The translations under genes were made by a program, and so were the position numbers. A stretch of DNA of 55,691 bases from an uncultured virus (IMG/VR IMGVR_UViG_3300043436_004224). Its lineage: Duplodnaviria; Heunggongvirae; Uroviricota; Caudoviricetes. Location: the IMG/VR virus record IMGVR_UViG_3300043436_004224. One strand, 5' to 3'. The number at the start of each line of letters is the position of its first letter. Within the stretch, counting starts at the first letter, position 1. The notes under the pieces were generated by a model. That model searched no databases. It was given only the letters and a program-made list of their open reading frames with translations, and was not told where the DNA came from. Positions 1 to 55,691 of the stretch are shown piece by piece.

Positions 1-294
1 AAAGTTGTTCTAGGACAAGTTCGGGAATTGACTGAGGTTAGGGCAGAAATTGCCAGACTGGAAAAACTAAAGTTGGCTCTCACCGCTGAAATTGAAAAGG
101 CTTTTGAGGTTGACAAAGAAGCAAAGACCTCACGCTTTTCAACCCTTACTCACAATGCCATAGAGTTCGCAAGAATTGACTGGAGAAGCCGTAAGGGTAT
201 TGACTCAGAGAAGTTAGCCCTAGAGTTTCCTGAAGCGTTTGAGGCTTGCCAGAAGCCAACTGTTTACTCAGTAATAGTTTCCTTGTTCAAGTAA
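1..294 (+). CDS. Hypothetical early protein, probably 5'-truncated by the window edge
   Basis: Frame is open from base 1 to TAA at 294; followed by a terminator. Confidence 0.65.
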   Translation, partial: KVVLGQVRELTEVRAEIARLEKLKLALTAEIEKAFEVDKEAKTSRFSTLTHNAIEFARIDWRSRKGIDSEKLALEFPEAFEACQKPTVYSVIVSLFK

Positions 295-305
295 AAGGGA
301 GAGAG

Positions 306-339
306 AAGCCCCCGCCGAAAGGTTGGGGGCTTTTCTTTT
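306..339 (+). terminator. Intrinsic terminator
   Basis: AAGCCCCCGCC-GAAA-GGTTGGGGGCTT hairpin followed by a T-rich tail. Confidence 0.85.
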
Positions 340-497
340 GCCAAAAAGTTTTACGGCGACTCGCGGGCTGTATCCACTTTTTGATTAGTCTTCCAGGTGT
401 ATCACGGGCTTAGGCTTTTTGTCTGTGGCAAATAGTATGCTAATGATTACTAGCCAATTGGTTAGTAGTTGGGCAACAATTATTAGTTTGGAGAATC

Positions 498-701
498 ATG
501 AACATTAGTTCAGATACAAGGTCAACGCAAGAGTTGACTGTTGCGCTTATGGCACTAAACACTACAACCCTTATTCCAACTGGATACGGGGTATCTCAGG
601 ACTGTGCAACAGCTATTGAGTTCTTGAAGCAACGCTCAGAACAGATGGCTAATGTTGCTAAGGAAATTGAGAAGCTACTAGGGGGAGTTCACCGTGGCTA
701 A
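498..701 (+). CDS. Hypothetical protein
   Basis: 67 aa ORF with GGAG RBS upstream; overlaps next gene. Confidence 0.7.
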   Translation: MNISSDTRSTQELTVALMALNTTTLIPTGYGVSQDCATAIEFLKQRSEQMANVAKEIEKLLGGVHRG

Positions 702-933
702 GTTTGTAATCACTAATGGCAGAGTTGGTAATGACAACGGTAATCAGCAATTTGTAGAACACGCCTATTATCACCCTATGGGCAGGAAAGCCCTATTGAA
801 CAAGATTCAAGACCTAGCTAATAGAAGCGGATTAGAGTCTTGGGCAGAGCTATACACGGAATGGAAAGATGAGAATAGGACTGGCAAAACACCGAATCGA
901 ATCTTCCCTAGAAAGCCGTATTCAACTTACTAA
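694..933 (+). CDS. Hypothetical protein
   Basis: 79 aa ORF, GTG start with GGGGGAG RBS, followed by a terminator. Confidence 0.7.
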   Translation: MAKFVITNGRVGNDNGNQQFVEHAYYHPMGRKALLNKIQDLANRSGLESWAELYTEWKDENRTGKTPNRIFPRKPYSTY

Positions 934-954
934 CTAGATACCTCAGTAAGTAAT

Positions 955-985
955 GACCCCCTAGCTATACGGTTGGGGGGTCTTT
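955..985 (+). terminator. Intrinsic terminator
   Basis: GACCCCCTAGCT-ATAC-GGTTGGGGGGTC hairpin plus TTT. Confidence 0.7.
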
Positions 986-1684
986 GCTATGCGGTATGCG
1001 GTTGAATAGTTTGGATTCATGAATGCTTGATCATGCGGATAGCAAAAACAATTATTGAATTAGTTTTTTGATAGATCAGGTTGACCCCCCCATGAAATAA
1101 GCCAAAAATAATTAGCGGGCGGGCGGGCATACCCCCCTCAGAAACTTATAGTTAGTAATAAACTTACTTAGGTCTTTTCTAGTTCTTTCAGCTAGCCCTC
1201 ATAGACGCCCCCCTGTAAGCCTCACTAGAAAGACACCCAACTTGGACAGCTAATGCTAGACGCCCCCTCAGAGTAGTAGTCATAGATTCTAAAGTCATGA
1301 CCCCCTAAGAAAGACAACCTTGTCTTGTAAAGTTCTTAGTAATCTAGTATCCTTGACAATAGATAGTAATTTTTATTTTTCTAGCTTGAAGCAAGGACTA
1401 ATTTTTATAAAGAACAATTTTGTATGGCGTATTCAACAAGAATTGTTTTTGGAAGACCCCTTCACTTTTAGGAAACAATTTTGAAGTCCTTCAATTTCAT
1501 ACGGCTACCCTCTCACCCGTCAAAAGCAGTAGACGCTAAGGTACTAATTCTTCCGTTACGGACACCCCCCTCTTTTTAAAAAACGCAATTACCCCCTGCC
1601 CCAAAACGACAAAAAATCCGGAAAAAATTTTTCAAAAAAATTCGTCCAATAGCCCGATATCTACATAGTGCTAAAATGTACCTT

Positions 1685-2194
1685 ATGCCCCGTAGAACAG
1701 CGCGAAGTCAGCCGCTACCCCCAGCCGAAGTTGAGTACCTAAACTCGCTTACAATAAACGCCCTTATCCCGAGAGTCAACGCACTGTATAACGCAGGGTG
1801 GGCGCTTCAAGCCATCGGGGAATGCCTATCCCCTAGACGCCCTAGATCCACGGTTCGCAGCTGGGTAGTTAAGTCTGCTGAGCTTGGGGCCCAAGAAGCA
1901 GTAGACGCCCCTACCCTCCCATCTCCTGTACATAAAACAGCAGCCGATGGGTATCAGAAACGCCGCCCTACATCTCCAGGTATCCCTGAGGACACTTTTG
2001 ACGAGATTAGGTCCTTAGCGCCCCTAGCACGCTCCTACAGGGCCAAAATGGCCCAAACTAGCTCTGCGGCCGTAGCAAACCGCAGATTGACTGATATTTG
2101 CGCCAAATTGCACGAAAATGGCGTAGGAATAAGGGAATTAGCCGAGGCAGCAGGAGTAACATACCGCGCTATGTACAAGAGAATTAAGCTTTAA
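1685..2194 (+). CDS. DNA-binding protein with two helix-turn-helix motifs
   Basis: GWALQAIG...PRSTVRSW and GVGIRELAEAAGVTYRAMYKR motifs. Extended -10 TGCTAAAAT at 1669-1677 suggests a leaderless start at ATG 1685. Confidence 0.75.
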   Translation: MPRRTARSQPLPPAEVEYLNSLTINALIPRVNALYNAGWALQAIGECLSPRRPRSTVRSWVVKSAELGAQEAVDAPTLPSPVHKTAADGYQKRRPTSPGIPEDTFDEIRSLAPLARSYRAKMAQTSSAAVANRRLTDICAKLHENGVGIRELAEAAGVTYRAMYKRIKL

Positions 2195-2238
2195 TCTCGA
2201 TTTGACATCCTAAATCCGACACAATAGGGTTTTTGACG

Positions 2239-2247
2239 TGGTAAAAT
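2239..2247 (+). promoter_or_regulatory. Extended -10 promoter for the NlpC/P60 transcript
   Basis: TGGTAAAAT (TGn-TAAAAT) 5 nt before the first leader hairpin. Confidence 0.6.
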
Positions 2248-2252
2248 ATTAA

Positions 2253-2409
2253 CCGGAGAGCACGTTCTTTCAATAAAAGGAAGGATGTGCTTTTTGGCAT
2301 CTCTGGACATTTTGTGTTAGAGTGCAACCCACAACTGAATATGGAAAGAAAACCAAATAGAACACTAAACGACCGAGTACTAAAGTATTCACTTCTGAAA
2401 GGTAGGTCG
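2253..2409 (+). ncRNA. Putative structured cis-regulatory 5' leader RNA
   Basis: 19-bp stem with 6 G-U pairs, a second hairpin, and a three-way junction covering the RBS. Confidence 0.55.
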
Positions 2410-2413
2410 CTAA

Positions 2414-3166
2414 ATGCATAAGAGGTTCATTTCAATAAGTGCGATAGCACTAGTAATGACTGGCTCCACCGCAGCGTTCGGACAGATGTTAGAGTCCACC
2501 ACCGCTGCGTCAGAACAAACATTAGTAACACAAGTAACAAAACCGGCTGAAATAATTGATTCTCCTGTACAAAAGGTAGAAATTGTTTCCGGCCCTGCTG
2601 TATCACCCGAGATTGCTGCGGGCCCTGTCCTAAAGTCAAGCGCACCGATCATTGGGTCGTACGACTGGATGGCCCAGGAAAAAGCTGCAAAAGAAGCTCT
2701 CATGTCTGATGCTGAAAAAGTGCAAGCAGAACTAGAGGCAGAAATTGCTCGGCTAGAAAAAATCGCCTCTGACACCAAAGCCCTAAACGAGGCTCTTGTC
2801 TTGGTTAAAAAACAAATTGGCATCACCCCTTGGGTTTTTCAGGGGTCAAGCCCCCGCGCCTGGGACTGCTCGGGTCTTGTAAAATGGACCTACGCCCAGC
2901 TTGGGATAGACCTGTATCACAGTGCCACATGGCAAAGATACTGGGGCGAGATTGTAGCCGAACCTAAAATTGGAGACCTAGTGTCTTTCAATTACAAAAA
3001 CTACTCAAGCGCCTACCATATTGGGATCTACGTTGGTCCTGATGAGATGATCCACGCTGGCGGTAAGCCAGGAGATAGGGCCGAAATAATCTCTATCAGC
3101 GAATGGGCAAAAGACAATTCGAATAGTGAAGTCATCTACACCCGACTAATTGAAACTAACAACTAG
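2414..3166 (+). CDS. Secreted NlpC/P60 (C40) peptidoglycan endopeptidase
   Basis: N-terminal signal peptide, coiled coil, DCSGLV catalytic Cys, HIGIY and IHA His motifs. Confidence 0.9.
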   Translation: MHKRFISISAIALVMTGSTAAFGQMLESTTAASEQTLVTQVTKPAEIIDSPVQKVEIVSGPAVSPEIAAGPVLKSSAPIIGSYDWMAQEKAAKEALMSDAEKVQAELEAEIARLEKIASDTKALNEALVLVKKQIGITPWVFQGSSPRAWDCSGLVKWTYAQLGIDLYHSATWQRYWGEIVAEPKIGDLVSFNYKNYSSAYHIGIYVGPDEMIHAGGKPGDRAEIISISEWAKDNSNSEVIYTRLIETNN

Positions 3167-3173
3167 TTAGGAC

Positions 3174-3208
3174 GAGAGGCCCCTCCTTCGGGAGGGGTTT
3201 TTCTCTTT
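3174..3208 (+). terminator. Intrinsic terminator
   Basis: GGCCCCTCC-TTCG-GGAGGGGTT hairpin with T tail. Confidence 0.9.
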
Positions 3209-3217
3209 AAATTTGAC

Positions 3218-3246
3218 TTGACAAACAAAATCATATACATTAGTGT
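3218..3246 (+). promoter_or_regulatory. SigA-type promoter
   Basis: TTGACA-17 bp-TAGTGT. Confidence 0.65.
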
Positions 3247-3283
3247 TTAGTCAAGCATCACCCAAATAGAGAAAAGAGACAAA

Positions 3284-3541
3284 ATGAAGAACATATACAA
3301 AAGCATTGTTATCGCAGTTGTTTTTGGAAACATTATTGCGTTCCCGGTAGTTGCCTACACATTCCCGTGGGACACATACCTGATTGATCCAACCCCCTAC
3401 TACATTATTCAGTCAGAGTCGCTAGGTTTTTTGATTGCGGCATGTATTTTTGTCTACGAATGGGTTAAGTACGGCGAGAAGCCAAACTTTCTTAAACTTA
3501 AGTTAAAGCCTCGTACGCCTAAGCAGAAAACTACAAAATAG
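3284..3541 (+). CDS. Small membrane protein
   Basis: 85 aa, two hydrophobic segments, basic C-terminus. Confidence 0.7.
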   Translation: MKNIYKSIVIAVVFGNIIAFPVVAYTFPWDTYLIDPTPYYIIQSESLGFLIAACIFVYEWVKYGEKPNFLKLKLKPRTPKQKTTK

Positions 3542-3548
3542 TCCTGCC

Positions 3549-3577
3549 TTGCGCATACGACTAGATTGTGATAGTAT
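3549..3577 (+). promoter_or_regulatory. SigA-type promoter driving a leaderless transcript
   Basis: TTGCGC-17 bp-TAGTAT, with ATG 6 nt downstream. Confidence 0.6.
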
Positions 3578-3583
3578 AAAGCC

Positions 3584-3760
3584 ATGAACTTAGACAACAC
3601 TCTCGCTTGGGTAGTACTTCTAGCAGTAATTGCTATTCTCTACTACCCGGTAGCTAAAAGAATCTACAGAAGATGGAGACGGGCGCGTTTTCTAAAACAA
3701 GACCCGGCTCCACTCTTAGGTGTTGTATTTCCACCATCAGATAAGAAAGATGAATACTAA
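3584..3760 (+). CDS. Small single-pass membrane protein (58 aa, not in ORF track)
   Basis: MNLDNTLAWVVLLAVIAILYYPVAKRIYRRWRR...; tiles exactly with next ORF. Confidence 0.7.
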   Translation: MNLDNTLAWVVLLAVIAILYYPVAKRIYRRWRRARFLKQDPAPLLGVVFPPSDKKDEY

Positions 3761-3925
3761 ATGCGTCTATTACTAGCGCTACGAGAAATCAACTGGCTCG
3801 CGGTAATTGCCCTGCTTGCAGCAATAGCTGCGGTTATCATTACCTACACAACTAACCCACCGCTTACAGGTCCAACGCTTGCACTAGCTGCAATCGCCCT
3901 AGCTAAGCTGTCCGAGAAAGATTAA
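3761..3925 (+). CDS. Small membrane protein (54 aa, not in ORF track)
   Basis: MRLLLALREINWLAVIALLAAIAAVIITY...; ATG directly after the previous TAA. Confidence 0.7.
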   Translation: MRLLLALREINWLAVIALLAAIAAVIITYTTNPPLTGPTLALAAIALAKLSEKD

Positions 3926-3929
3926 AATA

Positions 3930-4100
3930 ATGGACGCCCTTACTGTAATCATACTTATCGTCTTAGGACTTATGGTCTTAGGGGTATTCCTTTGGTTTTT
4001 TCTAGGATTTCTAATATTTATGGGTGCGGCTTCGATTAAAGATCTACACGACGACTATCCGCCAAGAGAAGAAAACTTTAGAGATACGAGGACTAAGTGA
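3930..4100 (+). CDS. Small membrane protein (56 aa, not in ORF track)
   Basis: MDALTVIILIVLGLMVLGVFLWFFLGFLIFMG...; GTGA overlap with next gene. Confidence 0.7.
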   Translation: MDALTVIILIVLGLMVLGVFLWFFLGFLIFMGAASIKDLHDDYPPREENFRDTRTK

Positions 4101-4384
4101 GCCCCAACCACACTAAAACTCTGACTGTGTTCGGGTCAGATGATTTGAGAGACGCTTTACCGCAGAGCGGCGTTTTTGATATGCTCGACTGCGAAGTAGA
4201 GCTATTGTGCCCGCCCACAGCGCCAACATCAGAAATCGAAAAAATGGTAAATATTATAGAATCGATGATCAATGTAACAGACGTTAGGGTTACCGGAGTC
4301 CCTCGCTTTGAGGATGAGCAGACTTACAAAATAACAATCCAAAATGTACCCCTAGAGGTTGCAAGAGGAAGAAAAAAAGGATAA
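4097..4384 (+). CDS. Hypothetical protein
   Basis: 95 aa ORF, translationally coupled start. Confidence 0.65.
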   Translation: MSPNHTKTLTVFGSDDLRDALPQSGVFDMLDCEVELLCPPTAPTSEIEKMVNIIESMINVTDVRVTGVPRFEDEQTYKITIQNVPLEVARGRKKG

Positions 4385-4397
4385 GGTATTGACCACA

Positions 4398-4952
4398 ATG
4401 ACGAATACAAAATACGTAAAGAAAAACCAGCAAGTCCCGAAGCACATAGCTGACTTTTTTAAGGCTACGACAGACGCCCCTACTCGAGACTACTTAATCC
4501 GAGAGTTGTGTTACAAGCATTGGACCTATGAAGCAGTAGCTACTGCCTGCGGGATTACCCGCGAGCGAGTTCGCCAGATATATACTTCTGAACCAGTGAC
4601 TGGCTATATGCCGATCCCATTCGAAATTCCAGAGCCACCTCTAAGACCGGAGCGTTCTAAGCCGGTATACATCGAGCCAACCCCAGCTACGCTAAAGCGT
4701 CTACTAGAGCTTCAGCCCTATGCCCAGCTGGTGCGATCAAATGGAAAAGCTTACCGAGAGGAAGCCGAGGAGTATACCAAGCTGCTCAACTATGCCCACA
4801 CTGTAGAAGGCGTGACCCTATATCGTCTAGCAAAACGTCTTGGCGTAACTCATGGTGCATTGCGTTTCCGCCTTGTACGCTACGGCTACAAAAAGCCAGT
4901 AACAGCAACATCAAAGGTCTACAACCCGATTCTTAAAGAAAATAGAATTTAA
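4398..4952 (+). CDS. DNA-binding protein with two HTH motifs (first is sigma-70 region 4-like)
   Basis: WTYEAVATACGITRERVRQI and GVTLYRLAKRLGVTHGALRFRL; ATG 4398 is the likelier start. Confidence 0.8.
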   Translation: MTNTKYVKKNQQVPKHIADFFKATTDAPTRDYLIRELCYKHWTYEAVATACGITRERVRQIYTSEPVTGYMPIPFEIPEPPLRPERSKPVYIEPTPATLKRLLELQPYAQLVRSNGKAYREEAEEYTKLLNYAHTVEGVTLYRLAKRLGVTHGALRFRLVRYGYKKPVTATSKVYNPILKENRI

Positions 4953-4962
4953 GGAGCAACAA

Positions 4963-5331
4963 ATGGGATACTACACACACAAAAAAGCGCCGCTAATTAG
5001 AACGGAAGAAGTCGATCTTCCTTTCCACACTGGCTTTCATGACTACCCAGGGCAAGAGTTGCCAGCGTATCTTTCAGTTTTTGATGTTGCTCCCGACATT
5101 AACGTTGAGGTTTACGTACTTAAGGGTCAGACACGAGTTTTCTATTTTAGAGAGCTATTGCTAGACCCCGAGACAAAAGAAGTTTTAGTTTACGGGAAAC
5201 ATGCAACCCCTCTAGGTCACAGGGATACTATTCATTCGTGGATCAACACTTACTTTAAAAAGACTTCTATGTCTAGGTCATGGGTTGAAGATAGAAGACG
5301 TGAGCTTACAAAGCTAAAGGTTAACAACTAA
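4963..5331 (+). CDS. Hypothetical protein
   Basis: 122 aa ORF with AAGGAG RBS. Confidence 0.75.
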   Translation: MGYYTHKKAPLIRTEEVDLPFHTGFHDYPGQELPAYLSVFDVAPDINVEVYVLKGQTRVFYFRELLLDPETKEVLVYGKHATPLGHRDTIHSWINTYFKKTSMSRSWVEDRRRELTKLKVNN

Positions 5332-5333
5332 AG

Positions 5334-5344
5334 TAGGGTAAACT
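5334..5344 (+). promoter_or_regulatory. Putative late promoter motif TAGGGTAAACT (leaderless terminase mRNA)
   Basis: Motif recurs before several structural genes; ATG 6 nt downstream, no RBS. Confidence 0.6.
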
Positions 5345-5350
5345 ACCTAC

Positions 5351-6760
5351 ATGGGTAAAAGTCTTATGGAGCAGCTAGCTCTTCTTTCTGAAGAAGAGCG
5401 TTTAGAGGCGCTCTCAGATATTGATCCAGATTCTCTTATATGGGATTGGACTGTCTGGGCTCGCCCGGAGCAGGTAGCCCCGCCGGGAGTTGATTGGAAC
5501 ATCTGGCTTGTTATGGCAGGTCGTGGTTTTGGTAAGACCCGACTAGCGGCAGAATGGGTTCGCGAACAGGCAAAGTACACAAACACCGGACAGCGACGTT
5601 TTGCACTTGTTGCCCGTACCGCAGCCGACGTACGCGACGTTATTGTTGAAGGTGAGTCGGGAATTATTAACGTATCCGCTCCCTCCGAGAGACCTCTCTA
5701 CGAACCTTCAAAGCGTCGCCTAACTTGGCCTAACGGAAACACTGCCACGCTATTTACCGCGGATGAGCCTGACGGTTTGCGTGGTCCTCAGTTCACTCAC
5801 GCATGGGGTGATGAGATTGCTGCTTGGAGGCAGACCCCTGACGCTGCAGGTATGACCGCCTTTGATAACCTCCGAGTTGGTACTCGTCTTGGTGCAAACC
5901 CGCAGATGGTCGTGACTACCACCCCCAAGCGTGTTCCGCTTCTATACAAACTTATTGAAGAGTCCAGAACTGACAAAGGTAACGTAATTATTACCAAGGG
6001 TTCTACCATGGACAACGCTGGAAACCTTTCGGCCTCATATCTTGACACTATTACCGGCGTTTACGAAGGTACAACTCTTGCACGCCAGGAGCTTTATGGA
6101 GAGATGCTAGAGGACCTCGAAGGATCTATGTGGAACGAAGAGATGGTTGAAGAAGCTAGACATGCTATGTACCCATTCTCCACTCCTCTAAGAGTGATTG
6201 GAGTGGACCCTTCTGTTGCTGAAAACCCTCGCGATGAGTGTGGAATTGTAGTTGTTGCATCTACTGCAGATTACGATCTATATAAGCGCGAAGCTTGGGT
6301 GCTAGAAGACGCGTCTGTCCTTGGATCCCCAGATACTTGGGCACGTAAAGTCGTTGAGATGGCACGCAAGTGGGGCTGCCCAGTTGTAGCCGAAGTAAAC
6401 CAAGGTGGAGCCCTAGTTAGAAACGCAATTCTTTCAATCGACCCGACTATTAAAGTTCTAGAAGTCCACTCAAAGCACGGTAAGCAGCTCCGCGCTGAGC
6501 CAATCGTCCTTGCTTACGAGCAAAAGCGCGTTCATCACGTTGGATATCTCCAAGATTTAGAGTCTCAAATGTATTCTTGGATTCCTGGAGAAGGAAAATC
6601 TCCTGACCGTATCGATGCACTAGTTCACGCACTTACTGCTTTGCTAATTAAACCACCACCAGGATTTAGTGGAGGAAAAATTAGAGCAAAATCCCTCAGC
6701 GACCGTAAAATACCGGGAGTATCGCCCTCTAGAAGCTCAAAAATATTTAGGGTCAGATAG
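5351..6760 (+). CDS. terL: Terminase large subunit
   Basis: Walker A GRGFGKT, LRGPQF...WGDE Walker B region, TTTP coupling motif, nuclease GVDP and DRIDA motifs. Confidence 0.95.
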   Translation: MGKSLMEQLALLSEEERLEALSDIDPDSLIWDWTVWARPEQVAPPGVDWNIWLVMAGRGFGKTRLAAEWVREQAKYTNTGQRRFALVARTAADVRDVIVEGESGIINVSAPSERPLYEPSKRRLTWPNGNTATLFTADEPDGLRGPQFTHAWGDEIAAWRQTPDAAGMTAFDNLRVGTRLGANPQMVVTTTPKRVPLLYKLIEESRTDKGNVIITKGSTMDNAGNLSASYLDTITGVYEGTTLARQELYGEMLEDLEGSMWNEEMVEEARHAMYPFSTPLRVIGVDPSVAENPRDECGIVVVASTADYDLYKREAWVLEDASVLGSPDTWARKVVEMARKWGCPVVAEVNQGGALVRNAILSIDPTIKVLEVHSKHGKQLRAEPIVLAYEQKRVHHVGYLQDLESQMYSWIPGEGKSPDRIDALVHALTALLIKPPPGFSGGKIRAKSLSDRKIPGVSPSRSSKIFRVR

Positions 6761-6763
6761 AAT

Positions 6764-7132
6764 ATGGATAAAATAGTCCTAGATAGGTTTCCTTGCCACT
6801 TAATAGCTGTTCCCGCTGGCTTTACAGAAGATATTTCTACTTTAAATTCGTACGATCCGACTCCAGGGGCCGCATATTTAGAAATAACTAGAGTTATTCT
6901 GACCGAAAAAGCAATAATGGTTGCGAAAGATAGCCAGGAAGGCCCGCAAATTGTCTTCCAAGAGCGCTATTCAGAGGCAGATGTGTCAAAAGATCCCTCA
7001 AAAGACACTAGAATTACCACGGAAAGCGGAAAAATGCTGGTTTTTAAGAAAGATACGGCTTGCGGGTGCGGATCTAGACTTAGAGGCTGGAACCCCTATA
7101 AAACTCTAAATTCAAGCAAAGATCGGTTCTAA
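6764..7132 (+). CDS. Hypothetical protein with CGCG motif
   Basis: 122 aa, tiled between terL and next gene. Confidence 0.7.
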   Translation: MDKIVLDRFPCHLIAVPAGFTEDISTLNSYDPTPGAAYLEITRVILTEKAIMVAKDSQEGPQIVFQERYSEADVSKDPSKDTRITTESGKMLVFKKDTACGCGSRLRGWNPYKTLNSSKDRF

Positions 7133-7435
7133 ATGATTGATATTTTAATAAATCAGCCCTTTTTACTAGTAATTTTGTCTCTCGCGGGATTTAGAATTAC
7201 TCGACTCGTGACTCAGGACACAATTACCGAACCATTTAGAAATGCAATCTGGAAAAAATTTCCACCTAGTACTCAAATTGGATATCTTTTTACATGTAAC
7301 TGGTGCACAGGTTTTTGGGTAGCGCTTTTAGTTTTTATTTTTTGGGTAGTCGCTCCTGAAGCCGCGATTGTGGTATCATTAGTCTTGTCTATATCTACAA
7401 TAATTGGACTTATATCCGCTTGGACTGAGCGTTAA
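7133..7435 (+). CDS. DUF1360-like membrane protein
   Basis: RITRLVTQDTI.EPFR and LFTCNWCTGFW motifs with hydrophobic helices. Confidence 0.75.
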   Translation: MIDILINQPFLLVILSLAGFRITRLVTQDTITEPFRNAIWKKFPPSTQIGYLFTCNWCTGFWVALLVFIFWVVAPEAAIVVSLVLSISTIIGLISAWTER

Positions 7436-7449
7436 GGCAGGGAGCCCCT

Positions 7450-9198
7450 TTGGGTATTTTTAAGAAAGAGCCTCAGAAGCAAACTAGAACATCTAGTGGT
7501 GCTCCTCGCGCGACTGCTCCAAAGAATGCAACCAGAGTTGCCCCTGGAGTTTCTATAGACTCTTTTGGAGTCGTCTACGCCGAAGCACAAAACTTCAACA
7601 CACCTAGACCTCTTACTGCTGCCGCGGCTCAGGTAAATCTAAATGACAAAGGTGAAGCAGAGCAGTTTAAATCTCGTAGACAATCAGCATCTTCATCTTG
7701 GCAGACAGAGGCCTGGGAATACTACGATGCTATCGGAGAAGTTAAATATGCTTTCAACCTAGTTGCGTCTGTTGTTTCTCGTATTCGTCTGTACGCAGCT
7801 GCAGTCCAAAATCCAGCTGAAGCCCCAGCTCCAATTCTTTCTGTAGACAAAGTGGATGAGAGACTAGCTGCCGCTGCACAACGCGCACTAGAAAGACTAG
7901 ATTCCGCATTCGGTGGTCAGGCAGGTCTTTTGAAAGACGCTGCACTAAATCTTCAAGTGACTGGTGAGTGCTACTTAGTTCAGATGCCAGAGAGACTTGG
8001 ATCGGGTCTTCCAGAAAGCTGGGACATTCGTTCAGTTGATGAGCTTCAGGTTGACTCTAAAGGCAACTACGTAATTAATCAGAGTAGAGACGTCGGTAAT
8101 GGAAATAGCATGATGTCTTCTCGCAATAATAAAGACATAATTAAACTTCCAAATTCTGCGTTTGTCGGAAGAATTTGGCGAGCACACCCTCGCTACACGC
8201 AAGAGTCGGACTCTTCACTACGCGGTCTACTAGATCTTTGCGCTGAGCTACTACTTCTAAACCGCACCTTCCGTGCAACTGCACGTTCACGCTTGAACGC
8301 TGGTGCTCTTTACTTGCCAGACGGTCTTTCAGTAGCTGCGTCTCCAGACCCAGACTACCCATACGACGAAGACGGTAACTACAACGAGCAGTACAACCCG
8401 GAAGAGTCCGCTGACGACTTCGAAGATCAGCTAATCGACGCGATGACTACTCCGATTAAGGATGAGGACTCAGCGTCTGCTGTTGTTCCACTGATTATTC
8501 GTGGTCCTGCAGAACTTGGTGACAAGATTAAGCAGTTCAAGTTCGAGCGTTCATTCGATCCAGCGCTTTCTGAAAGAAGCGACCGCGTACTAGAGCGAAT
8601 CATGCAGGGTCTAGACGTTCCTAAGGACGTTGTAACTGGCCTAGCAAACGTTAAGTACTCTAACGCTCTACAGATTGACGAAGCACTCTACAAGGCACAC
8701 ATCGAGCCTCTAATGCTTTTGATTGTTGACGCTCTTACTGTTATGTACTTGCGCCCATATCTAATTGCTAACGGCTACCCAGAAGAACAAGTAAAAAACA
8801 TTTGCGTTTGGTATGACCCGTCTCTAGTTGCTACCCGCAATGACCGCGCAGCTGATGCTGACTCTGGTTTTGAAAAGATGGCAGTTAGCTATGACACATG
8901 GCGCAGAGCTCATGGATTCTCCGAGTCCGATGCCCCAGACCCAACCGAGTTTGCACTAAGACTTGTACTACAAAAGGGAATGATCACACCTGAGCTTACA
9001 GAGTCTATGCTCGCTAGTATTTCTCCAGAAATAATGGGAAAGATTAGAGATCAGGCTATGCAAAATAGCGGAGCAGCTATTCCGCCCGAAATTGACCAAA
9101 TTCTTAGCGGAGATACAGTCTCTCCAACGCCGGAAGCAGATGCTGCCGAAGCTCCACCAGCCGAGCCCGCGGCACCACTAGCAGAACCAGAGGTATAG
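7450..9198 (+). CDS. Portal protein
   Basis: 582 aa, downstream of terL; EAWEYYDAIGE, RIWRAHPR and GLDVP motifs typical of actinophage portals. Confidence 0.85.
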   Translation: MGIFKKEPQKQTRTSSGAPRATAPKNATRVAPGVSIDSFGVVYAEAQNFNTPRPLTAAAAQVNLNDKGEAEQFKSRRQSASSSWQTEAWEYYDAIGEVKYAFNLVASVVSRIRLYAAAVQNPAEAPAPILSVDKVDERLAAAAQRALERLDSAFGGQAGLLKDAALNLQVTGECYLVQMPERLGSGLPESWDIRSVDELQVDSKGNYVINQSRDVGNGNSMMSSRNNKDIIKLPNSAFVGRIWRAHPRYTQESDSSLRGLLDLCAELLLLNRTFRATARSRLNAGALYLPDGLSVAASPDPDYPYDEDGNYNEQYNPEESADDFEDQLIDAMTTPIKDEDSASAVVPLIIRGPAELGDKIKQFKFERSFDPALSERSDRVLERIMQGLDVPKDVVTGLANVKYSNALQIDEALYKAHIEPLMLLIVDALTVMYLRPYLIANGYPEEQVKNICVWYDPSLVATRNDRAADADSGFEKMAVSYDTWRRAHGFSESDAPDPTEFALRLVLQKGMITPELTESMLASISPEIMGKIRDQAMQNSGAAIPPEIDQILSGDTVSPTPEADAAEAPPAEPAAPLAEPEV

Positions 9199-9201
9199 AA
9201 A

Positions 9202-9657
9202 ATGCATTACGACAAAACAGAGATGGCTAAAAAACTGGCAGAGCTACTGTCTGAAGTAGTTACTGCAAAGTTCATAATGCAGGGCTACCACTGGAACGTA
9301 CTTGGCCCAGACTTCGGTGAGTACCACGAGTTCTTTGGCGAACTTTACGAGGACCTAGAGTCATCTGTTGACCCAATCGCAGAGAATATTCTTAAGATTG
9401 GTTACCCAGCTCCGTACTTACTGTCCGACTTTTGCGAACTGTCAAAGATTCAAGAAGCTAGACAAGATGGTTCATCTTCTAGATTCCTACTAGAGTCCGC
9501 TCTAAGAGTAAACCAGTGCGTACTTGATTCTTTGATGGAGGCTTTTGTTTGTGCAGAGTCCTGCAGCGAGCAAGGTCTTATGGACTTTTTAGCGGGACGT
9601 ATTGACACCCACAAAAAGTGGAACTGGCAAATTAAGGCCTTCCTAGGAGTTCGCTAA
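9202..9657 (+). CDS. dps: Dps family ferritin-like protein
   Basis: HWNVxGxxFxxxHxxF and DxxAE ferroxidase signatures; 151 aa. Confidence 0.9.
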   Translation: MHYDKTEMAKKLAELLSEVVTAKFIMQGYHWNVLGPDFGEYHEFFGELYEDLESSVDPIAENILKIGYPAPYLLSDFCELSKIQEARQDGSSSRFLLESALRVNQCVLDSLMEAFVCAESCSEQGLMDFLAGRIDTHKKWNWQIKAFLGVR

Positions 9658-10961
9658 TGTCTGAGTATCTACAAAGCGTTCTTAAAGCTGCAGGTGGCCA
9701 TGCCGCTCCTGTAGAAAACCTAAAAGAAAAAGACATTCGTGCTTCCCTAGAGGCAGCCGGAATGCTTGTACCAGAAGAGCAAGACCTTGCCGATGCGCTA
9801 CTAGAGATTGTAGAGAAGCATGGAAAATTTAACGACGACAACACTGGCGTTTGGGCTGGCTATACTTCTGCTAAAGAGAATGCAGAAAACGCAGAGATTG
9901 GCGTTAAGTGCGGCAACTGTGTTTTCTGGCAAGCACCTAACGGATGTCAGATTATTGTTGCTGAGGTAGAGGAAGGCGGCCTATGTCGTTTTGCTGTGCT
10001 CCCAGACGGATCTGTAACTCCTGGTTCCTCTACTCCTAGCGAGGAAGATGAATCCAAAGAGCCTGTAGAAAAATATTTCTCTAAGGAGCCAAAGCTAATT
10101 CAAGACCTACTAAAGTCTGCAATTAGCGAAACAGAGGACGAGTACTCAGACGAGTATCTAGATATCTATGACCTAACTCCAACACAAGAGACCGTCGATT
10201 CTTCAAACTTCAAAGAAGCTGCTGACTATGAAAAGCCAGTAGTAGTTTACAGAGATGACTCTGGAATGTATCTTGTTGATGGACACCACAGGTGCGCTAC
10301 TAAAGTAAAAAACGGTGGCAGTGGGATTAAGGCAAAAGTATATAAACAGCTATCGCTAATAGCGGCAGCCGAGTCTGAAGCTAACCTTAAAAAAGATGCA
10401 GATGACCCTTGCTGGTCCGGATACGTCCAGGTTGGAATGAAAAAGAAGAACGGTAAGCGCGTACCTAACTGCGTACCGTCAGCTGCCACAATTAACATGC
10501 TTGTAGATGACTTTAACTCTCAGTTTGGGTCCGCTCGTCATATTACTAAAGAAGCTGCCTATTCAGTAGCCCGAAGTGCCCTTGAAAGGTACAGCGACTT
10601 GTCTGACGAGGAAATATACTCTGCCATCCTGTGGGAGCTACACGCTTTCGCTGAGTACGCTACTTCAGGCTCTGTGGAAGACGTCTCAGATGACTTCTCC
10701 GAGTACGCAGGGTTGACAGCTGAAGGCCACCCAGGCAGGCAGTCTTCCATAGTGGCAGCTGCAACATGGATTGCCGGTGCTTCCGAGCTGTCCGAATCTT
10801 CTAGAGATGCAATAGCAAATGCCTTTAATGACGAGCTAGACCAAGTAGATTCTTTGCATGCAGCAACTAGAGTCCGTGCTCTTATTTCTAGTGGAGCGCT
10901 ATCTGATAGCACTCTAGCTCAAATAAAAGCCTTACCAGAAAAATACCCTAAAGTCAGCTAA
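9657..10961 (+). CDS. Multidomain head-module protein (HiPIP-like Cys motif, ParB-like domain, CWxGY motif)
   Basis: CGNCVFW...C...C; PVVV...YLVDGHHR; DPCWSGYVQVGMKKKNGKRVPNCVP. Confidence 0.65.
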   Translation: MSEYLQSVLKAAGGHAAPVENLKEKDIRASLEAAGMLVPEEQDLADALLEIVEKHGKFNDDNTGVWAGYTSAKENAENAEIGVKCGNCVFWQAPNGCQIIVAEVEEGGLCRFAVLPDGSVTPGSSTPSEEDESKEPVEKYFSKEPKLIQDLLKSAISETEDEYSDEYLDIYDLTPTQETVDSSNFKEAADYEKPVVVYRDDSGMYLVDGHHRCATKVKNGGSGIKAKVYKQLSLIAAAESEANLKKDADDPCWSGYVQVGMKKKNGKRVPNCVPSAATINMLVDDFNSQFGSARHITKEAAYSVARSALERYSDLSDEEIYSAILWELHAFAEYATSGSVEDVSDDFSEYAGLTAEGHPGRQSSIVAAATWIAGASELSESSRDAIANAFNDELDQVDSLHAATRVRALISSGALSDSTLAQIKALPEKYPKVS

Positions 10962-10968
10962 ATATTAT

Positions 10969-10979
10969 TAGGGTAAAAT
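10969..10979 (+). promoter_or_regulatory. Putative late promoter motif TAGGGTAAAAT
   Basis: Recurring intergenic motif. Confidence 0.6.
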
Positions 10980-11018
10980 TTTAGTTAGCTCTATAATTTT
11001 ATTCGCAGAGGACCCTTA

Positions 11019-14000
11019 ATGCTCGACGGCAAAAACCCTGAATTCGAACCGATTATTTCTAGTATCGGATTTAACGATGGAGCTAACAAAGGCTTCTGGA
11101 GAATCCAGCCACGTGACGACGAAGGTCAGTGGATCGAGATGGGCGCGGACGTATTGTTCCGCTTTCGTACCGGAAGCGGTAACTTAGTTGTTGCTACTGA
11201 GCGTGGAGTTTATGTAGGACCTGGCGGTCGTCCTGGAATGGCCCGAGTCTTAATTTCAAAAGACACCGAGTCTGGACTAAAGGCTGGCGTCTATCAAGTA
11301 GAGTCAAGAAACTTGCAGCAGTTCAAGGCAATTATTCCAAACGCTAAATCTAAAGCGGGTGCGCCAGCGGCTAGAAAAGACAAGTTCGGTAAGCCAGTAA
11401 GAACTCTAGAAGATTCCAAACTACCAGCGCTACAAGATTTGCTTTCTGGTTCTCAAGAAATTACAGAAGAAGATCGTCGTCTAGCTCAGGGTGATCTAAC
11501 TCCAGAAGAGCGCGAAGCCGAGCAGGATGGAAGACAGAAGTCTCCAGTTGCAGATTTGCCAGCTGGTTTCGAATCTGAAAACCCAGAGGAAGTAAAGAAA
11601 CTTCTCCGTGAGTCAGGTGTTGATCCAGACGAGTTTGACAAAAATACTAGCCCTAGTTTTGAACAAGATCCAGAGCTAGCAAAGAAGGCTCAGGAAGCTA
11701 CTAAAGGCCAACTACTAAGAAAAGAAAAGCCTACAGCTTATGGTCGCGGCAACACTAAAGACTTCTCTGAGCTACCAGACGGCACCGTTTTAGATGAATA
11801 TCAGAGAGCTCAGTTCTACCCATCCCTCGACAGCTACACCGGACCGTTTGGCCCAGTGTGGCGTCAAATAATTAAAAAAGATGGTAAATGGTTTTTACGC
11901 GGTAAAGATGGGAAACCAAAAGGTGCTGCACTAAAAAGAGCAGACTTAATTGCCAGACTCAATAGCGGAACTTTAGCTGACACCGGTGCTGGCTCTAAGA
12001 TCGATGAAAATGGAAATCAAGTCGCCGCTTGGGCAGACGAAGTCGGTCAGCTAACTCCTTCAGAGATAGCTAACTCCGACCCGGCCGATGATGTAGTTAA
12101 AGACTTAATGGCAGATGTGGCTTTTGACGGCGACACTACTCCAGATCTAGATTCAGTTCTTAAAAAGCAGGAAGCTTTAATATCTTTTAGAGAAACCGCT
12201 AAGACTCAAAAAGTCCCTTTTGATCTTGACCGTGGAGATATTGTTTTAGGTGAAGACGGATCAGAAAAAACAATTCTAGATGTTGAATTAGGAAACGCTG
12301 CCACCGGAGTTCCAGCTAAGGTTAGAGTACAGAACTCTGACGGAAGCATCGAAGAGCTTTCCGTAAGCATGAGGGACAAATTAAATATTGCAACTGGACG
12401 GCGTGGACAGATAAAGCGTCCGCAAGCCCCGGCCTCTAGACCCGAAGCACCTACTCCGGAAGTAACTGCCCCGGAGGCCCCGAGAGTAGATCCTGAAACT
12501 GTAGAGCCTGGAGAGATGGCCCCTGAAGACGGTTTAACTGTTGTCATGACCCCAGATGGTCTAGCCCCGGCCAACTTCCCGCCTGAAGATCGACTAGATG
12601 ACGGCTCTAACTTTGATCTCCCTACGCTAACAGACGAAGAGTTGGCTGCAGCTCGAGGAATGAGCTTGTCACCTCTTCTAGATCCTGATGGCACTCCTGC
12701 AAAATACGTTGACGAAAATGGCAATCTTGTAGACGCAGAAGATCCTTTTGCGATGTTAGCTGCTCTTGCTAAGGCGTTCCCTAACGCTAAATTTGCTCCT
12801 GACGGCTCACTAATTTTGCACCGCCAAGTAGATACAAAGAGCGGAAAGATTTTTGAGCTCCGAGCCAGCAACTCCGGTAAGAGGGCTATCGTATACTCCT
12901 TCAGGTTCTACAATCCTGCAAACCCTGAAGACTATGTAGAGTATCAGCACAAAGACGATAGGCACTCGGTAACTGCACTATTTAGCGAGGCAAACGGTCC
13001 CGAAGGGCTATTGGACAGACTGCTCGGTAGGGTAGATCGAAAAGGAAAAAATTGGGGCCTACCGGAAAACTTTAAATTCGGTAACACTAGGTATCAAAAA
13101 TCTGACAGCTTATTTAAAAGATCCAGATGGTTTAGGTCTGGTACTGGTGACCGCAAAAAAATGGAAGAAATTGGTGACAACGCCGTTCGTCTTGCTCAAG
13201 GTAGAGCCGCAGTTCTAGAAAAAGAAACCAAGAGAATTAAAAACAGCGCTATCCCGTCGCTATGGGAGGCATTTGATGAACTATTTAAGTCGGGCCCAAC
13301 AAGCGAAGAGCGAGATGTAGAGCTTAAAGACATGTTCTACCAAACCCTATACGGTGTCTTTGGAAGAATTCCACTTGGCGAAAAGTCTCATGCAAACGCT
13401 AGAAAAGCTATTCGTTCAGAATTTAGACGAAAGTTTCCTACTGCCAGCAAAAAAATGGAGCGCGCTTTTAACGGCTACGTAACTTCTGCGTCTGAGCGTA
13501 TGCGCGGAATCTACAGAGGAACTGATCCTCAGGTTAGATCTATTAGATATGCATCTAAAGATAGAACAAGAACTATTGAACGAGGCATGACTGTAGAGTA
13601 CACCAACAACGTTGGGCAAACTTCTATAGTCAAGGTCACTGATTTAGTCGAGAACACTACTTCTAACCCCAACGATAGGGACTCGTACGACTACGGCGAC
13701 AATGTTATTGTTACAGATGCTAACGGCCGGAAGATAAGAATAAATGCTATCAAGCTAAAAATCATGCTGTCTCAGGGCACCCCTCTTACCGCATACAGAC
13801 CTAATCTTCTAGGTGAAGAGCTGCGCCAGGCTAGAATTGACAGTGGACTTGCAGAGGCACCTAGCACTTCTCGACCTAGAAGAATTCCAGGTGCTGGCAC
13901 TGTAATATCAGATCCGGCACCGCCTCCAATGCTTGTCGATGACTTTGTTGTAGGTGAGATGCTCTACAGTAAGTCAAATGGCGCTCCTCTTGGAATAATT

Positions 14001-14129
14001 AAAGCAATCAGACCGACTACTTCTCGTAATGGCACTCAGGGGCTAGCGTTCCTATACACATCGCCTGACGGTACCGAAAACCAGGTTGCTTACGCTTTAG
14101 GTACGGAAGTAACACCAAAAAAAGTTTAG
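11019..14129 (+). CDS. Large head-module protein (1036 aa), probable N-terminal part of a frameshift fusion
   Basis: Long ORF between portal and protease genes; N-terminal QPRDDEGQW motif; ends at A-AAA-AAA-GTT-TAG. Confidence 0.8.
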   Translation: MLDGKNPEFEPIISSIGFNDGANKGFWRIQPRDDEGQWIEMGADVLFRFRTGSGNLVVATERGVYVGPGGRPGMARVLISKDTESGLKAGVYQVESRNLQQFKAIIPNAKSKAGAPAARKDKFGKPVRTLEDSKLPALQDLLSGSQEITEEDRRLAQGDLTPEEREAEQDGRQKSPVADLPAGFESENPEEVKKLLRESGVDPDEFDKNTSPSFEQDPELAKKAQEATKGQLLRKEKPTAYGRGNTKDFSELPDGTVLDEYQRAQFYPSLDSYTGPFGPVWRQIIKKDGKWFLRGKDGKPKGAALKRADLIARLNSGTLADTGAGSKIDENGNQVAAWADEVGQLTPSEIANSDPADDVVKDLMADVAFDGDTTPDLDSVLKKQEALISFRETAKTQKVPFDLDRGDIVLGEDGSEKTILDVELGNAATGVPAKVRVQNSDGSIEELSVSMRDKLNIATGRRGQIKRPQAPASRPEAPTPEVTAPEAPRVDPETVEPGEMAPEDGLTVVMTPDGLAPANFPPEDRLDDGSNFDLPTLTDEELAAARGMSLSPLLDPDGTPAKYVDENGNLVDAEDPFAMLAALAKAFPNAKFAPDGSLILHRQVDTKSGKIFELRASNSGKRAIVYSFRFYNPANPEDYVEYQHKDDRHSVTALFSEANGPEGLLDRLLGRVDRKGKNWGLPENFKFGNTRYQKSDSLFKRSRWFRSGTGDRKKMEEIGDNAVRLAQGRAAVLEKETKRIKNSAIPSLWEAFDELFKSGPTSEERDVELKDMFYQTLYGVFGRIPLGEKSHANARKAIRSEFRRKFPTASKKMERAFNGYVTSASERMRGIYRGTDPQVRSIRYASKDRTRTIERGMTVEYTNNVGQTSIVKVTDLVENTTSNPNDRDSYDYGDNVIVTDANGRKIRINAIKLKIMLSQGTPLTAYRPNLLGEELRQARIDSGLAEAPSTSRPRRIPGAGTVISDPAPPPMLVDDFVVGEMLYSKSNGAPLGIIKAIRPTTSRNGTQGLAFLYTSPDGTENQVAYALGTEVTPKKV

Positions 14130-14146
14130 GCCCCTCTCAGGGGCTC
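14117..14146 (+). other. Putative programmed -1 ribosomal frameshift signal
   Basis: In-frame A AAA AAA heptamer, 5 nt spacer, GGCCCCT-CTC-AGGGGCT hairpin; -1 frame is open to 16276. Confidence 0.7.
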
Positions 14147-16276
14147 ATCTCATTCAGAGAAGTACAAGTAAATCCTGACTCGGACGTCGAGTTTGATTTA
14201 CCTGATTGGGAAGACGTCCCTTCTGAAGTTAGAGCCCTACCAAATGCAGTCATCCCTGAGTTTATAGATTCTAAAGCTGTAAGGGCCCTACCAGAGTTTG
14301 CAAACTTAAGTAGATATGGTGGAGCTACTTATGAAGCTAACCTAGAAGCAGCTGCAAAAAGAGCATACCTACTGCGCGATGAGATGCACCGAAGAGCGAT
14401 GCAAATCTCGAGTTTCCCGGCTAGAGACCTTCTTGGCACCGGTTATCAGCTAGATAAAAACTCTATTTCCCTAGGCGAAGAAGTTCCAGCCTCTAGCATT
14501 TCAATCCTAAGAAATGCGGCGTTTGACTCGCAAGACTTAAGTTTTGCTCGCGCTGTGGTAAAAATTGCTGGAGCAAAAAATCCCAGTTCAAATTTTTACA
14601 ATGAGCAATTTGAAAAAAGTTTAGCGTTTTTTGTCCAGTTCCTTAGGTCAGACGACCCGAATCTCACGATTGACGAAACTGTAGACGGTATCCTTGAGCG
14701 AGGGGTAAAATTTACACCTAGTTCGGGCTCGGAGAGTGTTTCGCCTTTTGGATCCATTCGAGTGCCTTTCAAGGTTACAAGAACTGAACAAACTAAAAAC
14801 GGGTTCATAACTCCTTCGGTAGATATGTCTCCTTATAGGGCTTCTGTAGGAGTTTTAAATAATTTTTATTCAAATAATTTAACTCCAACCGGCCTCAGGC
14901 CTGAAAAGACTTCGTTAGTCATTAGCGCAACTAACGAATTGGCCTCAGCTGAGTACACAAGAGTAACTACTTTGGTTAAAAAAGACGGCTTCTCGGGGGT
15001 TCAGGGAGTCAACATAGCTACAAACACGTACGGCAACGTTGTGCCTATGACTAATGAAAATGAATCTCTAGACCTTATAGCGTCTACAGTCACAAATAAT
15101 ACGATTATTATCAACCACGAAAGCGCTTCTAAAACACCGTCTGCTTTCAGGATAGATCCTATAGTTGAGACAGTTCTACATGAGTACGGCCACACAGTTG
15201 AAAGCAATGTTTTGGGCGTCACCTGGGGGTGGAGCAACAACTCAAGCACTGAAGCCTATGCTGAAGTCAAGGCTAGAAAAGTTTCAGAGTACGGTGAAAA
15301 CAACATTCGTGAGCACTTTGCCGAAAGTTTTGCTAAGTACCTGGGCTCAGGGCAGGCTTCTAAAGAATTTAGAGATTTCTTAGAAAACCAAGTTGGAATA
15401 AAAGAACTAAGCTTAGAGACCCTTTTGCCAAAAATTTTCCAAAATGATAATTTTGTAGACGGACTAGAAAAATACTTAAACGAAAACGCGGATTTGGGCG
15501 GGTACACCGTAAAGATGACTTCAAAGGGTAATAACACAAAAAATGCAGATCTAAGGACCCTATTAAATAGAAAAGGAAGTAGTAGGCATCTTGGCGTAAC
15601 TCTATCGTGGGAGGCAAGCGTACTAGATTCCCAGGGTCGGGATACTGGAGGATCTGGAATGTCTAGAGCTCTAAAAGTAGATCCAAATACTGGCGAAATT
15701 ACAGTCAGCCATCTATCTTTTAAGCTTGGTGACAGCGTTCAAGGTCTCGGCCTGGGGGAAAAGATCACAAAAGCAGCGGTAGAATACTATAAATCTATAG
15801 GAGCAGACAGAATAAAAACATCTGCAGCTGCCACCGATAGCTACCCAAACGGCGCTTACATGTGGGCTCTTCAAGGGTTTGATTTTGCAGATTCAGCAGA
15901 AAGAGATATGTATCACAAGAGGGTTAAGCTTGCTTATGCTGCTTTAAGCGAATATGCTGCAGATAGCGAAAGATACAATTCTATGGACTTTATGGAAGTC
16001 AGCAGAGAAATTGCACGAAAAACAAACTCTGACCAAACCTCGCTGCTACAGCTAATCGCTGAACTAAGAAGAAACGGTTGGGTAATCAGTAATGATCTTC
16101 TCAACCAACTAAAGTCAATAGCGGACAAAAACGGAGTAGAAGTTACAGCTAAACTTATTGCAGAAATAGGCAGAGGCAATAAAAAAGACAAGGGAAAGAA
16201 GTTTTCTACCCTTGGTAGGCACATTATGGTGGCTACTGCGAGAGGCTGGAGTGCAGTTATGGAGCTGAAGAATTGA
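14123..16276 (+). CDS. Zincin metallopeptidase + GNAT acetyltransferase module (-1 frame extension of 11019 ORF)
   Basis: HEYGH with SEYGENNIREHFAESF; QGLGLG acetyl-CoA motif with GAYMWALQGF. Frame is open 87 codons upstream of the first ATG (14384). Confidence 0.75.
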   Translation, partial: SLGPSQGLISFREVQVNPDSDVEFDLPDWEDVPSEVRALPNAVIPEFIDSKAVRALPEFANLSRYGGATYEANLEAAAKRAYLLRDEMHRRAMQISSFPARDLLGTGYQLDKNSISLGEEVPASSISILRNAAFDSQDLSFARAVVKIAGAKNPSSNFYNEQFEKSLAFFVQFLRSDDPNLTIDETVDGILERGVKFTPSSGSESVSPFGSIRVPFKVTRTEQTKNGFITPSVDMSPYRASVGVLNNFYSNNLTPTGLRPEKTSLVISATNELASAEYTRVTTLVKKDGFSGVQGVNIATNTYGNVVPMTNENESLDLIASTVTNNTIIINHESASKTPSAFRIDPIVETVLHEYGHTVESNVLGVTWGWSNNSSTEAYAEVKARKVSEYGENNIREHFAESFAKYLGSGQASKEFRDFLENQVGIKELSLETLLPKIFQNDNFVDGLEKYLNENADLGGYTVKMTSKGNNTKNADLRTLLNRKGSSRHLGVTLSWEASVLDSQGRDTGGSGMSRALKVDPNTGEITVSHLSFKLGDSVQGLGLGEKITKAAVEYYKSIGADRIKTSAAATDSYPNGAYMWALQGFDFADSAERDMYHKRVKLAYAALSEYAADSERYNSMDFMEVSREIARKTNSDQTSLLQLIAELRRNGWVISNDLLNQLKSIADKNGVEVTAKLIAEIGRGNKKDKGKKFSTLGRHIMVATARGWSAVMELKN

Positions 16277-16623
16277 ACGAATTAAGCGAATATAGAGACT
16301 TATACTTTAATTTTATATCGACTAGGCAGCTACCAGACGATATTGAAGAGTGGCCCGAGGCAGATCAAGAAGAGTTTTATGCCCTGTCAGATGAGCTCTC
16401 TGCTAAGTACCGTAAGGCAGAAGAGGAGCGTCTAGCACGTCCTCTAGATAAGCAAGAGCCTGAAGGCTTCTACATGATAAACATCACCCTAGAGACTGAT
16501 GACGGTCCTATATATCAGAAGCTGGACATCAGGACCTTACCGCTAGAAAAGCTCTCGTCGCTGTGCGCTACTTTCCCCCAGTACAACGACTACTACTTTA
16601 AAAAAGCACTAAACATACAATAA
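16273..16623 (+). CDS. Small acidic hypothetical protein
   Basis: TTG start overlapping upstream TGA, GGAG RBS. Confidence 0.7.
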   Translation: MNELSEYRDLYFNFISTRQLPDDIEEWPEADQEEFYALSDELSAKYRKAEEERLARPLDKQEPEGFYMINITLETDDGPIYQKLDIRTLPLEKLSSLCATFPQYNDYYFKKALNIQ

Positions 16624-16687
16624 TTAATAGTATGATAAACTTATAGCTAGATCCAACTAGCTAGTAGAGAAATAGGATCAGGACATT

Positions 16688-17086
16688 ATGGCTGAAGAGC
16701 AAACTTTCAACGTCTCTCTCGAACCCACTATTTACTTCTATGTAAATAAAGACAGCGGGGAGGTCGAGTACGTATCTATGTATACCATCTTTGGTAACAC
16801 TGTCCGCGCTAAAGGCGAAAAATGGACCATGGGTACCAGAGACATGCTAGCAAAATACTACTCCCCTGACTACGAAATCTGGTCTTACGACTGGTCTAAC
16901 GAAGACGACACTCCTGGCAGCGGATCTGCAGACCCAGACGACGAAGACAGCTGGGAAATAGACTTAGTCCAAGACTGGGCTAGAGGCGAAGACTTGACCA
17001 GAGCTGACCTAGAGGAAACCTGCAAGCTGGTCAACTCTGGAGAGTACATGAGCGCCGAAGAAGCCGAAAGCATTCCAGGAGAATAA
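16688..17086 (+). CDS. Small acidic hypothetical protein
   Basis: 132 aa ORF, AGGA RBS. Confidence 0.75.
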   Translation: MAEEQTFNVSLEPTIYFYVNKDSGEVEYVSMYTIFGNTVRAKGEKWTMGTRDMLAKYYSPDYEIWSYDWSNEDDTPGSGSADPDDEDSWEIDLVQDWARGEDLTRADLEETCKLVNSGEYMSAEEAESIPGE

Positions 17087-17088
17087 AT

Positions 17089-20000
17089 ATGTCCGATGCT
17101 CGTATGTATACAATCCCAGGTGGAGTTCAGGCCGAAGCAAAAAAAGCTCTTGCATGGCGTAAAGAGTACAAGCGCGGTGGTACACCTGTTGGATTGAATA
17201 CTGCACGCACTCTTGCTAAGGGCGGACAGATTGGCATTGAGAAAATTCGTCACATTGCTAAATACTTCCCTCGTCACGAAGTTGATAAAAAGGGTAAGGG
17301 CTGGGCACCAGGCGAAGACAAGTTTCCTTCTAACGGTCGTATTGCATGGGCACTCTGGGGCGGAGACGCTGGACAGCGTTGGGCATCTGCAATTGTAGAA
17401 CGTGTAAATAAAAAAGAATCTACCACTGCTTCTGCTGGCATATACGGTGTAGAAGATTTACAGCCAGAGAGCGAATTAAACGCTTTCAAAATGGCGCATG
17501 AATTAGACCCGAACGTTGGTCCAGAGTTTATGTGCCGAGTTCGTCTAGACAACTCTGGAATCGACAGACTATACAAAATAGACATTGATGGTCAGATTTA
17601 TGTCTGGGATGGTTCCGTTTGGGACAACATGGGAGACGTCGATGGAGATGTCTATCTCTATGACTCAGAGCTAGATAATCCAGACGATTTAGTAAAGAAG
17701 ACCCATGTTTTGGTGGACCCTTCTTCTGCTGTAGTTATCTCTGCATTCCTACAAGAGCGCCCTTTCACTCCAGTACTTCTAGAGGAGATTGACCCTGAGG
17801 AAACTCAGATGATGTACGACGCTCTAGCTGAAGAAGATTTTGACTTCATAGACAGAGTTATAACTTCTGCCGGTGTCCCTCTTTCAGGGGAAGGCGACGG
17901 TGTCTACACCGAAGACGAGCGTTCAGAGAATGCATCAAAGCAGGTAAGAGACGCTACTGGAAGATTTGCTACTGTAGGTCAGAGAGTGGCCGTGGGCGGA
18001 GACATACAAAGAGGCTCTGGAACTATAACCAAACTAGACGCAAAAAATGGGTTAGTCGACGTTAAACTAGACAGTGGAAAAACTGTAACTATTGATAGCA
18101 AATTCAGCCAGCCACTAAAAAATATCCCTGGCCCTATAGCAACACCTAAACTTCAAGATGTACCTTTAGATTTGTCCGGCATAATTGGGGAACCTAGAAC
18201 ACCAATTAATATGCCAAAGGCACACCTTCCGGGCTCGCTGCCCCCTATGACTTCAGACGAGCTTCAACTTATGCTTGACGACTTTCCTAGTTATGTCAGA
18301 CGCATGCGTCAGTCCTACAAACCTTACGATAAGGCGGACAAAGATAGGGTGCAAAAGAGATGGGGCTCAGACGTAGCTCAAGAGGCGTCTATATTAGCTT
18401 CGGCTGAGAAAGAGGAAGCTCTAACCCCAGAGACTACAGATGTTCCTGCTAAATACTTAGCCATAGTATCTCCAGACGACCTTGAAGCGGTTATGGACTT
18501 AGTAGCAATAGTACCTGCGTCTAAATCATCTACCGAGCCTACTACTTATGTCAGAGAAGACGAGAAGTGGGTACCAAATCCTCAAATTCTGCGCGATCTA
18601 AAGTCAGCTTCGCCACCACCGGTTGCAGCTCTAACTGACAAAGATATCTTGAACGATGTTCTCTTGCAGGTTGATGGCAAAGCTCCAGTTGTTGCAACTG
18701 GGTTGCCATTCTTCTTGTTCTGGGAAAAAGTTGTAGAGCCAATTCTGGCTGCTGGTGGACTAGACCGTAACCGAGGCAATGCCGAAGAACTTCGACGCTA
18801 CTGGACATCCGGTAAGGGTGCTGCCAAGATCCGCTGGGGTACTCCCGGAGACTGGACCCGCTGCGTCCGCAACCTCTCTAAGTACATGGGCCCTCGTGCG
18901 AAGGGCTACTGCCAGCTTCGCCACAAGGATGCAACTGGTGTATACACCGGGAGCAAATTAAACCCTGGTAAGAAAGATAAGTCTTTTAGTACTTTGACTA
19001 ACTTGTACGTTTCAGAAGAAGCGTTTGATGAGACTATGATTCAAAGATCTAGTCAATCAGCAGCAGCTAAAGATGCTCGAGAGAAAATTGGACTAGTTGC
19101 ATCCATTAAAACTGGTAAAGGCTCAAGCTTCACAATTCCAATGCTAGTTCCAGAAGAAGTAGAGTCTGGAGACGGTAGGAAGTTCCGTAAGGGCTCTATC
19201 TCGCTGCGAGACCTGCCAGTCCCTCTACTTTGGCAGATAAAAACTGGATCAGGGCACGATGGCTCTGTAGTAGTTGGAAGAATTAACACCATAGAAAGAA
19301 TTGAAGGCGGGCTAGGAAATGCGTCAGGAGTATTTGACGACGGCCCGTATGGAAAAGAAGCAGAGCGTCTTGTTAGAAACGGGTTCCTTCGCGGTGTATC
19401 CGTTGACCTAGATCAGTTTGAGGCAAAAGAAGATAAAAAGCCTAAATCTGAACTTGCAGATGGCGATGACGAGCAAGAAATCGGTAAAGACAAACTCACT
19501 ATAAATAAGGCACGCGTAATGGCTGCTACAATTGTAGCTAAGCCGGCATTCCAAGAATGCTCTATTTTACTTAATGCCGAGGGGGATCAGGAGGAAAACA
19601 TGACCCCACAAGATGGCGTATATGAAGAGTCTGTCACAGACTTTACTGACGTTGAGCCGCTACTAGCTTCAGGATTTCTAGACTCAGAGATACCTGTACT
19701 ACCACCACAAGAGTGGTTTGAAGACCCTAAGCTAACTAAGCCAACCCCTCTAACTGTAGACCCAAGCGGTCGCATCTACGGACACATTGCAGCATGGCAC
19801 GTAAACCACATTGGTATGCCTCGCTCAACTCGTCCACCGCGCTCTCGTAGCAAGTACGCATACTTCCACACTGGAGTAGTTAAGACTGATGCAGGCAAGG
19901 ATGTTCCAGTTGGACAGCTAACTCTTGCTGGCGGTCACGCAGACCTACACGCTAGCGCATCTCAGGCTGCTAAGCACTACGACGACACAGCTTCTGCAAT

Positions 20001-21390
20001 CGCAGACGTACATGCCGGAGAAGATGAGTTTGGTATCTACGTATGCGGCTCACTGCGTCCAGATGCAAGCGAGATGCAGATCCGTGCACTACGTGCTTCT
20101 GCCCCTTCGGGTGACTGGAGACCAATCAACGGCGCTCTAGAGCTTGTTGCAGTTTGTCAGGTTAACGTTCCAGGATTCCCTATCGCTCGTGCGCTAGTTG
20201 CCTCTGGAAAGATTATGGCTTTGGTTGCTGCTGGTGCTAACTACATGGCAATTCTTAAGAGTGAGCACGTAGAGCACTTTGCGACTAGGGCGCTTCTACT
20301 TTCGCAGCTTGCATCAACCTCTCCAGACCTTAAAGGCAGAGTTCGTACTGCTAAAAAAGCTGCTAGAGCATTTGCACTTGACTCGGCCACACGAAAAGCA
20401 GATGAGCTACGAGAAAGAGCTCTAGTTGCTTCTGCAATTACTGAGCTTGCTAAATTTACTGAAGAAGAAAGAGCAGAGCTGTCTGAAAAAGGTTTTGCTC
20501 TACCTGACGGTTCTTACCCTATTCGAAACGAAGAAGATCTAAAGAACGCAATACGGGCTTATGGTAGAGCAGAGAAGTCAAAAAGAGCATCTGTTCGTAA
20601 GCACATCGTAAAGCGTGCTCGTGCTCTAAAAAAGCAATCATTGATCCCAGACAACTGGGCTAACGCTGGATCAGCGGAAGCCATGTCTATCGTTGCTTCA
20701 ATGAGATCGAAGATCTCAGAGTTTGCCCTGCCAGAAGAAGAGATTACTGACGAAGATCTTGAAGAACTGATAGACGTTAAGGCAGAAGCTGACAAGCAGA
20801 CTGAAGAAGAGATTAAGGCAGCTGAAGAAGTAAAAAAAGGTGAAGCCCCTACCGTAGATAGGGACGAAGATGGTCGTCCTAAGTATGTGTCAGGGGTAAA
20901 TCAGCCTAGAGATGCTAAGGGTAAGTACCGCACAGTGTTGGCCCGCTTAAAGCAGGACTTAGGTGTTGCTGGACTATCTAGAGCCCTCAAAAAAGCAGAG
21001 CAAGCCGAAAACCTAGACTTTGCCGGAGATTACGCAAATTCAGTTGGAGCTAGCACCGAACTATTGGGAATGATAGACCGACTAGATTCAGGTGCCCTAA
21101 ACGCTAGAGCCCTAGAAAACGTCAGATTGACAGCTGCAGAGCTTGGTAAGACAATTGCAAACCTGCCACTACCCTTTGGTAAAGAGGCAAGCAAGCTAAA
21201 ATTTAGTGATTTGCCCACTGGGCTTAAAGACCTAATCGAACAAATGATTACGAGGGTCGAAGCCAAGATTGGTAAAGAGGACGCGGACATTGCCACGCAA
21301 AGCCTGAGGTCCTATATGTCCGGAGCGGACGTCTACTCTCAGGGTGAAGTTCAGTCTGAGATGAGCAAGCTACTCCGACTCCTTACCTAA
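17089..21390 (+). CDS. Capsid maturation protease-containing multidomain protein (1433 aa)
   Basis: Directly upstream of capsid gene; ESGDGR..F, PLLWQ...GHDGS.VVGRI and GVSVD prohead-protease motifs, plus several accessory domains. Confidence 0.8.
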   Translation: MSDARMYTIPGGVQAEAKKALAWRKEYKRGGTPVGLNTARTLAKGGQIGIEKIRHIAKYFPRHEVDKKGKGWAPGEDKFPSNGRIAWALWGGDAGQRWASAIVERVNKKESTTASAGIYGVEDLQPESELNAFKMAHELDPNVGPEFMCRVRLDNSGIDRLYKIDIDGQIYVWDGSVWDNMGDVDGDVYLYDSELDNPDDLVKKTHVLVDPSSAVVISAFLQERPFTPVLLEEIDPEETQMMYDALAEEDFDFIDRVITSAGVPLSGEGDGVYTEDERSENASKQVRDATGRFATVGQRVAVGGDIQRGSGTITKLDAKNGLVDVKLDSGKTVTIDSKFSQPLKNIPGPIATPKLQDVPLDLSGIIGEPRTPINMPKAHLPGSLPPMTSDELQLMLDDFPSYVRRMRQSYKPYDKADKDRVQKRWGSDVAQEASILASAEKEEALTPETTDVPAKYLAIVSPDDLEAVMDLVAIVPASKSSTEPTTYVREDEKWVPNPQILRDLKSASPPPVAALTDKDILNDVLLQVDGKAPVVATGLPFFLFWEKVVEPILAAGGLDRNRGNAEELRRYWTSGKGAAKIRWGTPGDWTRCVRNLSKYMGPRAKGYCQLRHKDATGVYTGSKLNPGKKDKSFSTLTNLYVSEEAFDETMIQRSSQSAAAKDAREKIGLVASIKTGKGSSFTIPMLVPEEVESGDGRKFRKGSISLRDLPVPLLWQIKTGSGHDGSVVVGRINTIERIEGGLGNASGVFDDGPYGKEAERLVRNGFLRGVSVDLDQFEAKEDKKPKSELADGDDEQEIGKDKLTINKARVMAATIVAKPAFQECSILLNAEGDQEENMTPQDGVYEESVTDFTDVEPLLASGFLDSEIPVLPPQEWFEDPKLTKPTPLTVDPSGRIYGHIAAWHVNHIGMPRSTRPPRSRSKYAYFHTGVVKTDAGKDVPVGQLTLAGGHADLHASASQAAKHYDDTASAIADVHAGEDEFGIYVCGSLRPDASEMQIRALRASAPSGDWRPINGALELVAVCQVNVPGFPIARALVASGKIMALVAAGANYMAILKSEHVEHFATRALLLSQLASTSPDLKGRVRTAKKAARAFALDSATRKADELRERALVASAITELAKFTEEERAELSEKGFALPDGSYPIRNEEDLKNAIRAYGRAEKSKRASVRKHIVKRARALKKQSLIPDNWANAGSAEAMSIVASMRSKISEFALPEEEITDEDLEELIDVKAEADKQTEEEIKAAEEVKKGEAPTVDRDEDGRPKYVSGVNQPRDAKGKYRTVLARLKQDLGVAGLSRALKKAEQAENLDFAGDYANSVGASTELLGMIDRLDSGALNARALENVRLTAAELGKTIANLPLPFGKEASKLKFSDLPTGLKDLIEQMITRVEAKIGKEDADIATQSLRSYMSGADVYSQGEVQSEMSKLLRLLT

Positions 21391-21394
21391 AAAG

Positions 21395-21405
21395 TAAGGT
21401 AAAAT
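21395..21405 (+). promoter_or_regulatory. Putative late promoter motif TAAGGTAAAAT for the capsid gene
   Basis: One-mismatch copy of the recurring motif. Confidence 0.6.
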
Positions 21406-21511
21406 TATACCTAGGTAGAGCGCCTCACGCCGACGTGTGTTGGGTCCCTCCACCTTGACTGATTAAACAGGACGTAAAATGCGTCCGACAACAACTGGCC
21501 TAGGAGGTACA

Positions 21512-23626
21512 GTGTACGACCAAATTAAAACTCAGCTAGACGCAATGTCTGAGTTAAGCGACGAACAGCTCGCTGAACTACAGGCAGATATCGTCAGCCA
21601 GTTCGAAATGGTTGAGGGCGAAGACCCGACTACTGAAACAGTTGATGCTATGCAGTCTCTAGCAGACTCTATTGACATGGTTCGCGGCGAGCTTTCTCGT
21701 CGTGAAGAGTTAGCAGCAGAACTTGCTGCTAAGGCAGCGGAAGCTACCGCTCGTGTTAAGGGTGAAGCTAAAGACATGCAAGAAGAAGATATGGCTATGA
21801 CCGAAGATGAGTCCATGGAAGAGCCTATTGCTGAAGAAATGCCTGCTACAGAAGATGTATCTGAGGATGCACCTGTAGAAGAAGTTTCTGAAGAAGTAGA
21901 GGAAACCGAGGAAGTCGAAGAGGAAATGGTCGAGGAAGAAGACAAGAAGAAGGAGAAAGAAATGTCTGTAGATGAAACTATCGCAGCATCCGCATCCGAA
22001 GAGTCGACTACCGAGGCTGTTGCACCTGAGACAGCTATCGAAGAGGTCGCTGCTCCGGAAGCAGAGCTTTCTGCAGAAGAGACTGTAGCCGAGGCTCCAG
22101 TCGAGGTAGAGGCAGTGGTCGAAGAGACTACTGTTGACACCGCAGAGGCAACCGAAGCAAGTGCAGAAGTTTCCGAGGAAGCTGAATTCTCAGCTGACTC
22201 AGAAGTTGAAGCAGAGGCATCACAAGCATCAACAAATCAGGAAGACGGTTCTGAACTATCAACCGAAGAAACAACCAACGAAAACATTGAATCATCAATC
22301 GCTCTTGTAGAAGAGCAGGAAGAGCAGGCCCCAGTGACCGCTTCAGCCGAACAGCCTTTCGAGGCCCCAGCTGACCGCCAGCCTGTTGTTCAGGTTACCG
22401 AAGTTCCAGTAGCAATTACTGCTGGTGCTGACATTCCTGGTTACACAGCTGGTAGCACAATCAACGACATGTACGAAGTAGCTCAGGCTATGGAAAAGCG
22501 AATCCACTCGCTTCGTCGTGTTAACGGAGGAGACGGAGAGCAGCACATTGTTGCATCTGTAACCACCTCGTTCCCAGAGGATCGCACCCTCTCAACCGAT
22601 GCAGAGTCTAACTCGATCAAGATCAACGCTGTTTCAAGCCAGGCACTTGTTGCTTCTGGTGGACACGCAGCGCCTCTAGAGGTCAAGTACGACATTTACG
22701 CAATCGGTTCTACCACCAACCGCCCAGTTCGTGACTCATTGCCACGTTTCCAGGCAGACCGCGGTGGTATCCGTTTCGTAACCCCACCAAGCTTTGCTGC
22801 TGGTACTTATGCTGACGCAGTCGGCGTATGGACTGCTGCTGTAGATGCTGCCCCAGAGAGTGCTACTAAGACTAGCCTAACTGTAGCTGCTGCTGCAGAG
22901 GCTACTGCTACCACTGACGCTGTAACCCTACAGCTACAGTTCGGTAACCTTATGACTCGCGCTTACCCAGAGTTGATTGCTCGCCACAACGAGCTAGCTC
23001 TAGTACAGCACGCACGTGAGGCTGAGCAGTATGTAATCGGCAAGATCGAGGCTGGCTCTACTGCTGTTACTTCTGGAACCCTAATCGGTTTTGGTCGCGA
23101 CTTCCTAGTATCAGTCCGCAAAGCAGCTGTTGCTTACCGTTCACGTCACCGCATCTCTCAGAGCACAACTCTGAAGGCAATTGTTCCTGACTGGATCTAT
23201 GACGCAATGGCAGCTGACCTAGCTCTAGCTATGCCAGGAGACGGTACTCTGTCTGTTGGCCGTGGCGAGATCGAGGGTTACCTATCCCAGCTAAACGTAG
23301 CTCTAGTTGCATCACCTGACATGACCGTTTTCGGTACTCAGGGTGGATCTGCAGCAATCCTAGAGTTCCCGGACAGCTTCAAGTGGTACCTATTCGCTGA
23401 GGGAACATTCTTGTTCCTTGACGGTGGTTCACTAGATCTAGGTATCATCCGCGACAGCTCCCTTGTTGGAACCAACGACTACAAGATGTTCGTTGAGACC
23501 TTCGAAGGTGTTGCAAAGGTTGGTATTGAGGCACTTGCAATCACCCAGACCGTTAACGTTAACGGTGTGGCTGCTGCTCTACGCGACACCACTGGTGGCG
23601 CAACTGCAGCTGCAATCGAGGTCTAA
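21512..23626 (+). CDS. Major capsid (hexamer-type) protein with N-terminal acidic scaffold region
   Basis: GTG start with AGGAGG RBS; Glu/Ala-rich N-terminus; LVASGG..AP, RGGIRF and LDLGIIRDS..TNDY..F.ETFEG motifs as in cluster B-like actinophage capsids. Confidence 0.85.
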   Translation: MYDQIKTQLDAMSELSDEQLAELQADIVSQFEMVEGEDPTTETVDAMQSLADSIDMVRGELSRREELAAELAAKAAEATARVKGEAKDMQEEDMAMTEDESMEEPIAEEMPATEDVSEDAPVEEVSEEVEETEEVEEEMVEEEDKKKEKEMSVDETIAASASEESTTEAVAPETAIEEVAAPEAELSAEETVAEAPVEVEAVVEETTVDTAEATEASAEVSEEAEFSADSEVEAEASQASTNQEDGSELSTEETTNENIESSIALVEEQEEQAPVTASAEQPFEAPADRQPVVQVTEVPVAITAGADIPGYTAGSTINDMYEVAQAMEKRIHSLRRVNGGDGEQHIVASVTTSFPEDRTLSTDAESNSIKINAVSSQALVASGGHAAPLEVKYDIYAIGSTTNRPVRDSLPRFQADRGGIRFVTPPSFAAGTYADAVGVWTAAVDAAPESATKTSLTVAAAAEATATTDAVTLQLQFGNLMTRAYPELIARHNELALVQHAREAEQYVIGKIEAGSTAVTSGTLIGFGRDFLVSVRKAAVAYRSRHRISQSTTLKAIVPDWIYDAMAADLALAMPGDGTLSVGRGEIEGYLSQLNVALVASPDMTVFGTQGGSAAILEFPDSFKWYLFAEGTFLFLDGGSLDLGIIRDSSLVGTNDYKMFVETFEGVAKVGIEALAITQTVNVNGVAAALRDTTGGATAAAIEV

Positions 23627-23649
23627 ACCCCGATAGCAAATCTCGTAGC

Positions 23650-23675
23650 GGGGGAGGTCAGCAATGGCCTCCCCC
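23650..23675 (+). terminator. Stable hairpin after capsid gene (terminator or mRNA stabiliser)
   Basis: GGGGGAGGTCA-GCAA-TGGCCTCCCCC; no U tail. Confidence 0.6.
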
Positions 23676-23713
23676 AATACAGAAAACTTAAGACTTAACT
23701 TAAAGGATTTTAA

Positions 23714-24589
23714 ATGGCTTTCACAAAGACTGGTGTCGTAACAGCACCGAAGATTGTGCCATCGGCTTTTGGTCTACTCGCCGTAGTCAAGCCAGAGAAT
23801 GGTCCTAACGAAGATCAGTGGATCCGGGGATTCTCTCAGGAGTGGGAGACAACACTCTATTCAGCAACCAACTGGGATGACTCAGACTCCACCGACGGTG
23901 AAGTAGTGGCTGCTGGAACACCAACTTACTACACAGAAATTAAGCCCTTCTTCATTGAGGCAGAAGAGCTTCGTTCAACACTAGGATTTAACGGCCTTGA
24001 CCGTATCGAGCGTTTAAAGAGGCAGATCGAGGGCATTACTCAGCAGGCTATGGAAGTAGAGCTTTGGGACGGTGCTGTCCGCAAAGGAGAGAGCCATGCA
24101 AACGTCGCTCTTTCGGATGCGTCTGCAACTATTCTTAACGGCGGAACTGCACTTTCCCCAAGGCGTGCAATTGCAGCCCTAGAGTTTGCAATTGGCGAGG
24201 CTTCTGACGGTGGCGAGCAGGGTGTAATACATCTAACTCGCGATGTTGCAGCACTTCTTGCTAGCAACTCAAACATGCTTTTTCACGAAGCTGGTAAAGA
24301 GCACCTACAAACACTAGGTGGAACTCCAGTTATCGTTGGTTCAGGCTACTCAGGTACTGGCCCAGACGGTGCAACTGGCGCAACCGCGTCAGCCACCAAC
24401 AAATGGATTTACGCCACCGGCACCGTCAAGACTTATGTTGGCGATGTCGATGTAGTAAACGACAATCTAGCGCAAGCATATGATGTGTCGGGAAATCAAA
24501 ATGACATGCGTCTCAAAGCAATCCGCCCAGCGGCTGTTTACTTTGACACATCCATCCACCTCGCTATTAGAGTCGATCTAACAGCTTAA
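23714..24589 (+). CDS. Second capsid protein (pentamer-type)
   Basis: 291 aa, directly after major capsid; GVIH and T.GGTPVIVGSGY motifs; synteny. Confidence 0.65.
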   Translation: MAFTKTGVVTAPKIVPSAFGLLAVVKPENGPNEDQWIRGFSQEWETTLYSATNWDDSDSTDGEVVAAGTPTYYTEIKPFFIEAEELRSTLGFNGLDRIERLKRQIEGITQQAMEVELWDGAVRKGESHANVALSDASATILNGGTALSPRRAIAALEFAIGEASDGGEQGVIHLTRDVAALLASNSNMLFHEAGKEHLQTLGGTPVIVGSGYSGTGPDGATGATASATNKWIYATGTVKTYVGDVDVVNDNLAQAYDVSGNQNDMRLKAIRPAAVYFDTSIHLAIRVDLTA

Positions 24590-24610
24590 CAACCTAAGGA
24601 GAATAGCTAT

Positions 24611-25717
24611 ATGGCTACTCAAGAATATGCTGCCAGCATCCAAGGTGTGTCGATTCGTGTCACCCGCCTAGATTCTGTCGGTAACTTACTAACTGGTCCA
24701 GCCGACAGTTACACGACTTCCGCTTTCATGCGTATTTCGTTCACCCCTGAGTACGAAGAGGGCGACGAGATCACCGAAAAGGGCGCTAACGGAGTTGTTT
24801 GTGTAACCTACAAGGCCCCAGACACACTAAAGCGTATCACCATGGAACTTGCTATTTGTGAGCCAGACCCAGAGCTATCTGCTTTGATTTCTGGTGGTCT
24901 ACTTCTTCGCAAGAACCTAGGAACTTCTGGACAGCCTGACCACAAGTCAATCGGTTGGGCAGCACCTGGCGTGGGCGATGACCCTGCTGGTAACGGTGTT
25001 GCTATCGAAGCTTGGTCACACGCAGTTAAGGACGGAAAGCGCGCAGGCGTTCTTCCTTACTTCCACTGGATCTTCCCATACGTGAAGATGCGTCAGTCTG
25101 GCGACCGAGTCATCGAAAACGGAATGCTTGCAACCACTTTCGAAGGCTTTGGTCTAGGAAACGCTTCATTCCAAGCTGGTGTAGATGGTCGTTGGGAATT
25201 CCCAATCGCAGCTGAGCGTCCATACGCTTATGCACGTGCAGACTGGGCACCAACTGGTCTAAGTGGTTTCTACACCTGGACTGATGGAACTGGTCCTGTT
25301 GTATTTACTTCACCTACTGCTAAGCAGCCGACCACTATTAGGTTGACTGCAGCCGCTGCAACCGTAACTGATAACAAGTCCACCCTAACCTTCAGCGCTG
25401 CCCCTGGTATCGCGGTTGGAGATGAGATTTACGTTCAGAACCTAGGCACCCTATTCAACGGTACTTGGACAGTTGCTAGCATCTCTGGAAGCACAGTAAG
25501 TTACGTCAACTCGGCTATCACTGAGGACGTAACTGGTGTTGTTGGCTCTGGAGCTCGTGTAACTCTATCTAACAGTGTCACCGAGACCTACCCAGCCCCA
25601 ACTCCTACAACTAGCGCCCAGATCGGTGTTGGAGACGACGCATTTAACGTTCCTGGTAACGTCAACTACAACGCTGACGTAGCGATCGACAACATCATCG
25701 CTTCTAACGAGAACTAA
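24611..25717 (+). CDS. Major tail (tube) protein with C-terminal beta-rich extension
   Basis: IRVTRLD..G, EEGDEI.EK.ANG..C and CEPDP motifs; synteny. Confidence 0.8.
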   Translation: MATQEYAASIQGVSIRVTRLDSVGNLLTGPADSYTTSAFMRISFTPEYEEGDEITEKGANGVVCVTYKAPDTLKRITMELAICEPDPELSALISGGLLLRKNLGTSGQPDHKSIGWAAPGVGDDPAGNGVAIEAWSHAVKDGKRAGVLPYFHWIFPYVKMRQSGDRVIENGMLATTFEGFGLGNASFQAGVDGRWEFPIAAERPYAYARADWAPTGLSGFYTWTDGTGPVVFTSPTAKQPTTIRLTAAAATVTDNKSTLTFSAAPGIAVGDEIYVQNLGTLFNGTWTVASISGSTVSYVNSAITEDVTGVVGSGARVTLSNSVTETYPAPTPTTSAQIGVGDDAFNVPGNVNYNADVAIDNIIASNEN

Positions 25718-25728
25718 ATAGTTTAAAG

Positions 25729-25770
25729 ACGGGTGGTGGCTTGAGCAAAATAGCTTGAGCTACCACCCGT
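25729..25770 (+). terminator. Long hairpin after major tail gene
   Basis: ACGGGTGGTGGCTTGAGC / GCTTGAGCTACCACCCGT inverted repeat. Confidence 0.65.
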
Positions 25771-25792
25771 TAAACTTATCTAAGAGGTAAAA

Positions 25793-26908
25793 ATGACCAA
25801 TAACTTATGGATTCAGCCCGAAGAGATGGGTGACTATTCGTATACCGAATATACTGAAGAAGCTGCCAAAGTTGCGACTTACCTACTTTGGTCAATGTCT
25901 GGCCGTAAATACACCGGTGAAACAACAGTAACTGAGCGTTACACCTGTACCCTACGCAATAACCGTATGGGTCCTTCAACTAAGACCAACTCTCCAGTTC
26001 TTTTCGGTGGAGACGTCTACAACATCCCCTCTGGCGACTACGATGAGTACTCAGAGCTGACTTCTGACGGTATGTCCCCCGACTCACGAATCAAACTTCG
26101 TGGCCGTCCAGTAACTAAAATTCACGCTATAAGAAACAGGCTCGGGGACATTTTAGATCCGTCAAGCTACTACCTTGTAGACCACTCAACCATTCACATC
26201 AAGGCCGGAACCCCTTGGACTCCATGTAACACTGAAGTTACATACTCTTATGGAACTCCCGTGCCAATTGCAGGAAAGATGGCTGCCCGTAAGCTTGCTA
26301 TCGAGTTTGCCAGACTTTGGTCAGGCGATGAGTCTTGCGAGCTTCCTCAGCGTGTAACCTCTGTATCACGACAGGGCGTTTCTTATACTATCCTCGACAA
26401 TCAAGAATTTATCGACGAGCTTCGCACTGGTCTATACGAGATTGATCTATTTCTAAAAGTAGCTAACCCAGACAACGCTCGCCGTAAGTCTAAGGTATTT
26501 TCTGTGGACACTCCTAGAGCCAGACGCTACAATCCAAAAGCTATTACTCTAACTGCAAACCCTCAATTTGATCTTACTTTAGTTAAAGGCGAGCCAGCTA
26601 CCTGGACCTCAGCCGGCCGGCCAACAGTATTGACTAACTTTTTCCCAGATAGCGGTTGGACTCCAGTCATCACTTTAAGGAGCTACTCAGGAGCTAATTC
26701 GGTAAACCTAGAGACCTCAGATTACACGCTTAACTCGGGAGCTGGAACATTAAACTTTACAGTTCCGTATGACAAGGCACTACGAGCTCTCGGGATGGTA
26801 GATCCTGGAACATGGACTCTATACGCAACAAAAACAATAGCTAATGTCCCAAATATAATAGAACTTGCGTCTGGAAACCTTCAGATCAAGATGTATCCAA
26901 ACCAATAG
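25793..26908 (+). CDS. Head-to-tail adaptor protein
   Basis: LWSMSGR, CELPQRVTSVSRQGVS and TGLYEIDLF motifs; synteny. Confidence 0.7.
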   Translation: MTNNLWIQPEEMGDYSYTEYTEEAAKVATYLLWSMSGRKYTGETTVTERYTCTLRNNRMGPSTKTNSPVLFGGDVYNIPSGDYDEYSELTSDGMSPDSRIKLRGRPVTKIHAIRNRLGDILDPSSYYLVDHSTIHIKAGTPWTPCNTEVTYSYGTPVPIAGKMAARKLAIEFARLWSGDESCELPQRVTSVSRQGVSYTILDNQEFIDELRTGLYEIDLFLKVANPDNARRKSKVFSVDTPRARRYNPKAITLTANPQFDLTLVKGEPATWTSAGRPTVLTNFFPDSGWTPVITLRSYSGANSVNLETSDYTLNSGAGTLNFTVPYDKALRALGMVDPGTWTLYATKTIANVPNIIELASGNLQIKMYPNQ

Positions 26909-26920
26909 AAAGAGAAAATA

Positions 26921-27112
26921 ATGGCACAGATGATGACAAACTTTACTGCCGCAGATATGCCTGGCGCTAATGTCAAGAAGGCAGCTCCAGCTCCTAGAGC
27001 ACAGGCTCCTAGAGTTGAAGCCCCTAAGGTTGAAGTACCTGTAGTTGAAGCTGCACCTGTAGAAGTTGCAGAGCCAGAGCTAGTCGAAGAAGTATCTCCA
27101 GCAGCGGAGTAA
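26921..27112 (+). CDS. Small Ala/Pro/Glu-rich hypothetical protein
   Basis: 63 aa ORF filling the gap between neck genes. Confidence 0.6.
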   Translation: MAQMMTNFTAADMPGANVKKAAPAPRAQAPRVEAPKVEVPVVEAAPVEVAEPELVEEVSPAAE

Positions 27113-27115
27113 TTT

Positions 27116-27619
27116 ATGTATGAAATTGACGGATCCGGAGTTTTGGAGGATGCAACACACCTTCGAGACATGATGGACGGTATTCTAGAGCGCGTTGAGT
27201 CTGCATTTCAGTCTTACAACGTTGGACTGCCGAACCGTCGATACTGGTCTATCGGCCAGCCAGCAATAGATTGCGAACAAGTAGTAGTCTCGTTTATTCA
27301 GATGTATTTAGGTGCACCAGGTGACGAGGCAACTACTCCTCAAAGATGTCACGTACCTAGAAGTGCTGTAGTCGCTATATCTATAGCTAGAGCAGTACCG
27401 ATTGTGGGACAAAATGGTCGTCCGCCAAGCCAGGAAAGCATACAAAGAGCTTCCAGTGTATCTGCAATTGATGCTTGGGTACTTATGGATGCTGTAAAGC
27501 TTTTTGATATGTGGGACCAGAGCGGATATGGTTTGGGAGTTATTGCTACTGTAGAAATAACTCCTCCTGAAGGCGGATTCCAGTCAGTAACTATGAATTT
27601 GACTCTAGCGGTTCCATAA
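27116..27619 (+). CDS. Putative tail terminator/neck protein
   Basis: 167 aa; PEGG motif near C-terminus; synteny. Confidence 0.55.
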   Translation: MYEIDGSGVLEDATHLRDMMDGILERVESAFQSYNVGLPNRRYWSIGQPAIDCEQVVVSFIQMYLGAPGDEATTPQRCHVPRSAVVAISIARAVPIVGQNGRPPSQESIQRASSVSAIDAWVLMDAVKLFDMWDQSGYGLGVIATVEITPPEGGFQSVTMNLTLAVP

Positions 27620-27620
27620 A

Positions 27621-28145
27621 ATGCCAGCATACGGTTTAATACCAGACAGTCCGATTTTTTACTACGGTAAAAAATTTGGTAAAGTGGGCAGAAGTGGCGG
27701 CCGAGGCTTAGGTCCTAATCGTGGTGGCAGCACTAGATTTTCATTTACTACACAAAACTTAGTAATCTACGAACCACTGCTTCATGCACAACTAAACACT
27801 AGGGCCGGGGGCCTATGGAGAGCTTTAGAAGTAGCAGGAGAATTTGCGGTAGGAAAGGCTAAAGCCCAGGTGGGGGTAAAGACAGGAAAGCTTAGATCTT
27901 CAATCCACAAGAGACACATGGGCAATTTCACTGGTCAATATCTTTGGATCGGGTCTACGGTCAACTATGCCTACATGCACCACGAAGGCACTAGACCGCA
28001 TCTTATTGTTCCTAGAGTCGCAGGCAAAATGCTCAGATTCTCCAGTAAAGGCAGAATGGTCATGACTCCTGGACCTGTAATGCATCCTGGCACCAAGCCT
28101 AATCCATATCTATCTAACCAGCTTAGACACTTTAGACGCATCTAG
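27621..28145 (+). CDS. HK97 gp10-like neck/tail-completion protein
   Basis: VKTGKLRSSI, YA..HHEGTRPH and HPGTKPNPYL motifs. Confidence 0.7.
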   Translation: MPAYGLIPDSPIFYYGKKFGKVGRSGGRGLGPNRGGSTRFSFTTQNLVIYEPLLHAQLNTRAGGLWRALEVAGEFAVGKAKAQVGVKTGKLRSSIHKRHMGNFTGQYLWIGSTVNYAYMHHEGTRPHLIVPRVAGKMLRFSSKGRMVMTPGPVMHPGTKPNPYLSNQLRHFRRI

Positions 28146-28157
28146 CTCGGTCGGCAA

Positions 28158-28168
28158 TAGGGTAAAAT
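28158..28168 (+). promoter_or_regulatory. Putative late promoter motif TAGGGTAAAAT
   Basis: Recurring intergenic motif. Confidence 0.6.
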
Positions 28169-28227
28169 ACTAGTAGTAAGTTACTGCTTACAAATGACTA
28201 AAGAAAAAAAGAAAGAAGACATTTATA

Positions 28228-28578
28228 ATGGCAAAATTTAAAGATTTTGGTGTAGGAGCTGCTCCTGAAACTGCAGAAGTTATCTCCTTTAAGCTACACG
28301 AAGAGGAATTTTTCTGTGTTCCTCAGCTTCAGGGAAGAGTTATGTTGTCCCTTGTTAAAAACTCATCTAGCGAAGACCCTACAGTTGCTGCTGGAACAAT
28401 TGAAACCTTTTTTGATCAAGTCCTAACTGACGAGAGCTTAGAGCGTTTTAATGCACTAACCACACACAAAGACAAGATTGTTACCACGGAGACTTTGGGA
28501 CAGATTGTTGGATGGCTACTTGAGGAGTATTCTGGACGCCCGGAAGCGCAGCCAGAGGACTCATCAACTGGGCTATAG
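28228..28578 (+). CDS. Tail assembly chaperone (short form)
   Basis: 116 aa, two ORFs upstream of tape measure; ends in YSGRP motif region. Confidence 0.75.
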   Translation: MAKFKDFGVGAAPETAEVISFKLHEEEFFCVPQLQGRVMLSLVKNSSSEDPTVAAGTIETFFDQVLTDESLERFNALTTHKDKIVTTETLGQIVGWLLEEYSGRPEAQPEDSSTGL

Positions 28579-28943
28579 ACCTCTGGCCGTACGTCAATGG
28601 TAAGTCCCTGTTTAGTGGAATTAGGTTAGAAGAAATGGAATCATCTGAAATGGTAGATGTGCTCCACTATCTTTTTGAAGATGACATGAGGTTCACTACA
28701 GGCGACGAAGCAAAAGCTCAAGGATCACTTAGAAAAGAGTTGTACAGGCTATACGGAAAAGAGTACCAGTATGGCTCTTCTGGCTCGGGTGAAACTTATG
28801 GAGGTAGAGCCTACATCTCTGACAGCGCAGATGAGTTTAACAGCTCTCCATCGGGCGCTAGAAAACCGTACGTTGCTCCAACAAATTTCAACCCAGAAGC
28901 AGCTAACCCATTTGGGTCAGTTCTAGACGCACCACTCGGATAA
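28524..28943 (+). CDS. Tail assembly chaperone, -1 frame extension
   Basis: -1 frame is open from 28524, overlapping the end of the short form; likely slip at CGC CCG G (28537-28543). Confidence 0.6.
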   Translation, partial: GVFWTPGSAARGLINWAIDLWPYVNGKSLFSGIRLEEMESSEMVDVLHYLFEDDMRFTTGDEAKAQGSLRKELYRLYGKEYQYGSSGSGETYGGRAYISDSADEFNSSPSGARKPYVAPTNFNPEAANPFGSVLDAPLG

Positions 28944-28960
28944 GGTAAAGAGGTGACACA

Positions 28961-31771
28961 GTGGCAGTAGTCGGCGAAGCGCATATACTCGTTAAAGCCA
29001 TAACCACTGGCGTCCAGGGTGATATTCAAAGAGCGTTTAGGGGTTTATCGGGCGAAAGCGGCTCTGCTAGAAAAAGCGGAGAAAGCTTAGGAGCCGCTTT
29101 TTCTCGAGGATTTAACAATAACTCAAACACTAATGTATTTTCTAAACTTGCCAATGCCATAGGAACTATGGCTCCAAACGCTGATGCGGCAGCTGCAAGT
29201 TTTGCTAAGCTTTCCAGAACTGGTATTACTGCCGGAACTTCCGTTTCAGTTCTTATCGGCTCTATTGGAGCATTAATTGGCAGCTTAGGATCTTTGGGCA
29301 GTGCTGCAATAATTGGTGCTGGATCGCTATTTTCACTAGTCGGGGCATTTGTAAGCCTCAGGATAGGTGCGTCAGCAGCCAGCTTTGCTCTAGGCGGTAT
29401 TGGCGCGGCATTTGGCCGAGCCACTAGCGCGCAAGGCGGACTAGGAAAATCCCTAGCCGAAATAAATAAACAGTTTAGAGAGCTACAGCGAAACGCTGAA
29501 TCCGCTGCTATGAGCGAGAAGCGCGCTGGTCTTGAACTAGAAAAGGCGCGCAATAATTTACTAAGAGTGCAGGACTTGCCGCCTAATAACATGGCGCGCC
29601 GCGAGGCAAAGCAAGCTTATGACGAAGCAGAGCTAAATTACCGTCAAGCCAAAGATCGTAGCAAAGACTTAAACGAAGAGCTACTAAAAGGTAAAGAAGG
29701 CATTGCTGCTGCTGGAGCAGTAGATCCGTACGCTGGCCTGACAAAGAGTCAGAGAGAGTTTGCAAAGTATTTAGTAACCTTAAAGCCAAAACTTGATGAG
29801 CTAAAAGAAGCAGTTGCTAAAGGATTCTTACCCTTACTGAGGACCCAGCTTGAAAGAATAATGAATGGGCCGCTATTTCCTGTAATTAAAACAGGATTAG
29901 AAGGCATAGGAACCTCCTTAGGAATTGCTGCACAGAACTTTACTGACTTTTTAGTTAGCGCTGATAGCGTACGAAAAATAGAAATACTTTTTGCAAACGC
30001 TAAGCCAGTAATTGAAAAATTTGGAACTATTTTAGGAAAAGTTTTTGATGGCTTCCTAGGTATGCTCGAGTATGCTCAGCCTCTAGTTATAAACTTTATG
30101 GACTATCTGGATGGGGTAGCAGGCGATTTCCAAAAGTTCTTTAACCCAGACACTGAAGCAGGTAAGAAAGGCTTAACTGACTTTTTTGCAGAGATAGAGC
30201 GCGTAGCTACTCAGTTTGAAGCAATATTTGGAAACATTTTCACTGGAATAGGTGAAATAATTAAAGCCAACACCGGCCCAGGTAGCGGTGCAGATATCCT
30301 TATGGAGGGTCTAAAGAGTGCTACAGCTGGCTTCGCGGCTCTTGATGGTTCAGCTACAGGCAAGGGAAGCTTACGTCAATACTTCATAGATGTAGCAAAT
30401 AACGTTAAGCCCCTAATGGGCCTACTTGGAGATATGGCTGTTGGCCTACTGCAGATGGGTGCAAATCCAGCATTAGGTGAGACCTTCACAAAGCTACGCG
30501 AAGCTGGCCCTGAGCTTTCCGAGATGATGGGCAAACTGATAGAGGCTGGGCCAAACCTAGCTGATCTATTTACAAACGTATTAAAAATAGTAAATGCATT
30601 TACTGACTCTGAAGCATCTAAAATATTCTTTGACACTATAAACATAGCTGCAAAGACTTTAGCTGATGTTCTACAAAATGAAGCAGTAAAAGGTTTCTTA
30701 GATGTTATAGGAAGAATCTTTGCTTTTACATTGGCACTGGGATTCTTAAAAAATACTTTTTCTTTCTTTGGCAATGTTGTTCTAGGTAACTTAAAGAACA
30801 TATCCGGAGGAATAGGAGCTGCGTTTGCTTTCTTTAAGCCTGGTGGCGGGTTTGATGGTGTCCGTCTAACTATCATGTATTTCTTTGATGGAGTTAAAGT
30901 AGTTTTTGGCAAGGTAATGACCTTCTTTATTGGTCTTGGACCAAAACTACTGAGCTTTGGTACCAGCATTATGGGATTCTTTGCAAAAATCGGTGGTGCC
31001 ATAATGGGTGTTGCAAGCAAGATTGCACTGGGAATTAGAACCCTGTTTATGGCTAACCCAATAGGATTTATTATCGGCATAATTGCTGCAATTACAGCGG
31101 CGTTAATCTGGTTCTTCACTCAGACCGAAGTCGGCAAGAAAATGTGGCAAGACTTCACTAAAGTCGTAGGAGACCTGTTAACTGGAATTGGTGACTGGTT
31201 TAAAAAACTAGGTGATGATATTGCTATTGTGTGGAATGTTGTTGTTAAAGGCCTTTCAGATGGCTGGAACGGATTTGTTAAAGGTTTTAAGACATTACTA
31301 GACGGCGTGGGTGCAGCCTTTGAAAAAGTTTGGGAGGGCGCTAAAACTATATTTAAAAACGTAGTAAACTTCTTGATTGGCCTATTTGAAGGATTTGTGA
31401 ATGGCGCTATTAACGGTATCAATGCACTAATTAGAGGCCTTAACTTTATTGGAAAATATGGCCCAATAAAATTCGAAATAGGTACTATACCTCTCTTAAA
31501 AATACCTCGACTAGCTCAGGGTGGAGTAGTTATGCCTAGCACTGGAGGGTCCTTAGTAAATGTTGCTGAAGCTGGACGGGCCGAAAGAATCGAGCCATTA
31601 GATGAAAACGGCCTATCTAAGAGAGACAAGGCTTTAATTTCCGCGCTGTCTGGTGGATCTGGAGGCGGTCCTACAATAAACGTCTACCCATCCGCAGGTA
31701 TGGACGAGAGAGAGCTTGCCAGCATGGTCTCTAGAAGAATAGCTTTTGAAATTCGTAAAGGTGCGTTTTAA
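28961..31771 (+). CDS. Tape measure protein
   Basis: 936 aa, Ala/Gly-rich helical, periodic W/F, ANPIG and IPRLAQGG...AEAGRAE motifs. Confidence 0.9.
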   Translation: MAVVGEAHILVKAITTGVQGDIQRAFRGLSGESGSARKSGESLGAAFSRGFNNNSNTNVFSKLANAIGTMAPNADAAAASFAKLSRTGITAGTSVSVLIGSIGALIGSLGSLGSAAIIGAGSLFSLVGAFVSLRIGASAASFALGGIGAAFGRATSAQGGLGKSLAEINKQFRELQRNAESAAMSEKRAGLELEKARNNLLRVQDLPPNNMARREAKQAYDEAELNYRQAKDRSKDLNEELLKGKEGIAAAGAVDPYAGLTKSQREFAKYLVTLKPKLDELKEAVAKGFLPLLRTQLERIMNGPLFPVIKTGLEGIGTSLGIAAQNFTDFLVSADSVRKIEILFANAKPVIEKFGTILGKVFDGFLGMLEYAQPLVINFMDYLDGVAGDFQKFFNPDTEAGKKGLTDFFAEIERVATQFEAIFGNIFTGIGEIIKANTGPGSGADILMEGLKSATAGFAALDGSATGKGSLRQYFIDVANNVKPLMGLLGDMAVGLLQMGANPALGETFTKLREAGPELSEMMGKLIEAGPNLADLFTNVLKIVNAFTDSEASKIFFDTINIAAKTLADVLQNEAVKGFLDVIGRIFAFTLALGFLKNTFSFFGNVVLGNLKNISGGIGAAFAFFKPGGGFDGVRLTIMYFFDGVKVVFGKVMTFFIGLGPKLLSFGTSIMGFFAKIGGAIMGVASKIALGIRTLFMANPIGFIIGIIAAITAALIWFFTQTEVGKKMWQDFTKVVGDLLTGIGDWFKKLGDDIAIVWNVVVKGLSDGWNGFVKGFKTLLDGVGAAFEKVWEGAKTIFKNVVNFLIGLFEGFVNGAINGINALIRGLNFIGKYGPIKFEIGTIPLLKIPRLAQGGVVMPSTGGSLVNVAEAGRAERIEPLDENGLSKRDKALISALSGGSGGGPTINVYPSAGMDERELASMVSRRIAFEIRKGAF

Positions 31772-33039
31772 TGTCAATCCCATACCCTACCAGTCCGATT
31801 TTACATCAAGCATACACATATGAAGGAGAAGATACCTACGTATGGAGCGGTACCGTTTGGGAGCTTGTATTAACCTTTCCAGCTACCCCAAGCCCTCGGG
31901 AAGCGTATAAGTACGATGAAAATCAAAAAATATACGTATGGACTTCTGGCGCAGAATCTACAGACTGGGAACCGACCTGGGAGTTAGTGTCGACCTTCCC
32001 TGCTGCTCCGGAGCTAGATGAGGTCTACACATACGAAGGATATTCTTATGTTTGGGGTGGGACATCCTGGGCTCTCCAAGGTTACTATGAGCCAGTCACA
32101 GAAATCTCTAGTAGATCTCAGGATGATGAAAATAGACTAGTAAATAAGGCGCTAACTAAGTATCCTGTTCCACACTTGTCTGGACTAAAACTAAAAGCTG
32201 ATATAAGACTTGAAAATCTAGTTTTAAATACAATAGATGAAGACGGTGTAGTTTGGATTTGTACAGACATTGACGGATGGTGGGGCTTTCCGGAGCCGCA
32301 GCTGCCAGATCTTGTCCGTGGTTGGGGCGACGGATCTTACGATGCTAAGGGACGTTGGAATTCAAGAATAATAACACTTAACGGAACTTTTTTAACTCAG
32401 GACCCGAGTCAGGTTCCTGCCGCTAGAGCAAAACTTATAGAAGCAGCTAACTTGGTATACAAAGGCGGATTGCTAGTAGTTAATGAAGATCCAGCTAAGA
32501 GTGCTTTTGTAAGACTTAGCGGATCCCCAAATATTAAAACAGTAACTGCTAGAGGTAGGACCGAGTTTTCCATAGGTCTTAGAGCCGCGGACCCAATAAA
32601 ATATGAATATGTTGAAGTCAGCATAAACGGCGACGGCTACAACACGCAGGTGCTTACTCCATCATCTGGAACTGCTAGTGCTACTCTTACTAACCTTGGA
32701 AACATAGAGGTTCCAATTCTTATCGAGCTGTCCCAAGGATTCACGGTCTCAAACCCATCTCTCCCACCTAAGATAAGAAACAATAAAACTGATCAGGAAA
32801 TGTCAATTATTGGTAGTACAGTCTCCACTAATAGGCTGGAAATTGACACCTACAACAGAGAAGTATTAGATGTTAGATACGACTCCGGTGAGGTAGTAGA
32901 AGTAGCAAGTGGTAGGTCTAAAGTTTCTACCCTTAGTGACTGGATATACCTAGAACCTGGAGAAAACACAATAATCATTTCTAGATTCCCGACGGGCAGT
33001 TCCTGTACAATCTACTACCGTTCAGGCTGGATAGGTTAG
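31771..33039 (+). CDS. Distal tail-like minor tail protein with N-terminal repeats
   Basis: Follows tape measure; LRAADP.KY and LEPGEN motifs; three (F/Y)P..P...Y.Y....YVW...W.L repeats. Confidence 0.75.
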   Translation: MSIPYPTSPILHQAYTYEGEDTYVWSGTVWELVLTFPATPSPREAYKYDENQKIYVWTSGAESTDWEPTWELVSTFPAAPELDEVYTYEGYSYVWGGTSWALQGYYEPVTEISSRSQDDENRLVNKALTKYPVPHLSGLKLKADIRLENLVLNTIDEDGVVWICTDIDGWWGFPEPQLPDLVRGWGDGSYDAKGRWNSRIITLNGTFLTQDPSQVPAARAKLIEAANLVYKGGLLVVNEDPAKSAFVRLSGSPNIKTVTARGRTEFSIGLRAADPIKYEYVEVSINGDGYNTQVLTPSSGTASATLTNLGNIEVPILIELSQGFTVSNPSLPPKIRNNKTDQEMSIIGSTVSTNRLEIDTYNREVLDVRYDSGEVVEVASGRSKVSTLSDWIYLEPGENTIIISRFPTGSSCTIYYRSGWIG

Positions 33040-33064
33040 TACTAAACTAACGAAAGACGCATAA

Positions 33065-35152
33065 ATGACAACAGTATTTCAAGACAGAGAATTAGCAGTT
33101 GACTACAGGTATTTTGTAGTTGATCTAATGAGCAATGAGCTGCTTGCGGAGATACCATTTACTGATGTATCTTATAGCCGATCGCTGAGAGAAGCGGGAA
33201 CATTTAGCGGGTCAATTGCAGTAACAGAGGCAACTGCAAACTTAAGCTTATACGAAAACACCCTACCGGGTAAAACCGCGCTATATGTAGTAAGAAATAA
33301 TATCTGTGTTTGGGGCGGAATAATTTGGACTAGATCTTATGACATAGTGGGAAAAAGTTTAAGTGTTGATGCCTCCGAATTTAGTAGCTATTTCTATAAA
33401 AGAGTTATGTGGAAGACTTGGGTAAATGCTTACCAAGCTAGCATTGTAGTTTCAGGCTCTATAGTGAACGTTACTTTAGATTTTGCTGAGGCTAGTAGCA
33501 TTGCTGTTGGTCGCCCTGTGTATATTGACTGGAGCGAGGATCACTCTGCTTATAGCGGGTACTACACTCCACTCTCTTCCCCAGCGCCCGGTCTAACTGA
33601 AGACGGTAGAACAACTTTTAGCGTGGCAAATGGCTATGTAGCGGCAAATGGTGACGCAAAAACTATACCTAACATGAGCCTAAAAGGCATAATAACAGTA
33701 GAAGTAAATCAAGACACATATGACTATGCTAGACAGCTATTTATTGAGCTTGAGACAGATCTTTTTGATTTTGACTTTCCTAATGATGCTATTAGACCAG
33801 GAATAGATGTTTTTAATACTATAGACACATATTCTCGGTCAGGAAATGTTGCTTTTATAACACTAAATCAACCGCATCAGCTAATTCCTGGCCAAAGAAT
33901 ATCGGTTACGGATGCTGACAATGGTTTTGATGACCTAGAAGCCACCGTGTTGACTGCCCCGACCCCGTTAACACTGTCTTATACAAATACTGGACCAAAC
34001 GTATCGACGACCAGTGCTGTAGACACTGGTGGCCTTATAGATTTCTGGCAAAGAAATCAGGGTATAGTTACGGTAACTACTTTTAACCCGCACGGCTTTA
34101 AAAAAGACGATATTGTATACATAGATAACCTAAACGCTTCTGTAAACGGCTATCATAGGGTACTTGTAGGTGATGTAGAAGATTCAGGCACATATTTTCA
34201 GATAGCTAGTGCTGGAAGTGATCTTGGTATTAGTTTTGCCGGTAACAGCGGGGCTACAGCTATCGTGTCGCCCGCAGTTAACTACTCTACATGGGGCGAG
34301 TTCACTCGAAATGGTGATCTTGACATGGGGTACTCTAGCGAGTTGCCTAGCCAAAAACTACAAAAAGCTGATCCCGTTAGAGGTTTTGAATTAAAATCGG
34401 TAGGAGAAATTTTAGAAGAGTACTCTAATGTTGCTAATGGTTTTGAGTACAGAATTGATTGTTTCTATGACTCCACTACCAACTCTTTTAAAAGAACTTT
34501 TGTGTTTTTACCGCTATTTCCAAACAGCCTAAAAGAGTACATAGATTCTTTGCCTGGAGGGGTCCTACCACCGGGAGAGTTTGCTCCAGTTTCTGCCTAT
34601 GAAGCAGATAAGTATGTTTTTGAGTATCCAGGAAATATACTAAACGCAACCCTAGAAGAGAATGCTCAAGAAGCGGCAACCAGATTTTGGGTTCAGGGGA
34701 GCGACTCCACGCTAAGTTCCGATGCAAGTCAGCCATACTCTGGTGCTGCCGATGTAGACCTGTTAAGTAGGGGTTGGCCCCTACTTGAAGAAGTAGAAAA
34801 AGTCGACAACGTAGCAGAAGAAAGCACTTTGCATGAGCGCGCTAAACGGTTTTTAGCCGAGTCTAAGCCCCCTATTAGCAACTTCACCATATCGGTAAAC
34901 GGGTCCTTGACTCCTATTGTTGCAAGCTATAAACCAGGTGATTGGTGTTCGGTTATAATTAATGATGACTTTGTGAAATTGCGCCTAACAAGTTACATAG
35001 AGTTAAATGACGGAACTGGACGAGAAGTACTTTTGAGAAAAATTGACGCATATAGTGTAACTGTGCCAGACAATCCTGCATTTCCGGAAAAAGTAGACCT
35101 TCAACTAGTTACAGAAGCAGAGGTGGACAAAATTGGCAATCCGACGTCGTAG
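33065..35152 (+). CDS. Minor tail/baseplate hub protein with inserted beta domains
   Basis: WGGIIW.R, FEYPGNI and GWPLLE motifs of actinophage minor tail proteins. Confidence 0.7.
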   Translation: MTTVFQDRELAVDYRYFVVDLMSNELLAEIPFTDVSYSRSLREAGTFSGSIAVTEATANLSLYENTLPGKTALYVVRNNICVWGGIIWTRSYDIVGKSLSVDASEFSSYFYKRVMWKTWVNAYQASIVVSGSIVNVTLDFAEASSIAVGRPVYIDWSEDHSAYSGYYTPLSSPAPGLTEDGRTTFSVANGYVAANGDAKTIPNMSLKGIITVEVNQDTYDYARQLFIELETDLFDFDFPNDAIRPGIDVFNTIDTYSRSGNVAFITLNQPHQLIPGQRISVTDADNGFDDLEATVLTAPTPLTLSYTNTGPNVSTTSAVDTGGLIDFWQRNQGIVTVTTFNPHGFKKDDIVYIDNLNASVNGYHRVLVGDVEDSGTYFQIASAGSDLGISFAGNSGATAIVSPAVNYSTWGEFTRNGDLDMGYSSELPSQKLQKADPVRGFELKSVGEILEEYSNVANGFEYRIDCFYDSTTNSFKRTFVFLPLFPNSLKEYIDSLPGGVLPPGEFAPVSAYEADKYVFEYPGNILNATLEENAQEAATRFWVQGSDSTLSSDASQPYSGAADVDLLSRGWPLLEEVEKVDNVAEESTLHERAKRFLAESKPPISNFTISVNGSLTPIVASYKPGDWCSVIINDDFVKLRLTSYIELNDGTGREVLLRKIDAYSVTVPDNPAFPEKVDLQLVTEAEVDKIGNPTS

Positions 35153-38096
35153 AAAGACACTAACTAACTTTCTGAGCAGTATGGAACGCCGTGTGAACAC
35201 GGTCGAACTTAGGCCTATAAGCCTACTAACCAGCGGTCAAGTTGCAGCAATCGTAGCCGGTGCGGGGAGTCTTGACACGGGTCCCGACACTATTGTGTCT
35301 GTTAATGCTCCAAACCAATATAAAAGAATTATCGAGGGCTACTACTACAGTAATCTTTTGACGGGCGCAGAGCCCAGAGTAGAGCTATATTTTAGCGCTG
35401 ATACTGGTCTAGATACAGACAAAACTATTAGAGTCGAAGGCATTCACCAGTTAGACGACAACGGCACCCCCGTAGAGTTTAGAGTTTCTAGTGACTATAA
35501 GACTCTTTCAGTTGATACTCCACCCTGGGAAGAGCGCGACTCATTTAACGGTACTCGTCACACTCCTGGAAGCGATGTCACAAATACTGCTCTATTCAAT
35601 GTAGATATTGGAAACGAGTACTCCTCTAGAAAAAGTCTAATAGTTAGTAGAGAAATAGCTTTCTCAGAGGCGACAACCACTACTGCAAAACTAACTTTTA
35701 CTAGTACAAACTACTTTCAGGCAGGAGACGTAGTCTATGTTGACGTTCCTTCCACTAGTCAATATTACGAAATAGACGGTCTTTTTATAGTAAAAGAAGC
35801 AGGGTCTAACTTCATAACTTATGACTTTTCTACTCCACTAGCCGAACCAATCAACTATGCAGGAGTTGCTGGAAATAGATCTGTCTATGCTGTAGCCAGA
35901 TCAGCGACTAGAGACGGTGCTACTTGGATTAATACAAGCACTGACCCCGACACTATCTATGCCTGGAAGGGTATTAGGTGGATAACCTACAGTACCGGAG
36001 ATGTAACCAAGGATGAGATCGCGCCAGGCCCAGTAACTAATCTGGAGGCCACAAGCGCGAACGAGACGCCAGATGGTAATGCTATTGGCTTAAGCAGGGT
36101 TACTCTAACTTGGACGGCTCCGGAAAATAGTGCAGACGATACTCCTATAGATGATTTGATTGGCTATACCATTTGGTGGAGACAGTATGCTACTCAGGAA
36201 TGGCAAAAAGCAGACATAACTGGTGCTGATACGACATTCAGCGTAGGCGGTTTCGAGCAGGGTTCTGCAGCATACTTTAGGGTTTTTGCTAGGGACGCTA
36301 GCGGTAACCGATCTATCGGAGTGGACATAACCCACACCACTGGAAGAAGCAATCCGGTAATAGGTAGACCCGGGCCTCCGGTAGTTGAGAGCTATTTAGG
36401 AACAATCAAAGTTTCTTACGATGACCTGACTGCATTAGGTAACGTTCAGTCAGGTACCGCTAAAGAAGTACAAGTTTATATGTCAACCGTAGACGACTTT
36501 GATATTGAATCGCCCGGTGCTTATTATGGAAAATTTGCTGCAGGCAATAAGAGTTTCATAATTATCCCCGGCACGGAACTAGTTCATGATACGGACTACT
36601 ATTTTAAAATCAATGTCCGCGATATTTATGGAAACGTAACGCAACCATCGGATCAGGTATCTGTTAAAGCGCAACTTGAAGACATTGTTACGTTCAATAT
36701 GCTAGAGGTCGGAAGCCTAGACGGTCAGACCATTACTGGTCTACAAATCCAGACTAATGAGAATCCTGGCGTTAACGGCGGAATTATTCTTACTAAGCAG
36801 CAACTGATTGCTTATGCTCCCCCGGGTGGCGTAGGCGGGTCAGCTTCTCAGACATTTAGAATTGACGCTGCTACAGGAGCGGTATCCATTGGCGAGTATC
36901 TAGGTAAGCAGGAAGCTGCTGGCCTATACCTAGGACAATCAAATGCAGCAACGACTTACTCGACCAAGGTAGAGGCACAGGCTATCGAGCTAAAGGCCAC
37001 TAATGCTGCTACAAGCGCCGCCACCGCGGATGGTAAAGCTGTTGATGCCCTAACCAGGATTGAAGCCGGAGAAATAACAATAACCAAAGCAGGAGCTGTT
37101 GGTGCTTTAAACGAAGGCGTAGACCCAGGTAACACTACTACTATAAACGGCGGTCTTATCAAGACCAACACTATTGATGCGCAAACGATTAAAGCTGGTA
37201 CTCTTAGGTCTGGCGTTATATACGCAGGAGAGATTAATGCCGACAAGATCACTGCCGGATCTATATCTGCAGACAGGCTAACTACTACTTCTTTAGACGC
37301 GACCAACCTCAAAGCCGGAACTATTAGTGCAGATAGAATTAAGACTGAGTCCTTATCTGCTGCCAAAATAAATGCTACCAACATTACCACTGGAAGTATG
37401 TCTGGTGACAGAATTTCTGCAGGTACTATTACTGGTACTACGGTGCAAACGTCTTCTGGCGCTAAAAGAGTTGTTTTAAATAACTCTGCAAATGCTATAC
37501 AATTTTACTATAATAATACTTTTGCAGGACAAATAGATGGTCAAAGTAGCGCTGGTGCAAACCTTGAAATATCTGGACCTGGCACGGCTGGACTTACTGT
37601 TGGACTAGTTGCCACGACATTTAGCGGTGGTGTAGCAACTACTGGTAGCGCCAGTATAATCGCTGCGGGGCGCTGCGGTCAAGGAACTTTTAGTGCTCTA
37701 GGTGTGTCTGGTTCTGCCGTATTTAGAGCTCCTGGAGGAGCTAATGCATTTCAATTTGGTCCTTCAAGCTCTGACGTAAGACTTAAAAAAGATATTGTAG
37801 ATCTAGAAAATAGCCTAGATTTAATTAATAATCTTCGTCCAGTTAAATTTAGATTTAAGGCCGAAGAAGACGGTCCAGTTAATTATGGGCTAATTGCTCA
37901 AGAAGTCCAGCCATTGTTTGATGACAACGATAACGTCGTAAACTCATATCCAGTTGGAGAAGATGAGGAAGATAAAGAAGAGTATCTCAGTGTGGAGTAC
38001 AACGCCTTTATTGCTCCACTAATTGGTGCAATACAAGAGCTCACCCAAAAAAATCTAGAATTAGAAGCTAGACTAGCTAATTTGGAAAATTCTTAA
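35133..38096 (+). CDS. Tail fibre/spike with FN3-like domains and C-terminal intramolecular chaperone (peptidase S74)
   Basis: PGPVTNL..LTW.AP FN3 pattern; I.AG.I.AD.I repeats; SDVRLKKDI...LRPV.F...GLIAQEV plus coiled coil. Confidence 0.85.
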   Translation: MAIRRRRKTLTNFLSSMERRVNTVELRPISLLTSGQVAAIVAGAGSLDTGPDTIVSVNAPNQYKRIIEGYYYSNLLTGAEPRVELYFSADTGLDTDKTIRVEGIHQLDDNGTPVEFRVSSDYKTLSVDTPPWEERDSFNGTRHTPGSDVTNTALFNVDIGNEYSSRKSLIVSREIAFSEATTTTAKLTFTSTNYFQAGDVVYVDVPSTSQYYEIDGLFIVKEAGSNFITYDFSTPLAEPINYAGVAGNRSVYAVARSATRDGATWINTSTDPDTIYAWKGIRWITYSTGDVTKDEIAPGPVTNLEATSANETPDGNAIGLSRVTLTWTAPENSADDTPIDDLIGYTIWWRQYATQEWQKADITGADTTFSVGGFEQGSAAYFRVFARDASGNRSIGVDITHTTGRSNPVIGRPGPPVVESYLGTIKVSYDDLTALGNVQSGTAKEVQVYMSTVDDFDIESPGAYYGKFAAGNKSFIIIPGTELVHDTDYYFKINVRDIYGNVTQPSDQVSVKAQLEDIVTFNMLEVGSLDGQTITGLQIQTNENPGVNGGIILTKQQLIAYAPPGGVGGSASQTFRIDAATGAVSIGEYLGKQEAAGLYLGQSNAATTYSTKVEAQAIELKATNAATSAATADGKAVDALTRIEAGEITITKAGAVGALNEGVDPGNTTTINGGLIKTNTIDAQTIKAGTLRSGVIYAGEINADKITAGSISADRLTTTSLDATNLKAGTISADRIKTESLSAAKINATNITTGSMSGDRISAGTITGTTVQTSSGAKRVVLNNSANAIQFYYNNTFAGQIDGQSSAGANLEISGPGTAGLTVGLVATTFSGGVATTGSASIIAAGRCGQGTFSALGVSGSAVFRAPGGANAFQFGPSSSDVRLKKDIVDLENSLDLINNLRPVKFRFKAEEDGPVNYGLIAQEVQPLFDDNDNVVNSYPVGEDEEDKEEYLSVEYNAFIAPLIGAIQELTQKNLELEARLANLENS

Positions 38097-38098
38097 TA

Positions 38099-38569
38099 AT
38101 GATATCTGTACAAGATGGCAATAGGACCCTACAATTTAATGGAAGGGTTCTTGCTAAATCCACCTCTAAAAGACATGGCTCTGTTAGGTGGATTGAGTTT
38201 GAGCTTTATCAGACAGAAAGCGGGTCTTACATACTTTCCCGGGTGGGAGTTTCCATGGTTTTTCATGGAGCAGCTTGTTCACTAGTAAAACGATACAATC
38301 TACAAGAGGCTCCCACATCAGAACTACACATAAACGCTAGCCCCTGCGAAGAGTGTGACCCAGACGAAAGCATTGAATTAGTTTTTCCTGAAAAGTATCG
38401 CCACTGGGCTCAAGTAACCGATAAGCCAGAGGTGGTCCTAGAATCCCTATATAAATACGACGATAATGGGACCAAATATTTGACCTCCGTTGCAGAGCGT
38501 TTACTGCAAGAAGCAGCCAAACTTGACTCTGATATAGCGAATGTGTATAATTACGAAATAATCCCGTAA
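38099..38569 (+). CDS. Hypothetical protein
   Basis: 156 aa ORF with H..C and CxxC motifs. Confidence 0.7.
   Translation: MISVQDGNRTLQFNGRVLAKSTSKRHGSVRWIEFELYQTESGSYILSRVGVSMVFHGAACSLVKRYNLQEAPTSELHINASPCEECDPDESIELVFPEKYRHWAQVTDKPEVVLESLYKYDDNGTKYLTSVAERLLQEAAKLDSDIANVYNYEIIP
38523..38551 (+). promoter_or_regulatory. Near-consensus SigA promoter for the DNA polymerase operon
   Basis: TTGACT-17 bp-TATAAT with extended TG. Confidence 0.75.
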
Positions 38570-38599
38570 GGGGCAGCTACACCTAACGAAACGACAAAA

Positions 38600-40423
38600 A
38601 TGACATCAGGACTTGAGGGAGTTCAACTAAACCTAGTCAACACCGTTGATGAGGCACAGAAGTTTATCTCTTGGCTTGGCGAGCGCCGACCACACAATGC
38701 AATCGCTATTGACACCGAAACCGGTGAACTTCCAGGCAAGCCTCGCGCCCATGCCCTTTCGCCTTGGCATGGTCGGCTACGTCTAGTTCAAGTTGGCGAT
38801 GGGATGACCGGGTGGTCTATCCCATGGGATCAGTGGAAGGGCGTCTTCTACGAAGCAATGGAAAAGTTTGATGGCCCTATTGTTTGTCACAATGTTGCCT
38901 TCGAAGCCAGATGGTTTGATGTCCAGTCCGAGTGGTCGATCCCTTGGCACCGTGTCCACGACACAATGATTATGGCTCAGTTGGTAGACCCGCTAGGTTC
39001 GGGAGCCCTAAAAACTCTTACTCAGAAATATATTGATCCTCAGGCTGCAAGATTGCAGTCGGTTTTAGATGATGGACTAACTGATAATGGTTGGACATGG
39101 GGCTCAGTGCCAATTGAGTTTGAGCCTTACTGGTCATATGGCGCACTAGATCCTGTCCTAACTATGCGTTTGTGGGAAAAATTCTGGCCTACTTTTCAGC
39201 CAGGAGCTATGTATAGCTACCCCTACGAGCTAGAAATGAATACCCGCAGAATTGTTACACGTATGGAAATAAACGGTGCAAGAGTCGATGTTGACTACTC
39301 ACAAAAGAAATACGATGAACTACTTCAATATACAGATCAGGTTCGAATCTGGGGGGAGTCTACATACAACGGAATGTCTATTGGAAGTAATCAGCAGCTG
39401 GTGGCTCAGTTTGAAAAACTTGGCGCTGAAATCACAGAAAAAACAGCAACTGGTAGAAAGTCTGCTTCCGCGGAGCAGCTGCAGATTCTTTCAATTAGTG
39501 GTACCCCTGAGGTTAAGCAGCTAGCAGATACAGCCTTAAAGTATAGAAAAGCAGGAAAGCTTGCCTCTACTTATTTCTTAAACTTCTTAAACGATAACGT
39601 AAACGGTTTTGTACATCCGTCTGTAAAAACCATGGGCGCTCGTACTGGACGTATGTCTATTCAGAACCCCGCACTGCAAACTCTACCAAAGGGCGATGAC
39701 ACAGTTCGTCGCGCATTCTTGCCTAAGGATGATGACCACGTAATTGTCACCTCCGACCTTGACCAGGTTGAGTTCCGCATGTTCGCATCTCTTTCTGAGG
39801 ACCCAAACCTGATTCAACTATTCAATCTTGCAGATGCAACTGGCTCTGACCCGTTTACAGAAATTGGTAGGGAGATTTACCAGGACCCAAGCATGCAAAA
39901 AACAGACAAGAGACGATCTCTAATTAAGGGTGTGATCTACGGTCGTCTATATGGGGCCGGAGTTGCTAAACAAGCTATTACCGCTGGTGTTCCTGAAGAA
40001 CAGATGCGTCAGGTTTCAAATGAGTTTGATCGAAAGTTCCCCGGTATGCAGAAGTTCCAAAGGAAAATTGAAAGTATAGGAACTAAAAGACTAGAAATCG
40101 AAGGCCGAGGCTATGTATCTACTTGGACTGGTAGACAGCTACCGTGCGATGACGATAAGGTATACACTCTTGTCAATTACTTGGTACAGGGTGGTGCTGC
40201 AGAAGTCTTTAAATCGAACCTAATAAAACTAGACCAAGCCGATTTGACCGAGCTTTTAATTGTTCCGGTACACGATGAAATTGTTCTAAATGCTCCTAGA
40301 GAAGACGCCGAAGAGATAAAAAGAATAGTAAAAGAATGTATGACTACAACTCAAGGTTGGGCGGTTCCTCTTACTGCTGGTGTAGATGGTCCTCTAGAGA
40401 ACTGGGGCTCCAAGTATGCGTAA
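38600..40423 (+). CDS. polA: Family A DNA polymerase with 3'-5' exonuclease domain
   Basis: DTET exo I, HN..F, TGRMS..NP.LQ, DLDQVEFR (motif A), R...K...YG..YG (B), VHDE (C). Confidence 0.95.
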   Translation: MTSGLEGVQLNLVNTVDEAQKFISWLGERRPHNAIAIDTETGELPGKPRAHALSPWHGRLRLVQVGDGMTGWSIPWDQWKGVFYEAMEKFDGPIVCHNVAFEARWFDVQSEWSIPWHRVHDTMIMAQLVDPLGSGALKTLTQKYIDPQAARLQSVLDDGLTDNGWTWGSVPIEFEPYWSYGALDPVLTMRLWEKFWPTFQPGAMYSYPYELEMNTRRIVTRMEINGARVDVDYSQKKYDELLQYTDQVRIWGESTYNGMSIGSNQQLVAQFEKLGAEITEKTATGRKSASAEQLQILSISGTPEVKQLADTALKYRKAGKLASTYFLNFLNDNVNGFVHPSVKTMGARTGRMSIQNPALQTLPKGDDTVRRAFLPKDDDHVIVTSDLDQVEFRMFASLSEDPNLIQLFNLADATGSDPFTEIGREIYQDPSMQKTDKRRSLIKGVIYGRLYGAGVAKQAITAGVPEEQMRQVSNEFDRKFPGMQKFQRKIESIGTKRLEIEGRGYVSTWTGRQLPCDDDKVYTLVNYLVQGGAAEVFKSNLIKLDQADLTELLIVPVHDEIVLNAPREDAEEIKRIVKECMTTTQGWAVPLTAGVDGPLENWGSKYA

Positions 40424-40517
40424 AAGAACACTTGGCTATCCTTGCAGACGCCATAGAATCAGGTTTACAGGCAGCTACTGCCCCAAATGCTACCTAGAAA
40501 GACAGGCAAAACGATGA
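40416..40517 (+). CDS. 33 aa zinc-finger microprotein (not in ORF track)
   Basis: MRKRTLGYPCRRHRIRFTGSYCPKCYLERQAKR; overlaps polA stop and has ATGA overlap with next gene. Confidence 0.55.
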   Translation: MRKRTLGYPCRRHRIRFTGSYCPKCYLERQAKR

Positions 40518-40981
40518 CTAAATACGTTCTATCTGTAGACCCTGGAAAGGCCACTGGAATGGCCCTATTTAGCCTCCAGACGGGCCAGGAGCCCGTTTTA
40601 GAGTGGTCTGGGGAGTTCCAACAGCACGAATATGCAGAGCCTATACGGGCCGTTCTTAGTAATCCTGATATAGCGGACAATCTGACAGTAGTCTGCGAGC
40701 GGTTTACTATAAATGCCCAAACTCTAAGGAATTCTCAGTCTCCATTTAGCTTAGAACAGATAGGCATACTCAAGCAGTGCATATTAGATGCCGATAAAAA
40801 TCCTGAAGAAATAGTATTTCAAGCCCCTGCTGATGCTAAGGCTATGTTTCCTAACGAGGCGCTTAAATTCTTAGAGTATTGGCACCGAGGAGGCGAGGGT
40901 CACGCGCTAGATGCAATCCGACACGCCCTACTGAGACTTGTAAAACTTGGATGGAAGCCAGTAAAACTGCTTGAAAGATAG
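40514..40981 (+). CDS. RuvC-like Holliday junction resolvase
   Basis: LSVDPG..TG, VVCERF and HALDA RNase H-fold motifs. Confidence 0.75.
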   Translation: MTKYVLSVDPGKATGMALFSLQTGQEPVLEWSGEFQQHEYAEPIRAVLSNPDIADNLTVVCERFTINAQTLRNSQSPFSLEQIGILKQCILDADKNPEEIVFQAPADAKAMFPNEALKFLEYWHRGGEGHALDAIRHALLRLVKLGWKPVKLLER

Positions 40982-40998
40982 GTATTATCAAAAAACAC

Positions 40999-41027
40999 TT
41001 GCGCAAGTAGTTTTTTTCTGATACTGT
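40999..41027 (+). promoter_or_regulatory. SigA-type promoter
   Basis: TTGCGC-17 bp-TACTGT with extended TG; same -35 as the promoter at 3549. Confidence 0.6.
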
Positions 41028-41057
41028 CTAAATACGTAATGACGAAATGGAGGCCAC

Positions 41058-42869
41058 GTGCCTGTACATGTTGAGCTTGATGACTCTTCTACTCACATTC
41101 AGATAACCGCTGAGTGGAGATTGAAAGAGATCTGTAGAGCACTACCGGGGTCTACTTGGAGTGCTAAAGATCAGGTTTGGCGCATTCCGGTTTCTTGGAC
41201 TGGGTGCCTAGCTTTGCGTTCTACTTTTAAAGAAGAGCTTACTATTGGACCGCGCCTAGGGGCATGGGCTAAGAATGAACGAGAATCTCGGATTGACCCT
41301 AGCAACCTGCTCAGAGACATAGAAGTACAGGAAGACGGAGACCAAGACTTATTTCCTCATCAAAGAGCTGGCGTTGATTTTCTTGTAAAGTCCCGTAGAG
41401 CGCTCCTAGCTGATGAGCCCGGGCTAGGTAAAACCGCCCAGGCTATTCGAGCTCTAAAGAAAATGTTTGACGAAGGTCAGGAAGTTTTCCCGGCTCTAGT
41501 TGTTTGCCCCAACACCTTGAAAAGCAACTGGGAACGAGAGTTTGACAGATGGTGGCCAGGTGTCAATGTTTCTGTTGTTAAAGGTAGCGCCATTCAGCGC
41601 AAAAAAGCTTTTGAAGAAAAAGCTGATGTCTATGTAATTAACTGGGAGTCTCTGCGCACCCACTCTAAGCTTTTGTCTTACGGATCTATAGCTCTGGCCC
41701 GTTGTGAAGACTGTGGTGGGCACGACTCTAGAGTCACAGTAAATAGGTGTGAGGTACATCCTCGCGAACTAAACCTTACAGATTTCAAGTCTGTAATTGC
41801 TGACGAAATTCACCGCTCAAAAGACCCTAAATCTAAGCAGACTCGTGCTCTTTGGGCAGCAACTGGAGAAGCTGACATTAGATACGCCCTGACTGGTACT
41901 CCTATTGCTAACGATGTTGTTGACCTTTGGCCTATCCTTCATTGGCTAGACCCAAAGGAGTGGCCTAGCAAGACAAAGTGGATTGACAGGTACGTAGATA
42001 CCATGATTAATGCCTTCGGTGGCATGATGGTTATTGGCCTCAAGCCGACAATGACGGAAGAGTTCTATGCCGGCATTAACCCACGCATGCGTCGTATGCT
42101 CAAAGCTAAAGTGCTTCCTTGGCTCCCTAAAGTTATGACCGAGCGCCGAGATGTAGAGATGGGGGCTAAACAGGCTAAGGCGTACAAGCAGATGTTGCAG
42201 AACATGATTGCCATGCTAGAAAATGACGAGGGAGTTACTGGTGATGCTCTAGTTGCTCCAAACCCCCTAACGCAGACAATCAGACTGCTTCAGTTTGCTA
42301 ATGCTTACGCTCAAATTGAAATCTCTGAGGCTGGCGAAGAGCAAGTAATTTTGTCAGACCCTTCTTGTAAGGTTGATGCTCTAATGGATGACATGAAAAA
42401 TGGTGACTTTGGAGATGATTCCGTAGCTGTTTGTGCAGTGTCTAGGCAACTTATAGACATTCTTAGTGCCAGACTCACAAAAGAAGGCATAGCTCATGGG
42501 CTGATTACAGGGGCCCAGGACGGCGATGAAAGACAAAAATCTATTGACGACTTTCAAGCCGGAAAAACTAAGTGGATCCTATTTACTGCTCAGGCTGGTG
42601 GAGTTGGAGTCACCTTGACAAAAGCTCGCCGTCTTGTTATGCTTCAAAGACCTTGGTCTCTTGTTGATTACAAGCAGGCTTTGGACCGTGTCCACCGCAT
42701 TGGGTCTGAGATTCATGACTCAATCATTATCACAGACTATGTAACAGAAGGCAGTATCGAAGAAAGAGTTATTCAAGCTTTGGACGTAAAATCTGATAAC
42801 TTTGAGCAGATTGTAAAAGACAAAGTAAAACTACTTGAAATGCTAAAGAACGGAATACCGAAGACATAA
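41058..42869 (+). CDS. SNF2-family helicase
   Basis: LADEPGLGKT, DEIH, LTGTP, AGGVGVTL, QALDRVHRIG motifs. Confidence 0.92.
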   Translation: MPVHVELDDSSTHIQITAEWRLKEICRALPGSTWSAKDQVWRIPVSWTGCLALRSTFKEELTIGPRLGAWAKNERESRIDPSNLLRDIEVQEDGDQDLFPHQRAGVDFLVKSRRALLADEPGLGKTAQAIRALKKMFDEGQEVFPALVVCPNTLKSNWEREFDRWWPGVNVSVVKGSAIQRKKAFEEKADVYVINWESLRTHSKLLSYGSIALARCEDCGGHDSRVTVNRCEVHPRELNLTDFKSVIADEIHRSKDPKSKQTRALWAATGEADIRYALTGTPIANDVVDLWPILHWLDPKEWPSKTKWIDRYVDTMINAFGGMMVIGLKPTMTEEFYAGINPRMRRMLKAKVLPWLPKVMTERRDVEMGAKQAKAYKQMLQNMIAMLENDEGVTGDALVAPNPLTQTIRLLQFANAYAQIEISEAGEEQVILSDPSCKVDALMDDMKNGDFGDDSVAVCAVSRQLIDILSARLTKEGIAHGLITGAQDGDERQKSIDDFQAGKTKWILFTAQAGGVGVTLTKARRLVMLQRPWSLVDYKQALDRVHRIGSEIHDSIIITDYVTEGSIEERVIQALDVKSDNFEQIVKDKVKLLEMLKNGIPKT

Positions 42870-43810
42870 TGACAACTACAGAGCCAATTAAAATCTCTAA
42901 CTCAGAGATTCAAACATTTAAAGATTGCCGACGCCGTTGGTGGCTGACTTATTACCGTCGCTTAAAGCCAAAAATGAAGGATTACACTGGAGCACTGGCT
43001 TTAGGTTCCCGCATTCACGAAGCCTTAGACCGTCACTACTCTACTGGTATTGACCTATTAGATGCTCATGCCGAGTTAATCAAGGAAGACATCAAGAAGA
43101 TGACTGATGCTAACCGCGATACCTCGAGCCTGGAGACAGAAGCCGAACTTGGCCGAGTCATGCTTGAGGGCTACTTAGAGTGGGTTGAGCTTGAAGGCAT
43201 TGATGCTGAACTTGAAATGATTTCTACAGAAGAAATTCTTGAGCGTTCAATGATGGACGGCAAGGTTATTCTTCAGGGAAAGATTGATATGCGTGTCCGC
43301 CGTAAGATTGACGGTGCTCGCATGATCCGAGACTTTAAGACTGTCGGTGGTTCTTTTGCTGACTTCGGTGCAATGGCACACATGAACGAGCAGGTTAAAA
43401 CCTACATGCTTCTGGACGAAGCTCAGGAGCAAGATGAGGACGGCGCTAGAACCGACGGTGCCATCTTCACAATGCTGCGGAAAGTCAAGCGTGGTGCTTA
43501 TGCAAAGCCACCGTTCTATGACCAGATCGAGGTTCGTCACAACAGATTTACTTTACGTGCTTTCCTAGAGCAAGTGGAGGGTACATTTGAGGACATGCTT
43601 CGCGTTCGTGACGCGTTGGATGCCGGAGGGAGTCACTACAAAAATGCATACCCGACTCCAACCAAAGACTGCAAATGGAAGTGCCAATTTTTCGCTATCT
43701 GCCCGCTGTTTGACGACGGCTCGGCAGCAGAGGCCGCTCTGAGCGATTCGTTTGAGTCAGCCGACCCATACGGTTATTACGGAATCGAAGAGAAGAAAGG
43801 AAGTGAGTAA
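42869..43810 (+). CDS. Cas4/RecB-like PD-(D/E)XK exonuclease
   Basis: S.S.I..F..C.R.W, GS.IH, GKID, DFKT, Q...Y and C-terminal C...C.....C. Confidence 0.85.
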   Translation: MTTTEPIKISNSEIQTFKDCRRRWWLTYYRRLKPKMKDYTGALALGSRIHEALDRHYSTGIDLLDAHAELIKEDIKKMTDANRDTSSLETEAELGRVMLEGYLEWVELEGIDAELEMISTEEILERSMMDGKVILQGKIDMRVRRKIDGARMIRDFKTVGGSFADFGAMAHMNEQVKTYMLLDEAQEQDEDGARTDGAIFTMLRKVKRGAYAKPPFYDQIEVRHNRFTLRAFLEQVEGTFEDMLRVRDALDAGGSHYKNAYPTPTKDCKWKCQFFAICPLFDDGSAAEAALSDSFESADPYGYYGIEEKKGSE

Positions 43811-44577
43811 TGGCAAATGCAGTTGATCGCAGTTTAACAATTATGGTTTATGGCGAATCAAAGGTTGGCAAGTCCAGCTTTGCTGTAACAGCCCCATACC
43901 CACGCCTCATGCTAGACGTTGAAGGTGGACATCGTTTCCTACCTATCAACGTAAAGTATTGGGATCCGCTAACTGAGGAGCCACCTCAAGCTGATGGAAC
44001 TTGGGACACTGTTGTGGTCCAAGTCCGTGAATATGACGTAGTCATAAAGGCTTTTCAGTGGCTTCAGTCAGGTAAGCACCAGTTCAAGTCCTTAATTATC
44101 GACTCAATCTCTGAGTTGCAGGTTAAGTGCATGGACAACATTGCAGGAACCGAACAAATGAAGATGCAACAGTGGGGCGAACTACTTCGCCACATGGGTG
44201 CACTACTTCGTGACCTTCGTGACTTGACAATGCACCCGACCCAGCCTCTCGAGGCTGTAATACTGACTGCTATGGCACGTAAGGGTCAGGATGGCGTATA
44301 CCGTCCTTACCTACAGGGTCAGCTAGCAATTCAGGCACCGTATTTCTACGACATCCTGGGAGCTATCACGGTAGAGACAATGCCGAACCCAGATCCGCTA
44401 CAGCAACCATTCCAAGTACGCCGCATGTATGTTGAGCGCACTCCGGAATATGAAGCTGGAGAGCGTGTTCAGGGCCGTCTAGGAAAAATAGTAGAGCAAG
44501 GCGACCTAGGTGTAGAACGCATGCTCGATAAGGTCTTTGGAGAAAAGACTGCAACAACAAGCAAGAAATCAAGTTAA
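43810..44577 (+). CDS. AAA ATPase (Sak4/AAA_24-like recombination protein)
   Basis: YGESKVGKS Walker A, LDVEGG, IIDSISE. Confidence 0.8.
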   Translation: MANAVDRSLTIMVYGESKVGKSSFAVTAPYPRLMLDVEGGHRFLPINVKYWDPLTEEPPQADGTWDTVVVQVREYDVVIKAFQWLQSGKHQFKSLIIDSISELQVKCMDNIAGTEQMKMQQWGELLRHMGALLRDLRDLTMHPTQPLEAVILTAMARKGQDGVYRPYLQGQLAIQAPYFYDILGAITVETMPNPDPLQQPFQVRRMYVERTPEYEAGERVQGRLGKIVEQGDLGVERMLDKVFGEKTATTSKKSS

Positions 44578-44593
44578 GGAGATATAAAGCCAT

Positions 44594-45112
44594 ATGAGCA
44601 CAACAAACTGGGCAGAGCTGATCAAGAAATCAGGCGATGTCGCGTCAAACACAAACTACGAGCCACTGCCAGACGGTGACTACGAGTTAAAGATAGTTAA
44701 GGTTGAAGCAGTTGTAACATCAACTGGTAAGCCTATGTTTAAGGTAACTAATGAAGTACAAGGTGGTCCGTACGCTAACCGCAAGGTTTGGGACAATCTA
44801 GTTGTTACCCACGACAACCCGAAGGCAATGGACATGTTCTTTATGAAGGTTATTGCCATGGGCCTTACCAAGCCCTTCTTCGAGTCTAACCCTACCGATG
44901 CTCAGATTGAGCAGGCACTAACTGGTAGGACTTTCCGTGCAAATATCGGACTAAGAACCTATGAGGGTAAGGACAGTAACGAGATCAAGAAGTACTTCCC
45001 TGGACAGGCGGCTGCAACTGCACCGTCTACTGGCGGAGCTGCAGTACCACCACCACCACCAGCGCCACCAGCAGCACCAGTATCTCCAGTAAGTTCCGAA
45101 ACACCGTTCTAA
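44594..45112 (+). CDS. Putative single-stranded DNA-binding protein (DUF669-like)
   Basis: YEPLPDGDY, TGKPM motifs; Pro-rich tail ending in PF; follows ATPase gene. Confidence 0.7.
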   Translation: MSTTNWAELIKKSGDVASNTNYEPLPDGDYELKIVKVEAVVTSTGKPMFKVTNEVQGGPYANRKVWDNLVVTHDNPKAMDMFFMKVIAMGLTKPFFESNPTDAQIEQALTGRTFRANIGLRTYEGKDSNEIKKYFPGQAAATAPSTGGAAVPPPPPAPPAAPVSPVSSETPF

Positions 45113-45122
45113 ACATATAACT

Positions 45123-45155
45123 AAGCGGGGCATCTAATTGGTGCCCCGCTTTTTT
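45123..45155 (+). terminator. Intrinsic terminator
   Basis: GCGGGGCATC-TAATT-GGTGCCCCGC followed by T6. Confidence 0.9.
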
Positions 45156-45169
45156 AGTTAGAGGCAGAG

Positions 45170-46183
45170 ATGAAAATTTTATTCACAGGCATGGCGTCGT
45201 CCCACTGCTCACCCATAGACAACGTAAGTTTCTTTAGTACAGTAGCTAAAGCTGTAGAAACAACCTCGGAAGTCGTTTGGGATACGCCTAAAATTTCATG
45301 GACAAAAGACGAGTTAGATAGTTTTGATCTAATATTTTTTGGTTTTATACCTCCCACTGCTTTAAGCGCAAATAAGATATATGGCGCTATGCATGTACTT
45401 GGTCTAATGTTTGACTCACCTAAATTAAGACTCGTGGTTGATGGACATCAAGTTTGGCAGTATAAAAACAGTATTGAGATGGTTAAAAGAGACGTTTCAA
45501 GTCTGTTTAGTAGTTTTTATTCAAAGAGGGCAGAATACTCTTCTGCTAAAGACCCCTCTAACAGGGACTATATAGATCTTGCTTCAAAATATTTTGCTTC
45601 TGAGGTGTGGCCAATAACTTACTACCCAAAGCTGCCTTGGACATCCCACGAAAAGGCCGTTGCTTCTTTGGGCTTCGGCACTAAGGAAAGATTTGTTGGA
45701 GTCTCTCTTGACTCTATATTGATAAATCCTGAACCTTACAGTATGTCTACTAGAGGAGATTTTTGGTCGGTGGACAACCACAAAAGTGTGTGGCTAAAAA
45801 AGCTAGAGCCATCTATAAGACGCCCAGTCTACCCACTAAAGCCTGGCAGACTTTTGACTGATAAGGAAGCTATAACCTCCATGCGAGAGTCTCTGGGACT
45901 AATTATTGCTCCCCAAGACCGCGGTGTAGGGTCTTGGTGGTCCTATAGATATATTCAAGCCCTAAACTCAAACACACCTGTGGCCACCAACTGGATAGAC
46001 GCGGCCGGCTACAGCGAATCCTGGTCGCATCTGGCTTATCAGATCGAAGACATGGACTATAGCCAAAGGCTGTTAGTTGCAAAAAATCAGCTAGAATCGT
46101 ACCAAGCTTCTTTACAAGATAAAAAACAGACAATTGATGCCTTTATGGCAGGTATACTAGAATTAGATTCGGAGAGGATTTAA
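45170..46183 (+). CDS. Putative GT-B-fold glycosyltransferase-like protein
   Basis: MKILFTG N-terminus and SWWSYRYIQAL...TPV C-terminal pattern resembling GT-B nucleotide-binding region; weak. Confidence 0.45.
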   Translation: MKILFTGMASSHCSPIDNVSFFSTVAKAVETTSEVVWDTPKISWTKDELDSFDLIFFGFIPPTALSANKIYGAMHVLGLMFDSPKLRLVVDGHQVWQYKNSIEMVKRDVSSLFSSFYSKRAEYSSAKDPSNRDYIDLASKYFASEVWPITYYPKLPWTSHEKAVASLGFGTKERFVGVSLDSILINPEPYSMSTRGDFWSVDNHKSVWLKKLEPSIRRPVYPLKPGRLLTDKEAITSMRESLGLIIAPQDRGVGSWWSYRYIQALNSNTPVATNWIDAAGYSESWSHLAYQIEDMDYSQRLLVAKNQLESYQASLQDKKQTIDAFMAGILELDSERI

Positions 46184-46621
46184 ATGCCAGAACTAAACCA
46201 CGAGTGGGTAAAGCAGCAGCTGGAAGCTGCAAAGGTTAAGGTTGGGTCAGCGAAGGCCACCCTTAAATTGCTAAGCACCTGGGAAGAGCTGCCAGCCCTA
46301 TCCCCTGCAATACTAAAAGAAGTTTTAGACATATTCCCAAAGCTAGTCAGAGGAACACCTTTAACTGAAGAAGAGTCGGAAGAGGACTACTACTGGGACG
46401 ATCTACAGCCAGGAAATATTACCGTAGGCGATGTAGTTCGAGTTAAGCAAGATGCGTTTATGGAGAAGCTAGGAACAATACACAATGGCAGGCGTGGCAG
46501 TGTTGTTGGCGTAAGATATGGTGACGTAATCTTCAACGACACTGATGGAAAAAATCCGCCGCTTAAGGGCGTTCACTACTCTCCGTACAAATTAGAAAAG
46601 CGACTTAGAAAGGCCAACTAG
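46184..46621 (+). CDS. Hypothetical protein with C-terminal SH3/KOW-like barrel
   Basis: VGDVVRVK...NGRRG.VV pattern. Confidence 0.6.
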   Translation: MPELNHEWVKQQLEAAKVKVGSAKATLKLLSTWEELPALSPAILKEVLDIFPKLVRGTPLTEEESEEDYYWDDLQPGNITVGDVVRVKQDAFMEKLGTIHNGRRGSVVGVRYGDVIFNDTDGKNPPLKGVHYSPYKLEKRLRKAN

Positions 46622-46869
46622 TGAGAACTAGTTTTGAGCTAAAAATAATTGCAGCTAATCTAGAAGAAGCAAAGCAAACTGCCATAGAGGAGATTGCTGC
46701 TTTTCTTCGCATAAAACAAGAGGAAGTCTTGGATCAAGTAAGCATAGAGCTTAAAGTCTCATACGCTGAAGCAAAGACTAGAGAAGAAATTGCTGAAGAA
46801 GTGGACAAGATGGACTTCGTTGTGACAGTTTTTGCATCAGTAAAACAGAGTGTTGTAAAGCCTTTTTAG
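46621..46869 (+). CDS. Hypothetical protein
   Basis: 82 aa, coupled to upstream stop. Confidence 0.65.
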   Translation: MRTSFELKIIAANLEEAKQTAIEEIAAFLRIKQEEVLDQVSIELKVSYAEAKTREEIAEEVDKMDFVVTVFASVKQSVVKPF

Positions 46870-46875
46870 CTTTAT

Positions 46876-46904
46876 TTGACTTTTTGCTTAATGCTAGGTA
46901 TAGT
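46876..46904 (+). promoter_or_regulatory. SigA-type promoter
   Basis: TTGACT-17 bp-TATAGT. Confidence 0.7.
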
Positions 46905-46932
46905 CTAAGTAGCTTTCTGAAAGGAACTATTT

Positions 46933-47421
46933 ATGCAGACATTTGTGCCAATTACCGACTCGTTTGAAGATATCGCAAAAGTGCTAGACAACAAGCGACT
47001 TAATAAGCAAGCCTTAGAGGGCTGGCAAATTCTTATGAACTTGCTACAGCTCGATCCTCAGGGGCAACACAGAATCTCTAAAGGGTGGTCAAACCATCCG
47101 GCTGTAAAAATGTGGAGGGGTCACGAGACGGCGCTCTACTTATATATACAAGCTATGGTAGCCGAGTGGAAAAAGCGTGGCTACAAATCCACTATTGGTG
47201 ATAAAGCAAAAGCCACTATGTCTACTGCTTTAAAGCTGGGCTTACTGCCAGACACGGCTTGCAACCCTTTTTGGATTTCATCTAATGAGACATTTTCTGA
47301 GATTGCTGCTAGCCACCGCTTGGCCCTTCTCAGTAAAGACTATGAGTGGTATTCGCAGTTTAAGTGGCCGGAAGATCGTGGAGTTCGACCAGAAACCTAT
47401 GAATATGTCTGGCCAGTTTAA
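46933..47421 (+). CDS. Pyrimidine-dimer DNA glycosylase-like protein (MSMEG_6728 family)
   Basis: MQTF.P, LD.KRL.KQ..E..QI, GW.NHPAV.MWRG and Y.WP motifs. Confidence 0.8.
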   Translation: MQTFVPITDSFEDIAKVLDNKRLNKQALEGWQILMNLLQLDPQGQHRISKGWSNHPAVKMWRGHETALYLYIQAMVAEWKKRGYKSTIGDKAKATMSTALKLGLLPDTACNPFWISSNETFSEIAASHRLALLSKDYEWYSQFKWPEDRGVRPETYEYVWPV

Positions 47422-47469
47422 TTTGTAATTTACGGTATAGTACATAAAACTTGACTTTAGAATCTTAAT

Positions 47470-47817
47470 ATGAAAGATTCTAGAGCCGGTGAGTCCCTTT
47501 GGTCATTGTGGGAGGGCGAAGGCTACGTTAGTGAGCTTGGTAGCCACATTGTGTACTATACCGAAGGTCATGTAGATGTTGATCACGAAGTTGTCGGAAA
47601 AGCATTAGCCTCCGTCATACAAAGAGACGGCATTGTCTACTCACTATTTGAGGCTTATACACTTATAGATAGCGGCGTCTCTTCCCAGGGGTGGGCAGGC
47701 TCTTTTACTGGTGAAATGTATCAAGAAGTCTGCGATGAGGGTGGCCTTACTTCCTACGGATCTTTGGTTGATAATTTAGTGCCTGTAACTTTTGTCGAGG
47801 TACCAAACTTTGTTTGA
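47470..47817 (+). CDS. Hypothetical protein
   Basis: 115 aa; TAGAAT 6 nt upstream of ATG suggests leaderless expression. Confidence 0.7.
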   Translation: MKDSRAGESLWSLWEGEGYVSELGSHIVYYTEGHVDVDHEVVGKALASVIQRDGIVYSLFEAYTLIDSGVSSQGWAGSFTGEMYQEVCDEGGLTSYGSLVDNLVPVTFVEVPNFV

Positions 47818-48280
47818 TTCTCAAGAGTGGCACGAAGATGCTGAATGTGCTAAACCAAAAAATGCTGAATTTATAAATAATTTTTTTGCAAATAAACCTG
47901 CTCAACAACACCAAGCAAAAAAACTTTGTAGTATCTGTCCAGTTAAAAAAGAGTGCGCCCAATGGGCTTTAAATGAAAAGCAGCTATGGGGTATCTGGGG
48001 TGGACTAAGCCCCGAGCAAATTAGACGAACTCTTTCTGTAAACTGGGAGGGTCAGGAGATGCGCCACAAACGTTTCCCACTCTGCCCAGGATGTAAAGCA
48101 AAAACTATGCACTTAGAGAGCTCTACTATTGATAGACCAGACGGTGGTCGCTGGTCCACAATGAGAATTGTGACCTGTACTCAATGCAAATTTACTTGGC
48201 AGAGTAGAACAAGCGCCAACGCGGTTGACGCCTACTTTGCATTAGAAGCTAAGAAGCAACAGCAGCGAGATAATAAGTAA
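47810..48280 (+). CDS. whiB: WhiB family transcription factor with C-terminal zinc ribbon
   Basis: W...A.C...FF...AK..C..CPV...C...AL...GIWGG, then CPGC...CTQC; TTG 47810 has GAGGT RBS. Confidence 0.9.
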   Translation: MFDSQEWHEDAECAKPKNAEFINNFFANKPAQQHQAKKLCSICPVKKECAQWALNEKQLWGIWGGLSPEQIRRTLSVNWEGQEMRHKRFPLCPGCKAKTMHLESSTIDRPDGGRWSTMRIVTCTQCKFTWQSRTSANAVDAYFALEAKKQQQRDNK

Positions 48281-49316
48281 GATTATTAGCTAAGCGCTGC
48301 TCAGACGGTGAAAGACTTACAGCTATTTTTCCATACTCCAGAGCCAGTTCGTATTTTTTAAGATTGTATGCGGCTAGTGCTGCTAAATCATATGGATTAG
48401 AGTTCCATGCAAATTCCTCGCATAGATAGTCCAAGGGCTTTTCTTTTATGCTTAGAGCTTGCTCTGCCGCCAGCAAGGACTGCTCCCAATTGGCAGAGTC
48501 ATGGAATACCTGAGCCAGCTCAACTAGAGCTTCGCGCCTGCCTGGGGCCTGAGCTATTGCCTTATCTAACCATTCGACAGCATTCTTTCGGTCTATCTTG
48601 GCGATATATCTCATGGAGGCCGCTCTTTCAGGTGGCCAGGTGGCCCTAGGCAGCTCTAAATGCCTCTTAAACTCGCTCAGCGCCTCATTGAAGCGTCCGT
48701 AAAAAAAGAGCTCTCTGGCATAGTAGAAGGCATTTCTGTCGTCTTCAGGGCCCTCCTGGACCGCCTGAGCCAGTAGTGGGAGGTATTGGGATCTAGGCTT
48801 AGAATCGTCTGCATGGTGGTGTATCTCTAGCCCCACCCATTTTTGGACTTCTTTAGTTTCACCGTATGCAATCAAAACTTCGTGGACTGGGTGCTTCCAC
48901 ATATAGCCAAATCTAGAGTGAATTTTGTCTCCACCGTATTGCAATCCGGGGATTGTTCTTTCTGCATCTTTCCAGTTCCAGGTGTATTGATATCTAGGTC
49001 TGGTGGCTTTTTCGTCAAAAGCTTTTTGTAGCTCGTCTCTCCACCCAGGGAGTAGAACCTCGTCCATATCTAAAGCAATGCAATAATCTATATCTGCCGG
49101 TAGGGCTGCTAGTGAAGCATTTCTAGCCACGTCAAATCTCCAAGGCTTTACTGTCACATTTACTACATTTACCCCTAAAGATTTTGCTAGCGCTACAGTC
49201 TTGTCGGTTGATCCTGTGTCTGCAATCAAAAGATAGTCTGCATCTTTGGCACTCTCAGCCCAGGGAGCAACAAACTGCTCTTCGTTTAGAGCAATAGTAT
49301 AGACAGCAACTTTCAT
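48249..49316 (-). CDS. Glycosyltransferase family 2 with TPR repeats
   Basis: DTGSTD, F..ARN, LDMDE, HE motifs; C-terminal TPR helices. Confidence 0.9.
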   Translation of the reverse strand: MKVAVYTIALNEEQFVAPWAESAKDADYLLIADTGSTDKTVALAKSLGVNVVNVTVKPWRFDVARNASLAALPADIDYCIALDMDEVLLPGWRDELQKAFDEKATRPRYQYTWNWKDAERTIPGLQYGGDKIHSRFGYMWKHPVHEVLIAYGETKEVQKWVGLEIHHHADDSKPRSQYLPLLAQAVQEGPEDDRNAFYYARELFFYGRFNEALSEFKRHLELPRATWPPERAASMRYIAKIDRKNAVEWLDKAIAQAPGRREALVELAQVFHDSANWEQSLLAAEQALSIKEKPLDYLCEEFAWNSNPYDLAALAAYNLKKYELALEYGKIAVSLSPSEQRLANNLTYYLAAVAS

Positions 49317-49318
49317 AT

Positions 49319-50518
49319 TTATCTCACTGCCAAAACACTTATAAATTCTCTTGGCTCAAAGTCTCCGCCAAGAACCATAGTGAGAAGTCCTGGCTTTGAC
49401 TCCATTCCAGCACGATCACGGAACCATTCGCTTCCGGGGTCTGTGGTTGGAGCCTGAACCCAAAGACGAGTACCAATGTCCATAGTTCTGAAGTTGTGGA
49501 AGTGTCCTGACACCCAGACGTCTGCCAAACCAAGAGCAGTCTGTCCTGCTGCCTGCTGTGAGATGTAGCGTAGTGTGTTGTTCTGTCCAGCCTGGTGTCC
49601 GTGGAACAGTCCAAGCATAGTTCCTTTAATATCTACAGTTAGTGTCTGATGCCCAACTGATGGATATCTAAACTCTATGTGCTGTAGTGCAGGATTTTCT
49701 GCGCAAATGTCTTGAACTGCAGATGCAATCTCTACGTTCCATCCATCTGATGGATCTGTCACAACTTGTCTGGTTGCCTCGTCGTGGTTTCCATTTATGA
49801 CTGGAACAATCATGTGCTCTGCTAGAGGTGCCAAAGCTTTAATCTGAGCTAGAAGTAGTCTCCTAGCAACTCGTACCTGCTCGGTTATTCCGAGGTCGGA
49901 GGCTGCTTGTCCTTGGAGTCTTCCGTTTTGGCTGGTAATTCCCTCCACGTGATCACCCGGTAACGCCAGACAAATTGTTCCAAGAGAAAGGCCCATCTTT
50001 TTATAAGCTTCAAATCTATGCACCGCCGATTCTGTTAGTTGGAGAATTCGACCTATCGATTGAGCCGTACCCTCGCCGTTTGCTTTCTTACCTATTTGTT
50101 GATCGCTTGGGACTACTGTGAACGCGCCGTTTCCAGTTGATGTTTTTACACCTTTTGCTGGACGCCACTTTTTCATTTCATCTAAAAGCTGCTCTACATC
50201 TAAAGAGTCTAAACCAACTGAGGATGATGGTATTAGGTTGACTCGTATTGACTCTAAATATTCACCGTCAAACTTTTGCCACTTGCCTCTACGAAGAGAA
50301 GATACCGCCCACTCTGCCGGATCTAAACCAAAATCTTTTATAACTTCATTTGCATCGAAGTTAGAGCCTTCTGCACGAGGCGATGAAATTAGATAGCCAC
50401 CCTTGCCGCTATCTATGTCCATTCTTGGACGCCAGTCTTCGGGGACTCCGAGCTTCTTATAGTCAGACCCTGAGGTCCCAGGATTACGTAGCTCTTCTAA
50501 TTTGTCAGCTAAGCTCAA
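49319..50518 (-). CDS. Calcineurin-like metallophosphoesterase
   Basis: SDQQ.GK, GD..EG, GNHD, HGH, GHFH motifs; TTG start overlaps upstream TGA. Confidence 0.8.
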   Translation of the reverse strand: MSLADKLEELRNPGTSGSDYKKLGVPEDWRPRMDIDSGKGGYLISSPRAEGSNFDANEVIKDFGLDPAEWAVSSLRRGKWQKFDGEYLESIRVNLIPSSSVGLDSLDVEQLLDEMKKWRPAKGVKTSTGNGAFTVVPSDQQIGKKANGEGTAQSIGRILQLTESAVHRFEAYKKMGLSLGTICLALPGDHVEGITSQNGRLQGQAASDLGITEQVRVARRLLLAQIKALAPLAEHMIVPVINGNHDEATRQVVTDPSDGWNVEIASAVQDICAENPALQHIEFRYPSVGHQTLTVDIKGTMLGLFHGHQAGQNNTLRYISQQAAGQTALGLADVWVSGHFHNFRTMDIGTRLWVQAPTTDPGSEWFRDRAGMESKPGLLTMVLGGDFEPREFISVLAVR

Positions 50519-50796
50519 CTTATTTTTCCTAATCGTCGGCAAGAGCAGTTGCCCCCGCGATGTCTACTTATGGCACTTGCACTTACGTCATAGCCTTCAC
50601 TCCTCAGGAGGTCAGCTAGTGTTTGATGGGGAATATATCTATGGTCTTCGCGATTAGTGAGATTAATTACTTCAGCTAGGGCGTCTCTATCTTTTTTAGA
50701 TAGCCCCTGATCAGAGGTAATAGAGGCGAACTTACAAGTAGTGAGGTCGCTTATATACTTCTGAGAGGCGGTAGCTAGCTTGTCTGCTAATGGCAT
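50515..50796 (-). CDS. Small putative zinc-binding protein
   Basis: 93 aa; C...RHR...CSC; AGGAG RBS. Confidence 0.7.
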   Translation of the reverse strand: MPLADKLATASQKYISDLTTCKFASITSDQGLSKKDRDALAEVINLTNREDHRYIPHQTLADLLRSEGYDVSASAISRHRGGNCSCRRLGKIS

Positions 50797-50847
50797 AATT
50801 TCTCCTAGGGTTAAACCTTAGGTTTATGCTACTACATGTTTTGTAGT

Positions 50848-51228
50848 TTAGCTAGCCTTTTTAGACTTAGACACGCGCTTTTTTAAAAGCGGTTTTTCGG
50901 CTGCAGGGAGTAGGTTTTCTGGGACAGAGTTTGGGACCGAAGAGTTACTGATCCCTAGAGTTAAATTTTTAATGAAGTCAATCTCTGTAGACACCTTGAT
51001 TACGTGCTTTTCAATATTATTAACACGATCTGCTAGGGAGCTGCCGCCGTTTTCCCATAGCTGATGCTCAACTTTATCTAGTCTATCTGATATAGTTCTA
51101 CCGTTCTTGTCTACACCGATAGCGGCGTCTATTCGCTTAGCAAGTTTATATGATGAAAAGACTGCACCAAAGATTACGGTTAAAGCACCAAAAATGCTTG
51201 CAATTGTTATAATGATGTCTGTAGCCAT
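50848..51228 (-). CDS. Membrane protein, possibly holin-associated
   Basis: N-terminal transmembrane helix, NGGSSL.D motif, coiled coil. Confidence 0.55.
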   Translation of the reverse strand: MATDIIITIASIFGALTVIFGAVFSSYKLAKRIDAAIGVDKNGRTISDRLDKVEHQLWENGGSSLADRVNNIEKHVIKVSTEIDFIKNLTLGISNSSVPNSVPENLLPAAEKPLLKKRVSKSKKAS

Positions 51229-51271
51229 AGACTATGCTAGATTCCTATAAAGTTGAGCTTAATTATTAACT

Positions 51272-51282
51272 AGTTTACCCTA
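51272..51282 (-). promoter_or_regulatory. Putative late promoter motif TAGGGTAAACT on minus strand
   Basis: Exact copy of the motif at 5334, oriented toward the minus-strand operon. Confidence 0.6.
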
Positions 51283-51350
51283 ATATGATTGATGCTATTT
51301 AAATACCTGTGTCTACCAATAAATTAGTGGCAAATTATTCGTTTCTTGGT

Positions 51351-51378
51351 TTGCATTCAAGACTATTCTGTGTATGAT
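51351..51378 (+). promoter_or_regulatory. SigA-type promoter for primase gene
   Basis: TTGCAT-16 bp-TATGAT with TGTG extension. Confidence 0.55.
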
Positions 51379-51418
51379 GTTCTTACTGGTGTTCTTAATG
51401 ACGTAAAGGTTTAAATAA

Positions 51419-54097
51419 ATGGAAGAAGTAGATTCCGCTACTGGAAGGCTAAAAAATGGAGCCTTATGGTACGCCAATAATGGCTGGAAAATACTTCCTG
51501 TACATGGAATTGTAGATGGCAAATGTACTTGCGGACGCCCTCATTCTGAACCCAAAGATATTGGTAAACACCCAGCTATAAATGCGTGGGACACCAAAGC
51601 TACCTCAGATCAAAATGAAATTAGTTCTTGGTGGGAAACTAATCCTGAGTACAATATCGGAGTTTTTGCCAGAGAGTCTGGCTTCCTAGTAATTGACATC
51701 GACCCACGAAACGGTGGAGACGAGTCATTCTTAAAACTTGAAGCACTGGCATCTGGTGCGCTACCAAAAACTGTAGAAGCTGTCACCGGTGTATACAACG
51801 TAAACGGAAAATCAGTAAGAGGTAGGCACTTAATCTACAAGTGCAAGCCAGGTGAAAAGTTTATCGGCAACTTTAAAAAAGCTGGACTTGACGGTATAGA
51901 TGTAAAGTACAACGGATACATTCTTATAGCCCCATCTAGACATTTTTCTGGTGTCAACTACTACTGGAAAGAGGGGCACGCTCCTTGGCAAATTGGAGAA
52001 CCTGCTGAAGCACCAGAAGAACTACTTGCCGTTATTAGGGCTTCGAGTCCAAGTAGCAGCTACACGGGTGGATCTAGTAGATATAAAGATGGCAACTGGG
52101 GGGCTTTTAAAGATCTAGAGTATGACGGCTCTAAGGTCGACATTGAAAAAATTCTTGGTGAGGGTCTTGTCGAAGGTGAACGCGCTGTTGAGATTTACAA
52201 ACTAGCCTGTGCGCTAGCAAACAAAATGGGCACTGACTCGATCTCAAGGAGCGCTATCGAGTCAATGATGATTCGATTCAATGCAGAAAAAGTAAAGCCA
52301 CCTATGGAGTTAGAGGGACCTAACTCGCTGCTTATGCACGTTAATAGAGCAATGGATTTTGTTGCCGGAAACCCTAAAGTAAATCTTAAGTGGGAAGGGA
52401 TTTCTGATTGGGCAGCTACTAAAGGAGCCGACTGGGCGAGCAAAGCTCAGGAAGCTGCCACGAATAAGAGAAAAGAAAAACTAGTTGAAGAATCAGCTAG
52501 AGCAATTGAGACGTTTGTTGGATCTACTAGTTATGAGGAAGCTCCTCCTGTAGAGGAGTCCGTGTTTATTGGAGATCGTGTAGCTAGTCTGGTTAAAAAG
52601 GGTATGTCTGTGACAGACGCTATTGGTGGCGGAAACTCCGGATTACCTCAAGACCAAGACGCGGTTGATGCTGAAGATGGTGGTGTTCTCGGGGACCGAA
52701 GCTTCACTGATGTTGGAAACAGTCGAAGACTGATTGATACTTTTGGTTCTGCTATTAGATATACTCCTGGTTTAGGTTGGTTTTTTTGGGATGGTAATTA
52801 TTGGAAACCAGACTTAGAAAACCTAGAGCTACAAGAGCTAGCTAAAAAAGTTGCACCAGTAATCGCCGGTGAGATTAGCAATGTGGATTTAAATAGCACA
52901 AAAGCAAACGAGATTATTAACTGGGCAAAGCAAGCAAAGTCAAGCACCCGTATGACTAGCATGATAAAAAATGCTGTATCTGATAAACGAATCGGGGTCC
53001 CTATTGAGCATTGGGACGGCGATGTTAATTTGCTTGGTGTAATGAATGGTGTAGTTAACTTAAAAACAGGAGAACTTCTATACGGTAGGCCTGATTTGTA
53101 TATCACTAGAAGAGCTCCAGTTGCATATACTCCAGGATTAAAAAACGTTAAGTTTGAGCAATTTTTAGATTTTGCAACTAATGGCGATAAAGAGTTCCAA
53201 GAGTGGTTACAGAGAGCTGTTGGCTATACCCTCACGGGAAATAACAATCAGGACGTTATGTTTTTGGTTTACGGCCCTCCTGGATCGGGTAAAACAACGT
53301 TTGTTGAAACTATTTTTAATGCTTTAGGCTCTAAACAATATTCTTGGACTCTAGATTCTTCGGTACTTGCTGCTGGAGACGGTCAGGCAAATAGGACAGA
53401 TGAGTATCACATGGCAGAGCTTAGAGGCCGCCGTATGATATGGGTCGATGAACTTCCAGAATCAGAGCGTCTCAAAGAAAACCAAGTCAAGAAGATGACT
53501 GGTTCTGGAACACTTTCGGGTCGATCTCCTGGAGAGCGCCCATTCACATTTACGTCCCAAGGAAAGCTTTGGGTTACCACAAACCACAGGCCCATTATTA
53601 CGGACGATGCAATGTGGCGTCGTTTAAGGCCAATTCCACTTACAAACATTCCTGAAAATCCTGATAAAGACTTGCGCCCGTATCTATCTGATCCTGAAGG
53701 TGGCCTACCAGCAGTTCTTTCTTGGGCTGTAGATGGAGCAATCAAATACCTAAACTCTTCCGCGAAAGACGCCTTGGGTTGGTGCACCATAGTACGCGAA
53801 GCAGCTGATGTATATAGGAAGAATGAAGACAGAATTGGCTTGTTTTTTGAGGAAGAAACTCAGCAGGCTAAAGACATATCTGTCACTATAGCTTCTTTAT
53901 ATGGACTATATAGAAAATGGAGTGATACTCGCGGTGAGCGTGCAATGACTCAGATAGCATTCCAACGTAAACTAAGCGACAGGGCTATGAATATTGTTGG
54001 TCAAGGATCTAAAGCAGTTCTACATGGCTATGCCATACTACCTAGGGCTGTACCGAATTGGACCGATTCGGTTGCTGCTTCTCAAATAATGCTTTAA
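51419..54097 (+). CDS. Bifunctional Prim-Pol / D5-like SF3 primase-helicase
   Basis: GKHP, NIG, VIDID, GRH prim-pol motifs; D5 N-terminal region; GPPGSGKTT, DELPE, TNH helicase motifs. Confidence 0.92.
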   Translation: MEEVDSATGRLKNGALWYANNGWKILPVHGIVDGKCTCGRPHSEPKDIGKHPAINAWDTKATSDQNEISSWWETNPEYNIGVFARESGFLVIDIDPRNGGDESFLKLEALASGALPKTVEAVTGVYNVNGKSVRGRHLIYKCKPGEKFIGNFKKAGLDGIDVKYNGYILIAPSRHFSGVNYYWKEGHAPWQIGEPAEAPEELLAVIRASSPSSSYTGGSSRYKDGNWGAFKDLEYDGSKVDIEKILGEGLVEGERAVEIYKLACALANKMGTDSISRSAIESMMIRFNAEKVKPPMELEGPNSLLMHVNRAMDFVAGNPKVNLKWEGISDWAATKGADWASKAQEAATNKRKEKLVEESARAIETFVGSTSYEEAPPVEESVFIGDRVASLVKKGMSVTDAIGGGNSGLPQDQDAVDAEDGGVLGDRSFTDVGNSRRLIDTFGSAIRYTPGLGWFFWDGNYWKPDLENLELQELAKKVAPVIAGEISNVDLNSTKANEIINWAKQAKSSTRMTSMIKNAVSDKRIGVPIEHWDGDVNLLGVMNGVVNLKTGELLYGRPDLYITRRAPVAYTPGLKNVKFEQFLDFATNGDKEFQEWLQRAVGYTLTGNNNQDVMFLVYGPPGSGKTTFVETIFNALGSKQYSWTLDSSVLAAGDGQANRTDEYHMAELRGRRMIWVDELPESERLKENQVKKMTGSGTLSGRSPGERPFTFTSQGKLWVTTNHRPIITDDAMWRRLRPIPLTNIPENPDKDLRPYLSDPEGGLPAVLSWAVDGAIKYLNSSAKDALGWCTIVREAADVYRKNEDRIGLFFEEETQQAKDISVTIASLYGLYRKWSDTRGERAMTQIAFQRKLSDRAMNIVGQGSKAVLHGYAILPRAVPNWTDSVAASQIML

Positions 54098-54100
54098 ATT

Positions 54101-55687
54101 TTAACCAGTCGGATCAGCCCAAAGCGAGCCGTTCCAAATCTTTACAGGAGCCTCTTCCCAGGTAGCACCGTTCCAAACTTTAAAAACACTTGGAACCCAA
54201 GCGGTGCCGTTCCAGACAGATCCTCCAGCTGATGGCTCTACTAGTATAGTTAAAAGCCCTGTAGTTATGGTTTCCGCGGTAGGCGTTGAAGCATTACTAG
54301 CTACAACTTTAAAGCTGTATGTCCCAGCAGCGGTCGGAGTTCCAGTAATTGCTCCGGTACCTGTATTGAGTGCAAGTCCTAGAGGTAGCGTTCCTACATT
54401 CTCGAGCGCATAGCTAGCTGCGTTAGATGCAGATACCCCGTCTGTGTAAGGTTGACCTACTCTCACTGTTGTAGTGGTTAGTATTTCATCTGACCACACT
54501 GCTAGTCGTGCTAATGGAGCTAGAGTAAAACTTTTTTCTATGGTCTCGTTGTCTGCGTTTTTTCCAGTTATAGTAAAAGAAAAACTTGAAGTAGACGTTA
54601 CAGTACCTGTTATGGCTCCAGTGTTTGCATTAAGTGATAGTCCGGTGCCTGCGAGACCTACCGCTGAATAAGCATTAGTGGCAGCTGCATTTGTTGCGGT
54701 TACCTGGTCACTATACGCAACATCAACCCTAGGTCGTCCAAGTGTATCGTCTGACCAAACAGGTAGTGGTTGACGTCTATTTAAAGTAAAAGTTTCTGAT
54801 GCTTTTGCTACTCCAGCCGAGTTAAAGGCATTTACAGTAAAATTAAATGTCTGCGATGCACCAGCGGTAGGTGTGCCTGCAATAACTCCAGTGCTTGTAT
54901 TAAGAGTTAGTCCTGCTGGCAATACAGTGGATCCACCAACTAGTGCATACGGATTAGTTGTTCTAATTCCAGTTGCAGTAACTGTTTTAGTGTAGGCAGT
55001 TCCAACTCTTACATCTTCTGTAAAAGAAGTGGTTGACCAAACCGCTAGCGGCGGGTTTACGGTAATGCTAAATGTTCTATCAGCTATAGCACCGTTGTTG
55101 TTTGCCCTAAAGGTAAAACTAGCTGTGCCAGTTGTTGTAGGGGTCCCCGAGATGGTGTTATTAGTGACATCAAACCCGCCAGTTGCGCCGCTAACCCCTG
55201 TGAGGCTATAGCTAGTAACTGGATCTGCAGTTACAGTAGCTGAATACTCATTTCCGACTGTAGCAGCTGATAGCGTTGTCCCAGTCTGCCATACCGGAGT
55301 GACAACCGGAGGCGGCGGCGGTGCGTTAGTATAGGTTCCAGACCCGCTGGCACTTCCTATAGTACCGGCATTAGTAACACTGCCACTAGTTGCAACAGAG
55401 CTAGCTGAAGTGCTTAATGTGCCGGACCTGATTGTTAGAGTTGTCTGAGTGTTACCTCTAAAATCAAAATTAAAAAGTACGTTAGTTGCTATAGTAGTTC
55501 CACCAATAGATAGGTTGTATCTACCGGACCCATACGAGCTTGCTAGGTTATTACTTAAAGGATTAAGTTCAAGGGCATAAGTAAGTGTTCCCGGGGTTGT
55601 TCCAGATACGTCAAGCCTGAGCCTAAACTGTCTTCGAACAGGGCTTAATGAGTTTCCGCTAAAATTTGATGCCCAAACAATTGCCAC
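54101..55687 (-). CDS. Virion surface/fibre protein with repeated putative Ig domains
   Basis: Four ~88 aa repeats with LP.GL.LN..TG.I.GTPT pattern; C-terminal WNG..W repeats. Confidence 0.8.
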   Translation of the reverse strand: MAIVWASNFSGNSLSPVRRQFRLRLDVSGTTPGTLTYALELNPLSNNLASSYGSGRYNLSIGGTTIATNVLFNFDFRGNTQTTLTIRSGTLSTSASSVATSGSVTNAGTIGSASGSGTYTNAPPPPPVVTPVWQTGTTLSAATVGNEYSATVTADPVTSYSLTGVSGATGGFDVTNNTISGTPTTTGTASFTFRANNNGAIADRTFSITVNPPLAVWSTTSFTEDVRVGTAYTKTVTATGIRTTNPYALVGGSTVLPAGLTLNTSTGVIAGTPTAGASQTFNFTVNAFNSAGVAKASETFTLNRRQPLPVWSDDTLGRPRVDVAYSDQVTATNAAATNAYSAVGLAGTGLSLNANTGAITGTVTSTSSFSFTITGKNADNETIEKSFTLAPLARLAVWSDEILTTTTVRVGQPYTDGVSASNAASYALENVGTLPLGLALNTGTGAITGTPTAAGTYSFKVVASNASTPTAETITTGLLTILVEPSAGGSVWNGTAWVPSVFKVWNGATWEEAPVKIWNGSLWADPTG

Positions 55688-55691
55688 TTAC

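Follow-up and report, generated by a model that had tools for sequence, protein, structure and literature searches.

An apparently uncatalogued structured RNA in the leader of a phage NlpC/P60 hydrolase gene

In Actinobacteria, the 5′ UTRs of NlpC/P60-type cell-wall hydrolase genes can carry the c-di-AMP riboswitch class ydaO/yuaA (RF00379); 12 of 15 such loci fetched here had an ORF with the DCS[G/A] motif. The ydaO fold consists of two three-way junctions and a pseudoknot. Phage lysis genes use plainer structures, such as the stems of T4 gene e and of the sdi element of lambda S, which occlude the Shine-Dalgarno (SD) sequence and are released by a late promoter or by dual starts. Nearest in kind to the leader described here are the lysM-Actino, lysM-TM7, lysM-Prevotella and M23 motifs, conserved structured RNAs in potential 5′ UTRs of cell-wall enzyme genes; as far as the sections of Weinberg 2017 (PMC5737381) used here go, their ligand is unknown and no c-di-AMP binding was seen. 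Two modules from other RNAs also come into the comparison. One is loop E of 5S rRNA, the bL25 site, which is made up of two isosteric submotifs, the submotif being a common structural block according to the part of PMC2952876 drawn on; the portion of PMC4408793 available describes no obvious loop E mimicry in the E. coli rplY operator. The other is the UAA/GAN loop, an A-stack that forms long-range A-minor modules (Lee, Gutell and Russell 2006, via an excerpt of PMC12550061).

The leader lies in a stretch of 55,691 nucleotides (the window) that is part of one 128,478-base actinophage virus record, and the features of the leader and its gene are all on the plus strand. The genes for the terminase large subunit (5351-6760) and portal (7450-9198) are both located past the leader/NlpC region. 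Among annotated phage records, the best terminase matches are Actinomycetia phage DSL-LC01 (73%), whose predicted host is an actinomycete in the part of PMC10611076 used here, and Microbacterium phages (61-64%). Positions 2414-3166 encode an NlpC/P60 peptidoglycan endopeptidase of 250 amino acids (PF00877, E 4e-17) with the catalytic residues Cys152 and His202; WDCSG and H202 are invariant in 46 homologues. To the eye, its N-terminus is signal-peptide-like, and the enzyme is provisionally read as secreted. An intrinsic terminator called by a terminator scan at 3174-3203 closes the single-gene unit. A preliminary description of this DNA had pointed to the cis-RNA control of actinobacterial cell-wall hydrolase genes; the gene here is phage-borne and not chromosomal.

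The core of the leader is a rod of about 40 nt at 2370-2409, recognized from alignments and covariation, with a predicted register for its non-canonical part. It begins with outer stem P1 (2370-2374/2405-2409), followed by a putative RAG/GUA loop-E-like module (2375-2377/2402-2404), a 2-nt bulge and a C2380-G2401 pair, a likely UAA/GAAA loop (2381-2383/2397-2400), and inner stem P2 (2384-2385/2395-2396), which carries a variable loop. Covariation argues for both stems. Stem P1 is 100% paired on 88 sequences, with two-sided change at three of its five pairs and compensation in several lineages; further variants have the outermost pair changed (L449) or one pair deleted (L492). The first pair of stem P2 adjoins UAA and GAAA on their inner side and was left out of every search pattern. 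It is canonical in 117 of 117 records (C-G 84, A-U 23, G-U 8, G-C 2), and a FastTree built from a short alignment of the catalytic domain, with many forks unresolved, requires it to have changed at least 22 times. Under a looser parse, the same pair is canonical in 59 of 61 cores and C-A in two. Where the core has a four-base loop, it is GNRA in 23 of 26 cases. The outer stem over the ribosome-binding site (RBS) and the RNA-level selection proposed earlier are thus borne out by compensatory changes, the kind of covariation-supported structure expected of a cis-regulatory RNA. The predicted fold of region 2239-2430 is also more stable than expected by chance (z -3.04), being matched by 2 of 200 shuffles.

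The middle of the rod can be drawn in more than one way. As a Watson-Crick helix it is 92.6% paired, without any two-sided change and with the outer pair broken in 14 of 59 cores. As RAG/GUA, a 2-base bulge, a C-G pair and UAA/GAAA, the variable letters land in the bulge, and rare variants appear to fit: the G.G becomes G-C in L693, and the R and A partners of one pair are lost jointly in L463 and L664/L667. As in loop E, RAG would stand opposite GUA beside a helix, and the G-to-U variant matches the other 5S submotif; the same GAG/GUA and GAU/GUA blocks occur in loop E of fetched actinobacterial 5S rRNAs. The difference is that only one submotif is present here, with the bulge and UAA/GAAA after it. 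The latter lies between two canonical pairs, as in UAA/GAN loops; CUAA is present in 59 of 61 cores (CT-M-A being set by the parse), and the flanking inner pair is canonical in as many. UAA/GAN loops are known from rRNA, RNase P and introns in the literature excerpted above, whereas this one overlaps the SD. At the level of sequence, the near-invariant internal loops resemble loop-E and UAA/GAN modules, and their geometry is a prediction.

Two other arrangements were considered for the same letters. A sarcin-ricin-type register (AGUA/GAA) conflicts with the covariation of stem P1 and is broken in 31 of 117 records. The three-way junction originally drawn across 2370-2409 is indeed the minimum-energy fold of the single sequence (-9.6 versus -5.9 for the rod, canonical pairs only), but homologues do not support it as a conserved fold. 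Of 59 distinct cores, 8 are able to form the first inner helix and 3 to form both; in alignment A5 the inner helices are 66% and 54% paired versus 98% for the outer stem. In six further loci, which keep stem P1 and the SD, an A-rich stretch and an additional, covarying hairpin take the place of the inner loop.

Homologous leaders were gathered by protein search and with several DNA patterns that differed in which part of the motif was unconstrained. The 48 loci found by protein comprise 36 with the full core, three with the outer stem only and a canonical SD, seven with another leader, and two that are uninformative. A flank-only pattern, in which just box B (see below) and the outer stem were fixed, gave at least 119 matches; among the matches listed, 96 precede an NlpC-type ORF and keep the inner module in 94 cases, and the module occurs in 1 of the 23 that do not precede such an ORF. 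In the core 3′ strand, the two positions that the pattern did not constrain are UA in 104 of 104 matches of the metagenome scan. The loop letters stay near-invariant although the hydrolase proteins drop to 27-42% identity. Since the 65 loci have upstream genes from 21 different clusters, the motif travels with, or belongs to, the hydrolase gene. It is conserved, it covaries and it is strictly linked to one gene class, consistently on the 5′ side and whatever the upstream gene, as expected of a cis-regulatory motif. The cis placement over the RBS of the NlpC/P60 gene, as first described, is supported, and a position upstream of a cell-wall hydrolase gene is shared with the ydaO class. In one locus (L127, also L409), the 5′ half of the leader is fused to mid-gene, so that the SD and signal peptide are naturally deleted.

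A search of Rfam 15 gave no gathering-level match for the window, including the leader, and nothing but tRNAs on sets of 20 and 7 related loci; scans by E-value returned chance-level matches only, with none to RF00379 at E up to 10. The best Rfam match was the Listeria rliE hairpin (19.3 bits against a gathering score of 90, E 0.3), which has a loop like that of hairpin 1 (see below) and was treated as chance. A literature search found nothing on this motif. In the portion of Fremin 2023 (PMC10690425) used here, none of the cis candidates is consistently upstream of NLPC_P60, the table has two candidates with a single NLPC_P60 neighbour each, and an unnamed listing in the alignments is possible. 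With covariation present and Rfam silent, the early suggestion of a new motif gains support, and, judged from sequence comparison, the leader can be regarded as a real phage motif that belongs to a known kind of cis-regulatory RNA and is apparently uncatalogued.

Membership of the ydaO class, which had been raised from the gene context, does not hold up. The RF00379 model has 134 positions and real copies span 143-189 nt, against a phage-borne rod of about 40 nt; the conserved G-run and C-rich blocks seen by eye in nine fetched copies are absent from this leader. The lysM and M23 motifs belong to another gene family and host range, while this one is found on phage-type contigs only and lacks an Rfam match. 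As with the lysis-gene hairpins, RNA structure would limit the translation of a cell-wall-related phage gene, but here the entire structure is downstream of the predicted promoters and includes non-canonical modules that are conserved. The leader adds a well-supported, uncatalogued motif to the short list of orphan cell-wall-enzyme leaders.

The genome of this phage carries one copy of the motif. A pattern scan of all species genomes gave 12 matches, one of them real (L373) and the other 11 chance; L373 is a contig that was binned with an actinobacterium and has the gene order of this phage. Searches of 141, 141 and 146 genomes with model R1 returned the L373 contig only, plus weak matches at E 0.03-0.36, and with about 43 candidates scored per genome this result means "not found" rather than "absent". 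DSL-LC01 gave no model R1 match and is not among the organisms matching the NlpC query, and blastn of the leader against cultured phages produced nothing meaningful. From these searches, the motif, which is kept by a family of freshwater phages, seems confined to phage-type contigs from aquatic metagenomes and was not found in the bacterial genomes searched.

Transcription of the leader could begin at any of three predicted promoters. P0, a sigma-A-type promoter at 2202-2230 (TTGACA-17-TAGGGT), is a consensus match kept in close relatives. The extended -10 at 2239-2247 (TGnTAnnnT) is present just as first reported and is found before hairpin 1 in most homologues; it would define promoter P1, with a start at about 2253-2254. 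The second hairpin of the preliminary description (2298-2324) exists and is weak (-5.6), and its 3′ arm (2315-2323) matches the TG-extended -10 of a putative promoter P2. Because these letters read as a promoter hexamer, the hairpin is probably mostly promoter, with transcripts starting at about 2330. A start there would lie past both 5′ hairpins, the situation that the preliminary description named as counting against its reading, and transcripts from 2239-2247 would include both. RNA-library contigs from four studies cover 2300-2540, 2287-2437, 2322-2537 and 2349-2505; they are strandless and startless, make up small shares, could reflect DNA carry-over and are given no weight as evidence.

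At or near the predicted transcript start is a conserved, single-stranded box A (AYAACUKAAUA, 2331-2341), found in 127 of 160 leaders and, allowing up to one mismatch, once in this genome. TAnnnT ends 5-9 nt before box A in 84 of the 127; the spacing is 6-7 bases in 64 of those 84, and TG is present in 61. Alignments show an A/C-rich, unstructured linker at 2342-2369 that ends in box B (2362-2370) and may serve ribosomes as a standby or enhancer site. In 16S rRNA, nothing strongly complementary to either box or to the hairpin-1 loop was found. Pairing of box A with a GUAUUC insert was rejected, as it occurs in one clade only and shows no compensation.

Hairpin 1 (2253-2297) is an optional, 5′-terminal element backed by strong covariation. 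Its 19-bp stem (2253-2271/2279-2297), with six G-U pairs and a T5 run (2291-2295) as originally noted, has a folding energy of -25.1 kcal/mol, and its loop is an invariant C-(AMUAAAA)-G that repeats the CAMUAAA word of box B. A pattern for the hairpin gave 33 matches, of which 26 precede the core and hydrolase and generally come directly after a -10 box; six of the others have poor folds, and the last (L498) is a strong hairpin that stands in a different context. The apical three pairs are canonical in 63 of 69 cells versus a shuffled mean of 33 and maximum of 48, and the stem is 94% paired, the loop and lower stem being set by the search pattern in 19 of 23 rows. A U-run of 4-6 in the 3′ arm occurs in 22 of 23, is partly imposed by the pattern and can pair with 5′ purines; the terminator scan made no call. 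The hairpin is present in 29 of 160 leaders, and as 17 of these have no -10 adjoining box A, the mRNA there must read through it. It could be either a 5′-end stabiliser, a role on which the unrelated 5′ hairpins of other lineages also bear, or an attenuator with a protein-read loop. The L498 hairpin (L498:522-558) has the same CAAUAAAAG loop and U-run as hairpin 1 and does not precede an NlpC gene; the two may belong to a wider terminator-loop motif.

The 3′ strand of the core is itself an extended SD (2397-2407) with one bulged U. Its duplex with the fetched actinobacterial 16S tail has an energy of -11.8 kcal/mol, the second strongest of 77 starts, and much of the conservation of this strand is explained by the SD alone. 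Opening the RBS would cost 6.0 kcal/mol, ranking 43 of 77 (median 6.5) in a crude ORF set and counting nearest-neighbour terms only, so that any non-canonical stability is outside this figure. Such an average cost, combined with a very strong SD, means that repression may be slight. No conserved anti-sequestering helix or alternative "on" fold was seen among the homologous cores.

The reading tentatively preferred here, at somewhat less than even confidence, is that the core controls translation and is recognized by a conserved partner, which is probably a protein. The mRNA would start at a host sigma-A-type promoter and run through box A and the A/C-rich linker, after which the short rod would fold, its 5-bp outer stem and stacked non-canonical modules, often with a GNRA cap, holding the purine-rich SD and presumably keeping initiation low. 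A partner that evolves slowly, probably an RNA-binding protein of the host or the phage, would then recognize the invariant loop surfaces and clamp or release the RBS. Against this stands the plain Watson-Crick register of the middle, which also fits most sequences. Moreover, the modules must be dispensable in some phages because 3 of 48 loci keep only stem P1 and 7 of 48 have another leader.

The same ten loci lend weight to a simpler alternative, which is possible but rather less probable, namely that the rod is a passive brake on initiation for a secreted hydrolase that is toxic, perhaps a brake adjusted by temperature or Mg2+, with the modules a way to fold a purine-rich SD and with no partner at all. 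The unrelated leader of the seven can also pair with the SD, small-genome actinobacteria have a short conserved leader of their own before the NlpC/P60 gene, and the loop-E submotif is a common block, as noted above for PMC2952876. However, an RBS could be damped in this way by many sequences, whereas genes that have diverged widely share nearly the same loop letters; the predicted pairing also hardly differs between 10 and 37 °C.

A more elaborate reading would be a phage-only riboswitch or rRNA-mimic operator, in which a loop-E and UAA/GAN rod of about 40 nt senses a host metabolite, an ion or a free ribosomal protein (for example, bL25) and times the secreted wall hydrolase, one lineage adding a protein-gated attenuator hairpin upstream. 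This is speculative and, on present evidence, unlikely. A somewhat slimmer chance is given to a small rod-shaped riboswitch that acts as an OFF switch, a metabolite or ion in the internal loops locking the SD. A compact fold whose conserved internal loops overlap the SD would suit such a role, as would the riboswitch control of NlpC-type genes in relatives (the ydaO loci counted above). On the other hand, apart from one phage-type contig it was not found in the bacterial genomes searched, only about 20 conserved letters are unpaired, many of them SD, and the analogous lysM and M23 motifs are without c-di-AMP binding in the cited sections of PMC5737381.

Less plausible again is a translation enhancer or ribosome-docking module, in which the A-rich boxes and the UAA/GAN A-stack aid ribosome loading instead of blocking it. 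The very strong SD at average opening cost and the long-range A-minor contacts of UAA/GAN loops (PMC12550061, as excerpted) are consistent with this idea, but compensatory changes keep the 3′ half of the SD paired, which would be costly for an enhancer. A degenerate ydaO riboswitch is very improbable: it shares the gene class of ydaO targets and short words only, model R1 matches none of five ydaO loci, size, conserved blocks and the RF00379 search speak against it, and the 25 small genomes nearest the L373 bin have neither ydaO nor a DAC gene (12 and 13 of 16 larger relatives have them; other small actinobacterial genomes carry DisA, found in 95 of 146 in the phylum sample), a lack that is relevant to c-di-AMP only if these phages infect those bacteria, for which a single binned contig is the basis.

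If a ligand or host protein does bind the putative control element, it would show a phage coupling wall remodelling to the state of its host, and the size of the motif suits direct probing, pull-down and reporter assays. A second, unrelated conserved leader precedes close NlpC/P60 homologues in 14 loci, about 110 nt before the start. In it, a variable hairpin is flanked by the conserved blocks UGUC(U)GCC and AACAAC, and a 5′ CUAY stretch can pair with the SD, possibly as a pseudoknot. It gave no model R1 match in eight loci and no Rfam match in six. In small-genome actinobacteria of one genus that are without ydaO (L381, L622-L640), a short conserved leader between the -10 box and a UUG start overlaps the SD; its folds are weak and inconsistent, and seven loci had no Rfam match. 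The occurrence of three unrelated leaders, two from phages and one bacterial, over the RBS of such genes suggests that NlpC/P60 translation generally has to be restrained.

Other parts of the window contain features of possible interest. The ORF at 1676-2194, which precedes the leader in 12 of 65 loci, has a helix-turn-helix-like stretch and no Pfam or PHROG match, and the ORF at 4359-4952, with another such stretch, matches Sigma70_r4. A crude 5-kb count showed no evident block poor in restriction sites. On one 124-kb contig, the NlpC gene and its leader occur twice, near each end (L113 and L139), which suggests that the gene lies in a long terminal repeat. In the window itself, about 740 bases (935-1675) have no ORF of at least 70 amino acids and contain several C and G runs. 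Terminator-like hairpins occur near 301-340 and 955-985, and the 935-1675 region is possibly a terminal-repeat junction or an origin.

Follow-up and report, generated by a model that had tools for sequence, protein, structure and literature searches.

Among the closest described counterparts of the arrangement analysed here are the −1 frameshifts of phage structural modules. In lambda gpG/gpGT and the tail-assembly chaperones, slippage shortly before the 3′ end of a gene in a structural module yields a short and a long product with a common N-terminal part, and this arrangement is conserved across divergent phages (PMC5009743). The same review describes frameshift extensions of capsid proteins in gene 10 of T3/T7, in Lactobacillus phage A2 and in the Listeria phages A118, A500 and PSA, with Ig-like domains that occur in or out of frame among relatives, which it credits to the movement of modules by recombination (PMC5009743). 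A different group of phage proteins, whose genes lie among those for the virion, combines several effector domains in a single chain, and comprises the polyvalent proteins, where the zincin-like metallopeptidase (MPTase) is the commonest domain and GNATs are also present (Iyer et al., 2017, PMC5512222), and the MuF-toxin fusions of actinophages (PMC7302621). These are described as single ORFs, and the word 'frameshift' has no occurrence in the paper on polyvalent proteins (PMC5512222); in the PRFect paper, MuF-like/VIP2 gene pairs appear among the frameshift predictions that lack an annotation ('false positives') and are not analysed there (PMC10885494).

We analysed a window of 55,691 nucleotides from an uncultured lake phage (IMG/VR record IMGVR_UViG_3300043436_004224), in which ORF1 (11019-14129; all features discussed lie on the + strand) encodes as its 0-frame product (P0001) a multi-domain protein of 1036 aa from an uncharacterised family. 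Comparison with related loci makes it highly probable that a −1 shift at an A_AAA_AAA heptamer produces an ORF1-zincin-GNAT fusion, the junction being a programmed ribosomal frameshift cassette. The layout would be that of the tail chaperones, in contrast to which the locus lies in the head block, the extension is an enzyme-bearing one of ~700 aa instead of a small assembly domain, and the cargo varies. As in the capsid proteins, the shift would put a C-terminal module on a fraction of a structural protein, the virion role of ORF1 being taken here from gene position alone; however, what the capsid-type shifts add to a major capsid or tail protein is a small decoration or Ig-like domain, whereas the modules considered here are predicted to be catalytic (zincin, GNAT, exonuclease) and are attached to an uncharacterised protein of ~1000 aa.

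The probable slip site and the −1 frame

ORF1 ends with CCA AAA AAA GTT TAG, which contains the slippery heptamer A_AAA_AAA (0-frame CCA AAA AAA; a run of seven A's, A7) at 14117-14123 and, one codon past it, the 0-frame stop TAG at 14127-14129. A GC-rich stem-loop, the proposed frameshift stimulator, follows at 14129-14145 (GGCCCCU cuc AGGGGCU), 5 nt 3′ of the heptamer, with 7 bp including a closing G-U and a 3-nt loop; its folding energy of −11.8 kcal/mol (z −2.33) is equalled by 4 of 200 shuffles, a modest edge. The ORF end, in-frame heptamer and hairpin pointed out in a preliminary description of this DNA are thus all present in the sequence. The heptamer falls inside a two-frame overlap, which is bounded by the closure of the −1 frame 19 codons before the site and by the 0-frame stop one codon after it. 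By itself, A_AAA_AAA is commonplace, with 4 in-frame copies in + strand ORFs of at least 150 aa, and + strand ORFs of at least 90 aa hold 84 in-frame heptamers of the X_XXY_YYZ type; only one of the 84, that at 14117-14123, opens a −1 frame far beyond the 0-frame stop (717 codons, versus 38 for the next best).

In E. coli dnaX and in IS3-family cassettes, an A-rich X_XXY_YYZ heptamer is followed by a stem-loop about 5-6 nt downstream. The junction resembles these in heptamer and stem-loop spacing, and possibly in a GGAGG-like element upstream, but the heptamer is A_AAA_AAA or, in relatives, C_CCA_AAA instead of A_AAA_AAG, and the 0-frame stop lies 0-1 codons past the site. A weak GGAAG/GGAGG motif is found 5′ of the heptamer, as GGAAG in the window and GGAGG in the related locus L011. 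A_AAA_AAA is reported to be far less shift-prone in E. coli than A_AAA_AAG (PMC5009743), and no tRNA-Lys is carried among the phage's own genes.

From the heptamer, the −1 frame is open up to the stop at 16274-16276. This extension (14123-16276; 717 codons plus stop, starting AGT TTA GGC, SLGPSQG...) would give the junction peptide ...TPKKSLGPSQG... and a fusion of 1035 + 717 = 1752 aa. It includes a gene-caller-type ORF of 630 aa that runs from the first ATG (14384-16276) and is probably not an independent gene. The 254 nt between the two ORFs (14130-14383) had been regarded in the preliminary description as probably coding, with the −1 frame free of stops to 16276, and both points hold. In the −1 frame the former 'gap' (14123-14383) encodes a linker and the first conserved helices, with residues 1-47 of P0002 modelled as disordered, and has no ATG, GTG or TTG until 14384, 87 codons past the heptamer. 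Relatives at 32-38% identity keep the segment upstream of this ATG, with a conserved peptide (SLGPxQGL..REV..DSD..FDLP.D.WDDV). Substitutions per codon position in codons 1-43 after the heptamer are 0.32/0.30/0.52, falling mostly at position 3, and up to the first canonical start the −1 frame contains no stops, compared to 2-6 in the 0 frame and 5-13 in the +1 frame. This pattern of conservation and substitution is that of a sequence translated in the −1 frame, and marks the 'gap' as coding from the heptamer onward.

Junctions in relatives and rival readings

Among relatives we distinguished six junctions of an A clade (the window, L010, L011, L013, L006 and L021) and five loci of a more distant clade (L015, L026, L028, L029 and L031). 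The order of A_AAA_AAA, one codon, TAG and GC stem is kept in all six A-clade junctions, whose extensions are ~35% identical (34-41% pairwise where homologous) and whose ORF1 proteins are 31-55% identical. In the four codons that close ORF1 (xxA CCA AAA AAA), third positions are likewise identical in 6/6, while the mean pairwise identity at 36 third positions further upstream is 0.13-0.67. In the distant clade, another canonical heptamer, C_CCA_AAA, stands directly before TAG and stem at the homologous place in 5/5 loci, and the −1 frames are open for 710-721 codons or up to the contig end. Across all 11 distinct frameshift-type junctions, the downstream frame stays open over 263-721 codons or until the contig stops, the first ATG, GTG or TTG in the −1 frame lies 25-103 codons past the heptamer, and the 0-frame stop is TAG, whereas TAG makes up 11 of the 40 stops of + strand ORFs of at least 100 aa in the window.

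In 11/11 junctions, a predicted stem lies no more than about 6 nt past the heptamer, with differing loops; 0-67 of 200 shuffles fold as well, and the stem is unremarkable in three of the ten junctions folded (67, 31 and 41). Covariation lends the stem no support (covariation term +0.31), because its core is invariant, and it overlaps the conserved −1 peptide G-P-x-Q-G, so that protein and RNA constraints are inseparable.

The cargo behind the junction varies between zincin-GNAT, zincin with another module, zincin alone, a DEDD exonuclease and a 263 aa module, and alignment of the homologues thus yields the combination that the preliminary description had proposed to look for, a heptamer and hairpin that are conserved and C-terminal modules that vary. 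It had also named in-frame homologues devoid of the signal as evidence against recoding. Such homologues exist as a minority, which includes a zincin-only clade, and in 5/5 distinct loci they have non-slippery CCT AAG/AAT/AAA at the same place; being specifically free of slippery codons, they argue for the signal and not against it. Among the in-frame homologues, P0039 (1773 aa) is a natural fusion in one frame, and its collinearity with the 1752 aa product predicted here holds to the residue: its residues 18-1052 align to ORF1 21-1031 and those from 1062 onward to the −1 product from Q10, the offset corresponding to the +10 spacing exactly as a −1 slip predicts. The fusion of ~1750 aa by −1 frameshift, as first suggested, has therefore strong comparative support.

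Alternatively, the zincin-GNAT part could be a separate gene, started inside the 'gap' from a non-canonical start or by termination-reinitiation, with the Lys-Lys end of ORF1 kept for protein reasons. In line with this, gene callers give stand-alone proteins of 572-685 aa in 10/10 relatives, with starts 0-60 residues upstream of the position matching 14384, some relatives have a GTG or TTG 34-60 codons past the heptamer, and the weak motif 5′ of the heptamer would fit as well. We nevertheless consider two genes very unlikely, as 1) the window offers no ATG, GTG or TTG for those 87 codons, 2) protein conservation and position-3-biased substitution start right at the heptamer, upstream of all candidate starts, 3) the junction Lys is always AAA and the Pro always CCA, although the window makes frequent use of AAG and of other Pro codons (AAA accounts for 56% of its Lys codons and CCA for 40% of its Pro codons), 4) in-frame relatives have CCT AAG there, and 5) P0039 is collinear with the predicted fusion.

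Were the slip transcriptional, RNA polymerase would add one A to the A7 run and the fusion would be read in frame from an A8 mRNA. The homopolymeric A7 in 6/6 A-clade junctions would suit this, and products of this kind are known to arise by slippage at A/T runs (PMC5009743). However, the sister clade's C_CCA_AAA, with four A's only, is a classical ribosomal tandem-slippage site and a poor polymerase site, and the conserved stem 5-6 nt past the site is placed as a stimulator of ribosomal slippage would be. A run of seven A's is, moreover, short for efficient bacterial polymerase slippage. We give this route only a slight chance and, because the sister clade uses C_CCA_AAA, infer that the slip is ribosomal.

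Gene breakage or faulty assembly, with one base deleted from a once-continuous gene of ~1750 aa and no recoding, is hardly credible as an explanation of the locus. In its favour, in-frame versions do exist (P0039 and the zincin-only clade) and homopolymers are error-prone, but the out-of-frame layout recurs in 11 distinct junctions with two heptamers and long open downstream frames, the downstream frame has a coding substitution pattern, 45 of the 54 homologue clusters of ORF1 share one end point, at KK or PK (36 with KK[AVD], 9 with [SG]PK), and A7 recurs in other assemblies. Two other viral contigs are identical to the window across the 200 nt aligned at the slip site, and Logan contigs from 4 runs of 4 studies span the site with 0 indels, all with A7. 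At the level of contigs, the A7 run is genuine and no assembly slip, which favours A7 in the choice between A7 and A8 raised in the preliminary description, although a minority of A8 may exist in raw reads.

Domains of the extension and of the carrier protein

In structural models, the extension is a zincin fold with intact predicted catalytic residues, followed by a GNAT domain, as the preliminary description had recognised from the HEXXH motif and the GNAT fold. The zincin metallopeptidase domain, of lethal-factor/PPEP-like type, spans 14363-15400 (P0002 residues ~85-430), with HEYGH at 15179-15193 and SEYGENNIREHFAE farther downstream. H357, E358, H361, Y394 and E401 are invariant in 23 sequences, and Y394 and E401 align to the Tyr and the third zinc ligand of lethal factor. 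VIA-align matched the model to 1yqy_A (Z 10.8 and rmsd 5.6 over 201 aligned residues), 9g0j_A (PPEP-3; Z 9.8) and 6fpc_A (Z 9.1), and a PDB profile search returned 2l0r (E 0.004). As Pfam ATLF (PF07737) scores 16.6 bits, under its cut-off of 27.4, we describe the domain as lethal-factor-like by fold and motifs and do not file it as an ATLF member. It thus shares with the catalytic domain of anthrax lethal factor and with the Pro-Pro endopeptidases the fold, the HExxH and the downstream Tyr and Glu, but belongs to a phage protein, is fused to a GNAT and resembles them below the Pfam threshold.

The GNAT-fold acetyltransferase domain, with a helical insertion, covers 15449-16273 (P0002 residues ~447-721; model pLDDT 83). 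Its Q-G-x-G-x-G loop, which fits the Q/R-x-x-G-x-G/A acyl-CoA loop of GNATs, lies at 15740-15757, with Q544, G545 and G547 invariant. Foldseek matches many GNATs with probability 1.00, and VIA-align matches NatD (4u9w, Z 10.3) and RimI (5isv, Z 9.7, rmsd 2.2); no Pfam GNAT model hits the extension at E ≤0.01.

ORF1, for which we collected 54 homologous clusters, sits in the head-gene block, with portal, ferritin-like and ParB-like genes on one side and prohead-protease and major-capsid genes on the other. In its model (pLDDT 67), small barrels of SH3/KOW-like type accompany a helical bundle. Searches of ORF1 and six diverse homologues against Pfam and PHROG gave no match, the MuF domain (Phage_Mu_F) included, and the best matches in BFVD are actinophage 'ADP-ribosyltransferase' giants, but at a TM of ~0.07, with the domains modelled together. 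The earlier designation of ORF1 as head-associated agrees with its place in the head block and finds no counterpart in a Pfam or PHROG family or in a MuF match; gene position alone points there.

With a zincin and a GNAT in one frame, between portal and capsid genes, the locus conforms to the polyvalent pattern, and in both polyvalent proteins and MuF-toxin fusions, as here, several effector domains share one polypeptide among virion genes; the ParB-like gene adjoining the ORF1 region is a further likeness to the polyvalent proteins. In contrast to those single ORFs, the domains here lie behind a putative frameshift, and ORF1 has no detected MuF domain.

Proposed mechanism and meaning

Under programmed frameshifting, most ribosomes would stop at the TAG at 14127 and make the 1036 aa protein, and a fraction would slip back one base on the A_AAA_AAA at 14117-14123, with help from the stem-loop, 5 nt further on, and maybe also from the closeness of the 0-frame stop. 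Ribosomes that had slipped would translate the −1 frame as far as 16276, and their 1752 aa product would join ORF1 residues 1-1035, through a disordered linker of ~45 aa, to a lethal-factor/PPEP-like zinc metallopeptidase with a GNAT acetyltransferase behind it. If phage polyvalent proteins are taken as the model, the ORF1 part may carry the enzymes into the capsid and thence, with the DNA, into the host. Once there, the zincin would act as a protease on host proteins or on its own fusion polypeptide, and the GNAT would transfer acyl groups to a host target; we regard such packaging and injection as possible, if somewhat doubtful. The interpretation first put forward is partly supported overall, with strong comparative support, at the sequence level, for recoding at its core; its 'fixed minority' of long product presupposes a particular slip efficiency. 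Since in-frame relatives manage with the long form only, a fixed proportion of short to long product may be dispensable, and the frameshift could be a tolerated accident of module insertion.

Different cargo occurs in relatives at the same junction, which therefore acts as a docking point for exchangeable modules. We suggest, tentatively and as a rather unlikely extension of this, that the 3′ end of the ORF1 family may be a conserved 'recoding dock', a fixed plug-in point for swapped effector cargo, at which the slip rate, and not a promoter or a separate gene, would set the number of copies of each injected enzyme per virion.

The junction at the end of ORF1

The window is part of one contig of 128,478 bp with a G+C content of 44.8%, on which ORF1 (11019-14129, plus strand, 1036 aa) ends in the codons GTA ACA CCA AAA AAA GTT TAG. 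These contain the heptamer A_AAA_AAA (14117-14123, plus strand), seven A's in the ORF1 frame and of the canonical X_XXY_YYZ tandem-slippage type, and 5 bases 3' of it lies the predicted stem-loop GGCCCCU cuc AGGGGCU (14129-14145, plus strand), with a stem of 7 bp (-11.8 kcal/mol). In the -1 frame, a stop lies 19 codons 5' of the heptamer, and from the heptamer on 717 codons are open up to the stop at 16274-16276; the earliest ATG, GTG or TTG of this frame is the ATG at 14384, 87 codons past the heptamer. All elements of the preliminary description, namely heptamer, hairpin, open -1 frame and the gap before that ATG, are present in the window sequence. A -1 slip is predicted to yield 1035 + 717 = 1752 residues joined as ...GTEVTPKK followed by SLGPSQGLISFREV..., with the junction-spanning peptide ...VTPKKSLGPSQGL..., in which the KK of the junction is a trypsin cleavage site, and the tryptic peptide SLGPSQGLISFR predicted from 14123-14383.

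Heptamer count and hairpin energy are each weak indicators alone, as plus-strand ORFs of at least 150 aa in the window hold 4 in-frame A_AAA_AAA, those of at least 90 aa hold 84 in-frame X_XXY_YYZ heptamers, and the window hairpin (35 nt after the heptamer; z -2.33) is equalled in folding by 4 of 200 dinucleotide shuffles. The combination with a long -1 frame is unique in the window: the -1 frame runs far past the 0-frame stop at 1 of the 84 heptamers (717 codons), the runner-up reaching 38 codons.

A GGAAG element is found at 14105-14109, about 7 nt 5' of the heptamer, where one related locus (L011) has GGAGG, two (L010 and L013) have GAGG and a fourth (L006) has GGAGA. Such an element may be a Shine-Dalgarno-like stimulator, like that of dnaX; we considered this for the GGAAG of the window and the GGAGG of L011 and do not claim it, because the element overlaps the codons of a conserved G-T-E-V peptide.

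Conservation of the probable recoding signal among relatives

Homologues of ORF1 form 54 clusters, of which 36 end in ...KK[A/V/D], nine in ...[S/G]PK and six continue in frame into an HExxH region; the other three are P0032, which has KKA and 10 more residues, and two proteins with unrelated ends. P0032, known as a protein, ends in ...KPKKAQAPNRGLLC, with the KK kept and the 0-frame stop apparently displaced by 10 codons through the hairpin region. Both K1034 and K1035 are invariant in an alignment of 17 ORF1 sequences with identities down to 39%. The best-conserved part of ORF1 is formed by its N-terminal ~100 residues, at 55-78% identity even in relatives that share nothing else.

A scan of viral contigs with this alignment gave 24 loci, of which 20 were analysed; L009 was excluded as the same as L008 and the window, and L016, L027 and L030 since their match breaks off well before the C-terminus, in most cases where the contig ends. 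Six of the 20 carry A_AAA_AAA, TAG and an open -1 frame, of 701-716 codons in L008, L010, L011, L012 and L013 and of 262 in L021. Another five have TAG immediately after C_CCA_AAA and likewise an open -1 frame, of 710-721 codons in L026, L028, L029 and L031 and to the contig end in L015. Eight continue in frame for about 360-373 residues (L014, L017, L018, L019, L022, L023, L024 and L025), and L020 runs off its contig.

Across the six distinct junctions with A_AAA_AAA (the A-clade: window, L010, L011, L013, L006 and L021), the last four codons of ORF1 (xxA CCA AAA AAA) agree at every third position, as against a mean pairwise identity of 0.13-0.67 at the 36 third positions upstream; in the window, AAA makes up 56% of the lysine and CCA 40% of the proline codons. 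The distant clade has the canonical C_CCA_AAA at the homologous position (...GE.R[GS]PK) in 5/5 distinct loci. By contrast, none of the five distinct in-frame loci is slippery there, the codons being CCT AAG (three), CCT AAT (one) and CCT AAA (one). Frameshift loci keep the heptamers and in-frame loci have non-slippery codons, so that slippery codons occur at just those loci that need a shift.

An in-frame fusion exists naturally: in P0039 (1773 aa), residues 18-1052 align with 21-1031 of ORF1 at 45% identity. The -1 translation aligns from Q10 with residue 1062 of P0039, and the predicted product places that Q exactly 10 residues past V1031. Since this spacing is equal in both, the natural fusion is collinear with the predicted -1 product to the residue, the linkers reading AGSRRRASGQS in P0039 and TPKKSLGPSQG in the window.

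The downstream frame bears the marks of coding sequence before any start. For the A-clade junctions with a long extension, the first 43 codons past the heptamer, none of which lies beyond a canonical start, show differences of 0.32/0.30/0.52 at codon positions 1/2/3 (252 codon pairs), or of 0.34/0.33/0.55 once the hairpin codons are left out; up to the first canonical start, the -1 frame is free of stops in the five loci, in which the 0 frame holds 2-6 and the +1 frame 5-13. The extension itself has 10 relatives at 32-96% BLASTP identity in a word-indexed search, and the 87 codons 5' of the window ATG are conserved even in two distant ones (35-38% identity in that alignment), including the motifs ...LPD.W[ED][DN]VP.E... 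and ALPEFxxLxxYGGxTxExNL, with gene-caller starts at differing, non-homologous places. The loci fetched with the extension alignment, whose extensions are only about 35% identical to that of the window, have four distinct junction sequences (the window type, L003, L004/L005 and L006/L007); CCAAAAAAAG occurs once per sequence, at the junction, in 8/8 sequences, the window included, and after it come one codon, TAG and a GC stem.

In every one of the 11 distinct junctions, folding over 60 nt (-14.8 to -24.9 kcal/mol) predicts a stem no farther than about 6 nt past the heptamer; the loops vary (cuc, cuac, gacc, gaaca, ugcgca), and the stems of the C_CCA_AAA clade are longer and unrelated. For 10 junctions taken singly, the shuffles per 200 that fold equally well number 4, 5, 67, 5, 9, 31, 41, 5, 0 and 1, so that three of the ten stems are unremarkable. 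RNAalifold finds no covariation in the stem (term +0.31), whose CCCC/GGGG core never varies and which, in the -1 frame, also codes for the conserved G-P-x-Q-G. What argues for the stem is its recurrence at the right distance in two sequence-unrelated clades, not energy or covariation. The 0-frame stop, which overlaps the stem and the -1 codons, is TAG in all 11 junctions; among plus-strand ORFs of at least 100 aa in the window, TAG closes 11 of 40.

The preliminary description had proposed to look for a conserved heptamer and hairpin with variable C-terminal modules, and this pattern is borne out by the 11 distinct frameshift junctions and the varied cargo behind them. Comparison of the loci shows that the recoding signal is conserved, that the downstream frame codes for protein and lacks a start of its own, and that natural fusions of both parts exist.

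Polymerase slippage from A7 to A8 could in principle also make the fusion, and could contribute in the A7 clade. As a mechanism shared by both clades it is at odds with the C_CCA_AAA junctions, which have only four A's and then stop at once, and the position of the stem after the heptamer fits a ribosomal slip. C_CCA_AAA is a textbook tandem-slippage site. According to the review of Atkins et al. (PMC5009743), A_AAA_AAA is far less shift-prone than A_AAA_AAG in E. coli, and about half of bacteria have a single tRNA-Lys. The whole phage contig encodes three tRNAs (Leu-taa, Met-cat and Asn-gtt) and no tRNA-Lys. Programmed -1 ribosomal frameshifting is the reading that we consider highly probable. 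The site is not an assembly error, as the IMG/VR contigs L001 and L002 equal the window across the 200 nt aligned around it, and Logan contigs from four runs of four studies, picked from runs not flagged as possible sources, span 14117-14123 without insertion or deletion. Of the two states that the preliminary description had set against each other, A7 and A8, it is A7 that is found in all of these; this is the assembled majority state, and contigs drop rare variants, so A8 molecules may exist.

Predicted catalytic modules of the extension

The AlphaFold model of the 721-residue -1 translation has a mean pLDDT of 83.2 and a pTM of 0.72 (23 sequences), with residues 1-47 disordered. In a structural search against representatives, residues 85-430 matched the catalytic region of anthrax lethal factor (1yqy_A; Z 10.8, 201 aligned, rmsd 5.6) and the Pro-Pro endopeptidases PPEP-3 (Z 9.8) and PPEP-2 (Z 9.1), and residues 447-721 matched many GNATs, including NatD (Z 10.3) and RimI (Z 9.7, rmsd 2.2); Foldseek returned GNATs at probability 1.00, with a best E of 1.6e-3 and none reaching 0.001. 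A profile search against PDB sequences found lethal factor at E 0.004, pairing HEYGH with HEFGH and SEYGENNIREHFAE with SYGRTNEAEFFAE; we take the aligned Tyr and Glu to be the catalytic Tyr and the third zinc ligand of lethal factor. Residues H357, E358, H361, Y394 and E401 and the GNAT loop Q544-G545-x-G547 are invariant in the 23 sequences. Because Pfam ATLF scores 16.6 bits on the extension, under its cut-off of 27.4, and the Pfam search reported no GNAT model, we call the domains lethal-factor-like and GNAT-fold, outside those Pfam families.

Other cargo follows the junction elsewhere. The -1 extension of L015 (6899-7822) encodes a DEDD/RNase_T exonuclease (Pfam PF00929, E 5e-13, above cut-off; PHROG 192); there the exonuclease replaces the zincin behind C_CCA_AAA, TAG and a stem, and the contig ends inside the extension. 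The 263 aa cargo of L021 matches only PHROG 2563, a family of unknown function. The extensions of L026 (6335-8497), L028 (6221-8353) and L029, of about 710-720 aa, have an HETGH zincin and lack the GNAT motif of the window, and the N-terminal extension sequence of L031 is near-identical to that of this group. The C-terminal part in L026 and L028 has no Pfam or PHROG match; its Y-R-G and S-S-T-N strings recall, as motifs alone, those of ADP-ribosyltransferases. The in-frame clade carries a tail of about 365 aa with a zincin only. Because four cargo kinds follow it, the junction behaves, as judged from sequence, as a place of module exchange, the modules being read in frame or apparently by a -1 shift, a pattern that is also described for Ig-like domains (PMC5009743).

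An exhaustive profile search with the extension found 2388 proteins at E 0.001 or better; among the best 150 of these, full-length matches are proteins of 640-692 aa and P0039; giant proteins of 1400-7600 aa match through the GNAT region alone, often more than once, as is the pattern of polyvalent proteins.

The carrier protein and the meaning of the junction

In the window, genes for the large terminase (5351-6760), the portal (7450-9198), a ferritin/Dps-like protein (9202-9657; Pfam Ferritin, E 1.2e-13) and a weakly matching ParB-like nuclease (9657-10961; E 4.6e-4, below cut-off) are followed by ORF1, the extension, two small ORFs, a 1433 aa protein with a prohead-protease region (17089-21390; PHROG 18402, Pfam S78 weak) and the major capsid protein (21479-23626). 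This order is conserved in L004 and L006, including the ferritin-like and ParB-like positions between portal and ORF1. A ferritin-like gene is unusual in a head module. The 1433 aa ORF has two in-frame A_AAA_AAA (17139, 20832) and one A_AAA_AAG (20628), none of which opens a long -1 frame.

ORF1 and 6 homologues have no Pfam or PHROG match, and ORF1 has no meaningful match in a PDB profile search and no usable one in the ESM Atlas. Its model (pLDDT 66.9, pTM 0.38) gives BFVD Foldseek matches at TM of about 0.07 only and, by VIA-align, only small SH3/KOW/Tudor-like barrels (397-463, 842-920) and a helical bundle (717-831), with Z at most 8.3. For this reason we infer from position that ORF1 is probably head-associated, as is strengthened by the analogy to MuF-toxin fusions and polyvalent proteins, which are encoded among virion genes (PMC5512222, PMC7302621).

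Neither ORF1 nor the extension has a nucleotide or protein match in the phage GenBank collection, and the genome collection gave a single weak relative (26% identity across residues 17-198), located on a MAG contig of Actinomycetota. The capsid protein alone finds relatives in the phage collection, the nearest in Actinomycetia phage DSL-LC01 (68% identity), which has a single hypothetical gene of 3289 aa at the position of ORF1 and the extension (L032 1-9835; OQ999401.1 52800-62669), with no Pfam match and no match to ORF1 by tblastn. At the place of the 1433 aa ORF, DSL-LC01 annotates three separate 'capsid maturation protease' genes.

In the mechanism that we propose, some ribosomes would shift by -1 and make the 1752 aa form, and the shared ORF1 part would take both forms to one place, most likely the inside of the capsid. 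Zincin and GNAT might then act once delivered into the host, although packaging and injection together are a tentative part of the proposal, or the zincin might process the fusion, a role suggested for the MPTase domains found in polyvalent proteins (PMC5512222). The in-frame relatives indicate that the long form alone is viable, which weakens the idea of an essential set ratio.

Most annotated frameshifts of phages concern tail chaperones or small decorations of the capsid. Earlier descriptions exist of -1 shifts in the genes of tail chaperones and capsid proteins, of polyvalent effector proteins and of MuF-toxin fusions. In the literature searched, where a broader query yielded general reviews and structural papers only, we found no conserved frameshift joining catalytic effector modules to a head-module protein, and no paper that joins programmed frameshifting and polyvalent proteins; the word 'frameshift' has 0 occurrences in the polyvalent-protein paper (PMC5512222). 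The nearest hint there is one sentence of the PRFect paper, which places MuF-like and VIP2 ADP-ribosyltransferase genes among unannotated predictions (PMC10885494).

With two heptamers, in-frame controls and varied cargo, these loci form a natural series for the study of frameshift signals; they also delimit a family of carrier proteins, each of about 1000 aa, that has no name as yet. If our reading is true, the 'hypothetical' genes (about 630-720 aa) that follow these ORFs would not be independent genes and their annotation would change. A probable virion protein would then receive large catalytic modules by recoding throughout a family of uncultured freshwater actinophages, which suggests that the dose of packaged effector may be set at the level of translation.
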